A stretch of DNA of 64,000 nt from an uncultured Clostridia bacterium (GTDB lineage: Bacteria; Bacillota; Clostridia; TANB77; CAG-508), in assembly GCA_963931155.1 (NCBI GenBank), contig OZ006978.1:1428692-1492691 (forward strand). The letters run 5' to 3'. Made by a program: the position numbers and the translations under genes. Numbering within the stretch: the first letter of the stretch is position 1; each line of letters begins with the position of its first letter. Of the stretch, positions 1 to 64,000 are shown one piece after another. The notes below the pieces were generated by a model. That model was not told the origin of the DNA, ran no database searches, and was given only the letters and a program-made list of their open reading frames with translations.

Positions 1-1
1 A

Positions 2-2356
2 ACAGTATTAATCATAGTTATTTTATTATGTGTTCAAGCTGCAACAGACTTAGCCCTTCCAGATTATACATCTAAAATTGTTAATGTTGGGATTCAATAT
101 GGTGGAATAGAAGATGCAATTCCAGAAGTTATTTCAAATGATGTTATGGAAGATTTGTTATTTTTCACGGAAGATGATGATAAAATATTAGAAAATTATG
201 ATTTAGTAAAGGAAAATCCTAATTCTTATCAAGAAAAGATAATTAAAAAATATTTAGGAGAAAACTACAATCTAGGAGCAAGCAACTTATTTATTTTGAA
301 AGCACTTGATGATGAGCAAAAAAGCAATTTAGAAAGTTTACTAGTTTCTCCACTTGTAGAGTATGGTGCAGTAACAAATGAAGAAACTGCAAAGCAAATT
401 AAAGAACAAATTATGCAAAAGATGTCGGAAGATAGTGCAACATTGGAAAAACAAACAAATGGGCAATCGGTTAATTTATTAGCGGAAAGTGAAAAGATTG
501 ACAATTCTCAACTGGAAGATGAAATTATTAAAGGTGCAAATAAGCATGCTCAAGTGCTAACTCCAGATAACATACAAAATATAAGCATAATGGAAATACT
601 AGAGAATATGCCAGAAGAACAAAAAACAATAGTATTAGATCAATTTACTAACAAACTAAACCAGATGTCAGATTCGTTAAAACAGCAAGCGGCAATAGGT
701 GAGGTAAAGACAATTTATAGCAATATGGGAATAGATACAGATAAGTTGCAGAACAATTATATTTTAGTTGAAGGCTTACAAATGCTTGGTATAGCTCTTA
801 TAAGTATGATTTCAGCAGTTTCTATAATGTTATGTTCTTCAAGAGTTGCTGCAAGACTTGGAAGAACTTTAAGGGACAAAGTATTCAAAAAAGTTTTAAG
901 ATTTTCAACTGCAGAGCTTAGAGAATTTTCAACCGCATCATTAATTACACGTAGTACAAATGATATACAACAAATACAAATGTTAATTGCTATTTTATTT
1001 AGAGTAGTTGTATATGCACCAATTATTGGCATTGGAGGATTTGTAAAAGTTTTAACAACAAGTGATAATTCAATGGCTTGGATTATAGGAGTAGCTATAC
1101 TTGCAATATTGTTTATAGTAGGAACATTGTTTATAGTTGCAATGCCTAAATTTAGAAAATTGCAAGATTTAATAGACAAGCTAAATCAAGTATCAAGAGA
1201 AATTCTAACAGGACTTCCTGTAATTAGAGCTTTCAATACTGAAAAGAAAGAAGAAAAACGTTTTGATAACTCAAATAAGGATTTAATGAAAGCAAATATA
1301 TTTGTAAATAGGGCAATGTCAATGATGATGCCACTTCTAATGTTTATTATGAGTTCTATAACAGTATTAATTGTATGGGTAGGTGCACAAAGAATAGATG
1401 CTGGAATATTACAAGTTGGAGATATGATGGCATTTATCCAATATACAATGCAAATTGTAATGGCATTCTTAATGATTTCTATAATCTCAATTATGCTACC
1501 AAGAGCTCAAGTATCTGCAAGACGTATTAATGAAGTATTAAATACAGAACCTAGTATAGAAGATAAGAAAGAAACAAAACAATTTGATCAAAATAAAAAA
1601 GGCTTGGTAGAATTTAAAAATGTATCATTTAGATATCCAGATGCAGATACAGAGATACTTGAAGATTTAAGCTTTACAGCAGAACCAGGCAAAACCACAG
1701 CCATAATAGGAAGCACGGGTAGTGGTAAATCTACAGTAGTTAATTTGATACCAAGATTTTATGATGTAACAGAAGGCGAACTTTTAGTAGATGGTGTAAA
1801 TGTTAAAGATGTGGCACAAAAAGATTTAAGAGATAGGATAGGTTTTGTACCACAAAAAGGTATATTATTCTCTGGAACTATAGAATCAAATATTAAATAT
1901 GCAGATGATAATATGTCTGACGAGCAAATGAAAATGGCAGCAGAAATAGCACAAGCTACAGAATTTATAAATACAAAAACAGAAAAATATAAAGATCCAA
2001 TAGCACAAGGTGGAGGCAATGTATCTGGAGGACAAAAACAACGTTTATCTATAGCAAGAGCAATTGCAAAAGATCCAGAAATATTTATATTTGACGATAG
2101 TTTCTCAGCATTAGATTTTAAAACAGATAGTGAATTACGTGAAGCATTAGCAGAAAAAACTGATAACAAAACAGTAATTATAGTTGCTCAAAGAATTAGT
2201 ACTATATTAAATGCAGATAAGATTATAGTATTAGAAGAAGGAAAAATAGTAGGACAGGGAACACATGAAGAATTAATGGAAAATAATGAAACATATAAGC
2301 AAATAGCATTATCACAACTTTCAGAAGATGAATTAAAAGGGAAAGGAGGAAAATAG
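2..2356 (+). CDS. ABC transporter ATP-binding/permease (type I exporter half-transporter), 5' partial. The ORF is open from the window edge: the upstream in-frame text TVLIIVILLCVQAATDLALPDY is exporter TM1, followed by a ~200-aa insertion before TM2.
   Basis: Walker A GSTGSGKST, ABC signature LSGGQKQRLSIARA, Walker B IFIFDDSFSALD, six-TM-like N-terminal half. The reading frame continues upstream of the first ATG at 146. The stop overlaps the start of the partner gene. Confidence 0.85.
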   Translation, partial: TVLIIVILLCVQAATDLALPDYTSKIVNVGIQYGGIEDAIPEVISNDVMEDLLFFTEDDDKILENYDLVKENPNSYQEKIIKKYLGENYNLGASNLFILKALDDEQKSNLESLLVSPLVEYGAVTNEETAKQIKEQIMQKMSEDSATLEKQTNGQSVNLLAESEKIDNSQLEDEIIKGANKHAQVLTPDNIQNISIMEILENMPEEQKTIVLDQFTNKLNQMSDSLKQQAAIGEVKTIYSNMGIDTDKLQNNYILVEGLQMLGIALISMISAVSIMLCSSRVAARLGRTLRDKVFKKVLRFSTAELREFSTASLITRSTNDIQQIQMLIAILFRVVVYAPIIGIGGFVKVLTTSDNSMAWIIGVAILAILFIVGTLFIVAMPKFRKLQDLIDKLNQVSREILTGLPVIRAFNTEKKEEKRFDNSNKDLMKANIFVNRAMSMMMPLLMFIMSSITVLIVWVGAQRIDAGILQVGDMMAFIQYTMQIVMAFLMISIISIMLPRAQVSARRINEVLNTEPSIEDKKETKQFDQNKKGLVEFKNVSFRYPDADTEILEDLSFTAEPGKTTAIIGSTGSGKSTVVNLIPRFYDVTEGELLVDGVNVKDVAQKDLRDRIGFVPQKGILFSGTIESNIKYADDNMSDEQMKMAAEIAQATEFINTKTEKYKDPIAQGGGNVSGGQKQRLSIARAIAKDPEIFIFDDSFSALDFKTDSELREALAEKTDNKTVIIVAQRISTILNADKIIVLEEGKIVGQGTHEELMENNETYKQIALSQLSEDELKGKGGK

Positions 2357-4177
2357 ATGCCAGGACCAATGGGTGGACCTATGAGAAGAGGTAGGTCAAC
2401 AGAAAAGCCAAAAGATTTTAAAAAGACTACTAAAAAATTAATAGATTCATATTTATCTAAATATAAAATTGGCTTAATAGTAGTAATTATCTTTGCAATA
2501 GGAAGCACTATATTTACTATAGTAGGACCAAAAATATTAGGAAATGCTACAACAGAAATATTTAATGGAATAGTTAGCAAATTATCTGGTGGAAGCGGAA
2601 TAGATTTTGGTAAAATTGGACAAATAGCTCTTATGCTTCTTGGACTTTATTTACTAAGTGCAATATTTTCCTTCATTCAAGGATTTACAATGACAGGAAT
2701 AGCACAAAAACTAACATATAGAATACGTAACGACATAGCAGTAAAAATTAATAAACTTCCAATGAACTACTTTGACAAAAAAACACATGGTGAAGTTTTA
2801 TCAATAATCACAAACGATATAGATACATTAAGCATGAATTTAAACCAAAGCATAACACAAATAATCACATCAATATGTACATTAATAGGAATATTAATAA
2901 TGATGTTTTCTATAAGCTGGCAAATGACACTAATATCTCTAGTAATCTTGCCAATAGCATCAGTTGTTGTAAAAATAATAGTAGGAAGATCTCAGAAATA
3001 TTTTAGCAGGCAACAAGATTATCTAGGACATGTAAATGGTCAAGTAGAAGAAATATATGGTGGACTTACAGTAGTAAAAGCTTTTAATGCAGAAGAAAAA
3101 GTTACAAAAGCATTTGATAAAGCAAATGAAGAATTATTTAAATCAGCATGGAAATCACAATTTTTATCTGGTTTGATGCATCCAGTAATGAACTTTATAT
3201 CTAACATTGGATATGTAGGAGTAGCAGTAGCAGGAGGATATTTAGCAATAAATGGAACAATTACAGTTGGAAATATTCAAAGTTTTATTCAATATAATAG
3301 ACAATTTACACAGCCAATAAACCAAATTGCACAAATATCAAGTATGCTACAAGCAATGGTTGCAGCAGCAGAAAGAGTATTTGAATTCTTGGAAGAACCA
3401 GAAGAACTAAACACAGCAAAAGGAAACATAGACACAGAAAAACTACAAGGAAATGTAGAATTTAACCATGTAAAATTTGGATATAACCCAGACAGAACAA
3501 TCATAAAAGATTTTAGTGCAGTAGTAAAAGAAGGCCAAAAAATTGCAATTGTTGGACCAACTGGAGCAGGAAAAACAACAATGGTAAAACTTCTTATGAG
3601 ATTTTATGATGTAACAGATGGAGCAATTTATGTAGACGGGCATAATATAAAGGATTTTGACAGAGGAGAATTACGTAAAATGTTTGGTATGGTACTTCAA
3701 GATACATGGCTATTTGGAGGTACCGTAAAAGATAATATAAAATACGGAAAAGATGATGCAACAGATGATGAAATAATAGAAGCAGCAAAAGCAGCACATG
3801 TACATCACTATATAAAAACATTGCCAAAAGGATACAACTCAATAATAAATGAAGAATCTTCAAACATATCAGCAGGTCAAAAACAACTATTAACCATAGC
3901 AAGAGTAATATTAGCAGACCCTAAAATATTAATTTTAGACGAAGCAACAAGTTCAATAGACACAAGAACAGAAATACAAATACAAGCTGCGATGGATAAT
4001 CTTATGAAGGGAAGAACAAGTTTTGTAATAGCACATAGATTATCAACAATAAAAAATTCTGATTTGATATTAGTTATGAATGGCGGAGATATAGTAGAAC
4101 AAGGAACGCATAAGGAATTACTTGCAAAAGGAGGATTCTATGCAGACTTATACAACAGCCAATTCGACGAGCTTTGA
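2357..4177 (+). CDS. ABC transporter ATP-binding/permease, partner of a heterodimeric exporter
   Basis: Walker A GPTGAGKTT, signature ISAGQKQLLTIARV, Walker B ILILDEATSSID, H-loop AHRLST. The ATG abuts the TAG of the upstream gene, consistent with translational coupling. Confidence 0.9.
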   Translation: MPGPMGGPMRRGRSTEKPKDFKKTTKKLIDSYLSKYKIGLIVVIIFAIGSTIFTIVGPKILGNATTEIFNGIVSKLSGGSGIDFGKIGQIALMLLGLYLLSAIFSFIQGFTMTGIAQKLTYRIRNDIAVKINKLPMNYFDKKTHGEVLSIITNDIDTLSMNLNQSITQIITSICTLIGILIMMFSISWQMTLISLVILPIASVVVKIIVGRSQKYFSRQQDYLGHVNGQVEEIYGGLTVVKAFNAEEKVTKAFDKANEELFKSAWKSQFLSGLMHPVMNFISNIGYVGVAVAGGYLAINGTITVGNIQSFIQYNRQFTQPINQIAQISSMLQAMVAAAERVFEFLEEPEELNTAKGNIDTEKLQGNVEFNHVKFGYNPDRTIIKDFSAVVKEGQKIAIVGPTGAGKTTMVKLLMRFYDVTDGAIYVDGHNIKDFDRGELRKMFGMVLQDTWLFGGTVKDNIKYGKDDATDDEIIEAAKAAHVHHYIKTLPKGYNSIINEESSNISAGQKQLLTIARVILADPKILILDEATSSIDTRTEIQIQAAMDNLMKGRTSFVIAHRLSTIKNSDLILVMNGGDIVEQGTHKELLAKGGFYADLYNSQFDEL

Positions 4178-4347
4178 GGGAGGAAAAAGTAGAATATTTT
4201 GTTTTGAAAAATTTTTAATTATTGCGAATTCGCCATAATTAAAAGTCAAGCAGGTTTAAATAGTTACAAAATAAGTGTTAAAGAATGGTCAAATAAAACA
4301 AATGCAATTGTGGCCTGCCTCCTTTTGTAAATCTAGTAAACATAAAA

Positions 4348-4392
4348 AATCGTGCCATTAGGGTATGCCCCAATGACACGATTTTTTTATTG
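4348..4392. terminator. Bidirectional rho-independent terminator between the ABC operon (+) and the 4387-4758 gene (-)
   Basis: Inverted repeat AATCGTGCCATT...AATGACACGATT, preceded by an A-run and followed by a T-run. Confidence 0.6.
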
Positions 4393-4758
4393 TTGTTCTC
4401 CTGGTAGGAAGTAATCAACAACACCATATACTAAAGCACCTACTATAGCTGCAATCCAAGATACTGTGTATCCTGCAACGAAATATTGTGTTACATATAA
4501 AACTACTGCAGATAGAACAAATCCTACGAAACCTTTACCAAAGCTACTTGCATGTAAGCCAGTAAATCTAGTAATTAAATAATCTATAACTGTAAGAACT
4601 ACTGCAGCGGCAGCTAATGCCCAAATATTGCTAATCTGAAAACCTGGGGTGAAAAATGCTGTAATAGCAAGAACAATTGCTGCTGTAACTAGTCTTCCGA
4701 CAACTTGCCATACTGTAGAGGTAGTATTACCTCTTGATTGAGCTTGATTATTTTCCAT
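4387..4758 (-). CDS. Small four-TM membrane protein, DUF360 / phage-holin-family-like
   Basis: 123 aa with four hydrophobic helices and a glycine-rich helix pattern typical of the 'phage holin family protein' (YvlD-like) group. RBS GGAGG lies upstream of the ATG on the minus strand. Confidence 0.55.
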   Translation of the reverse strand: MENNQAQSRGNTTSTVWQVVGRLVTAAIVLAITAFFTPGFQISNIWALAAAAVVLTVIDYLITRFTGLHASSFGKGFVGFVLSAVVLYVTQYFVAGYTVSWIAAIVGALVYGVVDYFLPGEQQ

Positions 4759-5104
4759 ATAAACCTCCTCATATAAATCTATTTAAACAGATTAAAATGT
4801 AGAAAATTAAAAAGCTTATAGGTTATAGATATATAATCTATATCAAAGATAAAATAAAATTAATCAAAATTTAATTAATATTTTTTTGATTATTGCTAAT
4901 TAAAATAAAAAAATTTTTATTTTAATTATAATCTTTGATATTACTAATATTATTTGCAGAAAAAAATATTTTATACAAATATTTAGATTAATGAATAATC
5001 CGATAAAAATTGCAAAAAATAAATATAAAACAGAAATATAAATAAGAAATTAGTCTAAATAATTAAAAAAATTAAAATCAAAAAAGTTTAAAACTAAAAG
5101 TAAT

Positions 5105-5133
5105 TGACAAGATAATCAGAAACTATAAATTGA
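5105..5133 (+). promoter_or_regulatory. Sigma-A-like promoter for the DUF421 gene
   Basis: TTGACA, 17 nt, TATAAA, followed by RBS AAAGGAG and the ATG at 5154. Confidence 0.4.
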
Positions 5134-5153
5134 CAAATTTAAAGGAGATTTAA

Positions 5154-5828
5154 ATGCTAATAACCTTTTTAAGAACAATATTTTTATACATAATTGTTTT
5201 AATTGTAATGAGATTAATGGGCAAAAGAGAAATTGGACAATTACAACCATTTGAGCTTGCTATATCTATTATGATAGCAGATTTAGCATCAACCCCTATG
5301 GCGGATCCGGGCATACCAATAATAAATGGGATAATTCCAATTTTGGCTTTGTTAGTAATGCATTTAATTATATCAATGATAAATATAAAAAGTATAAAAG
5401 CAAGAACAATACTATGCGGACAGCCTACAATTCTTATATACAGAGGACGAATTGATGAAAAAATGTTGAAAAAGGAAAGATTTACTGTAAATGAATTAGA
5501 AGAAAGACTTAGAGGTAATAATATATTTAATGTTGGAGATGTAGAATATGCAATTTTAGAAACAAGTGGGCAAATAACTGTAATAGAAAAACCAGAAAAA
5601 AGAGTAGTTACTTTGGAAGATTTAAAAATTAAAGGTGATTACGAAGGTATACCATATGATTTAGTAGTAGATGGAAAAGTAATGTATGAGAATTTAAAAA
5701 AATTGGACAAAGACTATAATTGGCTAAAAAAACAAGTTGCAAAATTTGGAATTGAACCAAATGAGGCTCTATTGGTTACAATAGATGGAAATGGAAAATT
5801 CTTTTGTCAAGAAAAAAGTTTGAAATAA
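5154..5828 (+). CDS. DUF421 (YetF/YdfS family) membrane protein
   Basis: Family pattern: N-terminal TM segments and the ...QPFELAISIMIADLAS... motif, with a C-terminal soluble domain. Confidence 0.8.
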   Translation: MLITFLRTIFLYIIVLIVMRLMGKREIGQLQPFELAISIMIADLASTPMADPGIPIINGIIPILALLVMHLIISMINIKSIKARTILCGQPTILIYRGRIDEKMLKKERFTVNELEERLRGNNIFNVGDVEYAILETSGQITVIEKPEKRVVTLEDLKIKGDYEGIPYDLVVDGKVMYENLKKLDKDYNWLKKQVAKFGIEPNEALLVTIDGNGKFFCQEKSLK

Positions 5829-5882
5829 TTAAATGTATCAAAGTTAAATATAAAGGGCATTGTGGAGGCATTGGGGATAAAT

Positions 5883-6269
5883 ATGAAGAAAGAGATGATA
5901 ATTTGTATAATAATTATTGCTTTAATTATTATAACTAATATAATTGCTCAAAATTATACAAAGAATTGTGTAGAAGATATAACAAAGGGATTATATGACT
6001 TAGAAGATGATATATTAAAAAAACAAAATGATAATCAAATTCTTCAAAAAATATATGATATAGACACAAAATGGCATAAATTTCATAACACATTGGCTTT
6101 TTATATTGAGCATGATGAACTAGAAAAAGTAGAAACTGAGATTTCAAATATAAAGGGATTAGAAAAGGTTAATAAATATGATGATATGTTGCCACAAATA
6201 GAAGAGTGTATCTTTTTATTAGAACACATACGAGATAAACACACATTAACGGCTATAAATATTTTTTAA
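5883..6269 (+). CDS. DUF4363-like small membrane-anchored protein, the usual partner of DUF421
   Basis: Single N-terminal TM then a helical domain with a W/H-containing pattern. It sits directly downstream of the DUF421 gene, as in clostridial genomes. The start is chosen at the internal ATG (MKKEM); the track ORF begins at a GTG at 5862. Confidence 0.5.
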   Translation: MKKEMIICIIIIALIIITNIIAQNYTKNCVEDITKGLYDLEDDILKKQNDNQILQKIYDIDTKWHKFHNTLAFYIEHDELEKVETEISNIKGLEKVNKYDDMLPQIEECIFLLEHIRDKHTLTAINIF

Positions 6270-6324
6270 TTGAGACATTATCACATTTCTTTCATACATG
6301 TACAATCCTTTAAGTAAAGCTACT

Positions 6325-6353
6325 TTGACTTTAGTACCCCAAAATGGTATAAT
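6325..6353 (+). promoter_or_regulatory. Near-consensus sigma-A promoter
   Basis: TTGACT, 17 nt, extended -10 TGgTATAAT. A ~90-nt leader follows, carrying two hairpins (GCTCACTT..AAGTGGGC and ATCAAACC..GGTTTGAT) before an RBS GGGGA. Confidence 0.55.
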
Positions 6354-6446
6354 ATTTTAAATATCCTATTGGAAAGCTCACTTGTAAGTGGGCCAAAATC
6401 AAACCTATAAGGTTTGATGACTACTTAAAGAGATGGGGAAACTACA

Positions 6447-6743
6447 ATGTTGGTACGCAATATTTTTTGGCTGGTATCTATCTCGGCTCTGCTGGTGGTT
6501 TTGGTTGACATCGGAGTTCGTAGTGTGCTCACAATTAAGCACGAGTACGATACAATGAATGGTCTCAAGCTTCGGCTTGTTACTTCTTCAGCAATGTGTG
6601 CACTTTCGTTGCTGGTAGCTCTAACAAGTGGATCTGTGAGGGTTAACAAGATTGTATCTACTGCTATGATTGTGGTGTCTCTGCTTTATCTGATTAATAT
6701 CATTTCAATTATTATCAAGAGAAAGAAGCTCGAGCAGGATTAG
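6447..6743 (+). CDS. Small (98 aa) three-TM membrane protein of unknown function with anomalous composition
   Basis: ORF with an RBS 8 nt upstream. Codon usage is conspicuously GC-rich (GCT, CTG, CTC, CGT, GGT) compared with all neighbouring genes. It is followed by a terminator. Confidence 0.45.
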   Translation: MLVRNIFWLVSISALLVVLVDIGVRSVLTIKHEYDTMNGLKLRLVTSSAMCALSLLVALTSGSVRVNKIVSTAMIVVSLLYLINIISIIIKRKKLEQD

Positions 6744-6796
6744 CAGGACCATCAAAGGCAAGAGAAAGGAGAACCTTATAGGAAAGGGATTTACAA

Positions 6797-6838
6797 AGGG
6801 TAGATGTCGATGCATCTGCCCGCTATTTTTTTGTATAG
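6797..6838 (+). terminator. Rho-independent terminator
   Basis: GGGTAGATG-tcgatg-CATCTGCCC followed by a T7 run. Confidence 0.6.
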
Positions 6839-6946
6839 GAAAAGAGGCAAAAAATTTCTGGCAAATATAGGCAAAATACTTGAATAAATTTTTCACATAT
6901 GATAAAATACTATATGTTATGAAATGAGATAAAGTGAGGGAGAAAT

Positions 6947-7198
6947 ATGATAGAAATAATAAGAAATGTAGTATTAGTTATATATGTGTTAGTTTGCGTT
7001 GTTTTAATAATCTTAGCAACAATACAAGCTAAAGACCAAAGTGGTGCATCTCAAACAATAACAGGAGCTGCTGCAAACAACTTCTATGAGCAAAACAAAG
7101 GTAGAACAAAAGAAGGAAAAATAAAAAGAGCAACAGTTATTTCAGGAGTATTGTTTGTTGTACTTGCTGTAGCACTTTCAATATTAATGGTTATGTAA
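6947..7198 (+). CDS. secG: Preprotein translocase subunit SecG
   Basis: ~80 aa, two TM helices separated by a Gly/Ala-rich loop (QSGASQTITGAAANNF). It lies immediately upstream of rnr, the conserved Firmicutes secG-rnr arrangement. Confidence 0.7.
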   Translation: MIEIIRNVVLVIYVLVCVVLIILATIQAKDQSGASQTITGAAANNFYEQNKGRTKEGKIKRATVISGVLFVVLAVALSILMVM

Positions 7199-7389
7199 TT
7201 AAAATATATTGAATAAATGAGGGGCATATATATCTAATAAAAAGTATATATGTTCTTTTATTTTGTTATAGATAAGTTTTAAACTATATTTTTTAACGGG
7301 AAAATATGATTTAAGTTATCGTATATCCATACGAAAATGTATAGACAAATTACAGCGAAAAAATAAAAAATATAAAGGAAAGAAAGATT

Positions 7390-9465
7390 ATGAAACATAA
7401 AAGAAATCATAAAAAAGATTTGAAGAAATTAAATAAAAAACAGTCAAACATAAAAAGAGTAAAAATTAGAGAAAAACATAAAACAAGTAAATTAAGTAAA
7501 ATAGATTATAAGATTGAAAGTAGTGGCTTCGAAAACATTATTACTAAAGAAATTGATGCTAAAAGTATAAAAAATAAAGGTAATAGCACTAAAAATCTAA
7601 GCAATCAAAAACCAAAAGTAAAAGAAAATAGCAAAATATTTGACTTAGAAAAAGATACAATTGTAGGCATATTTCAAAAAAGTAGAAACTTTGGATTTGT
7701 TGTACCAGATGATAAAAAGCTAGGTTCAGATATTTTTATATCAAAAAAGGATTGCATGAAAGCAAAAAATAATCAAAAGGTTGTAGTAAAAATTACTAAA
7801 ATGCCACATGCTGATAAAAGTGCTGAAGGAAAAATAATTGAAATAATAGGTGATATAGACCAAGCAGGTGTTGACATGATATCACTTATTAAAGAATATG
7901 ATTTACCATATGAATTTCCAGAAAGAGTTATAAATCAGGCTAAATCTATAAGTCAAACCATAGATGAAAAAGACATTAAAAACAGAAGAGATTTAAGAAA
8001 CGAAGAGATTTTTACAATAGATGGAGAAGATGCAAAGGATTTAGATGATGCTGTGAATGTAAAAGAATTGCCTAATGGAAATTACATGTTAGGTGTGCAT
8101 ATAGCAGATGTAAGTCACTATGTAAAAGAAGGCTCAGCATTAGATAAAGAAGCTGTTTTAAGAGGCACAAGTGTGTACATGCTAGATAGAGTTATACCAA
8201 TGCTTCCAGTAGAATTATCAAATGGGATATGTAGTTTAAATGAGAAACAAGATAGATTTGCAATTTCTTGTGAGATGGAAATAAACAAAGAAGGAAAAGT
8301 AGTTTCATCAGATATATTTAAAAGTGTTATAAATGTTACTAAAAGAATGAGTTATACAAATGTACAAAAAATTTTAGAAGGTTCAGATGAAAAAGTCACA
8401 AAAGAATATGCAAATTATATTAATCATTTTAAATTAATGGAAAAGCTTGCACATATATTAAAAACAAGAAGAGAAAAAAATGGTTCATTAAATTTAGATA
8501 TTCCAGAAACTAAAGTAGTATTAGACGAAAATGGTATTGCAGTAGATATAAAAAAATATGAATTAACATTTGCAAATGAAATAATAGAACAATTCATGCT
8601 TACTGCAAATGAAACAGTAGCTGAAAAATTCTTTTGGTTAGAAGCACCATTCATCTACAGAGTTCATGAAGCACCAGATATGGAAAAAGTAGCAGAACTA
8701 AATAAATTCTTATTTAATCTAGGATATAAAGTAAAAACAAGCAAAGAAGAAGTTCATCCAAAAGCATTTGCTGTGGTTTTAGAAGAAATACAAGGCAAAC
8801 CAGAAGAAAGAGTAATATCAAACCTAATTTTAAGAACATTAAAAGTAGCAAGATACGAAAGTGAAAACAAAGGACACTTTGGAATTGCAAGTAAATATTA
8901 TTGCCACTTTACATCTCCAATTAGAAGATATCCAGACTTATTTATCCACAGAATAATATCAAAATATTTAAAAAATGGATATAATATGTCTGATGAAGAA
9001 ATAGCAAAATATAGTGTGCAAGCAACAAGATATGCAGAAAGTTCATCAGAAAGAGAAAAAGTCGCACAGAAAGTGGAAAGAGAAAGTGTAGATATAAAAA
9101 TGGCGGAATATATGCAATCACATATTGGTGAAGAATATGATGGAATTATATCTAGCATAATGTCGTTTGGAGTATTTGTAGAATTAGAAAATACAGTAGA
9201 AGGTATGATAAGATTTGAAGATTTAGGAGACGAATATTTCATATATGATGAAAACACAAAAACATTACTTGGAGAGAGTAGCAAAAAAATGTATCATATA
9301 GGAGACAGCATTAGAATTAAAGTTATAAAAGCAAACAAAGAACTAAGGCAAATCGACTTCGCATTGTCATCTTTGGGGACAGGCTCTTTACTGCCAAACA
9401 TGTCACCTAAGGGGACAGGCTCTTTACTGCCAAACATGTCACCTAAAGGGACAGACTCTTTATAG
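7390..9465 (+). CDS. rnr: Ribonuclease R (RNB-family 3'-5' exoribonuclease) with an unusual lysine-rich N-terminal extension and a C-terminal 12-aa tandem repeat
   Basis: Cold-shock/OB region, RNB catalytic motifs (DGEDAKDLDDAV, HFGIASKYYCHFTSPIRRYPD) and a C-terminal S1 domain. Confidence 0.9.
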   Translation: MKHKRNHKKDLKKLNKKQSNIKRVKIREKHKTSKLSKIDYKIESSGFENIITKEIDAKSIKNKGNSTKNLSNQKPKVKENSKIFDLEKDTIVGIFQKSRNFGFVVPDDKKLGSDIFISKKDCMKAKNNQKVVVKITKMPHADKSAEGKIIEIIGDIDQAGVDMISLIKEYDLPYEFPERVINQAKSISQTIDEKDIKNRRDLRNEEIFTIDGEDAKDLDDAVNVKELPNGNYMLGVHIADVSHYVKEGSALDKEAVLRGTSVYMLDRVIPMLPVELSNGICSLNEKQDRFAISCEMEINKEGKVVSSDIFKSVINVTKRMSYTNVQKILEGSDEKVTKEYANYINHFKLMEKLAHILKTRREKNGSLNLDIPETKVVLDENGIAVDIKKYELTFANEIIEQFMLTANETVAEKFFWLEAPFIYRVHEAPDMEKVAELNKFLFNLGYKVKTSKEEVHPKAFAVVLEEIQGKPEERVISNLILRTLKVARYESENKGHFGIASKYYCHFTSPIRRYPDLFIHRIISKYLKNGYNMSDEEIAKYSVQATRYAESSSEREKVAQKVERESVDIKMAEYMQSHIGEEYDGIISSIMSFGVFVELENTVEGMIRFEDLGDEYFIYDENTKTLLGESSKKMYHIGDSIRIKVIKANKELRQIDFALSSLGTGSLLPNMSPKGTGSLLPNMSPKGTDSL
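9375..9465 (+). repeat. Tandem 36-bp direct repeat (2.5 copies) encoding GTGSLLPNMSPK at the 3' end of rnr
   Basis: Two exact copies and one partial copy, read directly from the sequence. Confidence 0.9.
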
Positions 9466-9621
9466 TTAAACCATTAAATTAGGTACAATCAAGCAAAAAA
9501 CTGCTAAAACATACAAAACTATTCCAACAACCTTATTGTTGTTATCATGAAATTCTGTATAACCAACTACAACAGTTTCTAGAAAAGCATATACTGATGC
9601 TAAAAAAATAACAAAACTCAT
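9466..9621 (-). CDS. Possible 51-aa two-TM micro-protein (absent from the ORF track because it is shorter than 60 aa)
   Basis: ATG with a GGAGGT RBS 7 nt upstream on the minus strand, and two hydrophobic helices (MSFVIFLASVYAFLETVVVGY...GIVLYVLAVFCLIV). Confidence 0.3.
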   Translation of the reverse strand: MSFVIFLASVYAFLETVVVGYTEFHDNNNKVVGIVLYVLAVFCLIVPNLMV

Positions 9622-9735
9622 AAGTGTAACCTCCAAACCTTAATGTAACAAAACTAATTAATTAGTATAATGCAAATTTGTAAAATAAACAACATAATGC
9701 AAATAGCATAGTACAAACAGCACATTAATAAGCAT

Positions 9736-10980
9736 TTATTCTGATGTGTCTACTAATAAATAGCTTGACCTTAAATTTACGTTCACTTCTACATCAAAAA
9801 AAGCATCTTTATAATGATGAAGCCAATTATAGTTTTCCCATTCGTCTTGAGTATAAAAATATTTTAAAGCATATAAACCAAATTGATCAATGTCGGCATT
9901 TAGCTCTTTAGAGGTTTTGTATAAATAGTTATAAATCTTTTCCTCTAAAAATGCATTTGCTGACTTTTCTATTTTAGAAGTTGTGGCTTCATCATTTAAA
10001 TCTATGTTTCTGTTCATAGATTGCATTTTAGCATTAACATTTATTTTGGATTTTATATATGGCGTAGAATTTGTTATATAAACAGAACTCTTAGCCTGCT
10101 TTTCTGTTTCTATATACAAATCAATATAATCTAAATTTTCTATAGGACTTGGAATTCTAATTTGGGCATTTTTTAATTTGTTAGAAATAATTAAATGACA
10201 AATTGATTCTAATCCATTTAATTCTCCTACAAATTTATCATCCTTAAAAACGGCTAACCCCATATTTTCAACTCCAGCTTCACCAGAAATTGGTGTTTGA
10301 CCAGCTGTGTAGTATGAATCGTTATTAGAAGATTCGGTTGGTAGTTTCTGTGTTTCGCTAGAATTTATAGAACCTAGTACAGCAACAGGTTCTGCAGAAG
10401 TATATGTCATTGCAGATAAAAATTCATTACAAGTTATACTTTCTGTATAACCTGTGTATTCGCTAGAAGTAGGAGCAATTTCATAATATCTTGCAGAAAC
10501 TTTATCTAAAACGGGAGCAGAATATTCCAAATATGTTTTAGCATCACATTTACTAACAATTATATTAGAATCAGAACGAAATTGTACATCATTAATAAGA
10601 GTATATAAATACTCTTCAATACCTTCTCCTGCAAGCTCTTCGGAAACAACTAAAACCTTACAATGAGATAAATTTACTTCTTTTCCTAGGTAACTGTTAA
10701 ATAATGTAATTCCTGTATTTATAGAAGGACATTCTATTGAATTTACAACAACAGAAGCGGATTGGGATGAATCGCCAGAAGAACTACTACTACTGTTTGG
10801 AAGAGATATTTGAAGACTTAAATTTAAATTCTCGTTGTCTCCAACGTCCAAACCAATAGCAACAACATAAGCTAAGTTATCAATTCCTTTTATTCCATAA
10901 TAATTACTAGATGAAATAATTAAAAGAAGTACTAATATGAAAATTGCAAAAATTTTTCTTGCTTTAAAAGTTTTTTTCAA
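9736..10980 (-). CDS. Spore germination protein, Ger(x)C family lipoprotein
   Basis: Signal peptide, an AYVVAIGLD start motif, the characteristic length (~410 aa), and its position as third gene of a gerA-type operon. Confidence 0.8.
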   Translation of the reverse strand: MKKTFKARKIFAIFILVLLLIISSSNYYGIKGIDNLAYVVAIGLDVGDNENLNLSLQISLPNSSSSSSGDSSQSASVVVNSIECPSINTGITLFNSYLGKEVNLSHCKVLVVSEELAGEGIEEYLYTLINDVQFRSDSNIIVSKCDAKTYLEYSAPVLDKVSARYYEIAPTSSEYTGYTESITCNEFLSAMTYTSAEPVAVLGSINSSETQKLPTESSNNDSYYTAGQTPISGEAGVENMGLAVFKDDKFVGELNGLESICHLIISNKLKNAQIRIPSPIENLDYIDLYIETEKQAKSSVYITNSTPYIKSKINVNAKMQSMNRNIDLNDEATTSKIEKSANAFLEEKIYNYLYKTSKELNADIDQFGLYALKYFYTQDEWENYNWLHHYKDAFFDVEVNVNLRSSYLLVDTSE

Positions 10981-11064
10981 ATTGAAAATCCTCCATCTTT
11001 TTTAATCAAAAAAATTAAAATTCGAAAATTCATAAAATAAGCACAAACCTCAACATATACAAAA

Positions 11065-12153
11065 CTACAACTTTTTCTTTTTTATGTTTGCGAGAATCAG
11101 TATTATTGTAAAGATTACAAAAACGAGGGCTAAAGTACCGTATTTATAAAAAGCATTTGCCACTTTTTCTAATTCAAAAACATTATCAATAATAAGTGCT
11201 ACTACAAATATAAAGCATGAGAATGTTATTGCTAGTGGTTTACTATTTTTCTCTTCCATATTTGTAAGTTTTCTAAATATATTTATACAGAACATTATAG
11301 CAATGCTAATAAAAGACATAAGAGCTAAAGCCCATATAAATATAAAAATAAGTTCTGGTCTTTCTAAAAATCCACTTAACTTGCTATTAACTATAATAAA
11401 GTAAATAGGGGATAATCTAGAAATATAGTATATATCTGAAAATGCAAATACCAATGTGGCAATTGCAAGTATTAATAAAATACCACATATAATCACTGAA
11501 ATATATGCTACCTTAGAGGTATCTTCTTTTTTATTTAATAAAGGTGATATAAAAAATAAAAAGAAAAGCCCATTAAATGCAAATATATTACTTGCTCCAT
11601 ATAAAAATATTTTATCTGCACCATTTGCAAACAATGGAAGTGAATGTTCAAACTTAAACAAATCAACTACAAATATAAAAGTTAATGCTACACTTATAAG
11701 AGCTATTGGTATAATAATTGTATTTGTTTTAATAATTGATTTTCTACCAATAAAATTTGCTACTACTGCTATAAAAAGAAAAATAAATAAGAAAAAAGCA
11801 ATAGGATAATTATTAAAATACAACAATAATAAATTTTTAGAAAACATACGAGTCAAAAAAGCTGTTTCCATTATTAGATACACAATACAAAGAATACCAA
11901 TTAAAACTTTTAAAAATTTACCACCAACATATTCAGAAATGTCAATAATATCTAAACCAGAAAACTTTTTTAAAAGCTTTACAATAAGTATTGTAAAAAT
12001 TAAACCCAAAATAAAAATATAAATGCAATTTAAAATAGAGCTAGTTCCTGAATTATCTAGAATCATTTGAGGCAAATTTAAAACAATATGATTAATAAAC
12101 AAAACAACTATAAGACAAATTGCTTCAAAATTACCAAGTTTTGTATAATTCAT
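11065..12153 (-). CDS. Spore germination protein, GerAB/GerKB family (APC-like 10-TM permease)
   Basis: 362 aa, about 10 TM segments, lying between the gerAA and gerAC homologues. Confidence 0.8.
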   Translation of the reverse strand: MNYTKLGNFEAICLIVVLFINHIVLNLPQMILDNSGTSSILNCIYIFILGLIFTILIVKLLKKFSGLDIIDISEYVGGKFLKVLIGILCIVYLIMETAFLTRMFSKNLLLLYFNNYPIAFFLFIFLFIAVVANFIGRKSIIKTNTIIIPIALISVALTFIFVVDLFKFEHSLPLFANGADKIFLYGASNIFAFNGLFFLFFISPLLNKKEDTSKVAYISVIICGILLILAIATLVFAFSDIYYISRLSPIYFIIVNSKLSGFLERPELIFIFIWALALMSFISIAIMFCINIFRKLTNMEEKNSKPLAITFSCFIFVVALIIDNVFELEKVANAFYKYGTLALVFVIFTIILILANIKKKKL

Positions 12154-12255
12154 AGGCTAACTCCTTTCTTTTAATTATTCTAATATTGCTTAGTTTTTGT
12201 TATTTTAACATCGTTAATTATCCACTTTTTTCAAAAATCAAGATAATATATTTCG

Positions 12256-13955
12256 TTAAATTTTCCATTTCATGCTAATACTTCCTTGTTTATCAGGTCT
12301 TTTCGTGTCTAAAAAATCATCTCTTTTTTCTCTCTTCCATATAGGGTGTGCAAAAATGCCATTGGAAACATTTCCTTTAGAAGGAATATATGGATCTAAA
12401 TAAGAAACACCAAAAGATTGAATATTATTTATCATTATTAAATGAATGAATACTCCCATTGCTATTCCTAGTATGCCAGCGAAATATCCTAATATAATAT
12501 ATAAGAATCTTGCAACTCTACAATGAAATGCCAAATAATAATCTGGAATAGCAAAAGACGTAATTCCGGTTATTGCAACTATTATTATTAAAATAGGACT
12601 GACTATTCCAGCATCAACAGCAGCTTGACCTATGATAAGAGCACCGTATAACACCTATAGTTGGCCCAATAGGAGTAGGAACTCTAAGGCTAGCTTCTCT
12701 GATAAGTTCAAAAGAGACTTCCATAATAATTATTTCGAAAATAATTGAAAATGGTACAGAGGATCTAGATGAAACAATAGCAAAGAGTAGCTCTGTAGGA
12801 ATAAACTCCTGATGAAAGTAAGTTATGGCTACATATATTCCGTGGCAATAGTAATGTAATACAAAGAGCAAAAACTCTAATAAATTTTAAAAGATTAGCA
12901 AATTGAAATTTTATATTTTTATCTTCAGAAGACTCTAAAAAGTCTATAAAAGTTGCAGGAATAATTAATGCATATGGACTTCCATTAACAAGTATAGCAA
13001 TTCTTCCCTCAAGCAAATAAGTACCAGTTTTGTCTGGTCTTTCTGTAGAAATAATTTGAGGAATACTGTATTTACTGTCATCTTCTATTAATTGTTCTAA
13101 TTGTCCGGATGAGATTAAATAATCAATATCAATATTATTTAATCTATATTTAGCCTCAGCAACCAAATCGTTATTTGTAATATTATTTATATAACAAATA
13201 GCACAATTAGTTTGACTAATTTTGCCTATCTTAACACTTTCAATTATTAAATTTTCGTTATTTACAATTCTTCTTATCAAAGTGGTATTTATACGTATAT
13301 TTTCAACAAAAGCTTCTTGAGGACCTCTAATAACTACTTCATTTTCAGGTTTTGCAACACTTCTAAACTGAAATCCTTTTATGTCTATATCAAATGCAAT
13401 ATTTAAAGTATCTATAAATAAAGCACAAGCACCAGAATTTATACTATTAAAAATGTCCTTAAAATCGTGCCTTATTTTTAAATTATTTTGAGGCAATAAA
13501 TTGTTATAAATATAATCCTTTAAATCAAATTTTTTTACTTTTCTAACAGTTATATTATTCGTAACTGCTTCAGAAACAACTTGGGTTTGATTTCCTTCAA
13601 ATGAGTTAGATTGGTTTTTTAACATTAAAGGTTTTAGCACATAATTATTAATTAAATCTATACTAACCATTCCATCTACAAAAAGAAGAAAAGCTCTATA
13701 TTGTCTGTTTCTTGCAGAAAGGGTAAATTCTCTTAAAATAATATCACTATTAATTAAAAGATTATATTTAGTCTTTATATATTCTATATTCACATCTATA
13801 CTTGAAAAAATCTCTTTTGCATCATCTATTGTATTAAAAGTTTCGTTTGCAACTTTATTGTTACTTATAGAATTATCCTCAGCAGGAAGTGTAAACTTAA
13901 GAGAGTCTTCCTCTACAGGAGCAAACACATCTTTTAATATATCCATGAACTTCAT
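12256..13955 (-). pseudogene. GerAA-family germinant receptor A subunit, interrupted by two frameshifts across three ORFs (13955-12765, 12871-12614, 12654-12256)
   Basis: The N-terminal domain (..TERPDKTGTYLLEGRIAILVNGSPYALIIPATF..), the middle region (YVAITYFHQEFIPTELL..FELIREASLRVPTPIGPTIG) and the C-terminal TM domain (LYGALIIGQAAVDAGIVSP..) lie in three consecutive frames. The second shift maps to a TT/TTT homopolymer near 12650. Confidence 0.75.
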
Positions 13956-14103
13956 AGTATATAAATTAATCTCCTTTTTAAGTAATTTGTTTTATAATAT
14001 ATTTTCCTAAAAAAAATAATTTATGTAAAAAAATAAAAAATATAGTAATTTTTATTTTTTTATGATATACTCAATTTATAAATTTTTTAAATGGGAGGAA
14101 TTT

Positions 14104-14769
14104 ATGAAAACAAGTAATATTGTAATATTTTTAATAGTTGTAATTATTATAGCTGGAATATTTGGTTTTGCTATATGGGATATGAAAGATGAAACAGAAA
14201 CTATAGAAGAAAATAGTATCTTAAATTCTACAAATTCTGATGTGTTAATTCTAAACGAAACTCAAAATGGAAATTTAATAATAACTGAACCATCAAATAC
14301 ATTAAACCAGGATAATAACTCAATGCAAAATTTAAATATGTACAAAGGTGAATGGTATATTAGTCAAGAGGAATATGCTAATGAAGAGCGAATAGATGAA
14401 TTAATGGATAGAAGAGAAGACCATCTAATTACAGATGAAGAATTTGAAAACCAACTACAAACATTAAAAAATGATGAGTTTGCTGAATTAGATGTTGATG
14501 AGTATTTTGGAAATTCTATAAAATTTGATTTTGAATTAACAGGACCTGCACCAACACAAAGAGTTGCAAGAATAGAGGATATGGTTGTAGAATTAAACAA
14601 TAATGTAGGAACTTTTACATATATTGATAATTGGGGAACAAGTGGAAATGGAACAATAACATTAAAAGATAACCAAATAGAATTAAAACTAGAAACAACT
14701 AAAGTAAACCAAGGCACATTATGGGGAGTAGAAGGCTCATATACATTTTCATTTAGATTAGGTGACTAA
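14104..14769 (+). CDS. Hypothetical N-terminally anchored protein (acidic/Asn-rich ectodomain)
   Basis: GGAGG RBS then ATG at 14104 (the track ORF starts earlier at 14062 with no RBS). Single TM. A terminator follows. Confidence 0.55.
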   Translation: MKTSNIVIFLIVVIIIAGIFGFAIWDMKDETETIEENSILNSTNSDVLILNETQNGNLIITEPSNTLNQDNNSMQNLNMYKGEWYISQEEYANEERIDELMDRREDHLITDEEFENQLQTLKNDEFAELDVDEYFGNSIKFDFELTGPAPTQRVARIEDMVVELNNNVGTFTYIDNWGTSGNGTITLKDNQIELKLETTKVNQGTLWGVEGSYTFSFRLGD

Positions 14770-14830
14770 TTTAACGCGAAAAAATATTTGTCTGAAAGTA
14801 TATAGGCATAATAAAGAACTAAAATTAAAA

Positions 14831-14878
14831 ATAAATAGCATTTTACTAAAAAAGTAAAATGCTATTTATTTTTTAACT
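14831..14878 (+). terminator. Rho-independent terminator
   Basis: AAATAAATAGCATTTTACT-loop-AGTAAAATGCTATTTATTT then a T-run. Confidence 0.75.
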
Positions 14879-15065
14879 TACTTAAATGTCAGAATCAATT
14901 AGTTCATTAAGATTTAATCTATTTATATTACAGAAATATTACAGAAATATGACATTTTTGTAAACGGCTTTTTTTCTTATTTCTAAAAATGTTGAAAAAT
15001 CAAGGAAAATACAATTCGCTGTAATGTTTGCTAAAAATTGACAGTTCTTTTTTTCGACAAAAGTA

Positions 15066-15094
15066 TTGAAAAAAATTTTCTTTATCGATATAAT
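15066..15094 (+). promoter_or_regulatory. Sigma-A-like promoter for the surface-protein/F1-like ATPase operon
   Basis: TTGAAA, 17 nt, TATAAT, about 80 nt upstream of the RBS/ATG at 15172. Confidence 0.45.
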
Positions 15095-15156
15095 ATGATT
15101 ACATCGATTAGATTGGAGAAAAGCGGAATAAATCTTAAAGAGAAACATCAAGATAA

Positions 15157-22039
<6,883 letters not shown>

Positions 22040-22043
22040 ATAA

Positions 22044-22301
<258 letters not shown>

Positions 22302-22308
22302 AAGGTGA

Positions 22309-23163
<855 letters not shown>

Positions 23164-23183
23164 AGAAAGGAGAACATTTAGTT

Positions 23184-24542
23184 GTGGGGACACATATTGA
23201 AGATTTAGTAAATCAAAAAGTAGAACAGATAAAAAATAAAGAAAACATTTTTGACTCTGGAACAGTTATAAAAGTAAAAGATTATATAATAGAAGTTTCT
23301 GGACTTGAAAATGTAACATACTTTGAAAAAGTAACTATTTGGGAAAAAGGAATGGGGTATGTAAATCAAATAAACGAAAACTCTGTTACAGTTGCAATTG
23401 TTAAGGAGAATGCCCCAATAAAAATAGGAGATATAGTAAAAACAACAGGAGAACAATTTAAAGCAGTATTCGCAAAAGAAGCAATTGGTAGAATAGTAGA
23501 TATATTTGGAACAGATTTATTGTCTGGAAAAGCATTTGAAAAAATAAAATATATAAATATAGAAAACGAAACTATTCCAATAATGGATCGTAGAGAAGTT
23601 AAAAGACCAATGCTTACAGGTATTGCAGGTATAGACTTAATATACCCAATAGGAAAAGGACAAAGACAATTAATAATAGGAGATAAAAAAACAGGAAAAA
23701 CTCAAATTGCTCTAGATACTATAGTAAATCAAGGCTCAGAAAGAGCAGAAAGTGAAAATGATGTAGTTTGCATATATATAGCAGTTGGAAAAACAAAAAA
23801 AGAAATAAAAACAATATATAATGAACTTCTAAAAAGAGGTGCATTATCATATACCACTATGGTAGTTGCTACTAATGATGATAAACAACCAGTAGTAAGT
23901 TTAATTCCTTTTGTTGGACTTTCTATAGCAGAAGAATACATGAAAATGAAAAAAGATGTAATAGTTGTAATAGATGACTTAAAAAAACATGCTGATACTT
24001 ACAGAGAAATAAGCTTAATTTCAGGAAAAACACCTGGTAGAGAAGCATACCCAGCAGATATATTCTATCTTCATGCAAGACTTCTAGAAAAAGGATGTCA
24101 ATATAAAAATGGTGGTTCAATAACAATACTGCCAATAGTAGAGACCAAAGGTGGAGATATAACAGACTATATTTCAACAAATATTATATCAATTACAGAT
24201 GGACAAATAGTTATGTCTGAAAAAGAATTTGCAAAAGGAAACAAACCAGCTATAAACTATAAAAACTCTGTTTCTAGACTAGGAGGAGCAGTTCAAAAAC
24301 CAGAAATTAAAAGCTTAGGAGCACAAATAAGAAGAACATTCTTAAGCTATCTAGAAACAAAAGAAGTTTATGAACTAGCAAATATGGATGAAATGACAGA
24401 AGAATTAAGAAACAAAATGAAAATAGGAGCACAAATACAAGAAGCATTAAACCAACCTAAGTTTATGCCATTATCTAATGAAGAAATAATAGATAAGTTT
24501 GAAGCAATAGTAAAACAGGAAGGATATACAAATGAAAATTAA
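23184..24542 (+). CDS. F1 ATPase alpha-subunit-like protein
   Basis: P-loop GDKKTGKT (alpha-type), KTPGREAYPADIFYLHARLLE (alpha signature), 452 aa, GTG start with RBS. Confidence 0.88.
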   Translation: MGTHIEDLVNQKVEQIKNKENIFDSGTVIKVKDYIIEVSGLENVTYFEKVTIWEKGMGYVNQINENSVTVAIVKENAPIKIGDIVKTTGEQFKAVFAKEAIGRIVDIFGTDLLSGKAFEKIKYINIENETIPIMDRREVKRPMLTGIAGIDLIYPIGKGQRQLIIGDKKTGKTQIALDTIVNQGSERAESENDVVCIYIAVGKTKKEIKTIYNELLKRGALSYTTMVVATNDDKQPVVSLIPFVGLSIAEEYMKMKKDVIVVIDDLKKHADTYREISLISGKTPGREAYPADIFYLHARLLEKGCQYKNGGSITILPIVETKGGDITDYISTNIISITDGQIVMSEKEFAKGNKPAINYKNSVSRLGGAVQKPEIKSLGAQIRRTFLSYLETKEVYELANMDEMTEELRNKMKIGAQIQEALNQPKFMPLSNEEIIDKFEAIVKQEGYTNEN

Positions 24543-25305
24543 AAGTGTAGTAAAAGTAATGAATTTTCATTCTTTGTTAAAGGTAGATAAAGCTAGACGT
24601 AGAGCAGAAAAATACTTTGCTTATGAAAAAGGTTTAACAGACTTTGTTGATAATATATTAAATAATAGAAATTTAATATTAGACAAAAAAATGTTAAAAC
24701 TAGATAAAAAACAAAAACCTTTAAACATATATATTGGAAACGATTTAGGATTTTGTGGTAACTTTAATTCAAATGTAAATAGAGAAGCACGTTTAGACAA
24801 AGAAAGTAATAAAATAATAATTGGAAAAAAAATATTAAATGGTAAATCAAATGTGCTTCTAGCTCTTACAAAAGAAGAATATTTACAAAATACAAAGCAA
24901 ATAGAAGATTTAATATATGATCAAATTGTAAATTCTAAAATAAGCGAAATGAATTTAATATATAATCATTACTATAATATTAGTAAAATAGAATTAGTAA
25001 AAAGAAAAATATTACCATTAGAAGAAGAAACATATACAACAAAATCACATAAAGAAGATTTTGCAATAGAAGGAGATATAAACGATATATTAATAAATAT
25101 AATTGCTATGTATTTATCATATGAAATTAGAGTTGCAACAGAAAATAGCTATGCATCAGAAAATGTGGCAAGGCAAATGCTAACAAAAGAATCTTTAAAG
25201 AAAATTGACGAAATTGAAGAAGAAGAATTAAGAGTAAGCAGAAAAGAGAAAAACGCAAAAAGCTTTAAAAAAGTTGTAGAAAACTATATAAAATTACAAA
25301 ATTAA
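24532..25305 (+). CDS. F1 ATPase gamma-subunit-like protein
   Basis: N-terminal IKSVVKVMNF..KVDKARRRAE helix, a GFCGNFNSN motif (compare the gamma GLCGGFNSN), and a C-terminal ASENVARQM helix (compare the gamma ASEHAARM). Confidence 0.8.
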   Translation: MKIKSVVKVMNFHSLLKVDKARRRAEKYFAYEKGLTDFVDNILNNRNLILDKKMLKLDKKQKPLNIYIGNDLGFCGNFNSNVNREARLDKESNKIIIGKKILNGKSNVLLALTKEEYLQNTKQIEDLIYDQIVNSKISEMNLIYNHYYNISKIELVKRKILPLEEETYTTKSHKEDFAIEGDINDILINIIAMYLSYEIRVATENSYASENVARQMLTKESLKKIDEIEEEELRVSRKEKNAKSFKKVVENYIKLQN

Positions 25306-25336
25306 AAAAACTATAAAGAAAAAGAATAAAAGATAA

Positions 25337-26999
<1,663 letters not shown>

Positions 27000-27085
27000 A
27001 AATCGACAAATCTAAAATTTAAATTAAATAATAAAAAATTTAAATGAAACTCATCTTTTAAGGACAAGTCTTAGATAAATAATAA

Positions 27086-27643
<558 letters not shown>

Positions 27644-27648
27644 AAAAT

Positions 27649-28452
27649 ATGAGAAGTGAAAACAATAAGAAAGTAAATAAGCCAAATAATAAGGTTGATA
27701 GAACAGTAAAAAATGGTGCAAGAGCACAAAAAAGAAAAAAAGAAAAAAAAGTTATAAAAAAAGAAACTGTATTTAGATTAATCTTAATACTAATATTATT
27801 AGTAGCAATAGTGGGAATAGGAATGTATATAACAAGACTAAATACAGACTTTATAGAAAATTACAATTTCTATCAATATATAGGAGGTAGAAAAATTTCT
27901 TATGAAGGTGCTTTAAAAATAACAAGCAAAGGGGAAATAACAGAACTTACAACAACAAATATGAATATCCAGTTAGATTCAACACCTTTATACTATGTAG
28001 ATGTAAACAATAAAGCATTATTTCCATCAAATATGGAATTAGTAATTCCAAGTACAAATGGACAAGTATATAAAATAAATAGATTTTCAAGTGTATATAC
28101 AGAAAGTGGTGTAGCATATTTAGAATATAGAGACAAAACGAAAGAATTACCAGAATCATTCATATTTGACGGTTCTAACTTATATCTATTCTTAGATAAT
28201 GCAACATTGGAAGTAGATGATAAAGAATATGAACTAACACCTTTATCATATGTTGTAGCATATAACAAATCTAGTATAGAAATATATAACAAATCAAAAG
28301 ACAAATATGAAATAATAAAAACAGACGGATATGGTATAGTAAAAACAGATGACTACACTATAAATGTAAGTTTAGACACTATAAAATACGGAGACAGAGA
28401 ACAACTTTTATTAAAAAGATTCGATGATTTACAAATATTTAATTTTGATTAG
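27649..28452 (+). CDS. 267-aa N-terminally anchored protein carrying the same membrane-proximal domain as the large surface proteins
   Basis: Basic N-terminus, a TM (LILILILLVAIVGIGMYI), and a domain with a DGSNLYLFLDN...SSIEIYN pattern matching the N-terminal regions of the 1784-aa, 496-aa and giant proteins. Confidence 0.65.
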   Translation: MRSENNKKVNKPNNKVDRTVKNGARAQKRKKEKKVIKKETVFRLILILILLVAIVGIGMYITRLNTDFIENYNFYQYIGGRKISYEGALKITSKGEITELTTTNMNIQLDSTPLYYVDVNNKALFPSNMELVIPSTNGQVYKINRFSSVYTESGVAYLEYRDKTKELPESFIFDGSNLYLFLDNATLEVDDKEYELTPLSYVVAYNKSSIEIYNKSKDKYEIIKTDGYGIVKTDDYTINVSLDTIKYGDREQLLLKRFDDLQIFNFD

Positions 28453-28496
28453 ATGTTTTTAGAGATGCTTTTGGGAAATGTTTGAGGAGACGCTTT

Positions 28497-28545
28497 TGAA
28501 ACGGTTCTTAAAACGATTTTCAAAAGCATCTTTTTTTGTGTAAAA
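28497..28545 (+). terminator. Rho-independent terminator ending the 15172-28452 operon
   Basis: GCTTTTGAAA...TTTCAAAAGC hairpin nested in AGATGCTTTTG..CAAAAGCATCT, followed by a T7 run. Confidence 0.65.
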
Positions 28546-28563
28546 AATATAAAAAAGAGTATT

Positions 28564-28590
28564 CCAATTTGAAATAATTATGATATAATA
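28564..28590 (+). promoter_or_regulatory. Promoter of giant gene copy 1 (extended -10 TGaTATAAT with TTCCAA -35)
   Basis: The same promoter block recurs upstream of copy 3 (50734-50761) and, in variant form, at 38090-38118 and 39498-39526. Confidence 0.5.
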
Positions 28591-28658
28591 AAAATGCCAT
28601 CGGGGACAGTGAAGTGACCCCATTGGCACAGCAAACAAGAGAAAAGGAGATTAGAAAA

Positions 28659-31600
28659 ATGAGAAAAGCTAAAAACCGTATGGCTCTAGAGAGAGAGAGA
28701 GAGCTACACTATTAAATAACCTACCAGTATTCATACTAGTAGGAATAGTTGTAATGCTAATAATACTAGTAGTAATATATTATATATTTTTAAGATATTC
28801 ACCAGAGCAAATAATAACATATAGTGGGTATGCAATAGAAGGAAAAGAGATGGTGGAGAACTTAAAGAGCAGTGATAAGTCCAAGTTAGCACCATACTTG
28901 GGCTTAATTGCTGTGCAAGAGAATGATTTGATATATAAAAAATTAAATTCATATTACATAGGAGAAGATGATAAAAAAGAAATAGACATAAATTATCCAA
29001 TATACATAAATGAAGGAAATGCACTTTTAAACTTAGGAGAGAACACAAAACTAATAACAGTAAATTATGAAGAAGTAGAAGGTTATCCAGACTTCATGAT
29101 GGCAGATGGAGTAATGTATAATGGAGCTGATATAACAAGAGCAGATGGAAATAAGTATTTATTCCTAAAAAGTGAAGATGAAATATATACAAATGTAGAA
29201 CCGATAACAATAACAACATCAACAGGAAAGTATACAATAAAAGAATATAGTAACATATATTTTGCAGAAGACCATATAGCATATTATGAAATGGAAGGCA
29301 TGCAAGGAAAAAACGAGCAAAATGAAAATAATGAAGAAAATAAACAAAACAATAATTTAAAAGATAGTTATTTAGAATATAAGCAAATAAAACCAATAGA
29401 CCCAGATTCAAAAACAAAGATAAATGGAGAAACAATAACATATAAAACATTACTAGAGAGACTAGAGATTTTGCAAACCGAAGAAAGCAACAATGAAAGT
29501 AATAACAACAAAGAAAATGCAACAAACGAAACAAAAGAAGACGATCTAAAAAATACGACAAACGAAGAGAACACAATTGCAGAAGAAACTACAGGACAAA
29601 ACAGTAATATAAGCAATAATCAAAATACGACAGACACAGAAAATAACAATAGCGACAAGGATGAAGACGAATGGCAAGAAGGAATGTGGGAAAAACCAGA
29701 AGTAAGCTGTACAGACTTTGAAAGTGATGTATATACAATAAGAACAAATCTATCAGTAAGAGATAGAGCAGGAGTTATAACAAGAGGAATAACATTTGAA
29801 ATATATCTAGATGGAAGACTAAATAGAAGAGTACAAGCTAGCCAAGCGGGAACACTAGAAATAACAAACTTACAACCAAGTTCAGAGTATGAGATAAGAG
29901 GAATATTTTATTACAATGATGAAAACGGAGTAGAACAAGAAGAAGAGTTTTACACAGGAAAAGTAACAACAAAATCAATAGATACATTAGGAACATTAGA
30001 CTTTAGCTTCCAAAATGGAAAAATATATTCAAATAAAATAGAATTAATACACTTGAAATTAAACAATGCCTTAAATGAAGAAGTAGTAAGAGGAATATCA
30101 AGGGTACAAGTAGAAATAGGAGATGCAGCATATAGATTAACAAATGCACAAATAGATGAATTAAAAGCAGGAAAAGAAATAACATATCAAACAAGTGAAA
30201 ACTTAACATCAAATAGTAAGATAAAATATGAAATAACAGCATTTGATAGATATGGAAATGAATTAAAAGAGAAGAACAACACAGGAGAAACAATAACATC
30301 AAAACAAGCACCAACATCAAGTATAAGAGTAACAAAACAAGATGTAACAGAAGTAGACTTAGAAATAACACTTACAAATAAAGATAATGTAAGTTTAGAA
30401 AACTATAGATATGAGATAACAAATCAAAGTGGAGATGTAGTAAAACAAGGAACACTAGGCAACAATGGAGTAGCAAGCAATGGAAACAAAGATGAATTAG
30501 CATTTACAGACTTAGACCCTAATGGATATTATCAAATAGTAATCTATGGAGATTATGACTTAGAAAATGGAGAAGGAAAACATCAAAATAGTGAACTAGG
30601 AAGAGGAAGCTTTGTAACAAGACCAATAGCATCACTAGGATATATGCAAGTGAAAATAGACGACAAAGAAGTAACACAAGATAGCATGAATCTTGGAATA
30701 AGTATAGATACAGTACAAACAGATGCAAGATTAGTAGCAATATTAAATAAAGTTGAAGTAGTAATCTATGACCAAGGAAAAAACACAGATAACGGTTCTG
30801 ATGAAAACAATGGACAATCAGAAGAAGAAACACAGGGAACAGAAATAAAGAGAATAACTCTAACAGATGAAGAAGTAGAAAAACTAAAAACATCAGAAGA
30901 AATAGAACTAAATCTAGAACAACTAACATCAAATACAAAATACAGAATAGATGTAATCACAACAGTAAAACAAGGTTCAGTTGAAGAAGTAGTAGAAGAT
31001 AAACAAAACATAGACCAAATAATAACACTAAAAATGCCAGCAGAAGTACAAATAAGAAACCAATTTGTAATAGGAACAATGATAGACCTAGACATGAGAA
31101 TAGAAGATATAGATGGAGCAGATTTAGTAGATAAAGTAAGAATAGAAGTAAGAGATAAAGACAATAAGTTAGTAGACTTAAGTGAAATGGCAACAAACCA
31201 AGATTATGAAAGAAAAACATATGAAGGACTAACACCAAATGAAACGTATACAATACTGGTATATGCACCACAATACAATGAAGGAAGCACAGATGCAACA
31301 TATAAAGCAGATTACTTATTAAAAAAGATAGAAATAGTAACAGAAACAGGAATAAGTGGAAAGTTAGATTTAATAGGACTAGAAAAAACACCAACAGGAA
31401 AGAATTTAATAGATGTAAGTTCTAAAGTAAATTGGTTTGTTTCTTGTTTTAATATAGGAAACTATAATTATCCAATAAGTTATGATGAAAATACAAATAT
31501 ACTTACGTTTTTAGGTACAAATCAATGGAGTTTAAGCTGCATGTATTATGATTTAAGCAAATATATTGGAAAAGAAATAACAGTAAGTTTTAAAGCAAAA

Positions 31601-34600
31601 TCTTCAGAAGATACTACATTGCAAATAATGGAAAAACGTGAAGATGATTTTTCAAATGTTGGTTATGTTAATCCACAGTTTGCTAATGTGACTACTGAAT
31701 GGAAAGAATATAGTTATACATTAACATTAAGTAAAACTGGATATTTGGGATTTTATGAACCAAATAGTGCAACAATTGAATTTCAAAATTTACAAGTTGA
31801 ACTTGGAAATAGAAAAACAGATTATGAAGAATTTAAATATGACTATAATGCAAATATTGCAGTAACTGTAATAGATGCGAGAAATGAAATTATAACAAAT
31901 GATTATTATGTACGCATTTATAAAAACAATGAGCAAATTCAAGAGATAAGGTATGAAGAAATTGGAGAAGAAAATAAAGTAGAAAATGTTCAAAAATCAT
32001 ACAATATAGAACCAAATGAAACATATAAAATAGAGCTATTAGTAAAAATAGCAGATAGATATTATGAACTAGATTCGCAAGAATTTTCAACAGAAGGTTC
32101 AAGAGAAGTTAAAGGAATACTTAATAAAAATGACTTTTTGAAAATTCAGCCATTTGGTGAATATATAGTATTAAGTGATTTAGATTTATCAGATTTTACA
32201 AGTGGAATGTATCGATTCGGAGCCGATAATTTACAATTTAATGGAAAAATAAATTTTAATGGTAAAACATTAACAAGAGGTATAAAAAATAGTGGTAGTC
32301 CTATTTTTTACTCTATTGGAAAAGAAGGAATAATAGAAAACTTAGATTTTAACATAAAAATGGACAATAATATGGAAAAACAAATGACGGGTGGACTTGC
32401 ATTCGATAATTATGGCAGTATAAAAAATATAATAATTAAATTAACAGAATCTTCAGAATTAAGAAATTCAAAGGTAGCTTTATGTGTTTGGGAAAACTAT
32501 GGAACTATAGAGAATTTTATTTTAAATTTTGAAGTTTCATTGTATGTGAACAATGAAGGAATTGGACTTACTAGTTGGAATTATGGCGTTGTAAAAAATG
32601 GGTATGCATATGGTGAAAATATAAAATTAACAAATAGTGTAAGTAGTAGTTCAAGTGTATGCAGTGTAATTGTAAGGCAAAATTCAAATAATGCAATTTT
32701 AGAAAATATATATACATTAGTAAGTATCGATAATCTTTATCCTGAAGGTAAAAAAGATAAAGCTTGTATTGTATTACAGAATGTAGGTAATGCAACGGTA
32801 CAAAACGTTTATTCTGTGGGATTCGGGGAAAATACAGATTTAACACTTGGACCAAATGTATATAGTAAAGTATCTAAAAAAATTTATAATAATTATTATT
32901 TTTCAAATGAAACATTTACGAGCAAATTTGAAACAAAAGGAAACAAATTATCGTTATGGGATGCAGAGTTTCAAAATCAATTGATAAATACGGATGAAGC
33001 ATTTATTGTAGATGATTTAGTAAATGAAGGCTATTATCCTCAACTTAATTTACCAGATATAATGCCCGCACAAGAATATATAGAATTACCAGAGGTAAAA
33101 GATGCAGATTTGCCAGATATATTATCAACGAAAGTTTTAGAACAAGGTACAGATACTGTTAAGGTACAATTTAGTGTAAATAATCCATCAGCAGAACAAA
33201 TAACAGAAATAAATATACAAAATATAGAAGTAGAAATATTATCGCAAGAATATAATAATGGAAAAAGTATTGTAATAGCAGAATTAAAAAATCCAATTAT
33301 ATGTGTATCAAAATATAATGTAATAAGTTTAACAGTAAAAGGAGCATTTGGAGGAGGATATACAAGACCATATGAAGAAGGAGAAAGAGTAATAAATGTA
33401 GATTTATATAAAGAGATATGGGATGTAAATGATTGGAAAGCTATAAATGAATCGCCAACAGAAAATTATATGCTTATGACTGATTTAGATTTTATAAATG
33501 AGGGAAATACTGTAAATGTTTCAAGAGTAGATGGAATTATAAATGGAAATGGACATACTATATCAAATATAAATTTAACAAATAATTATTATTTTATAGG
33601 AGAGTTATATGGAACGTTAGAGAATTTATTTATTGACAAGTTTAATCAAAGTGTTTCTATATATGGAGGCGCGATTGCGACGGCAAAAACGAATTCTTTA
33701 ATAGATAATGTGCATTTAAAAAATGTACAAATTTATAAAAATTATAAAAATGGACAGTGGGGAGCTGGAGGTCTTTTACGTATTGCTCAATATTGTACAG
33801 TTAAAAATTGTTCGGTTAATAATATAAAGATAAATACAGAAGGAACATCTAATGAAATTAGTGTAGGTGGTCTTGTTGGAATATCTGAAGGTACAACAAT
33901 AGAGAATTGTTTTGTACAAGGATTAAATGTGACTGATTCTAGGGGAGTTAGTTCTGGTATAGGAGGAATAGTTGGAATTGCTCGTGGTTCAAATAGAATT
34001 AAAGCTTGTTATTCAGAAGGAATTATAAATTCTGACAACTTTAATGTTGGAGGTATTGTAGGAAAAGTGGAATCAAAAGACAACATAGAAAATTGTTATT
34101 CGAAAGTAACAATATCAACAACAAACATTAATGTTGGAGGTATAATTGGCAGTTATTCCGAAACAGATTTAAGCACTATAGAAAATAATTTAAGCATTGG
34201 AAATATATATACAACATCTGGAATAAATACTTTAAATAGAATAGTTGGAAACAATAATGATACGGTAAATAATAACTATGCTTATGAAAATCAAAAATTA
34301 AATGGCTATATAAGTAAAGAAGAAAAAGGAGCAACGCTTTTAGATAAAAATAACATATTAAACTTGAATTTAGGAGAGAGTTATAATTATGACAATAAAT
34401 CAAGAGGAATATTACCGAAATTATATAATACAGAAGGAACAGAGTTATTACCAAACCAGAGCGATATATTATTAGATAATACTTCAGAAGATATGTCAGA
34501 ATTGGAAGTAAAAAGTATAGAAGCATCAAAACCTAATACAACTGAAGCAGAAATTTCTATTAGTATTAATAATCCAGAACAAATTGAAATAACAGGAGTA

Positions 34601-37600
34601 ATAATAGAGGACATGACTGTTACGGAAGTGTCGAGAAATGTAACTCAAAATGGAATGACTAATATTGTAGTAAAAGCAACACCTAATAGATATTATGATA
34701 GTTACAAATTAACTGGAATATATTATAAAGATTTAAAAGGTGAAGAAAAAATAGTAGAATTGGAAGCTGAAATTGAAGTACAGTTTTATAAAGAAATATA
34801 TACATATGAAGATTGGCAAAGTATAGAAGAAGGTACATATCAAAATTATAGATTAATGGCAGATATAGATTTTAGCGGAAGAACTAATGTAAAAAACAAT
34901 ATAACAGTAAATAGATTGGAAGCGGAAAATAGAATTTATACTTTAAAAAATATTGATTTATCATATGATTCACCAAATACAGGATTAATAAATAATGTAA
35001 AATCAAGCATAAAAAATATAGGCTTTGAAAATATAAAATTAACAAACACATCAAATTCTGGAAATTATTTTGGCGTAATATCAAGTAACAGTGGCAATAT
35101 GGAAAATTTAAATTTTAAAGATATAATTATAAATGCTAAAGGCATAAGTTATTTAGGATGTATTGGGGGAATGGTTTCAGGCGATGGAATAAAAAATATT
35201 AAATTACAGAATATAACTATAAATGGAAATGGTTATATAGGAGGTTTGCTTGGATATATTAAATTAGATAAAGAAGGAATCATAAAAGATATAAAAGGAA
35301 ATAATCTTACAATTGAAGGAAAAAGTAATTATGTTGGAGGAATTATAGGATATCAATATGGAAAGTATCTTGAAACAAGCAATATTTCTATTAGTGATTC
35401 AAATATAAAAGGCAATGATTATACTGGTGGTATTTGGGGATATATTTATTACTATAAAATTACTTATTTGGTTGTTAATAATTTAGATATTTCAGGACAT
35501 TCGCATGTCGGTGGAATTGCAGGTTATTCAATAACTATTTCTAGTGCAACGGAATATTTATATCAGAATATGGAAATATTAGATTCTGATATTACAGGAA
35601 CTGGTAATTATATTGGTGGTGTTACTGGTTATAGCTATGGAGGTAATATTAAAAATTTTTCTTCAAGTAATTGCACTATTAATATACCAAATTCGAATTC
35701 TGAAGATATAGGAGGAGTTGTAGGAAGAACTGCATGGGTAACTGTTAGTAACTTTGACATATCTAAAATAGAAATCTATGGAAAAGGCAAGAATGTAGGA
35801 GGTATTATTGGAAATAATGCAGACAACGAATCTGCAGATGGTGATGCTATTAATGGATACTTGAGTGAAGGCTTTATCGAGGGCAATCAAAATGTTGGAG
35901 GAGCAGTTGGAAGAGCAAGTTATGGTTCAATCAGGGACATATATATAAATGCAAATGTAAATGCAGAATATAGTTGTGCTGGGGGAGTATTTGGATATAT
36001 GGATAACACTAGAATGACAGCATCTGGTTTTCAATTGAAAGTGACAAATTCAATGGTATTAGATACTCAGGTAAAATCATCAACAAAGTCAGGAGGAATA
36101 ATTGGAGATATGGCAAAAGCAATATATAGAGAACAAGTATTTTATTACAATAACTATATAGATGCAGATGTAACAAGTGATAATACATCAACTGGTTCAC
36201 TAATAATTGGAGGAAGACCAGATGAAAATCCATACATTACAAATACATACGTATATAAGTACAGTACTTTAAATGGAGATTATGTATACACAACAAATGA
36301 TAATATAGATGATAAGCAATATTTAGTAAGAAATGATTTGGATAAAACAGAAACATTTAGAGATAAAATTGGACTTGGAACAACTTATTTGGACTATTCA
36401 TCTTTAGCTGAAGGAAAGTATCCAAAAATAAAAGATTCTTATTTATATGAACCAGATCTACAAACAGGGATAGACTTACCAACAGATCCAGACATTACAA
36501 TAATCAATTCATTAAATGATGCAAATACAGTAGGTAACAAAAATAATCTTGCGAACACAAATGATATTTCAACTCAAAGCATAGAAGCATTACCAACTAT
36601 TACAGCATATCCAGTTTCAGTAAATGAAATAAACATAGATTTTAGCTCAATGCCAGAAGGAGTAAGTTTCACATACTATATAAACGGACAAGAAAAAGAA
36701 AAGATAGATTTAGCAAATAAGACATATACATTTAATTACAATTATCAAGATACATTAGAAATAAAACTTACAAATAGCACAGATGAAGAAACAATCACAA
36801 TAAATCCTGACAATGTAAGAAGTGAGGCAAGCTTAGTAGGAGATAACAACGCATACATACTTGGAACAAGCTTATTCATTAATGGAGAATTGCAACAAGG
36901 GGAATATGTAAATGTATATGGTGGATTCGCATTAAATAAAAATGGACAAGTATTTGATATCGCAACAAAACAATTAGTTAGAAAAGATGCTACAACTACA
37001 ACAATTCTTTCAGAAACTGCAAAACCACTTCATACATACAACTACAAAGATAATAACATTGAAGTATATGGAACATATAGCAAAGTAAATGATAATGTAA
37101 AATCACAAATATACAACGTAAGAAGCGGTATATTATCAGCACTATCAAATAATTTAGACATGAAGATAAACAACTATATATCAGACAACTATAATAATAA
37201 AGAATACCAAACAATATTATCAAAAAACGGAGAAATAGTAGACTTAAAAGAAAAATTACAATATCCAGGAAACTTCTTTAGCAGAAATATAAAGCAAATA
37301 GTACAAAATAATGACCAAGAAAAAACAGAAATGATGGTATTGTACAATACAGGAAAAGTAATAGTATTTAACTATGTAACAGGAGAAGTTATATATGAAA
37401 ACGACGAAAAAGCAGATGAAGGACTAGTAGATTATATAGCTGGAAGTGTATCAAACATATGGGATAATTATGAAGAAAAACAAGAGGAATATTCAAAAGG
37501 AAAAGAATTAGCAGCAAAGCTTTCAGAAATGCCAATAGAAGAAGCAATGAAGCAAAAAAATAACAACAATAATGGAACAGCAATAGAAATGGCAAACAAT

Positions 37601-37906
37601 GAGCAAGAAGAAAGTAATACAATTACAAATAGTGCAGATAATTATATTACAGTATATAATGGAAACACAGATGAATATGATGTATATAGTGCAAATGAAA
37701 TCATAGGAGGAGAAGAAGAAAATCCAGTATCAGAAACAGAAAAAATAAAACAAAATGGACTAGAAAATATATACAAATATGCAACAAAAGAAGAAACGAA
37801 ACCACAAACAAACGGAGCTGTGATAGTAGCTGTAATAATTGTTGTAGCAATAATTGCATTAGTTATACTAAGAAGAATAATTATAAACAACAATAGGAAA
37901 AAATAA
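28659..37906 (+). CDS. Giant (~3080 aa) GLUG-repeat surface protein, paralog 1. It has N-terminal signal-anchor and C-terminal TM segments. It is phase-OFF in this assembly: the RBS-proximal ATG at 28659 is out of frame with the main ORF (28754-37906) because of the (AG)8 tract.
   Basis: N-terminus MRKAKNRMALERERE, then (AG)n, then TLLNNLPVFILVGIVVMLIILVV... The ectodomain has a shared N-terminal module, Fn3/Ig-like domains, a CBM-like variable module and long arrays of ..NVGGIIG../..VGGLVG.. (GLUG-type) repeats. The C-terminal TM is ..AVIVAVIIVVAIIALVILRR. Confidence 0.85.
28688..28703 (+). repeat. (AG)8 microsatellite inside the 5' coding region of giant gene 1
   Basis: Direct reading of the sequence. 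It lies between the upstream ATG (28659, frame 0) and the signal-anchor/main ORF (frame 2). Confidence 0.95.
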
Positions 37907-37974
37907 CATATCATATATGATATCTATGAAATATATGAAGAAAAATTATTTAGAAACTAAATAAGATAATTAAA

Positions 37975-38022
37975 AAGAAGAAGATTAAAAATAAAACAAC
38001 TAAATCTTCTTCTTTTTTAAAG
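37975..38022 (+). terminator. Rho-independent terminator after giant gene 1
   Basis: AAGAAGAAGATT-loop-AATCTTCTTCTT then a T-run. Confidence 0.75.
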
Positions 38023-38033
38023 TCGTTTGAAAA

Positions 38034-38081
38034 ATGTGCAAATTTTCACAAAAGTCCTTTGAAAAATGTGTAAATTTTCAC
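38034..38081 (+). promoter_or_regulatory. Two tandem Crp/Fnr-family-like palindromes (TGTGCAAATTTTCACA and TGTGTAAATTTTCACA) inside a 33-bp tandem direct repeat, upstream of the COG1373 ATPase promoter
   Basis: TGTG-N8-CACA inverted repeats read from the sequence, centred ~32 bp apart. A third partial half-site overlaps the -35. Confidence 0.4.
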
Positions 38082-38089
38082 AAAAGTCG

Positions 38090-38118
38090 TTTGATTTTTG
38101 TGAAAAATTATGATATAA
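38090..38118 (+). promoter_or_regulatory. Promoter of the COG1373 ATPase gene
   Basis: TTGATT, 17 nt, TGaTATAAT. Confidence 0.5.
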
Positions 38119-38163
38119 TACATATAAACAATTAATATAGATAATCATTAGGAGAGTGATGAT

Positions 38164-39471
38164 ATGTATAGAGATAAAATAGAAGAGTTAAAAAAATGGA
38201 AAGAATCATCTAATAGAAAACCTTTAATAATTAGAGGAGCAAGACAAGTAGGAAAAACTTGGCTAATGAAAGAATTTGGAGAAAAATATTATGAAAAATG
38301 TGCATATATAAATTTCGATGATAATTCAAGAATGAATAAACTTTTTGAAGAAAATTTTGACCTAGACAGAATAATACAAGGATTAAAAATAGAATCAGGT
38401 GTAAATATTGAGCCAGAGAACACTTTAATAATTTTTGATGAAATCCAAGAAACACCTAAAGCATTAAAAGCATTAAAGTATTTTTATGAAAATGCTAATG
38501 AATATCATGTAATATCAGCAGGTTCACTTTTAGGAGTTGCAATACATAGTGGAACTTCATTTCCTGTTGGAAAAGTAGATTTTTTAGATTTGATGCCTTT
38601 AAGCTTCTTTGAGTTTTTAAACGCATTAAATGAAAAAGATTTAGTAGAGCTGTTAAAAAGTAATGATTTTAACATGATTGATGTGTTTTCTTCTAAATTG
38701 AAAGATTATCTAAAAATTTATTATTATGTAGGTGGAATGCCAGAAGTTGTTAATTCTTATGTACAAAATAAAGACTTAGTAGAAGTACGAAGAATACAAA
38801 AAACATTACTAGAAGATTATGAACAAGATTTTTCTAAACACGCACCTAATAACATTGTGCCAAGAATTAGGCAGTTATGGAATAATATACCTACACAACT
38901 TGCGAAGGAAAATAAAAAATTTATCTATGGATTAGTAAGAGAGGGTGCAAGAGCAAGAGAATATGAAATAGCGTTATCATGGTTAATAGATTGCGGTCTT
39001 ATATACCAAGTAAATAGAGTAAATAATAGTAAAATACCATTGTCAGCATATCAGGATTTTAGTGCATTTAAATTGTATTTACTTGATGTAGGATTATTAT
39101 CTGCAATGTCAGGAATAGATGCAAAAACTATTTTAGAAGGAAATGAAATATTTAATGAATTTAAAGGAAGTTTAACAGAACAGTATGTTCTATGCCAATT
39201 AAAGCAATGTACAAACCTAGATATTTTCTATTGGTCAGCAGATACAGGAACAGCAGAGGTAGATTTTATAACACAAATAGGAACAAACAATGTTCCTATA
39301 GAAGTAAAAGCAAGTGAAAATTTACAAGCAAAAAGTTTAAAAACATTTGTGCAAAAATATAACACAAAAATTAATGTAAGAACTTCAATGTCTGATTACA
39401 GAAAAGAAGATTGGCTTATAAATATACCTCTATACAGCATAGGCAATATAGAAAAAATAACACAAATGTAA
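38164..39471 (+). CDS. AAA+ ATPase of the COG1373 family (AAA_14 N-domain plus DUF4143-type C-domain)
   Basis: Walker A GARQVGKTW and Walker B IIFDEIQ, about 430 aa, and a C-terminal domain with the CQLKQ..DIFYW..E(V)DFI pattern typical of this family. Confidence 0.8.
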   Translation: MYRDKIEELKKWKESSNRKPLIIRGARQVGKTWLMKEFGEKYYEKCAYINFDDNSRMNKLFEENFDLDRIIQGLKIESGVNIEPENTLIIFDEIQETPKALKALKYFYENANEYHVISAGSLLGVAIHSGTSFPVGKVDFLDLMPLSFFEFLNALNEKDLVELLKSNDFNMIDVFSSKLKDYLKIYYYVGGMPEVVNSYVQNKDLVEVRRIQKTLLEDYEQDFSKHAPNNIVPRIRQLWNNIPTQLAKENKKFIYGLVREGARAREYEIALSWLIDCGLIYQVNRVNNSKIPLSAYQDFSAFKLYLLDVGLLSAMSGIDAKTILEGNEIFNEFKGSLTEQYVLCQLKQCTNLDIFYWSADTGTAEVDFITQIGTNNVPIEVKASENLQAKSLKTFVQKYNTKINVRTSMSDYRKEDWLINIPLYSIGNIEKITQM

Positions 39472-39497
39472 AAATTCTATAAAAAATAAAAAATACT

Positions 39498-39526
39498 CTT
39501 CCAATTTAAAAAAGATATGTTATAAT
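39498..39526 (+). promoter_or_regulatory. Promoter of the copy-2 leader/giant gene
   Basis: TTCCAA-like -35 and extended -10 TGtTATAAT. Confidence 0.45.
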
Positions 39527-39653
39527 GAAAATGTCCTAAAAAGGATAGTATTTTCTTAGACAAGAATGTCTAGTTTTGTACAGATATAAAAGGACAAATG
39601 TTAAAACGCAGACAGCAGAAAAAAATAAAAAAAGGAAAGGAAAACCAGAAAGA

Positions 39654-39869
39654 ATGATAGCACGTGAAAGTCGCATGGCTCTAGAGAGAGAGAGAGAGAG
39701 AGAGAGAGTTACACTATTAGATAACAGATTCTTCGAAGGAAGAATCCTATTAAACGTGCTTAAAACTTTTAATAGAATAGATAAGTTAATTACAGGGATA
39801 GACTGTATCACTGTAAATGTTAGTAAAAGAAACATTTATGGTGATATGGCCTATCCTTTTTGCGTGTGA
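39654..39869 (+). CDS. Leader peptide ORF (71 aa) containing the (AG)13 tract and reading through the downstream terminator hairpin
   Basis: RBS AAAGGAAAGG then an ATG. The peptide is MIARESRMALE(RE)n..RFFEGRILL..TGIDCITV..AYPFCV*. Its stop lies immediately 3' of the terminator T-run. The other two frames stop within 6 codons after the repeat. Confidence 0.5.
   Translation: MIARESRMALERERERERVTLLDNRFFEGRILLNVLKTFNRIDKLITGIDCITVNVSKRNIYGDMAYPFCV
39683..39708 (+). repeat. (AG)13 microsatellite in the copy-2 leader ORF
   Basis: Direct reading of the sequence. Confidence 0.95.
39795..39861 (+). terminator. Strong composite intrinsic terminator/attenuator inside the copy-2 leader, upstream of the giant-gene start codon
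   Basis: GGGATAG..TATCAC..AAATGTT-loop-AACATTT..GTGATA..CTATCC (20 bp of nested stem) followed by TTTTT. Confidence 0.7.
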
Positions 39870-39925
39870 AAAGTAAGTATTTAAAGAAAAATAAGAAATC
39901 AAAAGCAGAAAGGAATTGAGGTATA

Positions 39926-42900
39926 GTGAGAAAAGATAGAATAAATAAAATACAAGTAAATAATAAAAAGAAACGTAAAGAAAAGAGAGGATTGAACAAT
40001 AAAGGAAAAGGCAAAAGAATAAATGTAAAGAATTTACCTACATTTATATTGATAGGACTAATCTTAATGATAATCATAATAGCAATAATCTATTATGTGT
40101 TTTTAAGGTATGCACCAGAACAAATAATAACATATAGTGGATATGCAATAGAGGGACAAGCATTAGCAGAAAACTTAAAAAATAGTGACATATCTAATGT
40201 TAAGCCATACTTGGATTTAGTAGAAGTACAAGAAAATGATTTATTGTATAAAAGATTAAATTCATACTATGTAGGTGAAGATGATAAAAAAGAGATAGAT
40301 ATTAATTATCCTATATACATAAACAATGGAAATGCTCTTTTAAACATAGGAAAGAACACAAAACTAATAACAGTAAATTATGAAGAAGTAGAAGGATATC
40401 CAGAGTTCATGATGACAGATGGAGTAATGTATAATGGAGCAGACTTAACAAGAGCAGATGGAAATAAATATATATTCTTAAAGAGTGAAGATGAAATATA
40501 TACAAATGTAGGAGCAATAAAGATAACAACAGTGTCAAACACATATAACATAAAAGAATTTAGTAATATATACTTTACAGAAAATGCTATTACATATTAT
40601 GAAATGGAAGATGGATATTTACAATATAAGAGAATAGATGATGTAGATAAAAACTCAAAAATAGAAGTAAATGGAGAAAGTTTAACATATAAAACATTCC
40701 TAGAAAGATTAGGAATAATAGATACAGAGGAAAACAACAGCAATGATAAAAAAGATAATGAAACCGAAGAAGCAAACAAGATAAATGAAAATACAGTAGA
40801 AGAACCAGAGCAAGTAAATGAAGAAAACTCAATAGATGAAAACAATAATACTAATGATTCCACAGAAAATAAGCAAGAAGAAAATCAAGAGCCAGAATGG
40901 CAAGAAGGAATGTGGGAAAAACCAGAAGTAAGTTGTACAGACTTTGAAGGAGAAGTATACACAATAAGAACAAATTTATCAGTAAGAGATAGAGCAGGAG
41001 TTATAACAAGAGGAATAACATTTGAAATATATTTAGATGGAAGATTAAACAGAAGAGTACAAGCTAGCCAAGCGGGAATACTAGAAATAACAAACTTAAG
41101 ACCAAGTTCAGAATATGAGATAAGAGGAATATTCTATTACAATGATAAAAACGGAGTAGAACAAGAAGAAGAGTTCTACACAGGAAAAGTAACAACAAAA
41201 TCAATAGATACATTAGGAACATTAGACTTTAGCTTCCAAAATGGAAAGATATATTCAAATAAAATAGAGCTAATACATCTAAAACTAAATAACAACATAG
41301 ATGAAGAAGTAATAAAAGGAATATCAAGGTTGCAAATAGAGATAGGAGATATAGCATATAGATTAAGTAATAACCAAGTAAATGATATAAAAGCAGGAAA
41401 AGAAATAACATACCAAACAAGTGAAAGTCTAACATCAAATAGTAGGATAAAATACAAAATAACAGCATTTGATAGATTTGGAAACGAATTAAAGGAGAAG
41501 AACAATGAAGGAGAAACAATAACCTCAAAACAAATGCCAACAGCAAGTATAAGACCAACAAAACAGGATGTAACAGAAATAGAGATAGAAGTAACACTAA
41601 ACAATAAAGATAATGTAAAACTAGAAAACTATAGATATGAAATAACAAACCAAAGCGGAGAAGTAGTAAAGAGTGGAGCATTAGGAAAAAACGATAATGG
41701 CACAGATGGTGGAAACTCCAATGAAGGAGAAAATATAAAAGATGGTACAAAGGAAACATTAAAATTTAACGACTTAGACCCAAATGGATATTATCAAATA
41801 GTAATCTATGGAGACTATGACCTGGAAGATGGAACAGGAATAAAAGAAAATGCAGAATTAGGAAGAGGAAGTTTTGTAACAAGACCGATAGCATCATTAG
41901 GATATATGCAAGTAAAAATAGATGATAAAGAAATAACACAAAATAGTATGAACCTTGGAATAAGCATAGATGAAAACCAAACAGATGCAAGACTTTTAGC
42001 AATACTAGATAAAGTAGAAGTAGTTATATATGACCAAGGTAAAAATAGCGACCAAATCAATCAAGGACAAGAAGAACAAAGCAAAGAAACCGAAGTACAA
42101 CGCATCACCTTCACTAAGGAACAAGTTCAGCAACTAAAAGTAGCAGAAGAGGTAGAACAAGACTTAGAGAGGCTAAATTCAAACACAATATACAGAATAG
42201 ATGTAATAACAACAGTAAAACAAGGAACAGTAGAAGAAATAGTAGAAGATAAACAAAACATAGAACAATTAATAACTTTAAAAATGCCAGCAGAAGTACA
42301 AATAAAGAACCAATTTGTAATAGGTACAATGATAGATCTAGACATGAGGATAGAGGATCTAGACAATGCAGTATTAACAAACAAAGTAAGAATAGAGGTA
42401 AGAGATAAAGACAATAAATTAATAGACTTAAGCGAAATGCAAACAAATGCAGACTACGAAAGAAAAACATATGAAGATTTAACACCTAATGAAGAATATA
42501 GAATAATAGTATATGCACCACAATACAACATAGGAAGTACAGATGAAACATATGAAGCAGATTACATCTTAAAAGAAATAAAGATAGTAACAGAAACAGG
42601 AATAAGTGGAAAGCTAGACTTAATAGGACTAGAAAAAGCACCAACAGGAAAGAACCTAGTAGATGTAAGCTCAAAAGTAAATTGGTTTGAAAGATGTTTC
42701 GATTTATCATATTCTTATGGTATAAATTATGACGAAAACACAAAAATACTCAAATTAGGAGAAAAACTAAGTGACAGTATGAAAAAGAAAGACTATTACG
42801 ATTTAAGCGAATATTTAGGACAAGAAGTAACAATAAGTTTTAAGGCAAGAACTGAAAATAATGCAAAATTGGAAGTGATAGAGAAACTTAATAATGACTT

Positions 42901-45900
42901 TTATAATACGGATTGGAAATCTTATTATAAAATAAATGATTTAAGCAAAGAGTGGCAAGAATACCAATACACATTAACTTTGAGCCAAACAGGGTATTTA
43001 GGATTTTATGTGTTAGAAGGTTATGCAACAGTAGAAATACAAAATTTACAAGTAGAACTTGGTAATAGAAAAACAGATTATGAAGAATTTAAATATGATT
43101 ACAATGCAAATATAGCAGTAACTGTAAGTGATGAAAGAGACGAAATAGCAACAAATGATTACTACATAAGGATATACAAAAACAATGAACAAATCCAAGA
43201 ACTACGTTATGAAGAAATAGGAGAAGACAACAAAGTAGAAAATGCTATAAAAACATACAATATAGAACCAAATGCAAATTACAAAATAGAGCTTTTAGTA
43301 AAAATAGGAGGGAGATACTATGAGCTAGATTCACAGGAATTTACAACAGAAGGAGCAAAAGAAATAAAAGGAATATTTAACTTAAATGACTATTTAAAAA
43401 TACAACCATTCGGCTCATATATTATTTTAAATGATTTAGATATGCAAAATTCTAGTAGTAAATATATTTTTGGAGCGTTTGTGGAAGAAGGTGGTTTTTC
43501 TGGAACCATAGACTATAATGGTAAAAAAATACATATTAGTTCTAATGAATTTTTTGGTCTGTTTAGAAGAATTGAAAAGAATGGAACAATTAAAAATGTT
43601 GTATTTGATATAAATTTTGATAATCCTTCAGATATATCAGAATTTCCTAGTTTAGTTGCCTATAATCATGGAAAAATGGAAAATATACAAATTAATATGT
43701 GGCAATCATCGAATGGTACAGTAGGTTTATATAAAATATTATGTGATTATAATTATGGAGTAGTTGACAATTTTATTATAAATGTAAAAAATGATATAAA
43801 TGTTTTGGGCAGTAGCCAAGTAGGTTTAATACTTAGAAATAATTTTGGAACGGTGAAAAATGGATATATTTATGGGCATGATATTAATGTAACAGAAACA
43901 AATAACGGGTATAAATATTTGGGGATAGTGTCTAACTATGCAAATGCTACAATATCTAATGTTTTTACACTTACAAATATTAATTATTTAAATTCTTTAA
44001 GTGATAATAATACTGCAAACATAGTATACAATAATTACGAGAATGCAACAGTACAAAATGTATATTCTGTTGGTGTTGGAAAGAATACAACAGATTTAAC
44101 ACACGGCCCTAATGTACATGTTAAAGGTTCAAAAAAAGTATATAACAATTATTATTTTGCCGATGAAATATTTACAAGTGAATTAGAAACAAAAGGAAAT
44201 ATGTTATCTTTATGGGATTCAACATTTCAAAACCAAATAATAAATCAAGATGGAGCTTTTATAGTAGATGAACTAGTAAATAAAGGATTTTACCCACAAT
44301 TAAATATGCCAGAATGTATGCCAGCACAAGAGTATATAGAATTACCAGAAGTAAAAGACGCAGACTTACCAGACATATTATCAACTAAAGTATTAGAGCA
44401 AGGCACAAATACAGTAAAAGTAGAATTTAGTGTAAATAATCCATCATCAGAAACAATAAGTAATATACAAATAGAAAATATAGATGTTGATATACTTTCA
44501 CAAGAGTATAATAATGGAAAAAGTACAGTAATAGCAGAATTAAAAAATCCAATAATTTGCGTATCAAGTTACAATGTACTAAGTATAAGTACAAAAGGAG
44601 CATATGGAAGTACATATAAAAGAGAATATGAAAAAGGAGAAAGAGTAATAAATGTAGATCTATATAAGGAAATATGGAATGTAACCGATTGGAAAGCAAT
44701 TGCAGATTCACCAACAGAGAACTATATGTTAATGGAGGATTTGAACTTTATAAATGAAGGAAATTCCATCCACATTTCAGAGATAAGAGGAATATTAAAT
44801 GGAAACGGACATACTGTTTCTAACATACATTTAAATAATGGAGAACCATTGTTTTACATGGTATATGGCACATTAAAGGATATGTATATAAAAAATTATA
44901 TACAAGAAGGAAAGATAACACATGGGGGTATTATAGCCGGATTAGCTTCTGGAAGAATAGATGGAGTACATGTTACAAATGCAGAGGTGAATTCTCAGGA
45001 AAATACTGGTACAGTAATGATCGGAGCTTTGATTGGGGATTGTTGGAATTCTTCAGTTACTAATTGCTCTGTAAACAATTCTTCAGTAAATGTTAATATG
45101 GAAACAGGAACTCTTTACTTGGGTGGGGCTATAGGTCAAGTTCAAAATACAACAATAGATTGTTGTTACACATATAATATTTCTATGAATGATTCTAATG
45201 TTACAAATGCAGGAATTGGAGGTATAATTGGCACAGGTTCATATAACAAAATTACTAATTGCTATTCAGGAGGAAAGATTGTATCTAAAAATATTAATGT
45301 AGGAGGAATATTGGGACTATCAGGTGCAGAAGTAGAAATAGAAAATTGCTATTCAACAGTTAATATATCTACAAATAATATAAATCTAGGAGGAATAATT
45401 GGAAGAAGTACGGCGGTAGATACAGAAGGAATTGTAAACAATTTAAGTATAGGAAAAATATATACAACATCTGGAATAGAAAGCATAAATAGAATAATAG
45501 GAAGTACCACTAATACAACAGATAATAATTATGCATATGAAAAACAATTATTAAATGGATATGCAAGTGAGGAAGAAAAAGGTGCTACTTTATTAACTAA
45601 AGAAGAAGTGCTAAATTTGAATTTGGGAGAAAGCTTTAATTATGATAAAAAGGGGGAAGGAATATTACCAAAGTTATATAATACAGAAGGAACTGAGCTA
45701 TTACCAAATCAACAAGATATATTCTTAGATGATAGTATGGAAGTTGGAAATGTAAATCTAGAAGTTGAAAGCATTGAAACAGCAAAACCAAATACAACTG
45801 AAGCAGAAATAACAGTAAAAATAAAGAATCCAGAAGAAATAGAAATAACAGATTTAGAAATAGAAGATATGGAAGTTGCAGAAGTAACAAGAAACGTAAC

Positions 45901-46639
45901 TCAAAATGGAATAACGAGTATAACAGTAAGAGCAACTCCAATAAGATATTTTGATAATTATAAATTAACCGCAATAAAATATAAGATGGATAGCATAGAA
46001 GAACAATCAAAAGAGATAGAACTAGAAATACCAGTACAATTTTATAAAGAAATATACACATACGAAGATTGGCAGTCTATAGAAGAAGGAATATATCAAA
46101 ATTATAGGTTGATGGCAGATATAGACTTTACAGGAAAGCCAAGTATAAAAAATAATATAAAAGTGAATAGGCTAGAAGCAGAAAATAAAATATATACATT
46201 AAAAAATATAAAACTAGAATTTAGTGATGCAAATACAGGATTAATAAACAATGTAAAGACAAGAATAAAAAATATAGGATTTGAAAACATAATATTAACT
46301 AATATAGCCTCTACAGGCAATTATTTTGGAATTATATCTACAAATGGTGGAATTATTGATAATGTAAAATTTAGCAATATAACAATTGAAGCACAAAAAA
46401 TGAACTATGTTGGAATAGTTGGAAGTTTTGTGTTCGGAGAAGTAACAAATGTAGAAATGGAAAACATTAACGTAAATGGTAATTCTTATATTGGTGGTTT
46501 AGCCGGAGAATGTAACTATAATGTTAATAATGTAAAGGCAAAAGATATTCATGTTACAGCTGTAGATAACTATGCTGGAGGAATTATGGGAATAACTACT
46601 GGTCCAACTCGGAAATCCAATTTATCAAGAAAATATTAA
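39926..46639 (+). CDS. Giant GLUG-repeat surface protein, paralog 2, N-terminal 2237-aa fragment. It has its own GTG start, so it is uncoupled from the leader repeat. It ends at a +1 frameshift.
   Basis: It is homologous throughout to paralogs 1 and 3. The reading frame switches from frame 2 to frame 0 within 46596-46620 (AAA/AAAA homopolymer). Confidence 0.8.
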   Translation: MRKDRINKIQVNNKKKRKEKRGLNNKGKGKRINVKNLPTFILIGLILMIIIIAIIYYVFLRYAPEQIITYSGYAIEGQALAENLKNSDISNVKPYLDLVEVQENDLLYKRLNSYYVGEDDKKEIDINYPIYINNGNALLNIGKNTKLITVNYEEVEGYPEFMMTDGVMYNGADLTRADGNKYIFLKSEDEIYTNVGAIKITTVSNTYNIKEFSNIYFTENAITYYEMEDGYLQYKRIDDVDKNSKIEVNGESLTYKTFLERLGIIDTEENNSNDKKDNETEEANKINENTVEEPEQVNEENSIDENNNTNDSTENKQEENQEPEWQEGMWEKPEVSCTDFEGEVYTIRTNLSVRDRAGVITRGITFEIYLDGRLNRRVQASQAGILEITNLRPSSEYEIRGIFYYNDKNGVEQEEEFYTGKVTTKSIDTLGTLDFSFQNGKIYSNKIELIHLKLNNNIDEEVIKGISRLQIEIGDIAYRLSNNQVNDIKAGKEITYQTSESLTSNSRIKYKITAFDRFGNELKEKNNEGETITSKQMPTASIRPTKQDVTEIEIEVTLNNKDNVKLENYRYEITNQSGEVVKSGALGKNDNGTDGGNSNEGENIKDGTKETLKFNDLDPNGYYQIVIYGDYDLEDGTGIKENAELGRGSFVTRPIASLGYMQVKIDDKEITQNSMNLGISIDENQTDARLLAILDKVEVVIYDQGKNSDQINQGQEEQSKETEVQRITFTKEQVQQLKVAEEVEQDLERLNSNTIYRIDVITTVKQGTVEEIVEDKQNIEQLITLKMPAEVQIKNQFVIGTMIDLDMRIEDLDNAVLTNKVRIEVRDKDNKLIDLSEMQTNADYERKTYEDLTPNEEYRIIVYAPQYNIGSTDETYEADYILKEIKIVTETGISGKLDLIGLEKAPTGKNLVDVSSKVNWFERCFDLSYSYGINYDENTKILKLGEKLSDSMKKKDYYDLSEYLGQEVTISFKARTENNAKLEVIEKLNNDFYNTDWKSYYKINDLSKEWQEYQYTLTLSQTGYLGFYVLEGYATVEIQNLQVELGNRKTDYEEFKYDYNANIAVTVSDERDEIATNDYYIRIYKNNEQIQELRYEEIGEDNKVENAIKTYNIEPNANYKIELLVKIGGRYYELDSQEFTTEGAKEIKGIFNLNDYLKIQPFGSYIILNDLDMQNSSSKYIFGAFVEEGGFSGTIDYNGKKIHISSNEFFGLFRRIEKNGTIKNVVFDINFDNPSDISEFPSLVAYNHGKMENIQINMWQSSNGTVGLYKILCDYNYGVVDNFIINVKNDINVLGSSQVGLILRNNFGTVKNGYIYGHDINVTETNNGYKYLGIVSNYANATISNVFTLTNINYLNSLSDNNTANIVYNNYENATVQNVYSVGVGKNTTDLTHGPNVHVKGSKKVYNNYYFADEIFTSELETKGNMLSLWDSTFQNQIINQDGAFIVDELVNKGFYPQLNMPECMPAQEYIELPEVKDADLPDILSTKVLEQGTNTVKVEFSVNNPSSETISNIQIENIDVDILSQEYNNGKSTVIAELKNPIICVSSYNVLSISTKGAYGSTYKREYEKGERVINVDLYKEIWNVTDWKAIADSPTENYMLMEDLNFINEGNSIHISEIRGILNGNGHTVSNIHLNNGEPLFYMVYGTLKDMYIKNYIQEGKITHGGIIAGLASGRIDGVHVTNAEVNSQENTGTVMIGALIGDCWNSSVTNCSVNNSSVNVNMETGTLYLGGAIGQVQNTTIDCCYTYNISMNDSNVTNAGIGGIIGTGSYNKITNCYSGGKIVSKNINVGGILGLSGAEVEIENCYSTVNISTNNINLGGIIGRSTAVDTEGIVNNLSIGKIYTTSGIESINRIIGSTTNTTDNNYAYEKQLLNGYASEEEKGATLLTKEEVLNLNLGESFNYDKKGEGILPKLYNTEGTELLPNQQDIFLDDSMEVGNVNLEVESIETAKPNTTEAEITVKIKNPEEIEITDLEIEDMEVAEVTRNVTQNGITSITVRATPIRYFDNYKLTAIKYKMDSIEEQSKEIELEIPVQFYKEIYTYEDWQSIEEGIYQNYRLMADIDFTGKPSIKNNIKVNRLEAENKIYTLKNIKLEFSDANTGLINNVKTRIKNIGFENIILTNIASTGNYFGIISTNGGIIDNVKFSNITIEAQKMNYVGIVGSFVFGEVTNVEMENINVNGNSYIGGLAGECNYNVNNVKAKDIHVTAVDNYAGGIMGITTGPTRKSNLSRKY

Positions 46640-49358
46640 TATAACTAATTCAGAAGTAACAGGAAAATCCTATATAGGAGGAATAGTTGGAGACTGTTAT
46701 GAAACAGTTTTAGAATATAGTAATATTAAGGGTAGTTCAATAACAGGAACTAGTTATGTAGGCGGAATGTGTGGAAGAAAAAGATTGCCAAATTTAAATC
46801 ATTGCTTAGATAATATAGTAGATGATTGTAACATTTATGGAAGTCAGGGCTATGTTGGTGGAATAATGGGCTACAGTGATTGTTATGAAAACTCCGCAAT
46901 TGTAAAAAATACAAATATAATTGGAACAAGTGTTGATTGTGATCAAGTAGGAGGAATTGCAGGAGGTACGACTTATTTATTATTTTACTGCAATGTTAAT
47001 AATTGCACAATAAGATCATTAGGAAACAAGGTTGGCGGTATAGTTGGAGGATATTATGGTGCTAATGAAGCTCATGCACCTCAGGAATGTTTTGTTGGTC
47101 AGACAAATATAGAAGGAAATGCGATGGTTGGAGGTTTAATGGGAGTATTTACACAAGGGCCACTAAATGGAAGTTTGGTAAACGCTAACATTAAAGCAAT
47201 TTCACACTCGGCTGGAGGTTTAATAGGAATGTTAGATAATTCTAACATGACTACGATTTCATATAGAAGTAAGATTTCAAATTGTGGTATAGCATCTTCA
47301 AATATATCTTCAAAAGCTAATGTGGGTGGTATTATAGGAAATGTATCAAAAACTTTAGCAAAGGAAGGAGAATATTACAAAAACATATATGTTGACGCAA
47401 CATTACAATCTGAAGATAAAGATAGTGTATCTATGGGAATTGGTAATTCAAAAATCAGTAACGAAAATATAATAAATACTTATATTTATAAGTATAGTAA
47501 AATAAATGATGAATATATAAATGAAATAATAGATACATATAAACAAGAACAGTATGTAAATGGAGATGATTTAAGATTAGAACAAACATATAGAAGTACA
47601 TTCGGATGGAATGGACATTATTCATACATACCTTTACAAAGTGATTCTTATCCAACACCTAAAAATGTAAAAAATGCAACAGACGTGAAATTGCCAACAG
47701 ACCCAGAAATTACAGAAATAAGTTCATTGAATGATACAGAAGATAAAAACAATGCTACAACACAAAATAATATAACAGCACAAAACAATATAGAAACTGA
47801 AAATAAAGTAACACTACCAAATTGTACAGTATATCCAGTTTCTGTTAATGAAATAAACGTAGATTTTAGTGGAGTAGTAAATAATTATAATGAGAAAGTA
47901 CATACTAAAATTGCCAATGAACAACAAGCAGGACAAAGTTCAAAGTATCAAAACTCATTAACAAAATTCGCATACTTCATCAATGGACAAGAACTAGAAA
48001 CAGTAGAATTAAGCAATAGCACAAATCAAACATATACGTTCAAATATAATTTTAAGGACACAATAGAAATAAAACTAAGCAATGGACAAGAAGAAAAGAT
48101 AATCACAATAACACCAGACGATGTAAGAAGTGAAGCAAGTTTAGTTGGAGGAAACAATGCATACTTACTTGGAACAAATCTATACATTAATGGAAAAATA
48201 CAACAAGGAGAATATGTAAATGTATATGAAGGATATGCTTTAAGAAAAGATGGCACAGTTATGAACATTGTTACAGGCGAATTTGTGGAAAATACAGGTG
48301 CAGATTCAAGTAATAATGTAAATTCTTCGCAAACTTATCTAGAACAAGATAAAGAAACATATTTAGAACAAACACCAAAGCCACTTCATACATACGATTA
48401 CAAAGGAAACACAATAGAAGTATATGGAACATACAGCAAAATAAACGGAAATATAAAACTGCAAGTATACAATGTGAGAAGCGGAAAACTATCAGCACTT
48501 TCAAATTCACTAGATATGAAAATTGGAAACAGCATAACAGATAATTACAACAATAAAGAATACCAAACAATACTAAATACTTCAGGAGAATTAGTAGACT
48601 TAAAAGAAATGCTAAAATATCCAGATAATTTCTTAACAAGAAATATAAAACAAATAGAACAAAATACAGATGAAGAAAAAACAGAAGTAATGGTGCTATA
48701 TAACACAGGCAAAGTAATAGTATTCAATTATGTAAGTGGAGAAGTAGTATATGAGAATAACGAGAAATCAGATGAAGGACTAACAGATTATATTGCAGGA
48801 AGTATAGAGAATATATGGAATGACTACGAAGAAAAACAGCAAGAATATGCAAAAAGTAAAGAGCTAGAGCAAAAGCTGGCAGAATTACCTGTAGAAAAAG
48901 CCATTGAGCGAGTAAACGGAAATGCTCAAAACAACAATAACCAAAGTGAAAATGAAAATAATTTAAGTAGCAATGGCTCAACTTCAAATGTTGCAAATAA
49001 TTCAAACAACGGAAATACAACTAGTTCAAGCGATAAAAACAATACAGAAAGTTCAACAAATTCATCAAGTACAAACTCAAACAACGACTATATAACCGTA
49101 TACAATGCAGAAACAGGAGAATACGAAGTATATAGTGAAGACGAAATACTAAACGAAATCGATGAAACACCAGTATCAGAAACAGAAAAAATAACACAAA
49201 ACGGACTAGAAGGAATATATGGGTATAATGCAAAAGAAGAAACAAAACCACAAACAAATGGAGCAATAATAGTGATATCAACAATTGTTGTGGTTATGTT
49301 AGCATTAGTTATTTTAAGAAAGATTGTGGTGAAAAAGAATACAAAAAACAATGTATAA
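46596..49358 (+). CDS. Giant surface protein paralog 2, C-terminal fragment (continues in frame 0 from 46596; the track ORF starts at 46767)
   Basis: The translation upstream of 46767 (..IYQENINITNSEVTGKSYIGGIVGD..) is still GLUG-repeat sequence. The C-terminal region and TM anchor are conserved with paralogs 1 and 3. Confidence 0.8.
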   Translation, partial: LLVQLGNPIYQENINITNSEVTGKSYIGGIVGDCYETVLEYSNIKGSSITGTSYVGGMCGRKRLPNLNHCLDNIVDDCNIYGSQGYVGGIMGYSDCYENSAIVKNTNIIGTSVDCDQVGGIAGGTTYLLFYCNVNNCTIRSLGNKVGGIVGGYYGANEAHAPQECFVGQTNIEGNAMVGGLMGVFTQGPLNGSLVNANIKAISHSAGGLIGMLDNSNMTTISYRSKISNCGIASSNISSKANVGGIIGNVSKTLAKEGEYYKNIYVDATLQSEDKDSVSMGIGNSKISNENIINTYIYKYSKINDEYINEIIDTYKQEQYVNGDDLRLEQTYRSTFGWNGHYSYIPLQSDSYPTPKNVKNATDVKLPTDPEITEISSLNDTEDKNNATTQNNITAQNNIETENKVTLPNCTVYPVSVNEINVDFSGVVNNYNEKVHTKIANEQQAGQSSKYQNSLTKFAYFINGQELETVELSNSTNQTYTFKYNFKDTIEIKLSNGQEEKIITITPDDVRSEASLVGGNNAYLLGTNLYINGKIQQGEYVNVYEGYALRKDGTVMNIVTGEFVENTGADSSNNVNSSQTYLEQDKETYLEQTPKPLHTYDYKGNTIEVYGTYSKINGNIKLQVYNVRSGKLSALSNSLDMKIGNSITDNYNNKEYQTILNTSGELVDLKEMLKYPDNFLTRNIKQIEQNTDEEKTEVMVLYNTGKVIVFNYVSGEVVYENNEKSDEGLTDYIAGSIENIWNDYEEKQQEYAKSKELEQKLAELPVEKAIERVNGNAQNNNNQSENENNLSSNGSTSNVANNSNNGNTTSSSDKNNTESSTNSSSTNSNNDYITVYNAETGEYEVYSEDEILNEIDETPVSETEKITQNGLEGIYGYNAKEETKPQTNGAIIVISTIVVVMLALVILRKIVVKKNTKNNV

Positions 49359-49415
49359 ATTATGTTTTTTTACATATAATATATTCAACGCATAATTCCA
49401 ATACACATCAAAATA

Positions 49416-49449
49416 AACGAGCAATGGAAACATTTTTCCATTGCTCGTT
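49416..49449 (+). terminator. Perfect 12-bp hairpin (AACGAGCAATGG..CCATTGCTCGTT) after giant gene 2. There is no 3' T-run on the plus strand, and the stem overlaps the -35 of the next promoter.
   Basis: Read from the sequence. Its role as a terminator is uncertain. Confidence 0.35.
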
Positions 49450-49476
49450 GACACAATACAATAATTGTTGTATACT
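49448..49476 (+). promoter_or_regulatory. Promoter of the second COG1373 ATPase gene
   Basis: TTGACA, 17 nt, TATACT, with RBS GAGGTG upstream of the ATG at 49496. Confidence 0.5.
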
Positions 49477-49495
49477 ATAAGTAGAGGTGAAAACT

Positions 49496-50701
49496 ATGAT
49501 ACAAAGAGATATCTATTTGAAAAAACTTATAGATTTTAGAGATAAAGATTTAATTAAAATTGTAACAGGAATTAGAAGATGCGGTAAATCTACTTTATTT
49601 GATATATATATTAACTATTTAAAAGAACAAGGAGTACAGGAAGATCAAATAATAAAACTAAATCTAGAAAGTCAAGAATATAATTTTGAAAGTTATGTTG
49701 AACTATATAACTATATAAGTAAAAGATTAGTTAAAAGCAAAAAAAATTATGTTTTTATAGATGAAGTTCAACGTGTAGATGAATTTCAAAAGACTATAGA
49801 TAGTTTATATATAGATAAAAATATTGATTTATATATAACAGGTTCAAATGCATATCTTTTATCTGGAGAATTAGCAACTCTAATTTCAGGCAGATATGTA
49901 GAAATAAAAATGTTACCATTATCTTTCAAAGAATATATGTCAGCCTTTAACGAAAATATAGATAAACAAGAAAAATTATTAGATTATTTAAAATACGGTT
50001 CATTGCCACTAACAGTAGAATTATTTAAAACAAATCCAGATATAATCGAAAGTTATATAGATGGAGTGTTTTCAACTGTTATATATAAGGATGTAATGCA
50101 AAGAAATAATATAAATAATAAAATGTTATTAGAAAGTATTATAAAATACATTTTTAGTAACATAGGAAGTCAAATAACTACTAAAAAAATAAGTGACACA
50201 TTAACAAGTATGAATAGAGCTACAAGTAATCATACAGTAGAAAATTATATTTCAGCATTAATAGATGCATTTTTGTTATATAAAGTTGATAGATTTGACG
50301 CCAAAGGAAAAAATGTCCTTGCAAGTGGGTACAAGTATTACATTGCAGATATAGGATTTAGAGCACATATGCTTGGAAAAAAAGCTGGACAAGATATGGG
50401 ACATATATTGGAAAATATAGTTTATTTGGAATTGTTAAGAAGAGGATATAAAGTATATACGGGAAAAATAGAGAATTTAGAAATAGATTTTGTAGCTGAA
50501 AATAAAAATGGGCTAGAATATTATCAGGTATCATTAACTACGAGAGATGAGAAAACATTAGAAAGAGAATTAAAGCCATTGCAAAAAACGGGAGACTTTT
50601 ATCCTAAATATTTGTTAACAATGGAAAGAGATTTAGAAGCAGACTATAATGGAATAAGGAAAATAAATATAATAGATTGGTTGCTTGAAGAAAAAATCTA
50701 A
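49496..50701 (+). CDS. AAA+ ATPase of the COG1373 family (second copy, divergent from 38164-39471)
   Basis: Walker A GIRRCGKST and Walker B VFIDEVQ, and the same domain layout. Confidence 0.8.
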   Translation: MIQRDIYLKKLIDFRDKDLIKIVTGIRRCGKSTLFDIYINYLKEQGVQEDQIIKLNLESQEYNFESYVELYNYISKRLVKSKKNYVFIDEVQRVDEFQKTIDSLYIDKNIDLYITGSNAYLLSGELATLISGRYVEIKMLPLSFKEYMSAFNENIDKQEKLLDYLKYGSLPLTVELFKTNPDIIESYIDGVFSTVIYKDVMQRNNINNKMLLESIIKYIFSNIGSQITTKKISDTLTSMNRATSNHTVENYISALIDAFLLYKVDRFDAKGKNVLASGYKYYIADIGFRAHMLGKKAGQDMGHILENIVYLELLRRGYKVYTGKIENLEIDFVAENKNGLEYYQVSLTTRDEKTLERELKPLQKTGDFYPKYLLTMERDLEADYNGIRKINIIDWLLEEKI

Positions 50702-50733
50702 AAAGGTTATAAGTAGAAAACTAAAAAATAGTA

Positions 50734-50761
50734 TTCCAATTTAAAATAATTATGATATAAT
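50734..50761 (+). promoter_or_regulatory. Promoter of giant gene copy 3 (the same block as at 28564-28590)
   Basis: TTCCAA -35 and TGATATAAT. Confidence 0.5.
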
Positions 50762-50933
50762 AAAAATGCCATTGGGTTCACTTCACAGACTCCTTGGCAC
50801 AAGAAACAAAAAACAATAATTTTTTAACAAAACAGAACTAAAGTATGAATTTTAGTATTTGAGAAAAAATGATTGCAAAGATAAAGTAAAAAAACTTGAA
50901 AAACAAAAAACAAATGAAAGGAAAGAGTAAAAA

Positions 50934-60592
<9,659 letters not shown>

Positions 60593-60656
60593 AAATATAT
60601 AAATATAGTAATTTTTTATAAAATATGTTATACTTATGTTGAATTTGATTAGGTAG

Positions 60657-61019
60657 GTGGTAAAATTGCCAAATATTCCAAAAAAAATCAATAGTATTAT
60701 AGAAGAATTTATTAAAGGTGTAAAAGAAATTCTTGGAGAAAGAATGAAAAAAATTATTCTTTATGGTTCGTATGCAAGAGGAGATTATAATAAAAATTCT
60801 GATATAGATATAATGATTTTAACAGATTTAAATGACGATGAAATAATAAAATATAGGGATAAAATATGGGAATTAGCATATAATATTGAATTTGATAACA
60901 ATTTTGATATTGCAATATCACCATTAATAAAGAATATAGATAAATTTCAATATTTGTTAGAAGCATTACCATTTTATATAAATATTCAAAAAGAAGGGGT
61001 GGTGCTAAGTGAGTCCTAA
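60657..61019 (+). CDS. Minimal nucleotidyltransferase (MNT), the antitoxin-type partner of HEPN
   Basis: GSYARGDYNKNSDIDI nucleotidyltransferase motif, 120 aa, overlapping the downstream HEPN gene. Confidence 0.8.
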   Translation: MVKLPNIPKKINSIIEEFIKGVKEILGERMKKIILYGSYARGDYNKNSDIDIMILTDLNDDEIIKYRDKIWELAYNIEFDNNFDIAISPLIKNIDKFQYLLEALPFYINIQKEGVVLSES

Positions 61020-61410
61020 AATTTCAAAAGAATTATCTAAACATAGATTAGAACAAGCAAAAGAAGATTTAAAAGCAAGTAAAGTATTGTATGATGCAAA
61101 ATTATATAAATCAGCTAATAATAGAGCATATTATTCTATATTTCATAGTATGAAAGCAGTTTTGGTATTAGAACCAATAGATTTCAAAAGACACAAAGAT
61201 GTAATAGCATATTTCAATAAAAATTATATACATACAGGAATATTTCCTAAAGATATGGGAAGAAGAATTTCAAATGCAAGTAGAATAAGAGAAGATAGTG
61301 ATTATGATGATGAATTTGTAGTAAATCCAGAAGATACACTAGCTCAAATAAAGACCGCTGAAGAAATTATAAAGTTAGCAGAAAACTATATTGATAACAA
61401 AGAAATATAA
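61009..61410 (+). CDS. HEPN domain protein (toxin-type partner)
   Basis: Rx6H motif (RAYYSIFH), ~130 aa, helical. Gene order MNT then HEPN with an 11-bp overlap. Confidence 0.7.
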   Translation: MSPKISKELSKHRLEQAKEDLKASKVLYDAKLYKSANNRAYYSIFHSMKAVLVLEPIDFKRHKDVIAYFNKNYIHTGIFPKDMGRRISNASRIREDSDYDDEFVVNPEDTLAQIKTAEEIIKLAENYIDNKEI

Positions 61411-61416
61411 AAATTA

Positions 61417-61455
61417 TGTGGGGTTTATTAATAACTAGACCTCACATTTTTATTG
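61417..61455 (+). terminator. Rho-independent terminator
   Basis: TGTGGGGT-loop-ACCTCACA then TTTTT. Confidence 0.6.
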
Positions 61456-61770
61456 AAAAGAAAATATTCTTAAAAAATGCCAGATATATATGAAAATGTA
61501 AAAAATAAATGAATAAGTTTTTACATTTTCTTGACATAGTACAAAAAATACAGTTTTACATGGATTGTTTAGAAGGAAAATTATTTAATTTTAGGGACAA
61601 TGTAACAGGATTGGAAGCAGATTCAATATTAGAGTTTAGTAATGGAGAATATGCCATAGTACAAATGTGCCATTGGAGACAGACCCTTTTGGCATTCGTT
61701 TATTCATGATAGAATATATTAAAAAAATTATATAAAAAATTAAAAAATAATGCTAAAATTAAAAAAGTTA

Positions 61771-61779
61771 TGGTATAAT
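61771..61779 (+). promoter_or_regulatory. Extended -10 (TGgTATAAT) upstream of the orphan (AC)n leader
   Basis: Read from the sequence. The -35 is weak. Confidence 0.35.
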
Positions 61780-61813
61780 AATTTTGATAAAAAGAAGAAA
61801 GGAAAAAAGAAAA

Positions 61814-62044
61814 ATGAGCAAGCTTGAAAGCCTTGGCGCTGTACACACACACACACACACACACACAATATGTTCTTACCAAAAGGAATGTTGGAAACAA
61901 AGTACAAGAATAGATAGAAGATTCTTCGAAGGAAGAATCCTATTAAGCATGCTTACAATAAATAATTATATAGATAACAAAGGTAAAACAGGGATAGACT
62001 GTATTACTGTAGGTGTTCGAAAAAGAGCACTTATGGCAATATAG
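61814..62044 (+). CDS. Orphan leader-peptide ORF containing (AC)12, encoding (HT)n and reading into its own terminator
   Basis: ATG with an AG-rich RBS. The peptide is MSKLESLGAV(HT)n..RRFFEGRILL..GKTGIDCITV..*. It has the same hairpin and terminator modules as the copy-2 and copy-4 leaders. Confidence 0.45.
   Translation: MSKLESLGAVHTHTHTHTICSYQKECWKQSTRIDRRFFEGRILLSMLTINNYIDNKGKTGIDCITVGVRKRALMAI
61843..61867 (+). repeat. (AC)12 microsatellite
   Basis: Direct reading of the sequence. Confidence 0.95.
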
Positions 62045-62057
62045 CCTATCCTTTTTT
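61991..62057 (+). terminator. Leader-associated intrinsic terminator (GGGATAG...CCTATCC then T6)
   Basis: The same outer stem as in the copy-2 and copy-4 leaders, with a different inner helix. Confidence 0.6.
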
Positions 62058-62207
62058 GTGCTTATTTTTCTGAAATGAAAATAAATACATCACTAGACAA
62101 GAAAAAGTTTAATACGGAAATTAAGAAAATCACGTAATACAACTAAAAAGAGAAGCTAAAAAAAGCTTGAAAAACAAGGAAAAAGAAGAAAAGGAGACTA
62201 GAAAGAA

Positions 62208-62429
<222 letters not shown>

Positions 62430-62485
62430 AAAGTAAGTGTTTAAAGAAAAATAAGAAATCAAAAGCAGAAAGGAATTGAGGTATA

Positions 62486-64000
62486 GTGAGAAAAGATAGA
62501 ATAAATAAAACACAAGTAAATAATAAAAAGAAACGTAAAGAAAAGAGAGGATTGAACAATAAAGGAAAAGGCAAAAGAATAAATGTAAAGAACTTGCCAA
62601 CATTTATATTGATAGGACTAATCTTAATGATAATCATAATAGCAATAATCTATTATGTGTTTTTAAGGTATGCACCAGAACAAATAATAACATATAGTGG
62701 ATATGCAATAGAGGGACAAGCATTAGCAGAAAACTTAAAAAATAGTGACATATCTAATGTTAAGCCATACTTAGATTTAGTAGAAGTACAAGAAAACGAT
62801 TTATTGTATAAACGATTAAATTCATATTATGTAGGAGAAGATGATAAAAAAGAGATAGATATTAACTATCCTATATACATAAATGAAGGAAATGCTCTTT
62901 TAAACATAGGAAAGGACACAAAATTAATAACAGTAAATTATGAAGAAGTAGAAGGATATCCAGAGTTCATGATGACAGATGGAGTAATGTATAATGGAGC
63001 AGATTTAACAAGAGCAGACGGGAATAAATATATATTCCTAAAAAGTGAAGATGAAATTTTCACAAATGTGGGAAAGATAAAAATAACAACTGCTACTAAC
63101 ACTTACGACATAAAAGAATTTAGTAATATATATTTTACAGAGAACTCAATTACATATTATGAAATGGAAGAAGATTCAAATGTACAAAATTGGTATATGA
63201 AATATAAAAGAATAGATGATATAGATAATAATTCGAAGATAGAAGTAAAAGGAGAAACTATTTCATACAAAACATTTCTAGAAAGATTAGGTTTAATAGA
63301 CTCAGAAGAAAACGTAAACAATACTGATAAAGAAAAAACAACAAACGAGATAAGTGAAAACACAGTAGAAAAACCAGAGCAAGTAAATGAAGAAAGCTCA
63401 GCAAATGAAAACAATAATGCTACTACTGGAACAACAGAAGGCAAAGAAGAAAATCAAGAATCAGAATGGCAAGAAGGAATGTGGGAAAAACCAGAAGTAA
63501 GTTGTACAGACTTTGAAGGAGAAGTATATACAATAAGAACAAATTTATCAGTAAGAGATAGAGCAGGAGTTATAACAAGAGGAATAACATTTGAAATATA
63601 TCTAGATGGAAGATTAAATAGAAGAGTACAAGCTAACCAAGCAGGAACACTAGAAATAACAAACTTACAACCAAGTTCAGAATATGAGATAAGAGGAATA
63701 TTCTATTACAATGATGAAAACGGAGTAGAACAAGAAGAAGAGTTCTACACAGGAAAAGTAACAACAAAATCAATAGATACATTAGGAACACTAGATTTTA
63801 GATTCCAAAATGGAAAGATATATTCAAATAAAATAGAATTAATACATCTAAAGCTAAATAACAATATAGATGAAGAAGTAGTAAGAGGAATATCAAGAGT
63901 ACAAGTAGAAATAGGAGATGTAGCATATAGATTAACAAATGCACAAATAGATGAATTAAAAGCAGGAAAAGAAATAACATATCAAACAAGTGAAAACTTA
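62486..64000 (+). CDS. Giant GLUG-repeat surface protein, paralog 4 (5' part; it runs off the window end)
   Basis: GTG start with a GAGG RBS (identical context to 39926). The N-terminus MRKDRINKTQVNNKKKRKEK..NLPTFILIGLILMIIIIAIIYY and the homologous N-terminal domain are present. The frame is open to position 64000. Confidence 0.75.
   Translation, partial: MRKDRINKTQVNNKKKRKEKRGLNNKGKGKRINVKNLPTFILIGLILMIIIIAIIYYVFLRYAPEQIITYSGYAIEGQALAENLKNSDISNVKPYLDLVEVQENDLLYKRLNSYYVGEDDKKEIDINYPIYINEGNALLNIGKDTKLITVNYEEVEGYPEFMMTDGVMYNGADLTRADGNKYIFLKSEDEIFTNVGKIKITTATNTYDIKEFSNIYFTENSITYYEMEEDSNVQNWYMKYKRIDDIDNNSKIEVKGETISYKTFLERLGLIDSEENVNNTDKEKTTNEISENTVEKPEQVNEESSANENNNATTGTTEGKEENQESEWQEGMWEKPEVSCTDFEGEVYTIRTNLSVRDRAGVITRGITFEIYLDGRLNRRVQANQAGTLEITNLQPSSEYEIRGIFYYNDENGVEQEEEFYTGKVTTKSIDTLGTLDFRFQNGKIYSNKIELIHLKLNNNIDEEVVRGISRVQVEIGDVAYRLTNAQIDELKAGKEITYQTSENL

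Follow-up and report, generated by a model that had tools for sequence, protein, structure and literature searches.

An (AG)n tract in the leader of a giant gene as a candidate phase-variation switch in an uncultured Clostridia bacterium

A perfect (AG)8 repeat lies within the first 15 codons of a giant gene of an uncultured Clostridia bacterium, and we propose that it is a slipped-strand contingency switch for a membrane-anchored surface protein, at present in the OFF position (probability roughly 0.85). The gene, here called gene 1, is one of four giant genes in the window, by which we mean the whole 64,000-nt stretch of contig OZ006978.1 that was analysed. Judged on its sequence, gene 1 would qualify as a translational SSR contingency locus by testable attributes: the repeat is perfect, its unit length is not a multiple of three, it lies inside an ORF past the start codon, and the gain or loss of units toggles between a truncated and a full-length product, the latter being found fused in P0001, L066 and L091. 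The first-pass annotation had read the tract as slipped-strand translational phase variation, and this is now supported by a conserved helix, in-frame natural alleles, differences confined to the tract at sister loci and a two-stop design.

Frame logic of the gene 1 leader

Leader 1 begins at an ATG preceded by an RBS, and the repeat lies 29 nt past this ATG (Table 1). At the present tract length its codons are ATG AGA AAA GCT AAA AAC CGT ATG GCT CTA GAG AGA GAG AGA GAG CTA CAC TAT TAA, giving MRKAKNRMALERERELHY and a stop; the earlier claim that the RBS-led ATG reads through (AG)8 to an early stop after LHY was thus reproduced, both by reading and by script. The giant ORF of gene 1 (ORF 1, 3050 aa, 9.15 kb) runs 2 nt ahead of the leader, that is in the -1 frame. 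This frame is open back to TAA 28670 and its first ATG, GTG or TTG is the internal ATG at 28754, in agreement with the original placing of the signal anchor and a 9.1-kb ORF in the -1 frame. Frame reconstruction also agrees with the proposal that the loss of one AG unit or the gain of two would fuse the leader to the ORF, the leader ATG then being joined to ORF 1 as MRKAKNRMALERER-ATLLNNLPVFILVGIVVML... Eight units therefore specify an 18-aa peptide (OFF), while 3k+1 units (7, 10, 13 and so on) specify the leader-ORF fusion (ON).

Both wrong frames are shut by overlapping stops 9 and 13 nt past the tract, the second wrong frame ending at TAA 28717-28719, and the stop motif ATTA(A/G)ATAA is kept in all leaders of the window and of BRZ_MF. 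Since (AG)n encodes Arg-Glu in every frame, tract length leaves the net charge unchanged and never makes a stop. In dinucleotide-preserving shuffles of the window the expected number of (AG)8 tracts was 0.00, and the window holds four separate AG tracts of at least 8 units each.

Upstream, a long hairpin with a U-run follows a 267-aa gene and downstream of it lies a putative promoter, which we infer from its boxes and which scores under the threshold of a simple scan. Given the terminator and the promoter box beyond it, gene 1 is likely to be its own transcription unit. The same TGATATAAT box was read ahead of leaders 2, 3 and 4a. The predicted gene 1 transcript would start with a stem-loop; leader 3 is likewise preceded by a similar stem-loop. 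Some 100 nt separate the TGATATAAT box of gene 1 from the tract, which lies further downstream, within the translated ORF and not in a promoter spacer. Between leader 1 and ORF 1 no terminator was found by reading the sequence, by the terminator scan or by folding, and the leader joins the ORF directly.

Table 1. Features of the four giant genes and their leaders (positions in the window)
Feature	Position	Strand	Remarks
Long hairpin and U-run, terminator after upstream 267-aa gene	28461..28537	+	fold -27.9 kcal/mol, z -3.9
Putative promoter: TTCCAA, 16-nt spacer, extended -10 TGATATAAT	28562..28589	+	seen in sequence
5' stem-loop of predicted transcript, UGCCAUCGGGG...CCCCAUUGGCA	28595..28628	+	fold and sequence
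RBS of leader 1, AAGGAG	28644..28649	+	direct reading
Leader 1	ATG 28659, stop TAA 28713-28715		direct reading; stop also by script
Perfect (AG)8 tract of gene 1	28688..28703		TRF
Overlapping stops TAA 28713 and TAA 28717	28713..28719	+	shut both wrong frames
10-bp hairpin	28720..28743	+	covers three of the four bases of AGGA 28741-28744
Conserved signal-anchor helix LPVFILVGIVVMLIILVVIYYIFL	28721..28792	+	internal ATG 28754 inside coding region
AGGA, sole SD-like site before internal ATG	28741..28744		9 nt upstream of ATG 28754
Giant ORF 1	28754..37906	+	3050 aa
Leader 2, 71-aa ORF	39654..39869	+	(AG)13 at 39683-39708; ON frame; stop TGA 39867 just past terminator
Small hairpin in leader 2	39727..39746	+	folding
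26-bp hairpin and U5, intrinsic terminator between leader 2 and gene 2	39794..39861	+	fold z -6.1
Giant gene 2	GTG 39926..46639	+	
Leader 3, fused type	50934..51008	+	(AG)17 at 50963-50996; MKKRKNRMALE(RE)n LHH and stop; OFF
Giant gene 3	51047..60592	+	follows leader 3
Leader 4a, 76-aa ORF	61814..62058	+	(AC)12.5 at 61843-61867; ON frame
Leader 4b, 73-aa ORF	62208..62429	+	(AG)16 at 62237-62268; ON frame; stop 62427 past terminator
Giant gene 4	GTG 62486, runs off window	+	leaders 4a and 4b in series upstream

In an alignment of 10 family members (genes 1 and 3 in reconstructed form, genes 2 and 4 as they stand, and homologues from databases), N20, P22, F24, L26 and G28 are invariant, and all five are encoded between the tract and the internal ATG. 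That ATG corresponds to M32, an ordinary residue within the transmembrane helix LPxFILxG...IYYxFL. Since residues upstream of it are invariant, the true N-terminus would lie further upstream, where it is reachable only through the tract. The product of gene 1 is probably a giant membrane-anchored protein, and its surface location is putative. It carries GLUG motifs and a weak fn3 match in Pfam; Pfam and PDB searches with the giant proteins gave little information, comprising GLUG, weak fn3 and, again weakly, a putative IgA1 protease. Exact look-up of the 3050-aa product and of a 404-aa neighbour returned no database record. The Rfam gathering scan of the window returned no family, and a tRNA search found none. 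The window also holds germination genes, its host being a spore former with the standard genetic code, and the giant genes adjoin an F1-like ATPase operon.

Sister leaders and natural tract-length variation

Leader 1, the only leader that the first-pass annotation had described here, is one of five in the window, with tracts of (AG)8, (AG)13, (AG)17, (AG)16 and (AC)12.5 by TRF and direct reading. All four giant genes are preceded by a shared plan, RBS-ATG-about 7 codons-...CGCATGGCTCT-(AG)n-NTACAYYATTARATAA, which is used in two wirings. Genes 1 and 3 have the leader joined straight onto the signal anchor; each stands at 3k+2 units, and its leader ends 3 codons past the tract, which is OFF. 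In genes 2 and 4 the leader is a separate ORF of 71-76 codons, and the giant gene starts from a GTG of its own, with a separate RBS and basic N-region.

The long-frame leaders of genes 2 and 4 traverse a small hairpin and then a 26-28-bp hairpin with a U-run, so that a terminator stands between the repeat leader and the structural gene. These long hairpins were missed by the simple terminator scan owing to its loop and stem limits, and explicit folding was used instead; they fold far better than shuffled sequences (z -6.1 and -6.4). The structure of the leader 2 terminator is kept across 13 sequences of two species; at 4 of its pairs both partners have changed, in some cases in a compensatory manner. 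In leader 4a the stop at 62042 falls inside the 3' arm of the hairpin (approximately 61990-62052, followed by U6). For leaders 2, 4a and 4b, as well as for six divergent MAG families, it is the frame that places the leader stop either well ahead of the hairpin or within or after it. A sequence scan found no promoter-like site between leaders 4a and 4b, and their arrangement in series suggests that they would act as an AND gate.

Natural alleles of these loci were sought in other assemblies of the same species (ENA, Logan), fetched through the flanking genes and proteins. When gene 1, rebuilt in its ON form, served as query, a protein search returned P0001, which reads MKGKSKKMKKRKNRIALERERERATLLNNLPVFILVG... 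and whose DNA (L062) carries an in-frame (AG)10. Among gene 1 orthologues the tract has 8 units in three contigs from three assemblers (L063-L065), 12 in L067 and 13 in L066, the last being in frame with its gene called from the leader ATG. The first-pass rule that 3k+1 units are ON and 8 is OFF is therefore in accord with natural in-frame alleles, of 13 units at the orthologous locus and of 10 units in two close relatives. All near-identical assemblies (L063-L065 and 5 further similar places) share the 8 units of the window, and 12 or 13 units occur only in slightly diverged strains with SNPs, the 13-unit strain differing by 13 mismatches in 2539 nt.

Variation is greater at the sister leaders, where orthologues of leader 2 have 11, 13, 14 or 18 units and those of leader 3 have 10, 11, 17 or 18, including an in-frame (AG)10 allele of gene 3 (L091). 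The flank comparison was ungapped and mismatch counts are inflated where long-read contigs have indels, so only pairs with zero mismatches were used. Three such pairs differ in the tract within otherwise identical sequence: leader 2 in the window (13) and L074 (14), with 0 mismatches in 3019+1261 nt; leader 3 in L085 (17) and L086 (18), from one assembly, with 0 in 6796+960 nt; and leader 3 in L082 (11) and L083 (17), with 0 in 6796+962 nt. Assembly ERZ21549406 alone holds leader 3 contigs of 11, 17 and 18 units. A polymorphic tract between constant flanks is hence found in this family, the case for gene 1 alone being weaker than that for sister leaders 2 and 3. Some of the tract lengths were taken from long-read assemblies, in which repeats can be miscounted. 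SPAdes, MEGAHIT and hifiasm contigs, however, also differ among themselves in tract length, and since Illumina-type (SPAdes, MEGAHIT), HiFi (hifiasm) and Canu/Flye contigs are all involved, the variation is no single platform's error.

Alternative readings and the proposed mechanism

Four other readings of gene 1 must be weighed, of which a slow or locked switch at 8 units is the most serious. As a general rule slippage becomes rarer as tracts get shorter, and with 8 units the gene 1 switch may be slow. Furthermore, the gene 1 tract is the shortest and is constant in near-identical strains, which tempers the claim of switching for this gene. In the strict form of this reading gene 1 would be locked OFF, its tract too short, as a young pseudogene or a silent reserve, perhaps a recombination donor for gene 3. 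The constancy of its tract in the same set of assemblies in which leaders 2 and 3 vary would fit, and the first 130 aa of genes 1 and 3 are near-identical, which is compatible with gene conversion. We nevertheless consider a locked gene unlikely: in a genome of 28% GC an intact, stop-free ORF of 3050 codons argues for continued selection, slightly diverged strains carry 12 and 13 units with the 13 in frame, and the loss of a single unit suffices to restore the frame. It is quite improbable, too, that gene 1 is expressed constitutively from the internal ATG, with the tract and the short ORF irrelevant. This ATG is the first start of ORF 1, it was chosen by gene callers in OFF assemblies, and the weak SD-like AGGA ahead of it could allow some leaky initiation. 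A protein begun there, however, would lose its basic N-region and 11 residues of the helix, among them the invariant N, P, F, L and G; the AGGA is buried in the 10-bp hairpin; and the natural 10- and 13-unit alleles are in frame from the leader ATG.

Expression without any change in the DNA, with the AG run acting as a site of programmed ribosomal frameshifting or of transcriptional slippage, is very improbable. A repeat beside a hairpin (28720-28743) does superficially resemble a recoding site, but leader 1 has no slippery heptamer X XXY YYZ, Rfam gave no known element, the stop lies only 3 codons past the tract, and the length of the tract in the DNA varies between identical genomes. It is scarcely credible that the frameshift arose as an error of assembly or sequencing in the dinucleotide repeat and that the real gene is in frame. 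Repeats are error-prone and four short-read contigs (L068-L071) do break inside leader 1; however, the window agrees with SPAdes, Canu and Flye assemblies on 8 units, and over more than 50 loci the majority of OFF states and the pair of stops that follows each tract make up a consistent design.

Under the preferred reading, that of a slipped-strand switch, gene 1 would be transcribed from its own promoter, past the upstream terminator, and ribosomes would initiate at the leader ATG. With 8 units they would halt 3 codons after the tract, leaving the anchor and the 3050-codon ORF of the 9-kb message untranslated. Slippage during replication would add or remove AG units to give 7, 10, 13 and so on, and at any such 3k+1 length MRKAKNRMALE(RE)n would be fused to the helix LPVFILVG..., so that a type II-anchored giant protein could be made and inserted. 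As to the slippage rate at 8 units and the loss of the protein in the OFF state, both are what we infer from this scheme. Gene 3 would use the same leader cassette, likewise fused to its protein. For genes 2 and 4 a different outcome is likely, in which only the 3k+1 frame would carry the ribosome into the terminator hairpin, and the ribosome would melt it and permit read-through; this model is drawn by analogy with pil1 and pil3 of Streptococcus gallolyticus.

Wider occurrence and relation to known systems

A scan for GGCTCT(AG)7 in one genome per species gave 60 loci, most of them in a few MAGs named 'uncultured Clostridia bacterium' that derive from rabbit and BRZ samples, one MAG alone having as many as about 20. 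A few lie in Clostridium sp. and Gastranaerophilales MAGs, and four resemble chance matches. Locus-specific and family-wide pattern scans of JGI metagenome contigs gave no matches. Among leaders of other genomes, 53 have an RBS and ATG; in these, two of the frames reach a stop at a median distance of 8 nt (maximum 49 nt) past the tract and the third is long, leading either into a fused protein of about 480 aa or into a leader ORF of 26-83 codons that ends in or just after a hairpin and U-run. The long frame is the one set in 7 of these 53 leaders (ON), which is fewer than one third (binomial P = 8e-4, the loci not being independent). For the family of about 480 aa that is switched in the rabbit MAGs, Pfam and PDB gave no convincing domain. 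The leader peptides are unrelated between families, which argues for a regulatory ORF and not a functional peptide. The tandem of AC and AG leaders recurs in MAG BRZ_MF bin81 (L016).

It is possible, though we hold the idea only tentatively, that the leader is a portable switch module which has spread through uncultured gut anaerobes in three wirings, with about 20 loci per genome at most. Its parts may be the RBS, the ATG, about 7 codons, GAAAnC..TG-GCTCT with (AG)n or GCTGT with (AC)n, and the double stop. The hosts may include several Clostridia-class MAG lineages and possibly Gastranaerophilales, and the wirings may be N-terminal fusion, a leader-peptide attenuator and, at gene 4, two attenuators in series. 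The conservation of GGCTCT between lineages is partly imposed by the search pattern and is not independent evidence. The leader flank is conserved at the nucleotide level despite a differing reading frame, and it forms a palindrome with the tract (CTCT/AGAG, TGT/ACA); this palindromic flank may act in cis on slippage.

These findings suggest that uncultured spore-forming gut Clostridia have a large repertoire of surface genes that can be switched by SSRs. To our knowledge, phase variation is almost undescribed in this group. The giant surface proteins encoded beside the F1-like ATPase operon would be expressed stochastically and in combinations. There is also a practical consequence, in that annotation pipelines mis-start or split such genes and short-read assemblies break at the leaders.

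Well-known examples of translational SSR phase variation are the CTCTT repeats of Neisseria opa, the poly-G tract of pilC and the CAAT repeats of Haemophilus lic1. Gene 1 resembles such loci in that the repeat lies just past the start codon, its length sets the frame, the wrong frames stop at once, the target is a putative surface protein of a paralogous family, and the length varies between close genomes. It differs from the Neisseria and Haemophilus loci in its host, which is an uncultured, spore-forming, low-GC gut bacterium of the class Clostridia and not a Gram-negative pathogen; in its AG unit, which gives a charge-neutral (RE)n in all frames; in the size of the targets, which are membrane-anchored proteins of 2200-3200 aa; and in the re-use of the leader cassette as an attenuator at neighbouring genes.

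The vlp and vmc genes of Mycoplasma are families of variable surface lipoproteins with SSR switches and a shared 5' cassette. Here too there are many paralogous genes, each with its own conserved 5' module and hypermutable repeat, in a combinatorial and mostly OFF arrangement. In the Mycoplasma families, however, it is transcription initiation that the repeats affect, from a position in the promoter or 5' flank, whereas here they lie inside a translated leader; the present host also differs in being spore-forming and in using the standard genetic code.

Literature searches returned no description of the present AG-leader system, and the sole mechanistic precedent found was the study of pil1 and pil3 in S. 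gallolyticus (Danne et al. 2014, PMC3894217), the discussion of which also reviews SSR phase variation as a general class. In pil1/pil3, GCAGA repeats were shown experimentally to alter the length of a leader relative to a stem-loop terminator; that study made ATG or stop mutants and deleted the terminator, and the pil1 system also functioned in Lactococcus. We considered whether the attenuator architecture might be new and rejected this in view of that precedent. Genes 2 and 4 and many MAG loci are like pil1/pil3 in having an SSR in a short leader ORF followed by a stem-loop terminator; as read here from the sequence, the short peptides end well before the hairpin and the long one inside it or directly behind it. 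The repeat unit here is AG or AC, in pil1 GCAGA. A single frame out of three is long here, while the two out-of-frame states of pil1 each yield a long peptide, and the two attenuators in series before gene 4 are a further difference. The comparison suggests that the leader-peptide/terminator switch, so far known from one streptococcus, is widespread, and at the level of the system it adds that one cassette serves two wirings, that attenuators stand in tandem and that a genome can have as many as about 20 such loci. Gene 1 itself is unlike pil1/pil3, its leader being fused to the protein; lacking a terminator, it does not belong to the pil1-type attenuators, even though its leader and the attenuator leaders are homologous. 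The mechanism at gene 1 is thus a known one, while the host and the gene family are new.

Sequence flanking the tracts

In the window (AG: 28682, 39677, 50957 and 62231; AC: 61838) and in two loci from other assemblies (L012 and L016, the latter from MAG BRZ_MF bin81), all AG tracts are directly preceded by GGCTCT and all AC tracts by GCTGT or ACTGT. Since the tracts follow these particular flanks, the junction of flank and tract is palindromic (CTCT-AGAG and TGT-ACA). Farther 5' of the tract, the motif GAAAnCnnTTGn is common to leaders of different MAG lineages and is present even in those leaders whose reading frame across the motif differs. The tract flank may influence slippage in cis.

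Features of the window by position
Feature	Position	Setting
Tandem repeat, 36-nt x 2.4, 96% match	9375-9462	3' end of RNase R gene (7390-9465)
F1-like ATPase alpha, gamma and beta genes	23184-26737	context 15172-28452
Direct repeat, 32-nt x 2.4	38019-38094	5' of first AAA_14 + DUF4143 ATPase gene
AAA_14 + DUF4143 ATPase genes	38164-39471 and 49487-50701	alternating with giant genes
Two switch-plus-terminator units in series, (AC)12.5 then (AG)16	61814-62429	ahead of giant gene 4

Leaders in series and in other genomes

The AC-then-AG order before giant gene 4 is also kept in BRZ_MF bin81, and no promoter-like site was found between the two units (61814-62429). We propose that the tandem units may function as an AND gate. 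In the rabbit-gut MAGs Lapin-027 bin83 and Lapin-022 bin14 (L002-L060), an MKSKNACGS(RE)n leader is fused to every copy of a family of ~480-aa proteins, about 13-20 copies in number, for which a search for a Pfam domain gave none that was convincing. Most copies carry 11 units and are OFF, with only the 13-unit copies being in frame.

Short-read (Logan) contigs of the gene-1 locus (L068-L071) terminate within leader 1, suggesting that such leaders, being repeated and heterogeneous, interrupt assembly. Frameshifts, often at A-runs, truncate many of the giant genes' database homologues (P0002 (L061), P0003, P0007 and P0008). These could be long-read errors or extra intragenic homopolymer switches; they are present even on contigs of at least 100 kb.

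ATPase genes beside the giant genes

The first AAA_14 + DUF4143 ATPase gene has its own TGATATAAT box upstream. The F1-like genes share one block with those for a 1784-aa protein and an fn3 protein, and the organism, a spore former of the class Clostridia, has its switched giant genes immediately 3' of this block. The alpha/gamma/beta set (23184-26737) is not accompanied by genes for Fo, delta or epsilon within its context of 15172-28452. Alpha and gamma score under the NCBIfam atpA and atpG cut-offs, and beta barely meets that of atpD. Against the F1-like families of Mycoplasma gliding (MMOB1660/1670) and of MSC_0618/0619, alpha and beta remain below the cut-offs, yet their scores are strong.

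Follow-up and report, generated by a model that had tools for sequence, protein, structure and literature searches.

The window analyzed here, 64 kb of DNA from a spore-forming member of the Clostridia that is uncultured and has 28% GC, contains a tandem array in which paralogs A, B, and C encode surface proteins of ~3,100 residues with a common conserved stalk. Four modules in each protein vary. These giant proteins are best read as an undescribed family that is adhesin-like, mosaic, and phase-variable, with ligand binding and switching as the inferred parts of that description. We assign a probability of roughly 70% to the account as a whole, in which four fast-diverging modules are combined into mosaics by recombination and slippage of repeat tracts switches the adhesin-like proteins.

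Gene array and variable modules

The array includes the following genes.

28754–37906, + strand: paralog A, 3050 residues
39926–49358, + strand: paralog B, with its own GTG start and a basic N terminus
51047–60592, + strand: paralog C, 3181 residues
62486–64000, + strand: paralog D, 5' part only, continuing past the end of the window

Paralog A comprises, in order, an N-terminal transmembrane (TM) anchor, an Ig/fn3-like stalk, a CBM-like domain, three β-helices, and a C-terminal TM segment with a basic tail; since the true leader ATG (28659) lies in another frame, its listed open reading frame begins within the TM segment. The giant proteins are membrane-anchored at both ends, and no metalloprotease domain, serine-rich repeats, or LPXTG motif was found in them. 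The original prediction counted three complete paralogs, which is correct for A and C but not for B; in the window, B carries a 1-nt frameshift near 46603 and is read as two frames, 39926–46639 (2237 residues) and 46767–49358 (863 residues), a split also present in two long-read assemblies. The 5' third of C is 91–98% identical in nucleotides to A, and D has a B-like leader and N terminus followed by an A/C-like block. Directly upstream of the giant genes is an atypical F-type ATPase operon, in a gene order that is kept in two other genomes. Its alpha and gamma subunits score under the genuine equivalog cut-offs, and alpha and beta give sub-threshold matches to the MMOB1660/1670 and MSC_0618/0619 models. 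Because a c subunit is present, the operon may simply encode the divergent F1Fo ATPase of the cell, and its accessory proteins showed no similarity to the giant proteins.

The variable modules are listed below, with those beyond cassette 2 given for paralog A.

31424–31834, + strand: cassette 1 of A, KVNWF to RKTDYEEF, predicted CBM4/9/22-like β-sandwich
42674–43090, + strand: cassette 1 of B, 49% amino acid identity to A and 46% to C
53783–54193, + strand: cassette 1 of C, nucleotide identity to A falling from 90–100% to about 50% at the counterpart of A 31430
32111–32821, + strand: cassette 2 of A, predicted first right-handed β-helix module
43367–44074, + strand: cassette 2 of B, 33–35% amino acid identity to A and C
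54470–55186, + strand: cassette 2 of C, 37–38% amino acid identity to A
33548–34010, + strand: third variable module of A, core of β-helix 2, with Pfam GLUG motifs (residues ~1599–1750)
35060–36700, + strand: fourth variable module of A, the long GGxxG-repeat β-helix 3 and the largest module (residues ~2103–2640)

The original prediction proposed two exchangeable hypervariable cassettes in otherwise conserved paralogs; its observation was confirmed in part and its interpretation supported in part. The three paralogs and the four anchor motifs were found where it had placed them. In a three-way alignment, invariant columns number 40 of 125 in cassette 1 and 50 of 221 in cassette 2 as compared with 223 of 298 in the flanks and spacer (23–32% versus 75%; Fisher p < 1e-15 for both, 4e-16 for cassette 1 and 3e-33 for cassette 2), and the segment borders are sharp. 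The divergence is also non-uniform and concentrated in the cassettes among nine full-length members and among 16 family members from four genomes, where mean pairwise identity is 0.76–0.86 in the flanks and 0.24–0.5 in the cassettes. The cassettes are far more divergent than the flanks but not unrelated, as had been claimed; copies of cassette 1 are mutually 41–49% identical (tblastn E 1e-25 to 1e-31) and those of cassette 2 33–38% (E 1e-19 to 1e-37). Nor is the remainder otherwise conserved: cassettes 1 and 2 are half of the variable modules, all three β-helices of each protein vary, the other two modules are larger, and several low-complexity linkers also differ between paralogs. The cassettes themselves are not low-complexity linkers, with sequence entropies of 4.0 and 3.9 bits versus 3.4 for the N/E/T linker and confident AF2 models.

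The AF2 model of cassette 1 (pLDDT 86) has CBM4 (1gui) as its best Foldseek match (E 4e-7), with CBM22 and CBM16 also among the matches and TM scores of about 0.5–0.6 to CBM4, CBM22, and CBM9 modules. A family profile of cassette 1 matches the 1gui sequence (E 1e-4), and an exhaustive phmmer search of 1.8 billion proteins linked the cassette to proteins in which Pfam annotates CBM_4_9 together with GH10, GH16, or CBM9. Pfam CBM_4_9 itself is matched by 5 of 18 copies (best E 2e-5); those in the window are under the gathering cut-off of 25.9 bits, with scores of 20.9 and 15.7 and one without a match. These approaches agree on the carbohydrate-binding type of β-sandwich that was originally proposed, and by fold analogy the proteins would bind carbohydrate or host. 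Its strands are slightly more conserved than its loops (0.50 versus 0.40, p = 0.045). The proposed β-helix also held for cassette 2, whose model (pLDDT 78) is a right-handed β-helix of the GLUG/IgA1-protease type, the first of three in the predicted architecture. Its nearest structures are 5ny0, 3n6z, and 6xjb, at weak Foldseek E-values of about 2e-3 and TM scores of 0.3–0.5; the closest folds are the Lactobacillus reuteri SRRP adhesin and IgA1-protease-type GLUG domains. Cassette 2 itself has no Pfam GLUG match, and 3n6z was also matched by sequence (E 3e-4).

The flanking DNA was described as nearly identical, which is true of A and C upstream of cassette 1 only. Other flanks are 77–91% identical in nucleotides, with dS about 0.4–1.5 and dN about 0.05–0.2, and because dS is high and dN low they are conserved as protein rather than as near-identical DNA. 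Across most of the paralog genes dS is about 1, so the paralogs are old, and the substitution ratios (dN/dS about 0.1) indicate a stalk held by purifying selection. The modules have dN/dS of about 0.5–1, none clearly above 1, and dS in the cassettes is saturated, so that positive selection is inseparable from relaxed constraint. Only fold-determining Asn and Gly residues and the aromatic core are kept in the modules; differences between cassettes span 120–230 residues, with many indels and all residue types. Cassette and flank similarity are uncorrelated (Spearman 0.02 and 0.17), and each copy bears its own cassette type rather than one drawn from a small common set.

Mosaic breakpoints between paralogs and strains

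Paralogs A and C are 90–100% identical in nucleotides up to 31430, where identity drops to about 50%. Similarly, family members P0020 and P0033 are 95–100% identical over 840 residues but 32–40% from the start of cassette 1 onward. The A-locus gene of three other samples (L027, L028, and L029, which carry one common variant allele) is 94–100% identical in amino acids to A over residues 201–1100, with 98% in cassette 1 and 96–98% nucleotide identity in the flank downstream; same-locus nucleotide identity between strains is 97–100% through cassette 1. An abrupt breakpoint follows at 32080–32110, cassette 2 falls to 57% amino acid identity, and the C terminus is C-like (96–100%). The idea of cassette swapping therefore holds in a looser sense, cassette 1 having been kept while cassette 2 differs, but the exchanged tracts exceed one cassette: beyond the breakpoint between A and L027, conserved segments are still 83–87% identical in nucleotides, which identifies the event as a swap of a long 3' tract. 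The second gene of L024 is a patchwork of B, A/C, and C segments.

Because the strain breakpoints are abrupt at module borders, homologous recombination is judged to reshuffle the modules, with other full-length paralogs or alleles as the apparent donors. The silent donor cassettes raised by the original prediction were not found in the 64-kb window, where tblastn with all six cassettes gave one copy per full-length paralog, and at related loci the neighboring matches are complete genes of the array. The conserved stalk segments serve as the substrate for homologous recombination and gene conversion, and breakpoints at module borders yield mosaic genes with new module combinations. An altered ligand specificity is a plausible result of such exchange.

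Repeat tracts and terminator-like hairpins in the leaders

Tracts of (AG)n or (AC)n precede every paralog and nearly all relatives in other MAGs. The leader features in the window are as follows.

28581–28589, + strand: extended -10-like box TGATATAAT upstream of the A leader (consensus match only)
39518–39526, + strand: equivalent -10-like box (consensus match only)
50753–50761, + strand: equivalent -10-like box (consensus match only)
61771–61779, + strand: equivalent -10-like box (consensus match only)
28659–28703, + strand: leader of A, ATG at 28659 and (AG)8 at 28688–28703
39654–39869, + strand: leader ORF of B, 71 codons in the present frame, (AG)13 at 39683–39708
39795–39861, + strand: stem-loop of B, about 26 bp and then a T-run, between the leader tract and the start codon
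50934–50996, + strand: leader of C, ATG and (AG)17 at 50963–50996, OFF frame
61814–62057, + strand: extra leader ORF, (AC)12 at 61843–61866, with its own terminator-like hairpin at 61991–62057
62208–62429, + strand: leader ORF of D, (AG)16 at 62237–62268, terminator-like hairpin at 62355–62421

The extra (AC)12 leader ORF precedes the D leader in a tandem arrangement. In B, the leader ORF crosses the stem-loop, which resembles an intrinsic terminator. The hairpin and T-run are conserved, and every leader folds into them; leader fold z-scores are -5.3 and -3.7, and the hairpin alignment contains many wobble-compatible one-sided changes and a few compensatory pairs. In all 19 of the 19 non-fused leaders, exactly one frame has no stop before the terminator hairpin and ends inside or past it, and the other two stop 6–49 nt past the tract. 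A 286-nt deletion in A and C gives a classical in-frame translational switch, in which the giant ORF of A is read only if n = 1 mod 3 and is OFF at n = 8. This ON/OFF logic was confirmed in a frame simulation.

Among samples, n is 8, 12, or 13 for the tract at locus A. At locus B, values of 11, 13, 14, and 18 occur, some of them in assemblies at least 99.9% identical to the window. The lengths were read from metagenome assemblies, and part of these are long-read assemblies that contain indel errors (L015 has 19 gap openings); Illumina-type contigs (NODE_, k87_) nevertheless differ in tract length too. The AG/AC repeat probably switches each gene on and off. Slippage of the leader tract would act on each gene independently: in A and C, where leader and protein are fused, it would restore the frame only at n = 1 mod 3, and in B, D, and nearly all relatives one frame of three would take the ribosome across the intrinsic terminator, an attenuation-type phase variation in which tract length sets ON or OFF expression. 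A point against such attenuation is that in Firmicutes transcription and translation are weakly coupled and ribosome-dependent antitermination is considered less common. The predicted outcome is stochastic expression of a set of adhesin-like proteins with different binding and antigenic modules, a variation that would presumably be of selective advantage.

Alternative explanations and known systems

Passive divergence of ancient duplicates, with modules under relaxed constraint, non-adaptive variability, and no meaningful module exchange, would fit the dS of about 1 over most of the genes, the cassette dN/dS of about 0.5–1 (none clearly above 1), the separate cassette type of each copy, and the small excess of conservation in cassette 1 strands. 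Gradual drift cannot, however, explain breaks in identity as abrupt as those between strains, A and C, or P0020 and P0033 (97–100% in nucleotides on one side and about 50–60% on the other), and the hypermutable switch on every copy is typical of loci under fluctuating selection, so that we consider this explanation unlikely. Chimeras from mis-assembly of near-identical metagenome paralogs might be suspected, since the loci stem from MAGs or metagenome contigs, several contigs end at or near the repeat tract, and long-read contigs contain indel errors. Such an artefact is very improbable given that the window arrangement recurs at 99.9% or higher identity in independent assemblies from different assemblers and read types (L015, L016, L024–L026, L030, and L031), given reading frames that run uninterrupted through the junctions for over 3,000 codons, and given one variant allele recovered from three different samples.

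Programmed copying of silent, promoterless donors into an expression site, similar to that of pilE/pilS, vlsE, or MgPa, could produce variable segments sharply bounded by conserved anchors and recombination tracts that stop at module borders. We regard it as improbable because the promoter-like box, leader, and switch are private to each paralog, the related-locus matches are full-length genes, and neither an extra cassette fragment in the 64 kb nor a recombinase or reverse transcriptase among the window ORFs scanned was found. A diversity-generating retroelement, or other targeted mutagenesis of the cassettes, has nothing but the localized variability in its favor; with no reverse transcriptase among those ORFs, no template-repeat copy of any cassette, and indels and all residue types over 120–230 residues, unlike adenine-directed changes, it is effectively refuted in the window. 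The preferred reading remains that of recombining, independently switched, full-length genes, a familiar route to cell-surface variation in a protein family that is undescribed.

Cassette 1 has the β-sandwich fold in common with CBM4/CBM22/CBM9 modules of glycoside hydrolases (Thermotoga maritima Lam16A CBM4, 1gui; PF02018), but is set in a non-enzymatic stalk with no catalytic partner and is hypervariable between paralogs, with window copies under the Pfam gathering score. The right-handed parallel β-helix is found in GLUG domains of the IgA1 protease N terminus of Streptococcus pneumoniae and Gemella haemolysans (6xjb, 7uvk) and in the GLUG β-helix of Bacteroides ovatus BACOVA_03286 (3n6z), which is matched by fold and sequence. 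The L. reuteri SRRP binding region (5ny0, 5nxk), a β-solenoid adhesin domain according to the entry description, has a fold like cassette 2. As in GLUG-domain proteins, GLUG motifs (PF07581) are present here, within β-helix 2 of the protein that carries cassette 2; unlike IgA1 protease and SRRP, each giant protein has three variable helices and lacks a metalloprotease, serine-rich repeats, and LPXTG. Mycoplasma F1-like ATPase systems include the gliding machinery of M. mobile with its giant surface proteins and the Type 3 ATPase with MIB-MIP (PMC3369863, PMC12994834). An atypical F-type ATPase operon likewise adjoins giant surface-protein genes here, but with a c subunit and with a link that appears to be one of synteny only.

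In Neisseria pilE/pilS, Borrelia vlsE, and Mycoplasma genitalium MgPa, conserved sequence bounds variable segments and is the recombination substrate that leads to mosaics. The present array differs in having full-length genes with their own switches rather than a single expression site, and no silent partial copies in the 64-kb window. CwpV of Clostridioides difficile combines a conserved anchoring part with repeat modules that vary by strain and are antigenically distinct, and the phase variation of this Clostridial surface protein acts via a terminator in the 5' leader; it is switched by site-specific inversion of DNA instead of repeat slippage, and it is a single gene with different domains, much smaller than the giant proteins. 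The leader arrangement resembles that of Streptococcus gallolyticus pil1, where a leader peptide with GCAGA repeats and a premature terminator give experimentally demonstrated phase variation (Danne et al. 2014, PMC3894217), whereas switching here is deduced from sequence. In both, the 5' part of the transcript has a short leader ORF that contains a repeat tract, a stem-loop terminator separates the leader start from the surface-protein gene, and the hairpin would be melted only by ribosomes in the frame or frames with a stop within or beyond it. The present system differs in its dinucleotide units (AG or AC) with one long frame of three, in the conversion of the A and C leaders to translational switches by deletion, in its giant non-pilus targets, and in a switch module that stands before every array member and is sometimes doubled in tandem (61814–62429).

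Organization of the giant-gene array

The window has a GC content of 28% and encodes the spore-germination genes gerA/gerB/gerC, RNase R and ABC transporters, from which its source is taken to be a low-GC spore-forming Firmicute. From 28.7 kb onward the giant genes A to D form a tandem array. Each product has a transmembrane (TM) segment at both its N and C termini, the C-terminal one with a basic tail, and contains Ig/fn3-like repeats.

The array and its neighbours
15172-20526: N-terminally anchored surface protein, 1784 aa, no Pfam match, repeat-rich by eye
20549-22039: N-terminally anchored surface protein, 496 aa, fn3 domain
22056-27643: atypical F-type ATPase operon, directly upstream of A
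28754-37906: paralog A, 3050 aa
38164-39471 and 49487-50701: paralogous AAA_14/DUF4143 ATPase genes, filling the spacers between giant genes
39926-49358: paralog B, split by a 1-nt frameshift near 46603
51047-60592: paralog C, 3181 aa
60657-61410: overlapping nucleotidyltransferase/HEPN-like ORF pair (120 aa and 133 aa), between C and D
62486 (GTG start) to beyond the window end: paralog D, the fourth copy

The original prediction counted three complete paralogs, but B is interrupted by a 1-nt frameshift (46595-46640) that yields ORFs of 2237 aa and 863 aa. The site contains no homopolymer and the same split is found in the long-read contigs L015 and L026 from other assemblies; it could represent a real pseudogene or an assembly error common to these contigs. 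One copy 88% identical to the 435-aa AAA_14 ATPase and further copies ~50% identical to it were seen in loci L011 and L006, and no entry is on record for the 404-aa AAA_14 gene. The ORF pair between C and D reads, in sequence, like an MNT-HEPN toxin-antitoxin pair. In the related contig L024 (ERZ21549450 NODE_68), an intact 3127-aa D-like mosaic (11759-21308) lies after the AAA_14 ATPase gene and is followed by an AbiEi-family gene, an arrangement that replaces B, the second AAA_14 gene and C. The content of the array therefore differs between strains.

At least four copies of the giant gene are present in the window and at least nine in one MAG, and in metagenomes the family falls into dozens of 50%-identity clusters; a JGI metagenome scan for further members gave no matches. 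Database entries are unnamed or "hypothetical", and a literature search (GLUG, beta-helix, adhesin, Clostridia) found no description of the family, which is thus wholly uncharacterised although it is multi-copy and accounts for a large share of the ~1.75-Mb genome. The short-read contigs L018, L021, L022 and L023 break at or just before the repeat tract that precedes A, and the database gene calls (P0001-P0062) are mostly truncated or have frameshifted tails, indicating that the family is systematically mis-assembled and mis-annotated. In practice, loci of this type break assemblies and annotation pipelines will mis-call them systematically.

The operon upstream of A comprises genes for a c subunit (81 aa, PF00137), a 283-aa TM and coiled-coil protein, alpha, gamma and beta subunits, a 100-aa ORF and a 178-aa 5-TM protein. 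The alpha subunit scores under the atpA equivalog cut-offs, gamma scores 73 bits versus 194, and beta is borderline; no a, b, delta or epsilon subunit is recognisable in the operon. It is placed among giants with Ig/fn3 domains and an N-terminal membrane anchor, and the order p496-p283-alpha-gamma-beta-p178-p267-giant gene is kept in two other genomes (L003 and L007/L008). This synteny raises the rather unlikely possibility that the variable giant proteins serve as interchangeable outer "legs" or adhesins on a surface machine powered by the ATPase, and the operon could equally encode the ordinary, merely divergent, ATP synthase of the organism. On the basis of synteny, a functional link between the operon and the giant genes, comparable to the mycoplasma F1-like ATPase systems (PMC3369863, PMC12994834), is conceivable. 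A BLASTP comparison for an N-terminal docking domain common to the giants and the membrane proteins of the operon gave nothing significant.

Variable modules on the conserved stalk

The anchor motifs quoted in the original prediction are present in all three paralogs and bound two divergent segments in each.

Segments bounded by the anchor motifs
Cassette 1: A 31424-31834; B 42674-43090; C 53783-54193
Cassette 2: A 32111-32821; B 43367-44074; C 54470-55186

Divergence is not uniform along the proteins: invariant columns make up 32% of cassette 1 (Fisher p = 4e-16) and 23% of cassette 2 (p = 3e-33) versus 75% of the flanks and spacer, and the same conservation profile recurs among 16 members drawn from four genomes and among nine members of full length. 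The cassettes are not merely low-complexity linkers. They had been described as unrelated but are clearly homologous, with amino acid identities of 41-49% for cassette 1 and 33-38% for cassette 2. The near identity reported for the flanking DNA holds only for A versus C upstream of cassette 1; elsewhere the flanks are 77-91% identical, with dS of ~0.4-1.5. Nor are the proteins otherwise conserved: a further two modules, larger than the cassettes (A residues ~1599-1750 and ~2103-2640), are variable, as are several linkers of low complexity.

The proposal that cassette 1 is a beta-sandwich of carbohydrate-binding type agrees with its predicted structure. The AF2 model is all-beta (pLDDT 86, pTM 0.81), and a Foldseek search of the PDB gave 1gui (CBM4) as the best match (E 4.3e-7, TM 0.57), followed by CBM4-2, CBM22 and CBM16, with 178 matches at E <= 1e-3. 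The modelled fold, a beta-sandwich/jelly-roll, is superposable on solved CBM4/22 modules. The Pfam gathering threshold for CBM_4_9 (PF02018, 25.9 bits) is not reached by cassette 1 of A (20.9 bits) or B (15.7 bits), and C gives no match. The CBM_4_9 model matches 5 of the 18 cassette 1 sequences of the family at E <= 0.01 (best 2e-5), and the family profile of the cassette matches the 1gui_A sequence (E 1e-4). In a phmmer search of 1.84 billion proteins, cassette 1 of A matched CBM_4_9 proteins with E values from 1e-9 to 6e-4; the targets score 112-205 bits with Pfam CBM_4_9 and also carry GH10, GH16 or CBM9. These matches point to homology, detectable in sequence, with bona fide CBM4/9/22 members. 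The search also ties the cassette to ~40 clusters of proteins of 2,200-3,360 aa that have the domain at the same position. Conserved aromatic columns (W, Y, F) were noted in the cassette.

Cassette 2 is predicted to be a right-handed parallel beta-helix, again as proposed. Its AF2 model consists of regular short strands (pLDDT 78, pTM 0.80), and Foldseek matched it to 5ny0, 3n6z (TM 0.51), 6xjb (TM 0.50) and pectate lyases, with probabilities of 0.99-1.0 but E values of only ~2e-3. The folds nearest to the model are the SRRP adhesin domain of L. reuteri, the 3n6z beta-helix ("putative IgA1 protease", B. ovatus) and the beta-helix of the S. pneumoniae IgA1 protease. The GLUG motif (PF07581, threshold 20.5 bits) gave no match at E <= 10 in any of the three cassette 2 sequences; it occurs in helix 2 of the protein (51 bits, residues ~1702-1727). 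A cap motif read from the paralog translations, Y.EI..D[WF]..I....Y.L..D[LI][DN]F, is conserved at the start of each helix, which identifies cassette 2 as the first of three homologous variable helices.

Recombination at module borders

Synonymous divergence is near saturation across most of the giant genes, and dN is ~0.05-0.2 in the stalk versus 0.5-0.9 in the variable modules, where the retained residues are Asn, Gly and aromatic core positions. Because dS in the cassettes is saturated and NG86 dN/dS is ~0.5-1, no claim of positive selection is made. A concentration of variability in loops was only a weak effect.

The transitions between conserved and variable segments are abrupt. The A and C genes share 90-100% nucleotide identity up to position 31430 and ~50% directly beyond it. 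In another lineage, the family proteins P0020 and P0033 are 95-100% identical over 840 residues and 32-40% identical from the first residue of cassette 1. The clearest case of recombination is provided by contigs from other samples that match the window at the AAA_14 gene downstream and at the leader of B (96-98% nucleotide identity). In the gene at the A position of these contigs, residues 201-1100 are 94-100% identical to A and cassette 1 is 98% identical, but at nucleotides 32080-32110 there is a switch to a different cassette 2 (57% amino acid identity); later conserved blocks are 83-87% identical in nucleotide sequence, and the C terminus is C-like (96-100%). The second gene of L024 is a patchwork of B-like, A/C-like, unique and C-like segments, and similarity between cassettes is not correlated with similarity between their flanks. 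Recombination is thus evident in the family, and purely passive divergence of the modules is an unlikely account of their variation. The breakpoints, the patchwork genes and the uncorrelated similarities indicate that conserved blocks of the stalk act as homology handles for one CBM-like and three beta-helix modules. Crossovers and conversion tracts among full-length paralogs or alleles stop at module borders and so generate new combinations of modules. Concerted evolution of the flanks was considered and rejected; grouping by genome is weak (80-84% between the window and MF81, 81-85% within the window), and strong purifying selection with patchy conversion in the 5' third explains the flanks better than genome-wide homogenisation.

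Other sources of this variation were considered. Switching from silent cassettes, of the pilE/pilS, vlsE or MgPa type, would draw on donor copies such as those the original prediction suggested looking for, but a tblastn search of the window with all six cassettes recovered only the resident copy of each full-length paralog and no promoterless partial donors, and Pfam/NCBIfam scans of the window ORFs contained no recombinase. On this evidence from the window, a silent-cassette system is very unlikely. A diversity-generating retroelement would comprise a reverse transcriptase and a template repeat almost the same in sequence as the variable repeat. The same scans contained no reverse transcriptase, no cassette has a second copy in the window that could serve as the template (tblastn), and the cassettes differ by indels too, so that the probability of such an element is negligible. 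The mosaics are also most improbable as assembly chimeras.

The giant genes most likely encode mosaic, phase-variable surface proteins of an adhesin-like kind, a family not described before; this reading draws on the domain folds, the recombination breakpoints, the tract polymorphism and the frame logic of the leaders. On the constant stalk, binding or antigenic surfaces would differ according to which CBM-like and beta-helix modules a protein carries. The proteins are presumably exposed at the surface and may bind ligands, and their variation would be expected to confer a fitness benefit. The family would give a clear example of combinatorial surface variation in uncultured Clostridia.

Repeat-tract leaders and comparison with known switches

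Upstream of each giant gene, an ATG with an RBS is followed 29 nt later by a dinucleotide tract, (AG)n or (AC)n. The layout of ATG, 26 nt and tract is found in 21 of 21 leaders and precedes nearly all relatives in three other MAGs.

Repeat tracts and stem-loops of the leaders
28688-28703: (AG)8, before A
39683-39708: (AG)13, before B
50963-50996: (AG)17, before C
61843-61866: (AC)12, extra tract upstream of D
62237-62268: (AG)16, before D
39795-39861, 61991-62057 and 62355-62421: terminator-like stem-loops inside the long leader frame, ~26 bp with a T-run

The tracts are unstable in length. At locus A, n is 8, 12 or 13 depending on the sample; at locus B, values of 11, 13, 14 and 18 were recorded, some of them in contigs at least 99.9% identical to the window. 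Against n = 13 in the window, L025 and L026 (99.97-99.98% identical) have n = 14 at this locus, and L030 and L031 (99.92-99.95%) have n = 11. A frame-setting leader tract with polymorphic length is characteristic of a slipped-strand contingency locus. According to a frame simulation, tracts with n = 1 mod 3 let the leader of A and C read through into the giant ORF and give B and D their long leader; in the window the A and C leaders are both OFF (out of frame). Expression of the giant genes would accordingly alternate between ON and OFF.

The leaders occur in two forms. A (28704-28760) and C (50997-51050) lack a 286-nt segment found in B (39709-40010) and D (62269-62570), which contains the hairpins, terminator, RBS, GTG start and basic N terminus, and the tract leader of A and C is consequently fused directly to the TM segment. 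The fused form looks like a derived, classical translational switch. Downstream of the tract, B, D and all 16 foreign leaders have first a short hairpin and then the ~26-bp stem and T-run, which lie 60-110 nt upstream of the RBS of the giant gene; the stem with T5-7 is present in 19 of 19 non-fused leaders. The alifold consensus comprises 26 base pairs, most of which are maintained by wobble-compatible one-sided changes, with compensatory changes at two; in the FH30 loci the inner-stem sequence differs yet still pairs. Fold z-scores of the leaders are -5.3 and -3.7. Rfam at the gathering threshold identified no known RNA family in the whole window, and a generic promoter/terminator scan gave no useful information and did not pick up the leader hairpin (loop of 9 nt). 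For each of the 19 non-fused leaders, the stop codon of one frame lies at +134 to +253 (T-run at +141 to +182) and those of the two remaining frames at +6 to +49 nt after the tract, so that exactly one frame per leader stays open to within or beyond the terminator-like hairpin. D appears to lie behind two leader/terminator units in series, (AC)12 and then (AG)16 (61771-62486), with the sole extended -10-like box upstream of the (AC)12 unit. The AC-then-AG tandem is also seen in L006 (9173 and 9589).

Contingency loci and mosaic families of surface proteins are a well-known strategy; the novelty here lies in the protein family and its architecture, and in the use of one repeat-tract switch in two forms within a single array, with a natural "fused" derivative (A and C) beside the attenuator form (B and D). 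The closest likeness is to pil1 of S. gallolyticus, for which attenuation-type phase variation was established experimentally with reporter fusions carrying ATG, stop and terminator mutants (PMC3894217). There also a terminator stem-loop lies between the leader start and the gene, and the frames stop either before or within/after the hairpin. By analogy, the leaders of the giant genes match a pil1-type model of leader-peptide/terminator attenuation. Confirmation of such a switch would show that the S. gallolyticus mechanism also operates with dinucleotide repeats and across an entire gene family.

Follow-up and report, generated by a model that had tools for sequence, protein, structure and literature searches.

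Attenuation by a leader peptide whose reading frame is set by a sequence repeat is already known from S. gallolyticus, in which GCAGA repeats in a leader-peptide ORF switch the pil1 and pil3 operons (Danne et al. 2014, PMC3894217). The switch works by ribosome-induced destabilisation of a premature terminator and was proven with start-codon, 3-STOP and terminator-deletion mutants (PMC3894217). As far as the literature we searched shows, repeat-controlled leader-peptide attenuation has been described only for these pili. In the E. coli pyrBI and pyrE systems translation of a leader or upstream ORF extends up to or across an intrinsic terminator, and a close ribosome blocks the hairpin; the rph-1 frameshift of E. 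coli K-12 ends translation early and leads to lower pyrE expression. These systems sense UTP via polymerase pausing and are physiological, not stochastic, and they lack a hypermutable repeat. In C. difficile, cwpV is switched by recombinase-driven DNA inversion, for which no leader translation is needed. AG repeats, finally, are found in the Mycoplasma mycoides mod gene as classical in-ORF phase variation (PMC3498834).

We analyzed a stretch of 64 000 nt from an uncultured Clostridia bacterium (hereafter the window), in which the giant surface-protein genes 1–4 are located. Genes 1 and 3 show the classical in-ORF design, while in front of genes 2 and 4 (copies 2 and 4) we observed a module that is evidently the result of an insertion at the 5' end of the coding region, while the paralogues of these genes keep in-ORF phase variation. 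Like pil1 and pil3, this module has a simple sequence repeat in a small leader ORF that is equipped with an RBS; a stem-loop terminator (predicted here) separates this leader from the structural genes, these genes encode surface structures, and the repeat number differs between isolates. In both systems the short leader peptides stop well upstream (39 nt in S. gallolyticus, 70–74 nt here), which would lead to termination here as it does in S. gallolyticus. However, there is no sequence homology, the repeats are the dinucleotides AG or AC instead of GCAGA, and one of three phases is the long one, whereas in pil1 the out-of-frame variants are long. The hairpin comprises 27 bp with −31 to −33 kcal/mol compared to −18.7 and −28.2 kcal/mol in S. 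gallolyticus, an extra conserved hairpin lies upstream of it, and the module forms a multi-copy family (16 DNA copies, 39 peptide clusters), which can have two members in series before one gene. The S. gallolyticus switch is proven by mutants, while the Clostridia module is predicted. As in pyrBI and pyrE, the leader reaches or crosses the hairpin, a close ribosome would block it, an early end of translation would lower downstream expression, and no alternative antiterminator hairpin is needed. With cwpV the module would share the stochastic control of a large surface protein via formation or non-formation of an intrinsic terminator in the 5' leader, with repeat slippage here in place of DNA inversion, and with classical in-ORF variation it shares the type of repeat, its position directly behind the start codon and a one-in-three ON logic. 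A first-pass annotation of this DNA knew of no described microsatellite-controlled attenuator of this kind; this claim of novelty is wrong, as Danne et al. (PMC3894217) demonstrated the same logic. Novel features of the present module are its dinucleotide repeats, an ON state in one phase out of three, the additional conserved hairpin, the occurrence in tandem and the spread across a whole family.

Leader ORF and hairpins upstream of giant gene 2

The leader ORF of copy 2 (39654..39869, plus strand) encodes in its present (AG)13 phase a peptide of 71 aa, MIARESRMALERERERERVTLLDNRFFEGRILLNVLKTFNRIDKLITGIDCITVNVSKRNIYGDMAYPFCV*, which is identical to a 71-aa leader already on record as P0031; an exact look-up of P0031 returned zero contigs. 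TRF and translation agree with the earlier annotation in placing the (AG)13 microsatellite, the candidate hypermutable switch (39683..39708, plus strand), inside this ORF. When 12 or 14 AG units were assumed, we reproduced the two short peptide ends that had been proposed for the other phases, ..ESYTIR* (39724) or ..RELHY* (39720). Both short phases are terminated by one dual-frame stop block, TTAGATAA (39715..39724, plus strand; last bases of TAG and TAA at 39720 and 39724, respectively), which is located just 5' of the first hairpin, 70–74 nt upstream of where pairing in the terminator begins and ∼135 nt before its T-run; the distance to the terminator had previously been given as about 130 nt. 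In the present phase the frame after (AG)13 stays open for 48 more codons, through the first hairpin and both arms of the terminator, and its TGA (39867–39869) is separated from the last T of the T-run by 5 nt rather than the 3 nt noted before. In the alignment, the homologue of the region around the leader ATG (39654) is the true start in giant genes 1 and 3, where the corresponding ATG opens ORFs of 3081 and 3218 aa with a classical in-ORF repeat of 7 or 16 units. As the RBS, the ATG and the first codons of the leader are thus homologous to a real gene start, we consider them a working translation start.

As putative promoter for both the leader and giant gene 2 we found, by a regex match, an extended −10 element, TATGTTATAAT (39516..39526, plus strand), that the consensus promoter scan had missed. 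Its TGnTATAAT block with the upstream sequence ‘TTCCAATTT’ recurs before gene 1, gene 3 and an AC-type module in front of gene 4 (28579, 50751 and 61769) and also precedes the modules of related loci. A second promoter candidate inside the module, TAAACA-16-TAGAAT at 62311–62338, was discarded as it is not conserved in other copies.

Giant gene 2 (39926..46639, plus strand; 2237 aa) starts with a basic N-terminal tail followed by a TM anchor. Its own GTG at 39926, as annotated before, is preceded by a separate RBS: the Shine–Dalgarno region GCAGAAAGGA..GAGG and the GTG form a conserved block (39905..39928, plus strand), ‘ATCAAAAGCAGAAAGGA...GTG’ is conserved in all related loci, and gene calls on related contigs begin at the equivalent GTG. 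The gene is split by a frameshift in this assembly, with a continuation in another frame at 46767–49358, so that the copy-2 module may control a defective gene. Between the leader stop and the GTG lie 56 nt of untranslated sequence with a separate SD. Classical in-ORF variation can be dismissed for copies 2 and 4, since the leaders stop at 39869 and 62429 and the genes start at a separate GTG; the repeat cannot frameshift the structural protein across the leader stop, the gap of 56 nt and the additional RBS and GTG. We also rejected translational coupling of leader and giant gene, as the gap ranges from 56 to about 150 nt and is of variable length.

Compared to copies 1 and 3, copy 2 carries about 310 bp of extra DNA (39726 to about 40036), more than the ∼230-bp module initially described, and this DNA contains the new RBS together with the GTG and the codons of an N-terminal tail rich in Lys, Arg and Asn. 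Its resemblance to an insertion into the 5' coding region fits the idea of a relic, according to which a terminator-bearing element severed the repeat from the gene, leaving the gene constitutive from its own promoter and the leader ORF functionless. Weak −10-like hexamers in the spacers of two related loci point in the same direction. However, in the window the spacer from terminator to GTG contains no −10-like element, and the comparison of copies given below argues further against a relic.

We analyzed structure by folding and covariation in place of a consensus promoter or terminator scan. Hairpin 1 (39727..39746, plus strand) has an 8-bp stem and a variable tetraloop (GAAG, GGAA, GCAA, GAAA or ACAG) and folds with −10 kcal/mol (z −3.7); across copies 99.2% of the cells are paired and two of the eight pairs are changed on both sides. 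The predicted intrinsic terminator (39794..39861, plus strand) consists of a long hairpin of 27 bp (39794–39858; −31.5 kcal/mol, z −8.0) and a T5 run (39857–39861), at whose end, position 39861, transcription is predicted to terminate. For this hairpin 97.9% of the cells are paired across copies and three pairs are changed on both sides. A small hairpin and a strong hairpin with T5, both crossed by the leader ORF, had been noted at first reading, and the folding energies bear this out. Owing to G·U pairs the long hairpin is 7–11 kcal/mol more stable on the plus than on the minus strand, which indicates that it is specific to the sense RNA. Two points speak against a terminator: the simple consensus terminator scan did not call the hairpin, because of a 1-nt internal loop in the stem, and at 27 bp the stem is much longer than in usual terminators. 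Rfam gave no match at the gathering score in the whole window, and with permissive settings the sole match between 39500 and 40000 was a chance miRNA (E = 0.64).

A ribosome-stalling attenuator of the trp or his type was considered and rejected: RNAalifold yielded no conserved alternative pairing with the 5' arm in an alignment truncated before the 3' arm, so no conserved antiterminator fold was seen, and apart from the repeat itself the leaders are without runs of one amino-acid codon that could be regulatory.

Comparison of sixteen module copies

We next compared 16 distinct copies of the AG and AC types, taken from the window, one Clostridia MAG and related metagenome contigs of uncultured Clostridia; being paralogues that may exchange sequence, these 16 provide evidence that is not entirely independent. 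We left out one noisy assembly of the window locus, and a contig match in a Bdellovibrionales MAG turned out to be a chance match without a module. All 16 copies show the same layout, with the repeat in a leader ORF and a separate downstream gene start. In each of them a single phase yields an ORF of 62–102 aa, whose end falls within the 3' arm (..MAI*) or shortly after the T-run (..AYPFCV*), while the other two phases stop right before hairpin 1 and about 70 nt before the long hairpin, i.e. 12–18 nt after the repeat in the AG type and 45–52 nt after it in the AC type. Between the repeat and the 3' arm we counted no stop codon in the long frame compared to 97 and 82 in the other frames, or 5–6 per copy in each. 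From base composition an open frame of this length is expected with P about 0.01 per copy, and together with its recurrence in 16 of 16 diverged copies this excludes chance. Indels in the linker between the two hairpins are all of 3 or 6 nt. Taking the 35 pairs of both hairpins together, 98.2% of the cells are paired compared to 44–55% when the partners are slid, and five pairs show compensatory double changes; in every copy 5–7 T follow directly on a stem whose base is G+C-rich. The earlier proposal that only the 3k+1 phase switches the gene on is thus supported in its frame logic by the stop counts (0 versus 97 and 82) in all 16 copies, but not in its novelty, this logic having been published for S. 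gallolyticus.

These observations also weigh on the relic. Its leader ORF would have no function, yet all 16 diverged copies keep the long frame open, with 5–6 stops per copy in each other frame, the linker indels are multiples of three, and the repeats stay long (10–17 units) and polymorphic. Moreover, all copies found by nhmmer and pattern search are preceded by a leader with a repeat or located at a contig end where the upstream part is missing, and the same searches found none elsewhere in the genome. Taken together, we regard a relic as very unlikely.

Regarding the repeats more closely, we observed that a homologous AG locus, compared between five assemblies whose flanks are identical, carries 11, 12, 13, 13 and 11 units. 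For two further loci the MAG differs from the peptide called in another sample, with 13 versus 12 units (P0026) and 12 versus 14 units (P0027). One contig (L069) is cut before its repeat and the look-ups of P0040 were selected by peptide; both are uninformative on this variation.

The open frame might instead be kept for its product, if the long-phase peptide of 62–102 aa were a functional, phase-variable small protein. Public assemblies contain 39 called peptide clusters of the leader family, whose alignment looks conserved. However, pN/pS is 0.81 in the long frame compared to 0.70 and 0.59 in the control frames and thus not reduced, residues at loop positions vary freely while the stems are kept, and a 1-nt indel in a hairpin loop yields two unrelated C-termini (..MAI* and ..YGDMAYPFCV*); the leader region also has no Rfam match. 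From the pN/pS values we conclude that translatability is kept and not a peptide, and a functional small protein appears extremely unlikely.

Premature stop codons commonly cause polarity in bacteria with active Rho. Rho-dependent polarity could account for the proposed effect of the early stops on this general ground, as they would expose untranslated RNA to Rho, with the hairpin being incidental. Against this, the untranslated stretch is A-rich and C-poor (C 11% of the strand), i.e. a poor Rho loading site, and a canonical hairpin with its T-run is conserved; we consider Rho-dependent polarity highly improbable.

Outside the related contigs, a scan of the JGI metagenomes with the module pattern gave 0 matches, and a scan with GGCTCT(AG)7 gave 48 loci, all of them unrelated microsatellites; the lineage studied here is absent from this collection. 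Scanning viral contigs gave 0 matches as well, from which we conclude that the module is not a phage element.

Copy 4 and a tandem AC-type module

Copy 4 has the same layout as copy 2. Its leader ORF (62208..62429, plus strand) translates into 73 aa in the long phase and contains (AG)16 (62237–62268, plus strand), followed by hairpin 1 (62287–62306, plus strand) and the terminator (62354–62421); giant gene 4 starts at a GTG at 62486 (plus strand), separate from the leader frame. The two modules had been called identical, whereas we found their sequences to be near-identical. In tandem upstream of the copy-4 module lies a third one (61814–62057), absent from the first-pass annotation, with an (AC)12A repeat. 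Its leader ORF (61814..62044, plus strand) encodes 76 aa, a peptide identical to P0049 on record, and the repeat (61843–61867, plus strand) is currently in the long phase. Hairpin 1 (61920–61939, plus strand) is followed by a terminator hairpin with T6 (61990..62057, plus strand; −33.0 kcal/mol), and the TAG stop of the leader falls inside the 3' arm of this terminator. The AC-type module in front of gene 4 has the same hairpin and T-run, with no giant-gene SD after them.

This arrangement is of importance for a post-transcriptional reading, in which the switch would still be phase-variable but leader translation would modulate processing or translation instead of termination, the long hairpin acting as an RNase III site, as a stability element or by pairing with the SD. 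A 27-bp duplex is long enough for RNase III, and an SSR-linked 5'-UTR hairpin that RNase III processes is known from H. influenzae hmw (PMC12721329). For SD pairing, the MFE fold of the whole leader joins the terminator tail with the SD region of giant gene 2; here the 3' arm and U-tract UCCUUUUUGC (39854–39863) could pair with GCAGAAAGGA (39905–39914). However, this 10-bp pairing is by far less stable than the terminator hairpin with its −31.5 kcal/mol, and the AC-type module keeps hairpin and T-run although no giant-gene SD follows. In addition, 5–7 T after a G+C-rich stem base are kept in 16 of 16 copies, which a processing site does not need. We therefore consider a post-transcriptional role of the hairpin unlikely.

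A proposed phase-variable attenuator and its meaning

Our findings suggest that the module is probably a phase-variable, translation-dependent transcription attenuator, i.e. a random on/off switch. We favour this reading because of the open frame, the conserved hairpins and T-run, the unselected peptide, the variable repeats and the lack of a downstream −10 element; the mutant experiments on pil1 and pil3 of S. gallolyticus (PMC3894217) are counted in its favour as well. For a toggling of transcriptional read-through by repeat length, the support is as good as can be obtained by comparing sequences.

According to the proposed mechanism, transcription would start at the extended −10 promoter near 39521, and ribosomes would initiate at the leader ATG (39654) and translate the (AG)n tract. 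With 3k+1 units (13 at present) the ribosome would cross hairpin 1 and the arms of the 27-bp hairpin and stop 5 nt past the T-run. Following behind RNA polymerase it would prevent the terminator hairpin from forming, so that the giant surface-protein gene is transcribed (ON) and its translation begins at the RBS and GTG of the gene itself. If the tract has 3k or 3k+2 units, leader translation would stop at the dual-frame block 70–74 nt before the hairpin, which could then fold and end transcription at the T-run (OFF). Slipped-strand changes of the repeat would switch cells between both states. For gene 4, with the AC-type and AG-type modules in series, both should need the correct phase.

In Bacillus-type Firmicutes RNA polymerase tends to outrun ribosomes. 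This would weaken ribosome-mediated antitermination unless a pause exists, and hairpin 1 may act as a pause or synchronising hairpin for RNA polymerase that lets the ribosome catch up. More tentatively, the module may be a self-contained cassette that turned in-ORF into transcriptional phase variation and spread through the giant surface-protein paralogues, with the pause at hairpin 1 enforcing coupling and the AC and AG modules in series acting as a two-bit stochastic AND gate; we regard this combination as possible but rather doubtful. If it were true, AC and AG repeats with possibly different slippage rates would result in ON in ∼1 of 9 cases, or in graded expression.

For annotation, repeat surveys that are limited to ORFs and promoters would misread such loci as orphan small ORFs or ‘intergenic’ repeats. 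An unrelated multi-copy version in uncultured spore-forming Clostridia suggests that repeat-switched attenuation is a recurrent evolutionary solution and not a one-off. Because one genome harbours the in-ORF design (genes 1 and 3) next to the attenuator (genes 2 and 4), the two lend themselves to a natural comparison. The attenuator may plausibly be of advantage in that cells in the OFF state would not transcribe a gene of 7–10 kb, and modules in tandem would permit combinatorial switching.

Repeat tracts and leader reading frames of the giant genes

The window is A+T-rich (28% G+C) and contains four paralogous giant genes, each with an AG microsatellite ahead of it: (AG)8 at gene 1 (28688-28703), (AG)13 at gene 2 (39683-39708), (AG)17 at gene 3 (50963-50996) and (AG)16 at gene 4 (62237-62268). 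For genes 1 and 3 the repeat is part of the giant ORF itself (regions 28659-28719 and 50934-51012). With 7 units the ATG at 28659 opens a 3081-aa frame, and with 16 units the ATG at 50934 opens a 3218-aa frame; both genes would need 3k+1 units, and the present 8 and 17 leave them out of frame. For genes 2 and 4 we observed the tract in a separate leader ORF of 71 aa (39654-39869) and 73 aa (62208-62429), respectively, which traverses a small hairpin (hairpin 1) and then a long hairpin with its T-run. One AG unit less or more in the gene 2 leader shifts the peptide stop to 39724 or 39720. ORF and fold analysis thus bears out the anatomy described in the first-pass annotation, a 71-aa leader that crosses both hairpins and stops early in the other phases, although small details need correction. 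The leader does end past the T-run, but its TGA (39867-39869) lies 5 nt and not 3 nt beyond it; copy 4 carries the same module, only near-identical rather than identical; and the extra DNA compared to genes 1 and 3 measures about 310 bp instead of about 230 bp. Compared to shuffled sequence, the module fold reached z = -7.2 and the long hairpin alone (-31.5 kcal/mol) z = -8.0. A pattern search yielded a third module, whose homologous leader ORF (61814-62044) bears an (AC)12A tract (61843-61867) and which precedes the copy-4 module in a tandem arrangement. An nhmmer search with the module alignment found these three copies in the window and no others; all three are in the long phase.

Several features surround these genes. 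Giant gene 2 is split: ORF 39926-46639 stops at TAA and the protein resumes in another frame (46767-49358) with GLUG-like 'YIGGIVG' repeats and a C-terminal TM anchor. Either gene 2 is a frameshift pseudogene or the assembly is wrong at the break (46600-46770), where no obvious repeat occurs. The giant proteins of the window terminate in a TM anchor and no LPXTG motif occurs near their C-terminus; in the related contig L015 a sortase gene (7135-7953) adjoins the giant genes. Small defence- or toxin-antitoxin-like genes follow each giant gene (38164-39471, 49487-50701 and 60666-61410; also in the related loci L001 and L016), namely AAA_14/DUF4143 ATPases (twice) and an NTP_transf_2/HEPN pair in the window and AbiEi/AbiEii or DUF4258 at the equivalent position in related loci. 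The extended -10 promoter (38109-38119) of an AAA_14/DUF4143 gene is closely preceded by a 32-bp tandem repeat (38019-38094; 2.4 copies of 93% identity). Immediately after the conserved promoter we found a further conserved stem-loop, GCCATYGG...CCWTTGGC with a GGGACAG motif (28597-28632, 50767-50800 and 61667-61700; also in the 5' UTRs of the related loci L005 and L009), the loop of copy 3 being approximately the reverse complement of that of copy 1. At 9375-9462, related GGGACAG units build a tandem repeat of 36 bp. Spore-germination proteins are encoded in the window as well, and the leader peptide is on record on a contig of 1.75 Mb, both of which fit a spore-forming Clostridia lineage with a small genome.

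Conservation and repeat variation of the module

Relatives were collected from homologues of the giant protein's N-terminus and their contigs, from one scan of representative genomes (six copies in one 'uncultured Clostridia' MAG and one chance match) and from a profile search with leader peptides (39 clusters and their contigs). From these routes combined we obtained 16 distinct module sequences, some with AG and some with AC repeats. At four loci two modules stand in tandem, AC+AG or AC+AC (gene 4 of the window and the related loci L008, L016/L017 and L018-L020). Two kinds of tract occur in the leader family: GCTCT(AG)n, translated as (ER)n (62237-62268), and GCTGT(AC)n, translated as (HT)n (61843-61867); as the leaders are homologous, the repeat motif was evidently exchanged within one family.

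In each of the 16 copies a single repeat phase yields a long ORF (62-102 aa), which terminates either within the long hairpin's 3' arm (..MAI*, TAG) or shortly beyond the T-run (..AYPFCV*, TGA), while the remaining two phases always stop at a dual-frame stop block immediately 5' of hairpin 1. The AC-type leader has an additional 33-nt in-frame segment ahead of this block. Between repeat and 3' arm the long frame contains no stop in the 16 copies, compared to 97 and 82 in the other frames, and an open frame of such length is expected by chance at P ~0.01 at the given composition. Indels in the linker between the hairpins are all 3 or 6 nt; the sole 1-nt indel affects the long hairpin's loop and accounts for the two C-terminal classes. 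RNAalifold recovers both hairpins, with standard pairs in 98.2% of cells compared to 44-55% after sliding of the 3' partners, and five pairs show both-sided changes (e.g. A-U to G-C in 6 copies). The T-run is kept in all copies, and the long hairpin is 7-11 kcal/mol more stable as + strand RNA than as its complement owing to several G.U pairs. For the long frame pN/pS is 0.81, the other two giving 0.70 and 0.59, and the tetraloop of hairpin 1 is free to change (GAAG, GGAA, GCAA, GAAA, ACAG), the encoded residues varying along. Judged from these alignments, the leader peptide is without purifying selection, which makes a functional small protein as the long-phase product scarcely credible. Selection instead maintains the two RNA hairpins, the T-run and translatability across them.

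Repeat number varies. At one locus with identical flanks, five assemblies have 12, 13, 13, 11 and 11 AG units; one MAG locus has 13 units compared to 12 for P0026, a peptide called in another sample, and a second has 12 compared to 14 for P0027, likewise from another sample. Phases are at present mixed, most copies found independently of ORF calls being in a short phase. That the module is a mere relic insertion is very unlikely, as the frame is open in all 16 copies and the repeats stay long and polymorphic.

Predicted ribosome-dependent read-through

Homology links the RBS and ATG of the leader to the true start of genes 1 and 3, and translation therefore very likely begins at the leader ATG. 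An extended -10 promoter lies at 39516-39526; since no -10-like element was found between the predicted terminator and the GTG of giant gene 2, this gene is predicted to depend on read-through from that promoter. No conserved alternative antiterminator fold exists, which implies that the ribosome itself would have to act as antiterminator, as it does in pyrBI-type attenuation. With 3k+1 units, ribosomes would translate across the hairpin, which could then not form, and transcription would read through (ON). In the other phases ribosomes would drop off the RNA 70-74 nt upstream, the hairpin would fold and transcription would end at the T-run (OFF). This repeat-phase model is the best-supported reading of the sequences, and the earlier interpretation that AG repeat length toggles read-through before giant gene 2 is well supported by them. 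Hairpin 1 may cause a pause during which the ribosome catches up, and the unusual length of the stem may extend the interval in which a ribosome can interfere. Where modules stand in series, both tracts should need to be in phase. From the assembled tract lengths, the OFF state is predicted for genes 1 and 3 and the ON state for the gene 2 and gene 4 attenuators.

Rho-dependent polarity as the cause of termination is highly improbable, as the RNA is C-poor and a canonical terminator is conserved. The predicted terminator's 3' tail UCCUUUUUGC (39854-39863) is complementary to the Shine-Dalgarno region GCAGAAAGGA (39905-39914) of the giant gene; this 10-bp pairing with one G.U pair is present in the whole-leader MFE fold and could give read-through transcripts a further, translational level of control. 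A hairpin that acts post-transcriptionally instead, through RNase III or by pairing of its tail with the region at 39905-39914, is unlikely, as the conserved T-run speaks against it.

Comparison with the pilus operons of S. gallolyticus

The first-pass annotation knew of no described microsatellite-controlled attenuator of this kind, a claim that does not survive the work on the S. gallolyticus pil1 and pil3 operons, where GCAGA repeats in a leader-peptide ORF alter peptide length (Danne et al. 2014, PMC3894217). Long peptides, which stop within or downstream of a premature terminator, increase transcription by 'ribosome-induced destabilization' of the terminator, as concluded from start-codon, 3-STOP and terminator-deletion mutants (PMC3894217). 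Of that system, all four features that sequence can test are present in the window module, so the mechanism cannot be called new. The 2014 mechanism is cited only in papers on S. gallolyticus. However, the two systems share no homology. The Clostridia repeats are dinucleotides of two kinds, the module is predicted to be ON in one of three phases only, and it has a second conserved hairpin and a terminator stem of 27 bp. Moreover, the Clostridia element occurs as a multi-copy module, of which two may stand in series, and it has visibly arisen by insertion at the 5' end of genes whose paralogues retain phase variation within the ORF.
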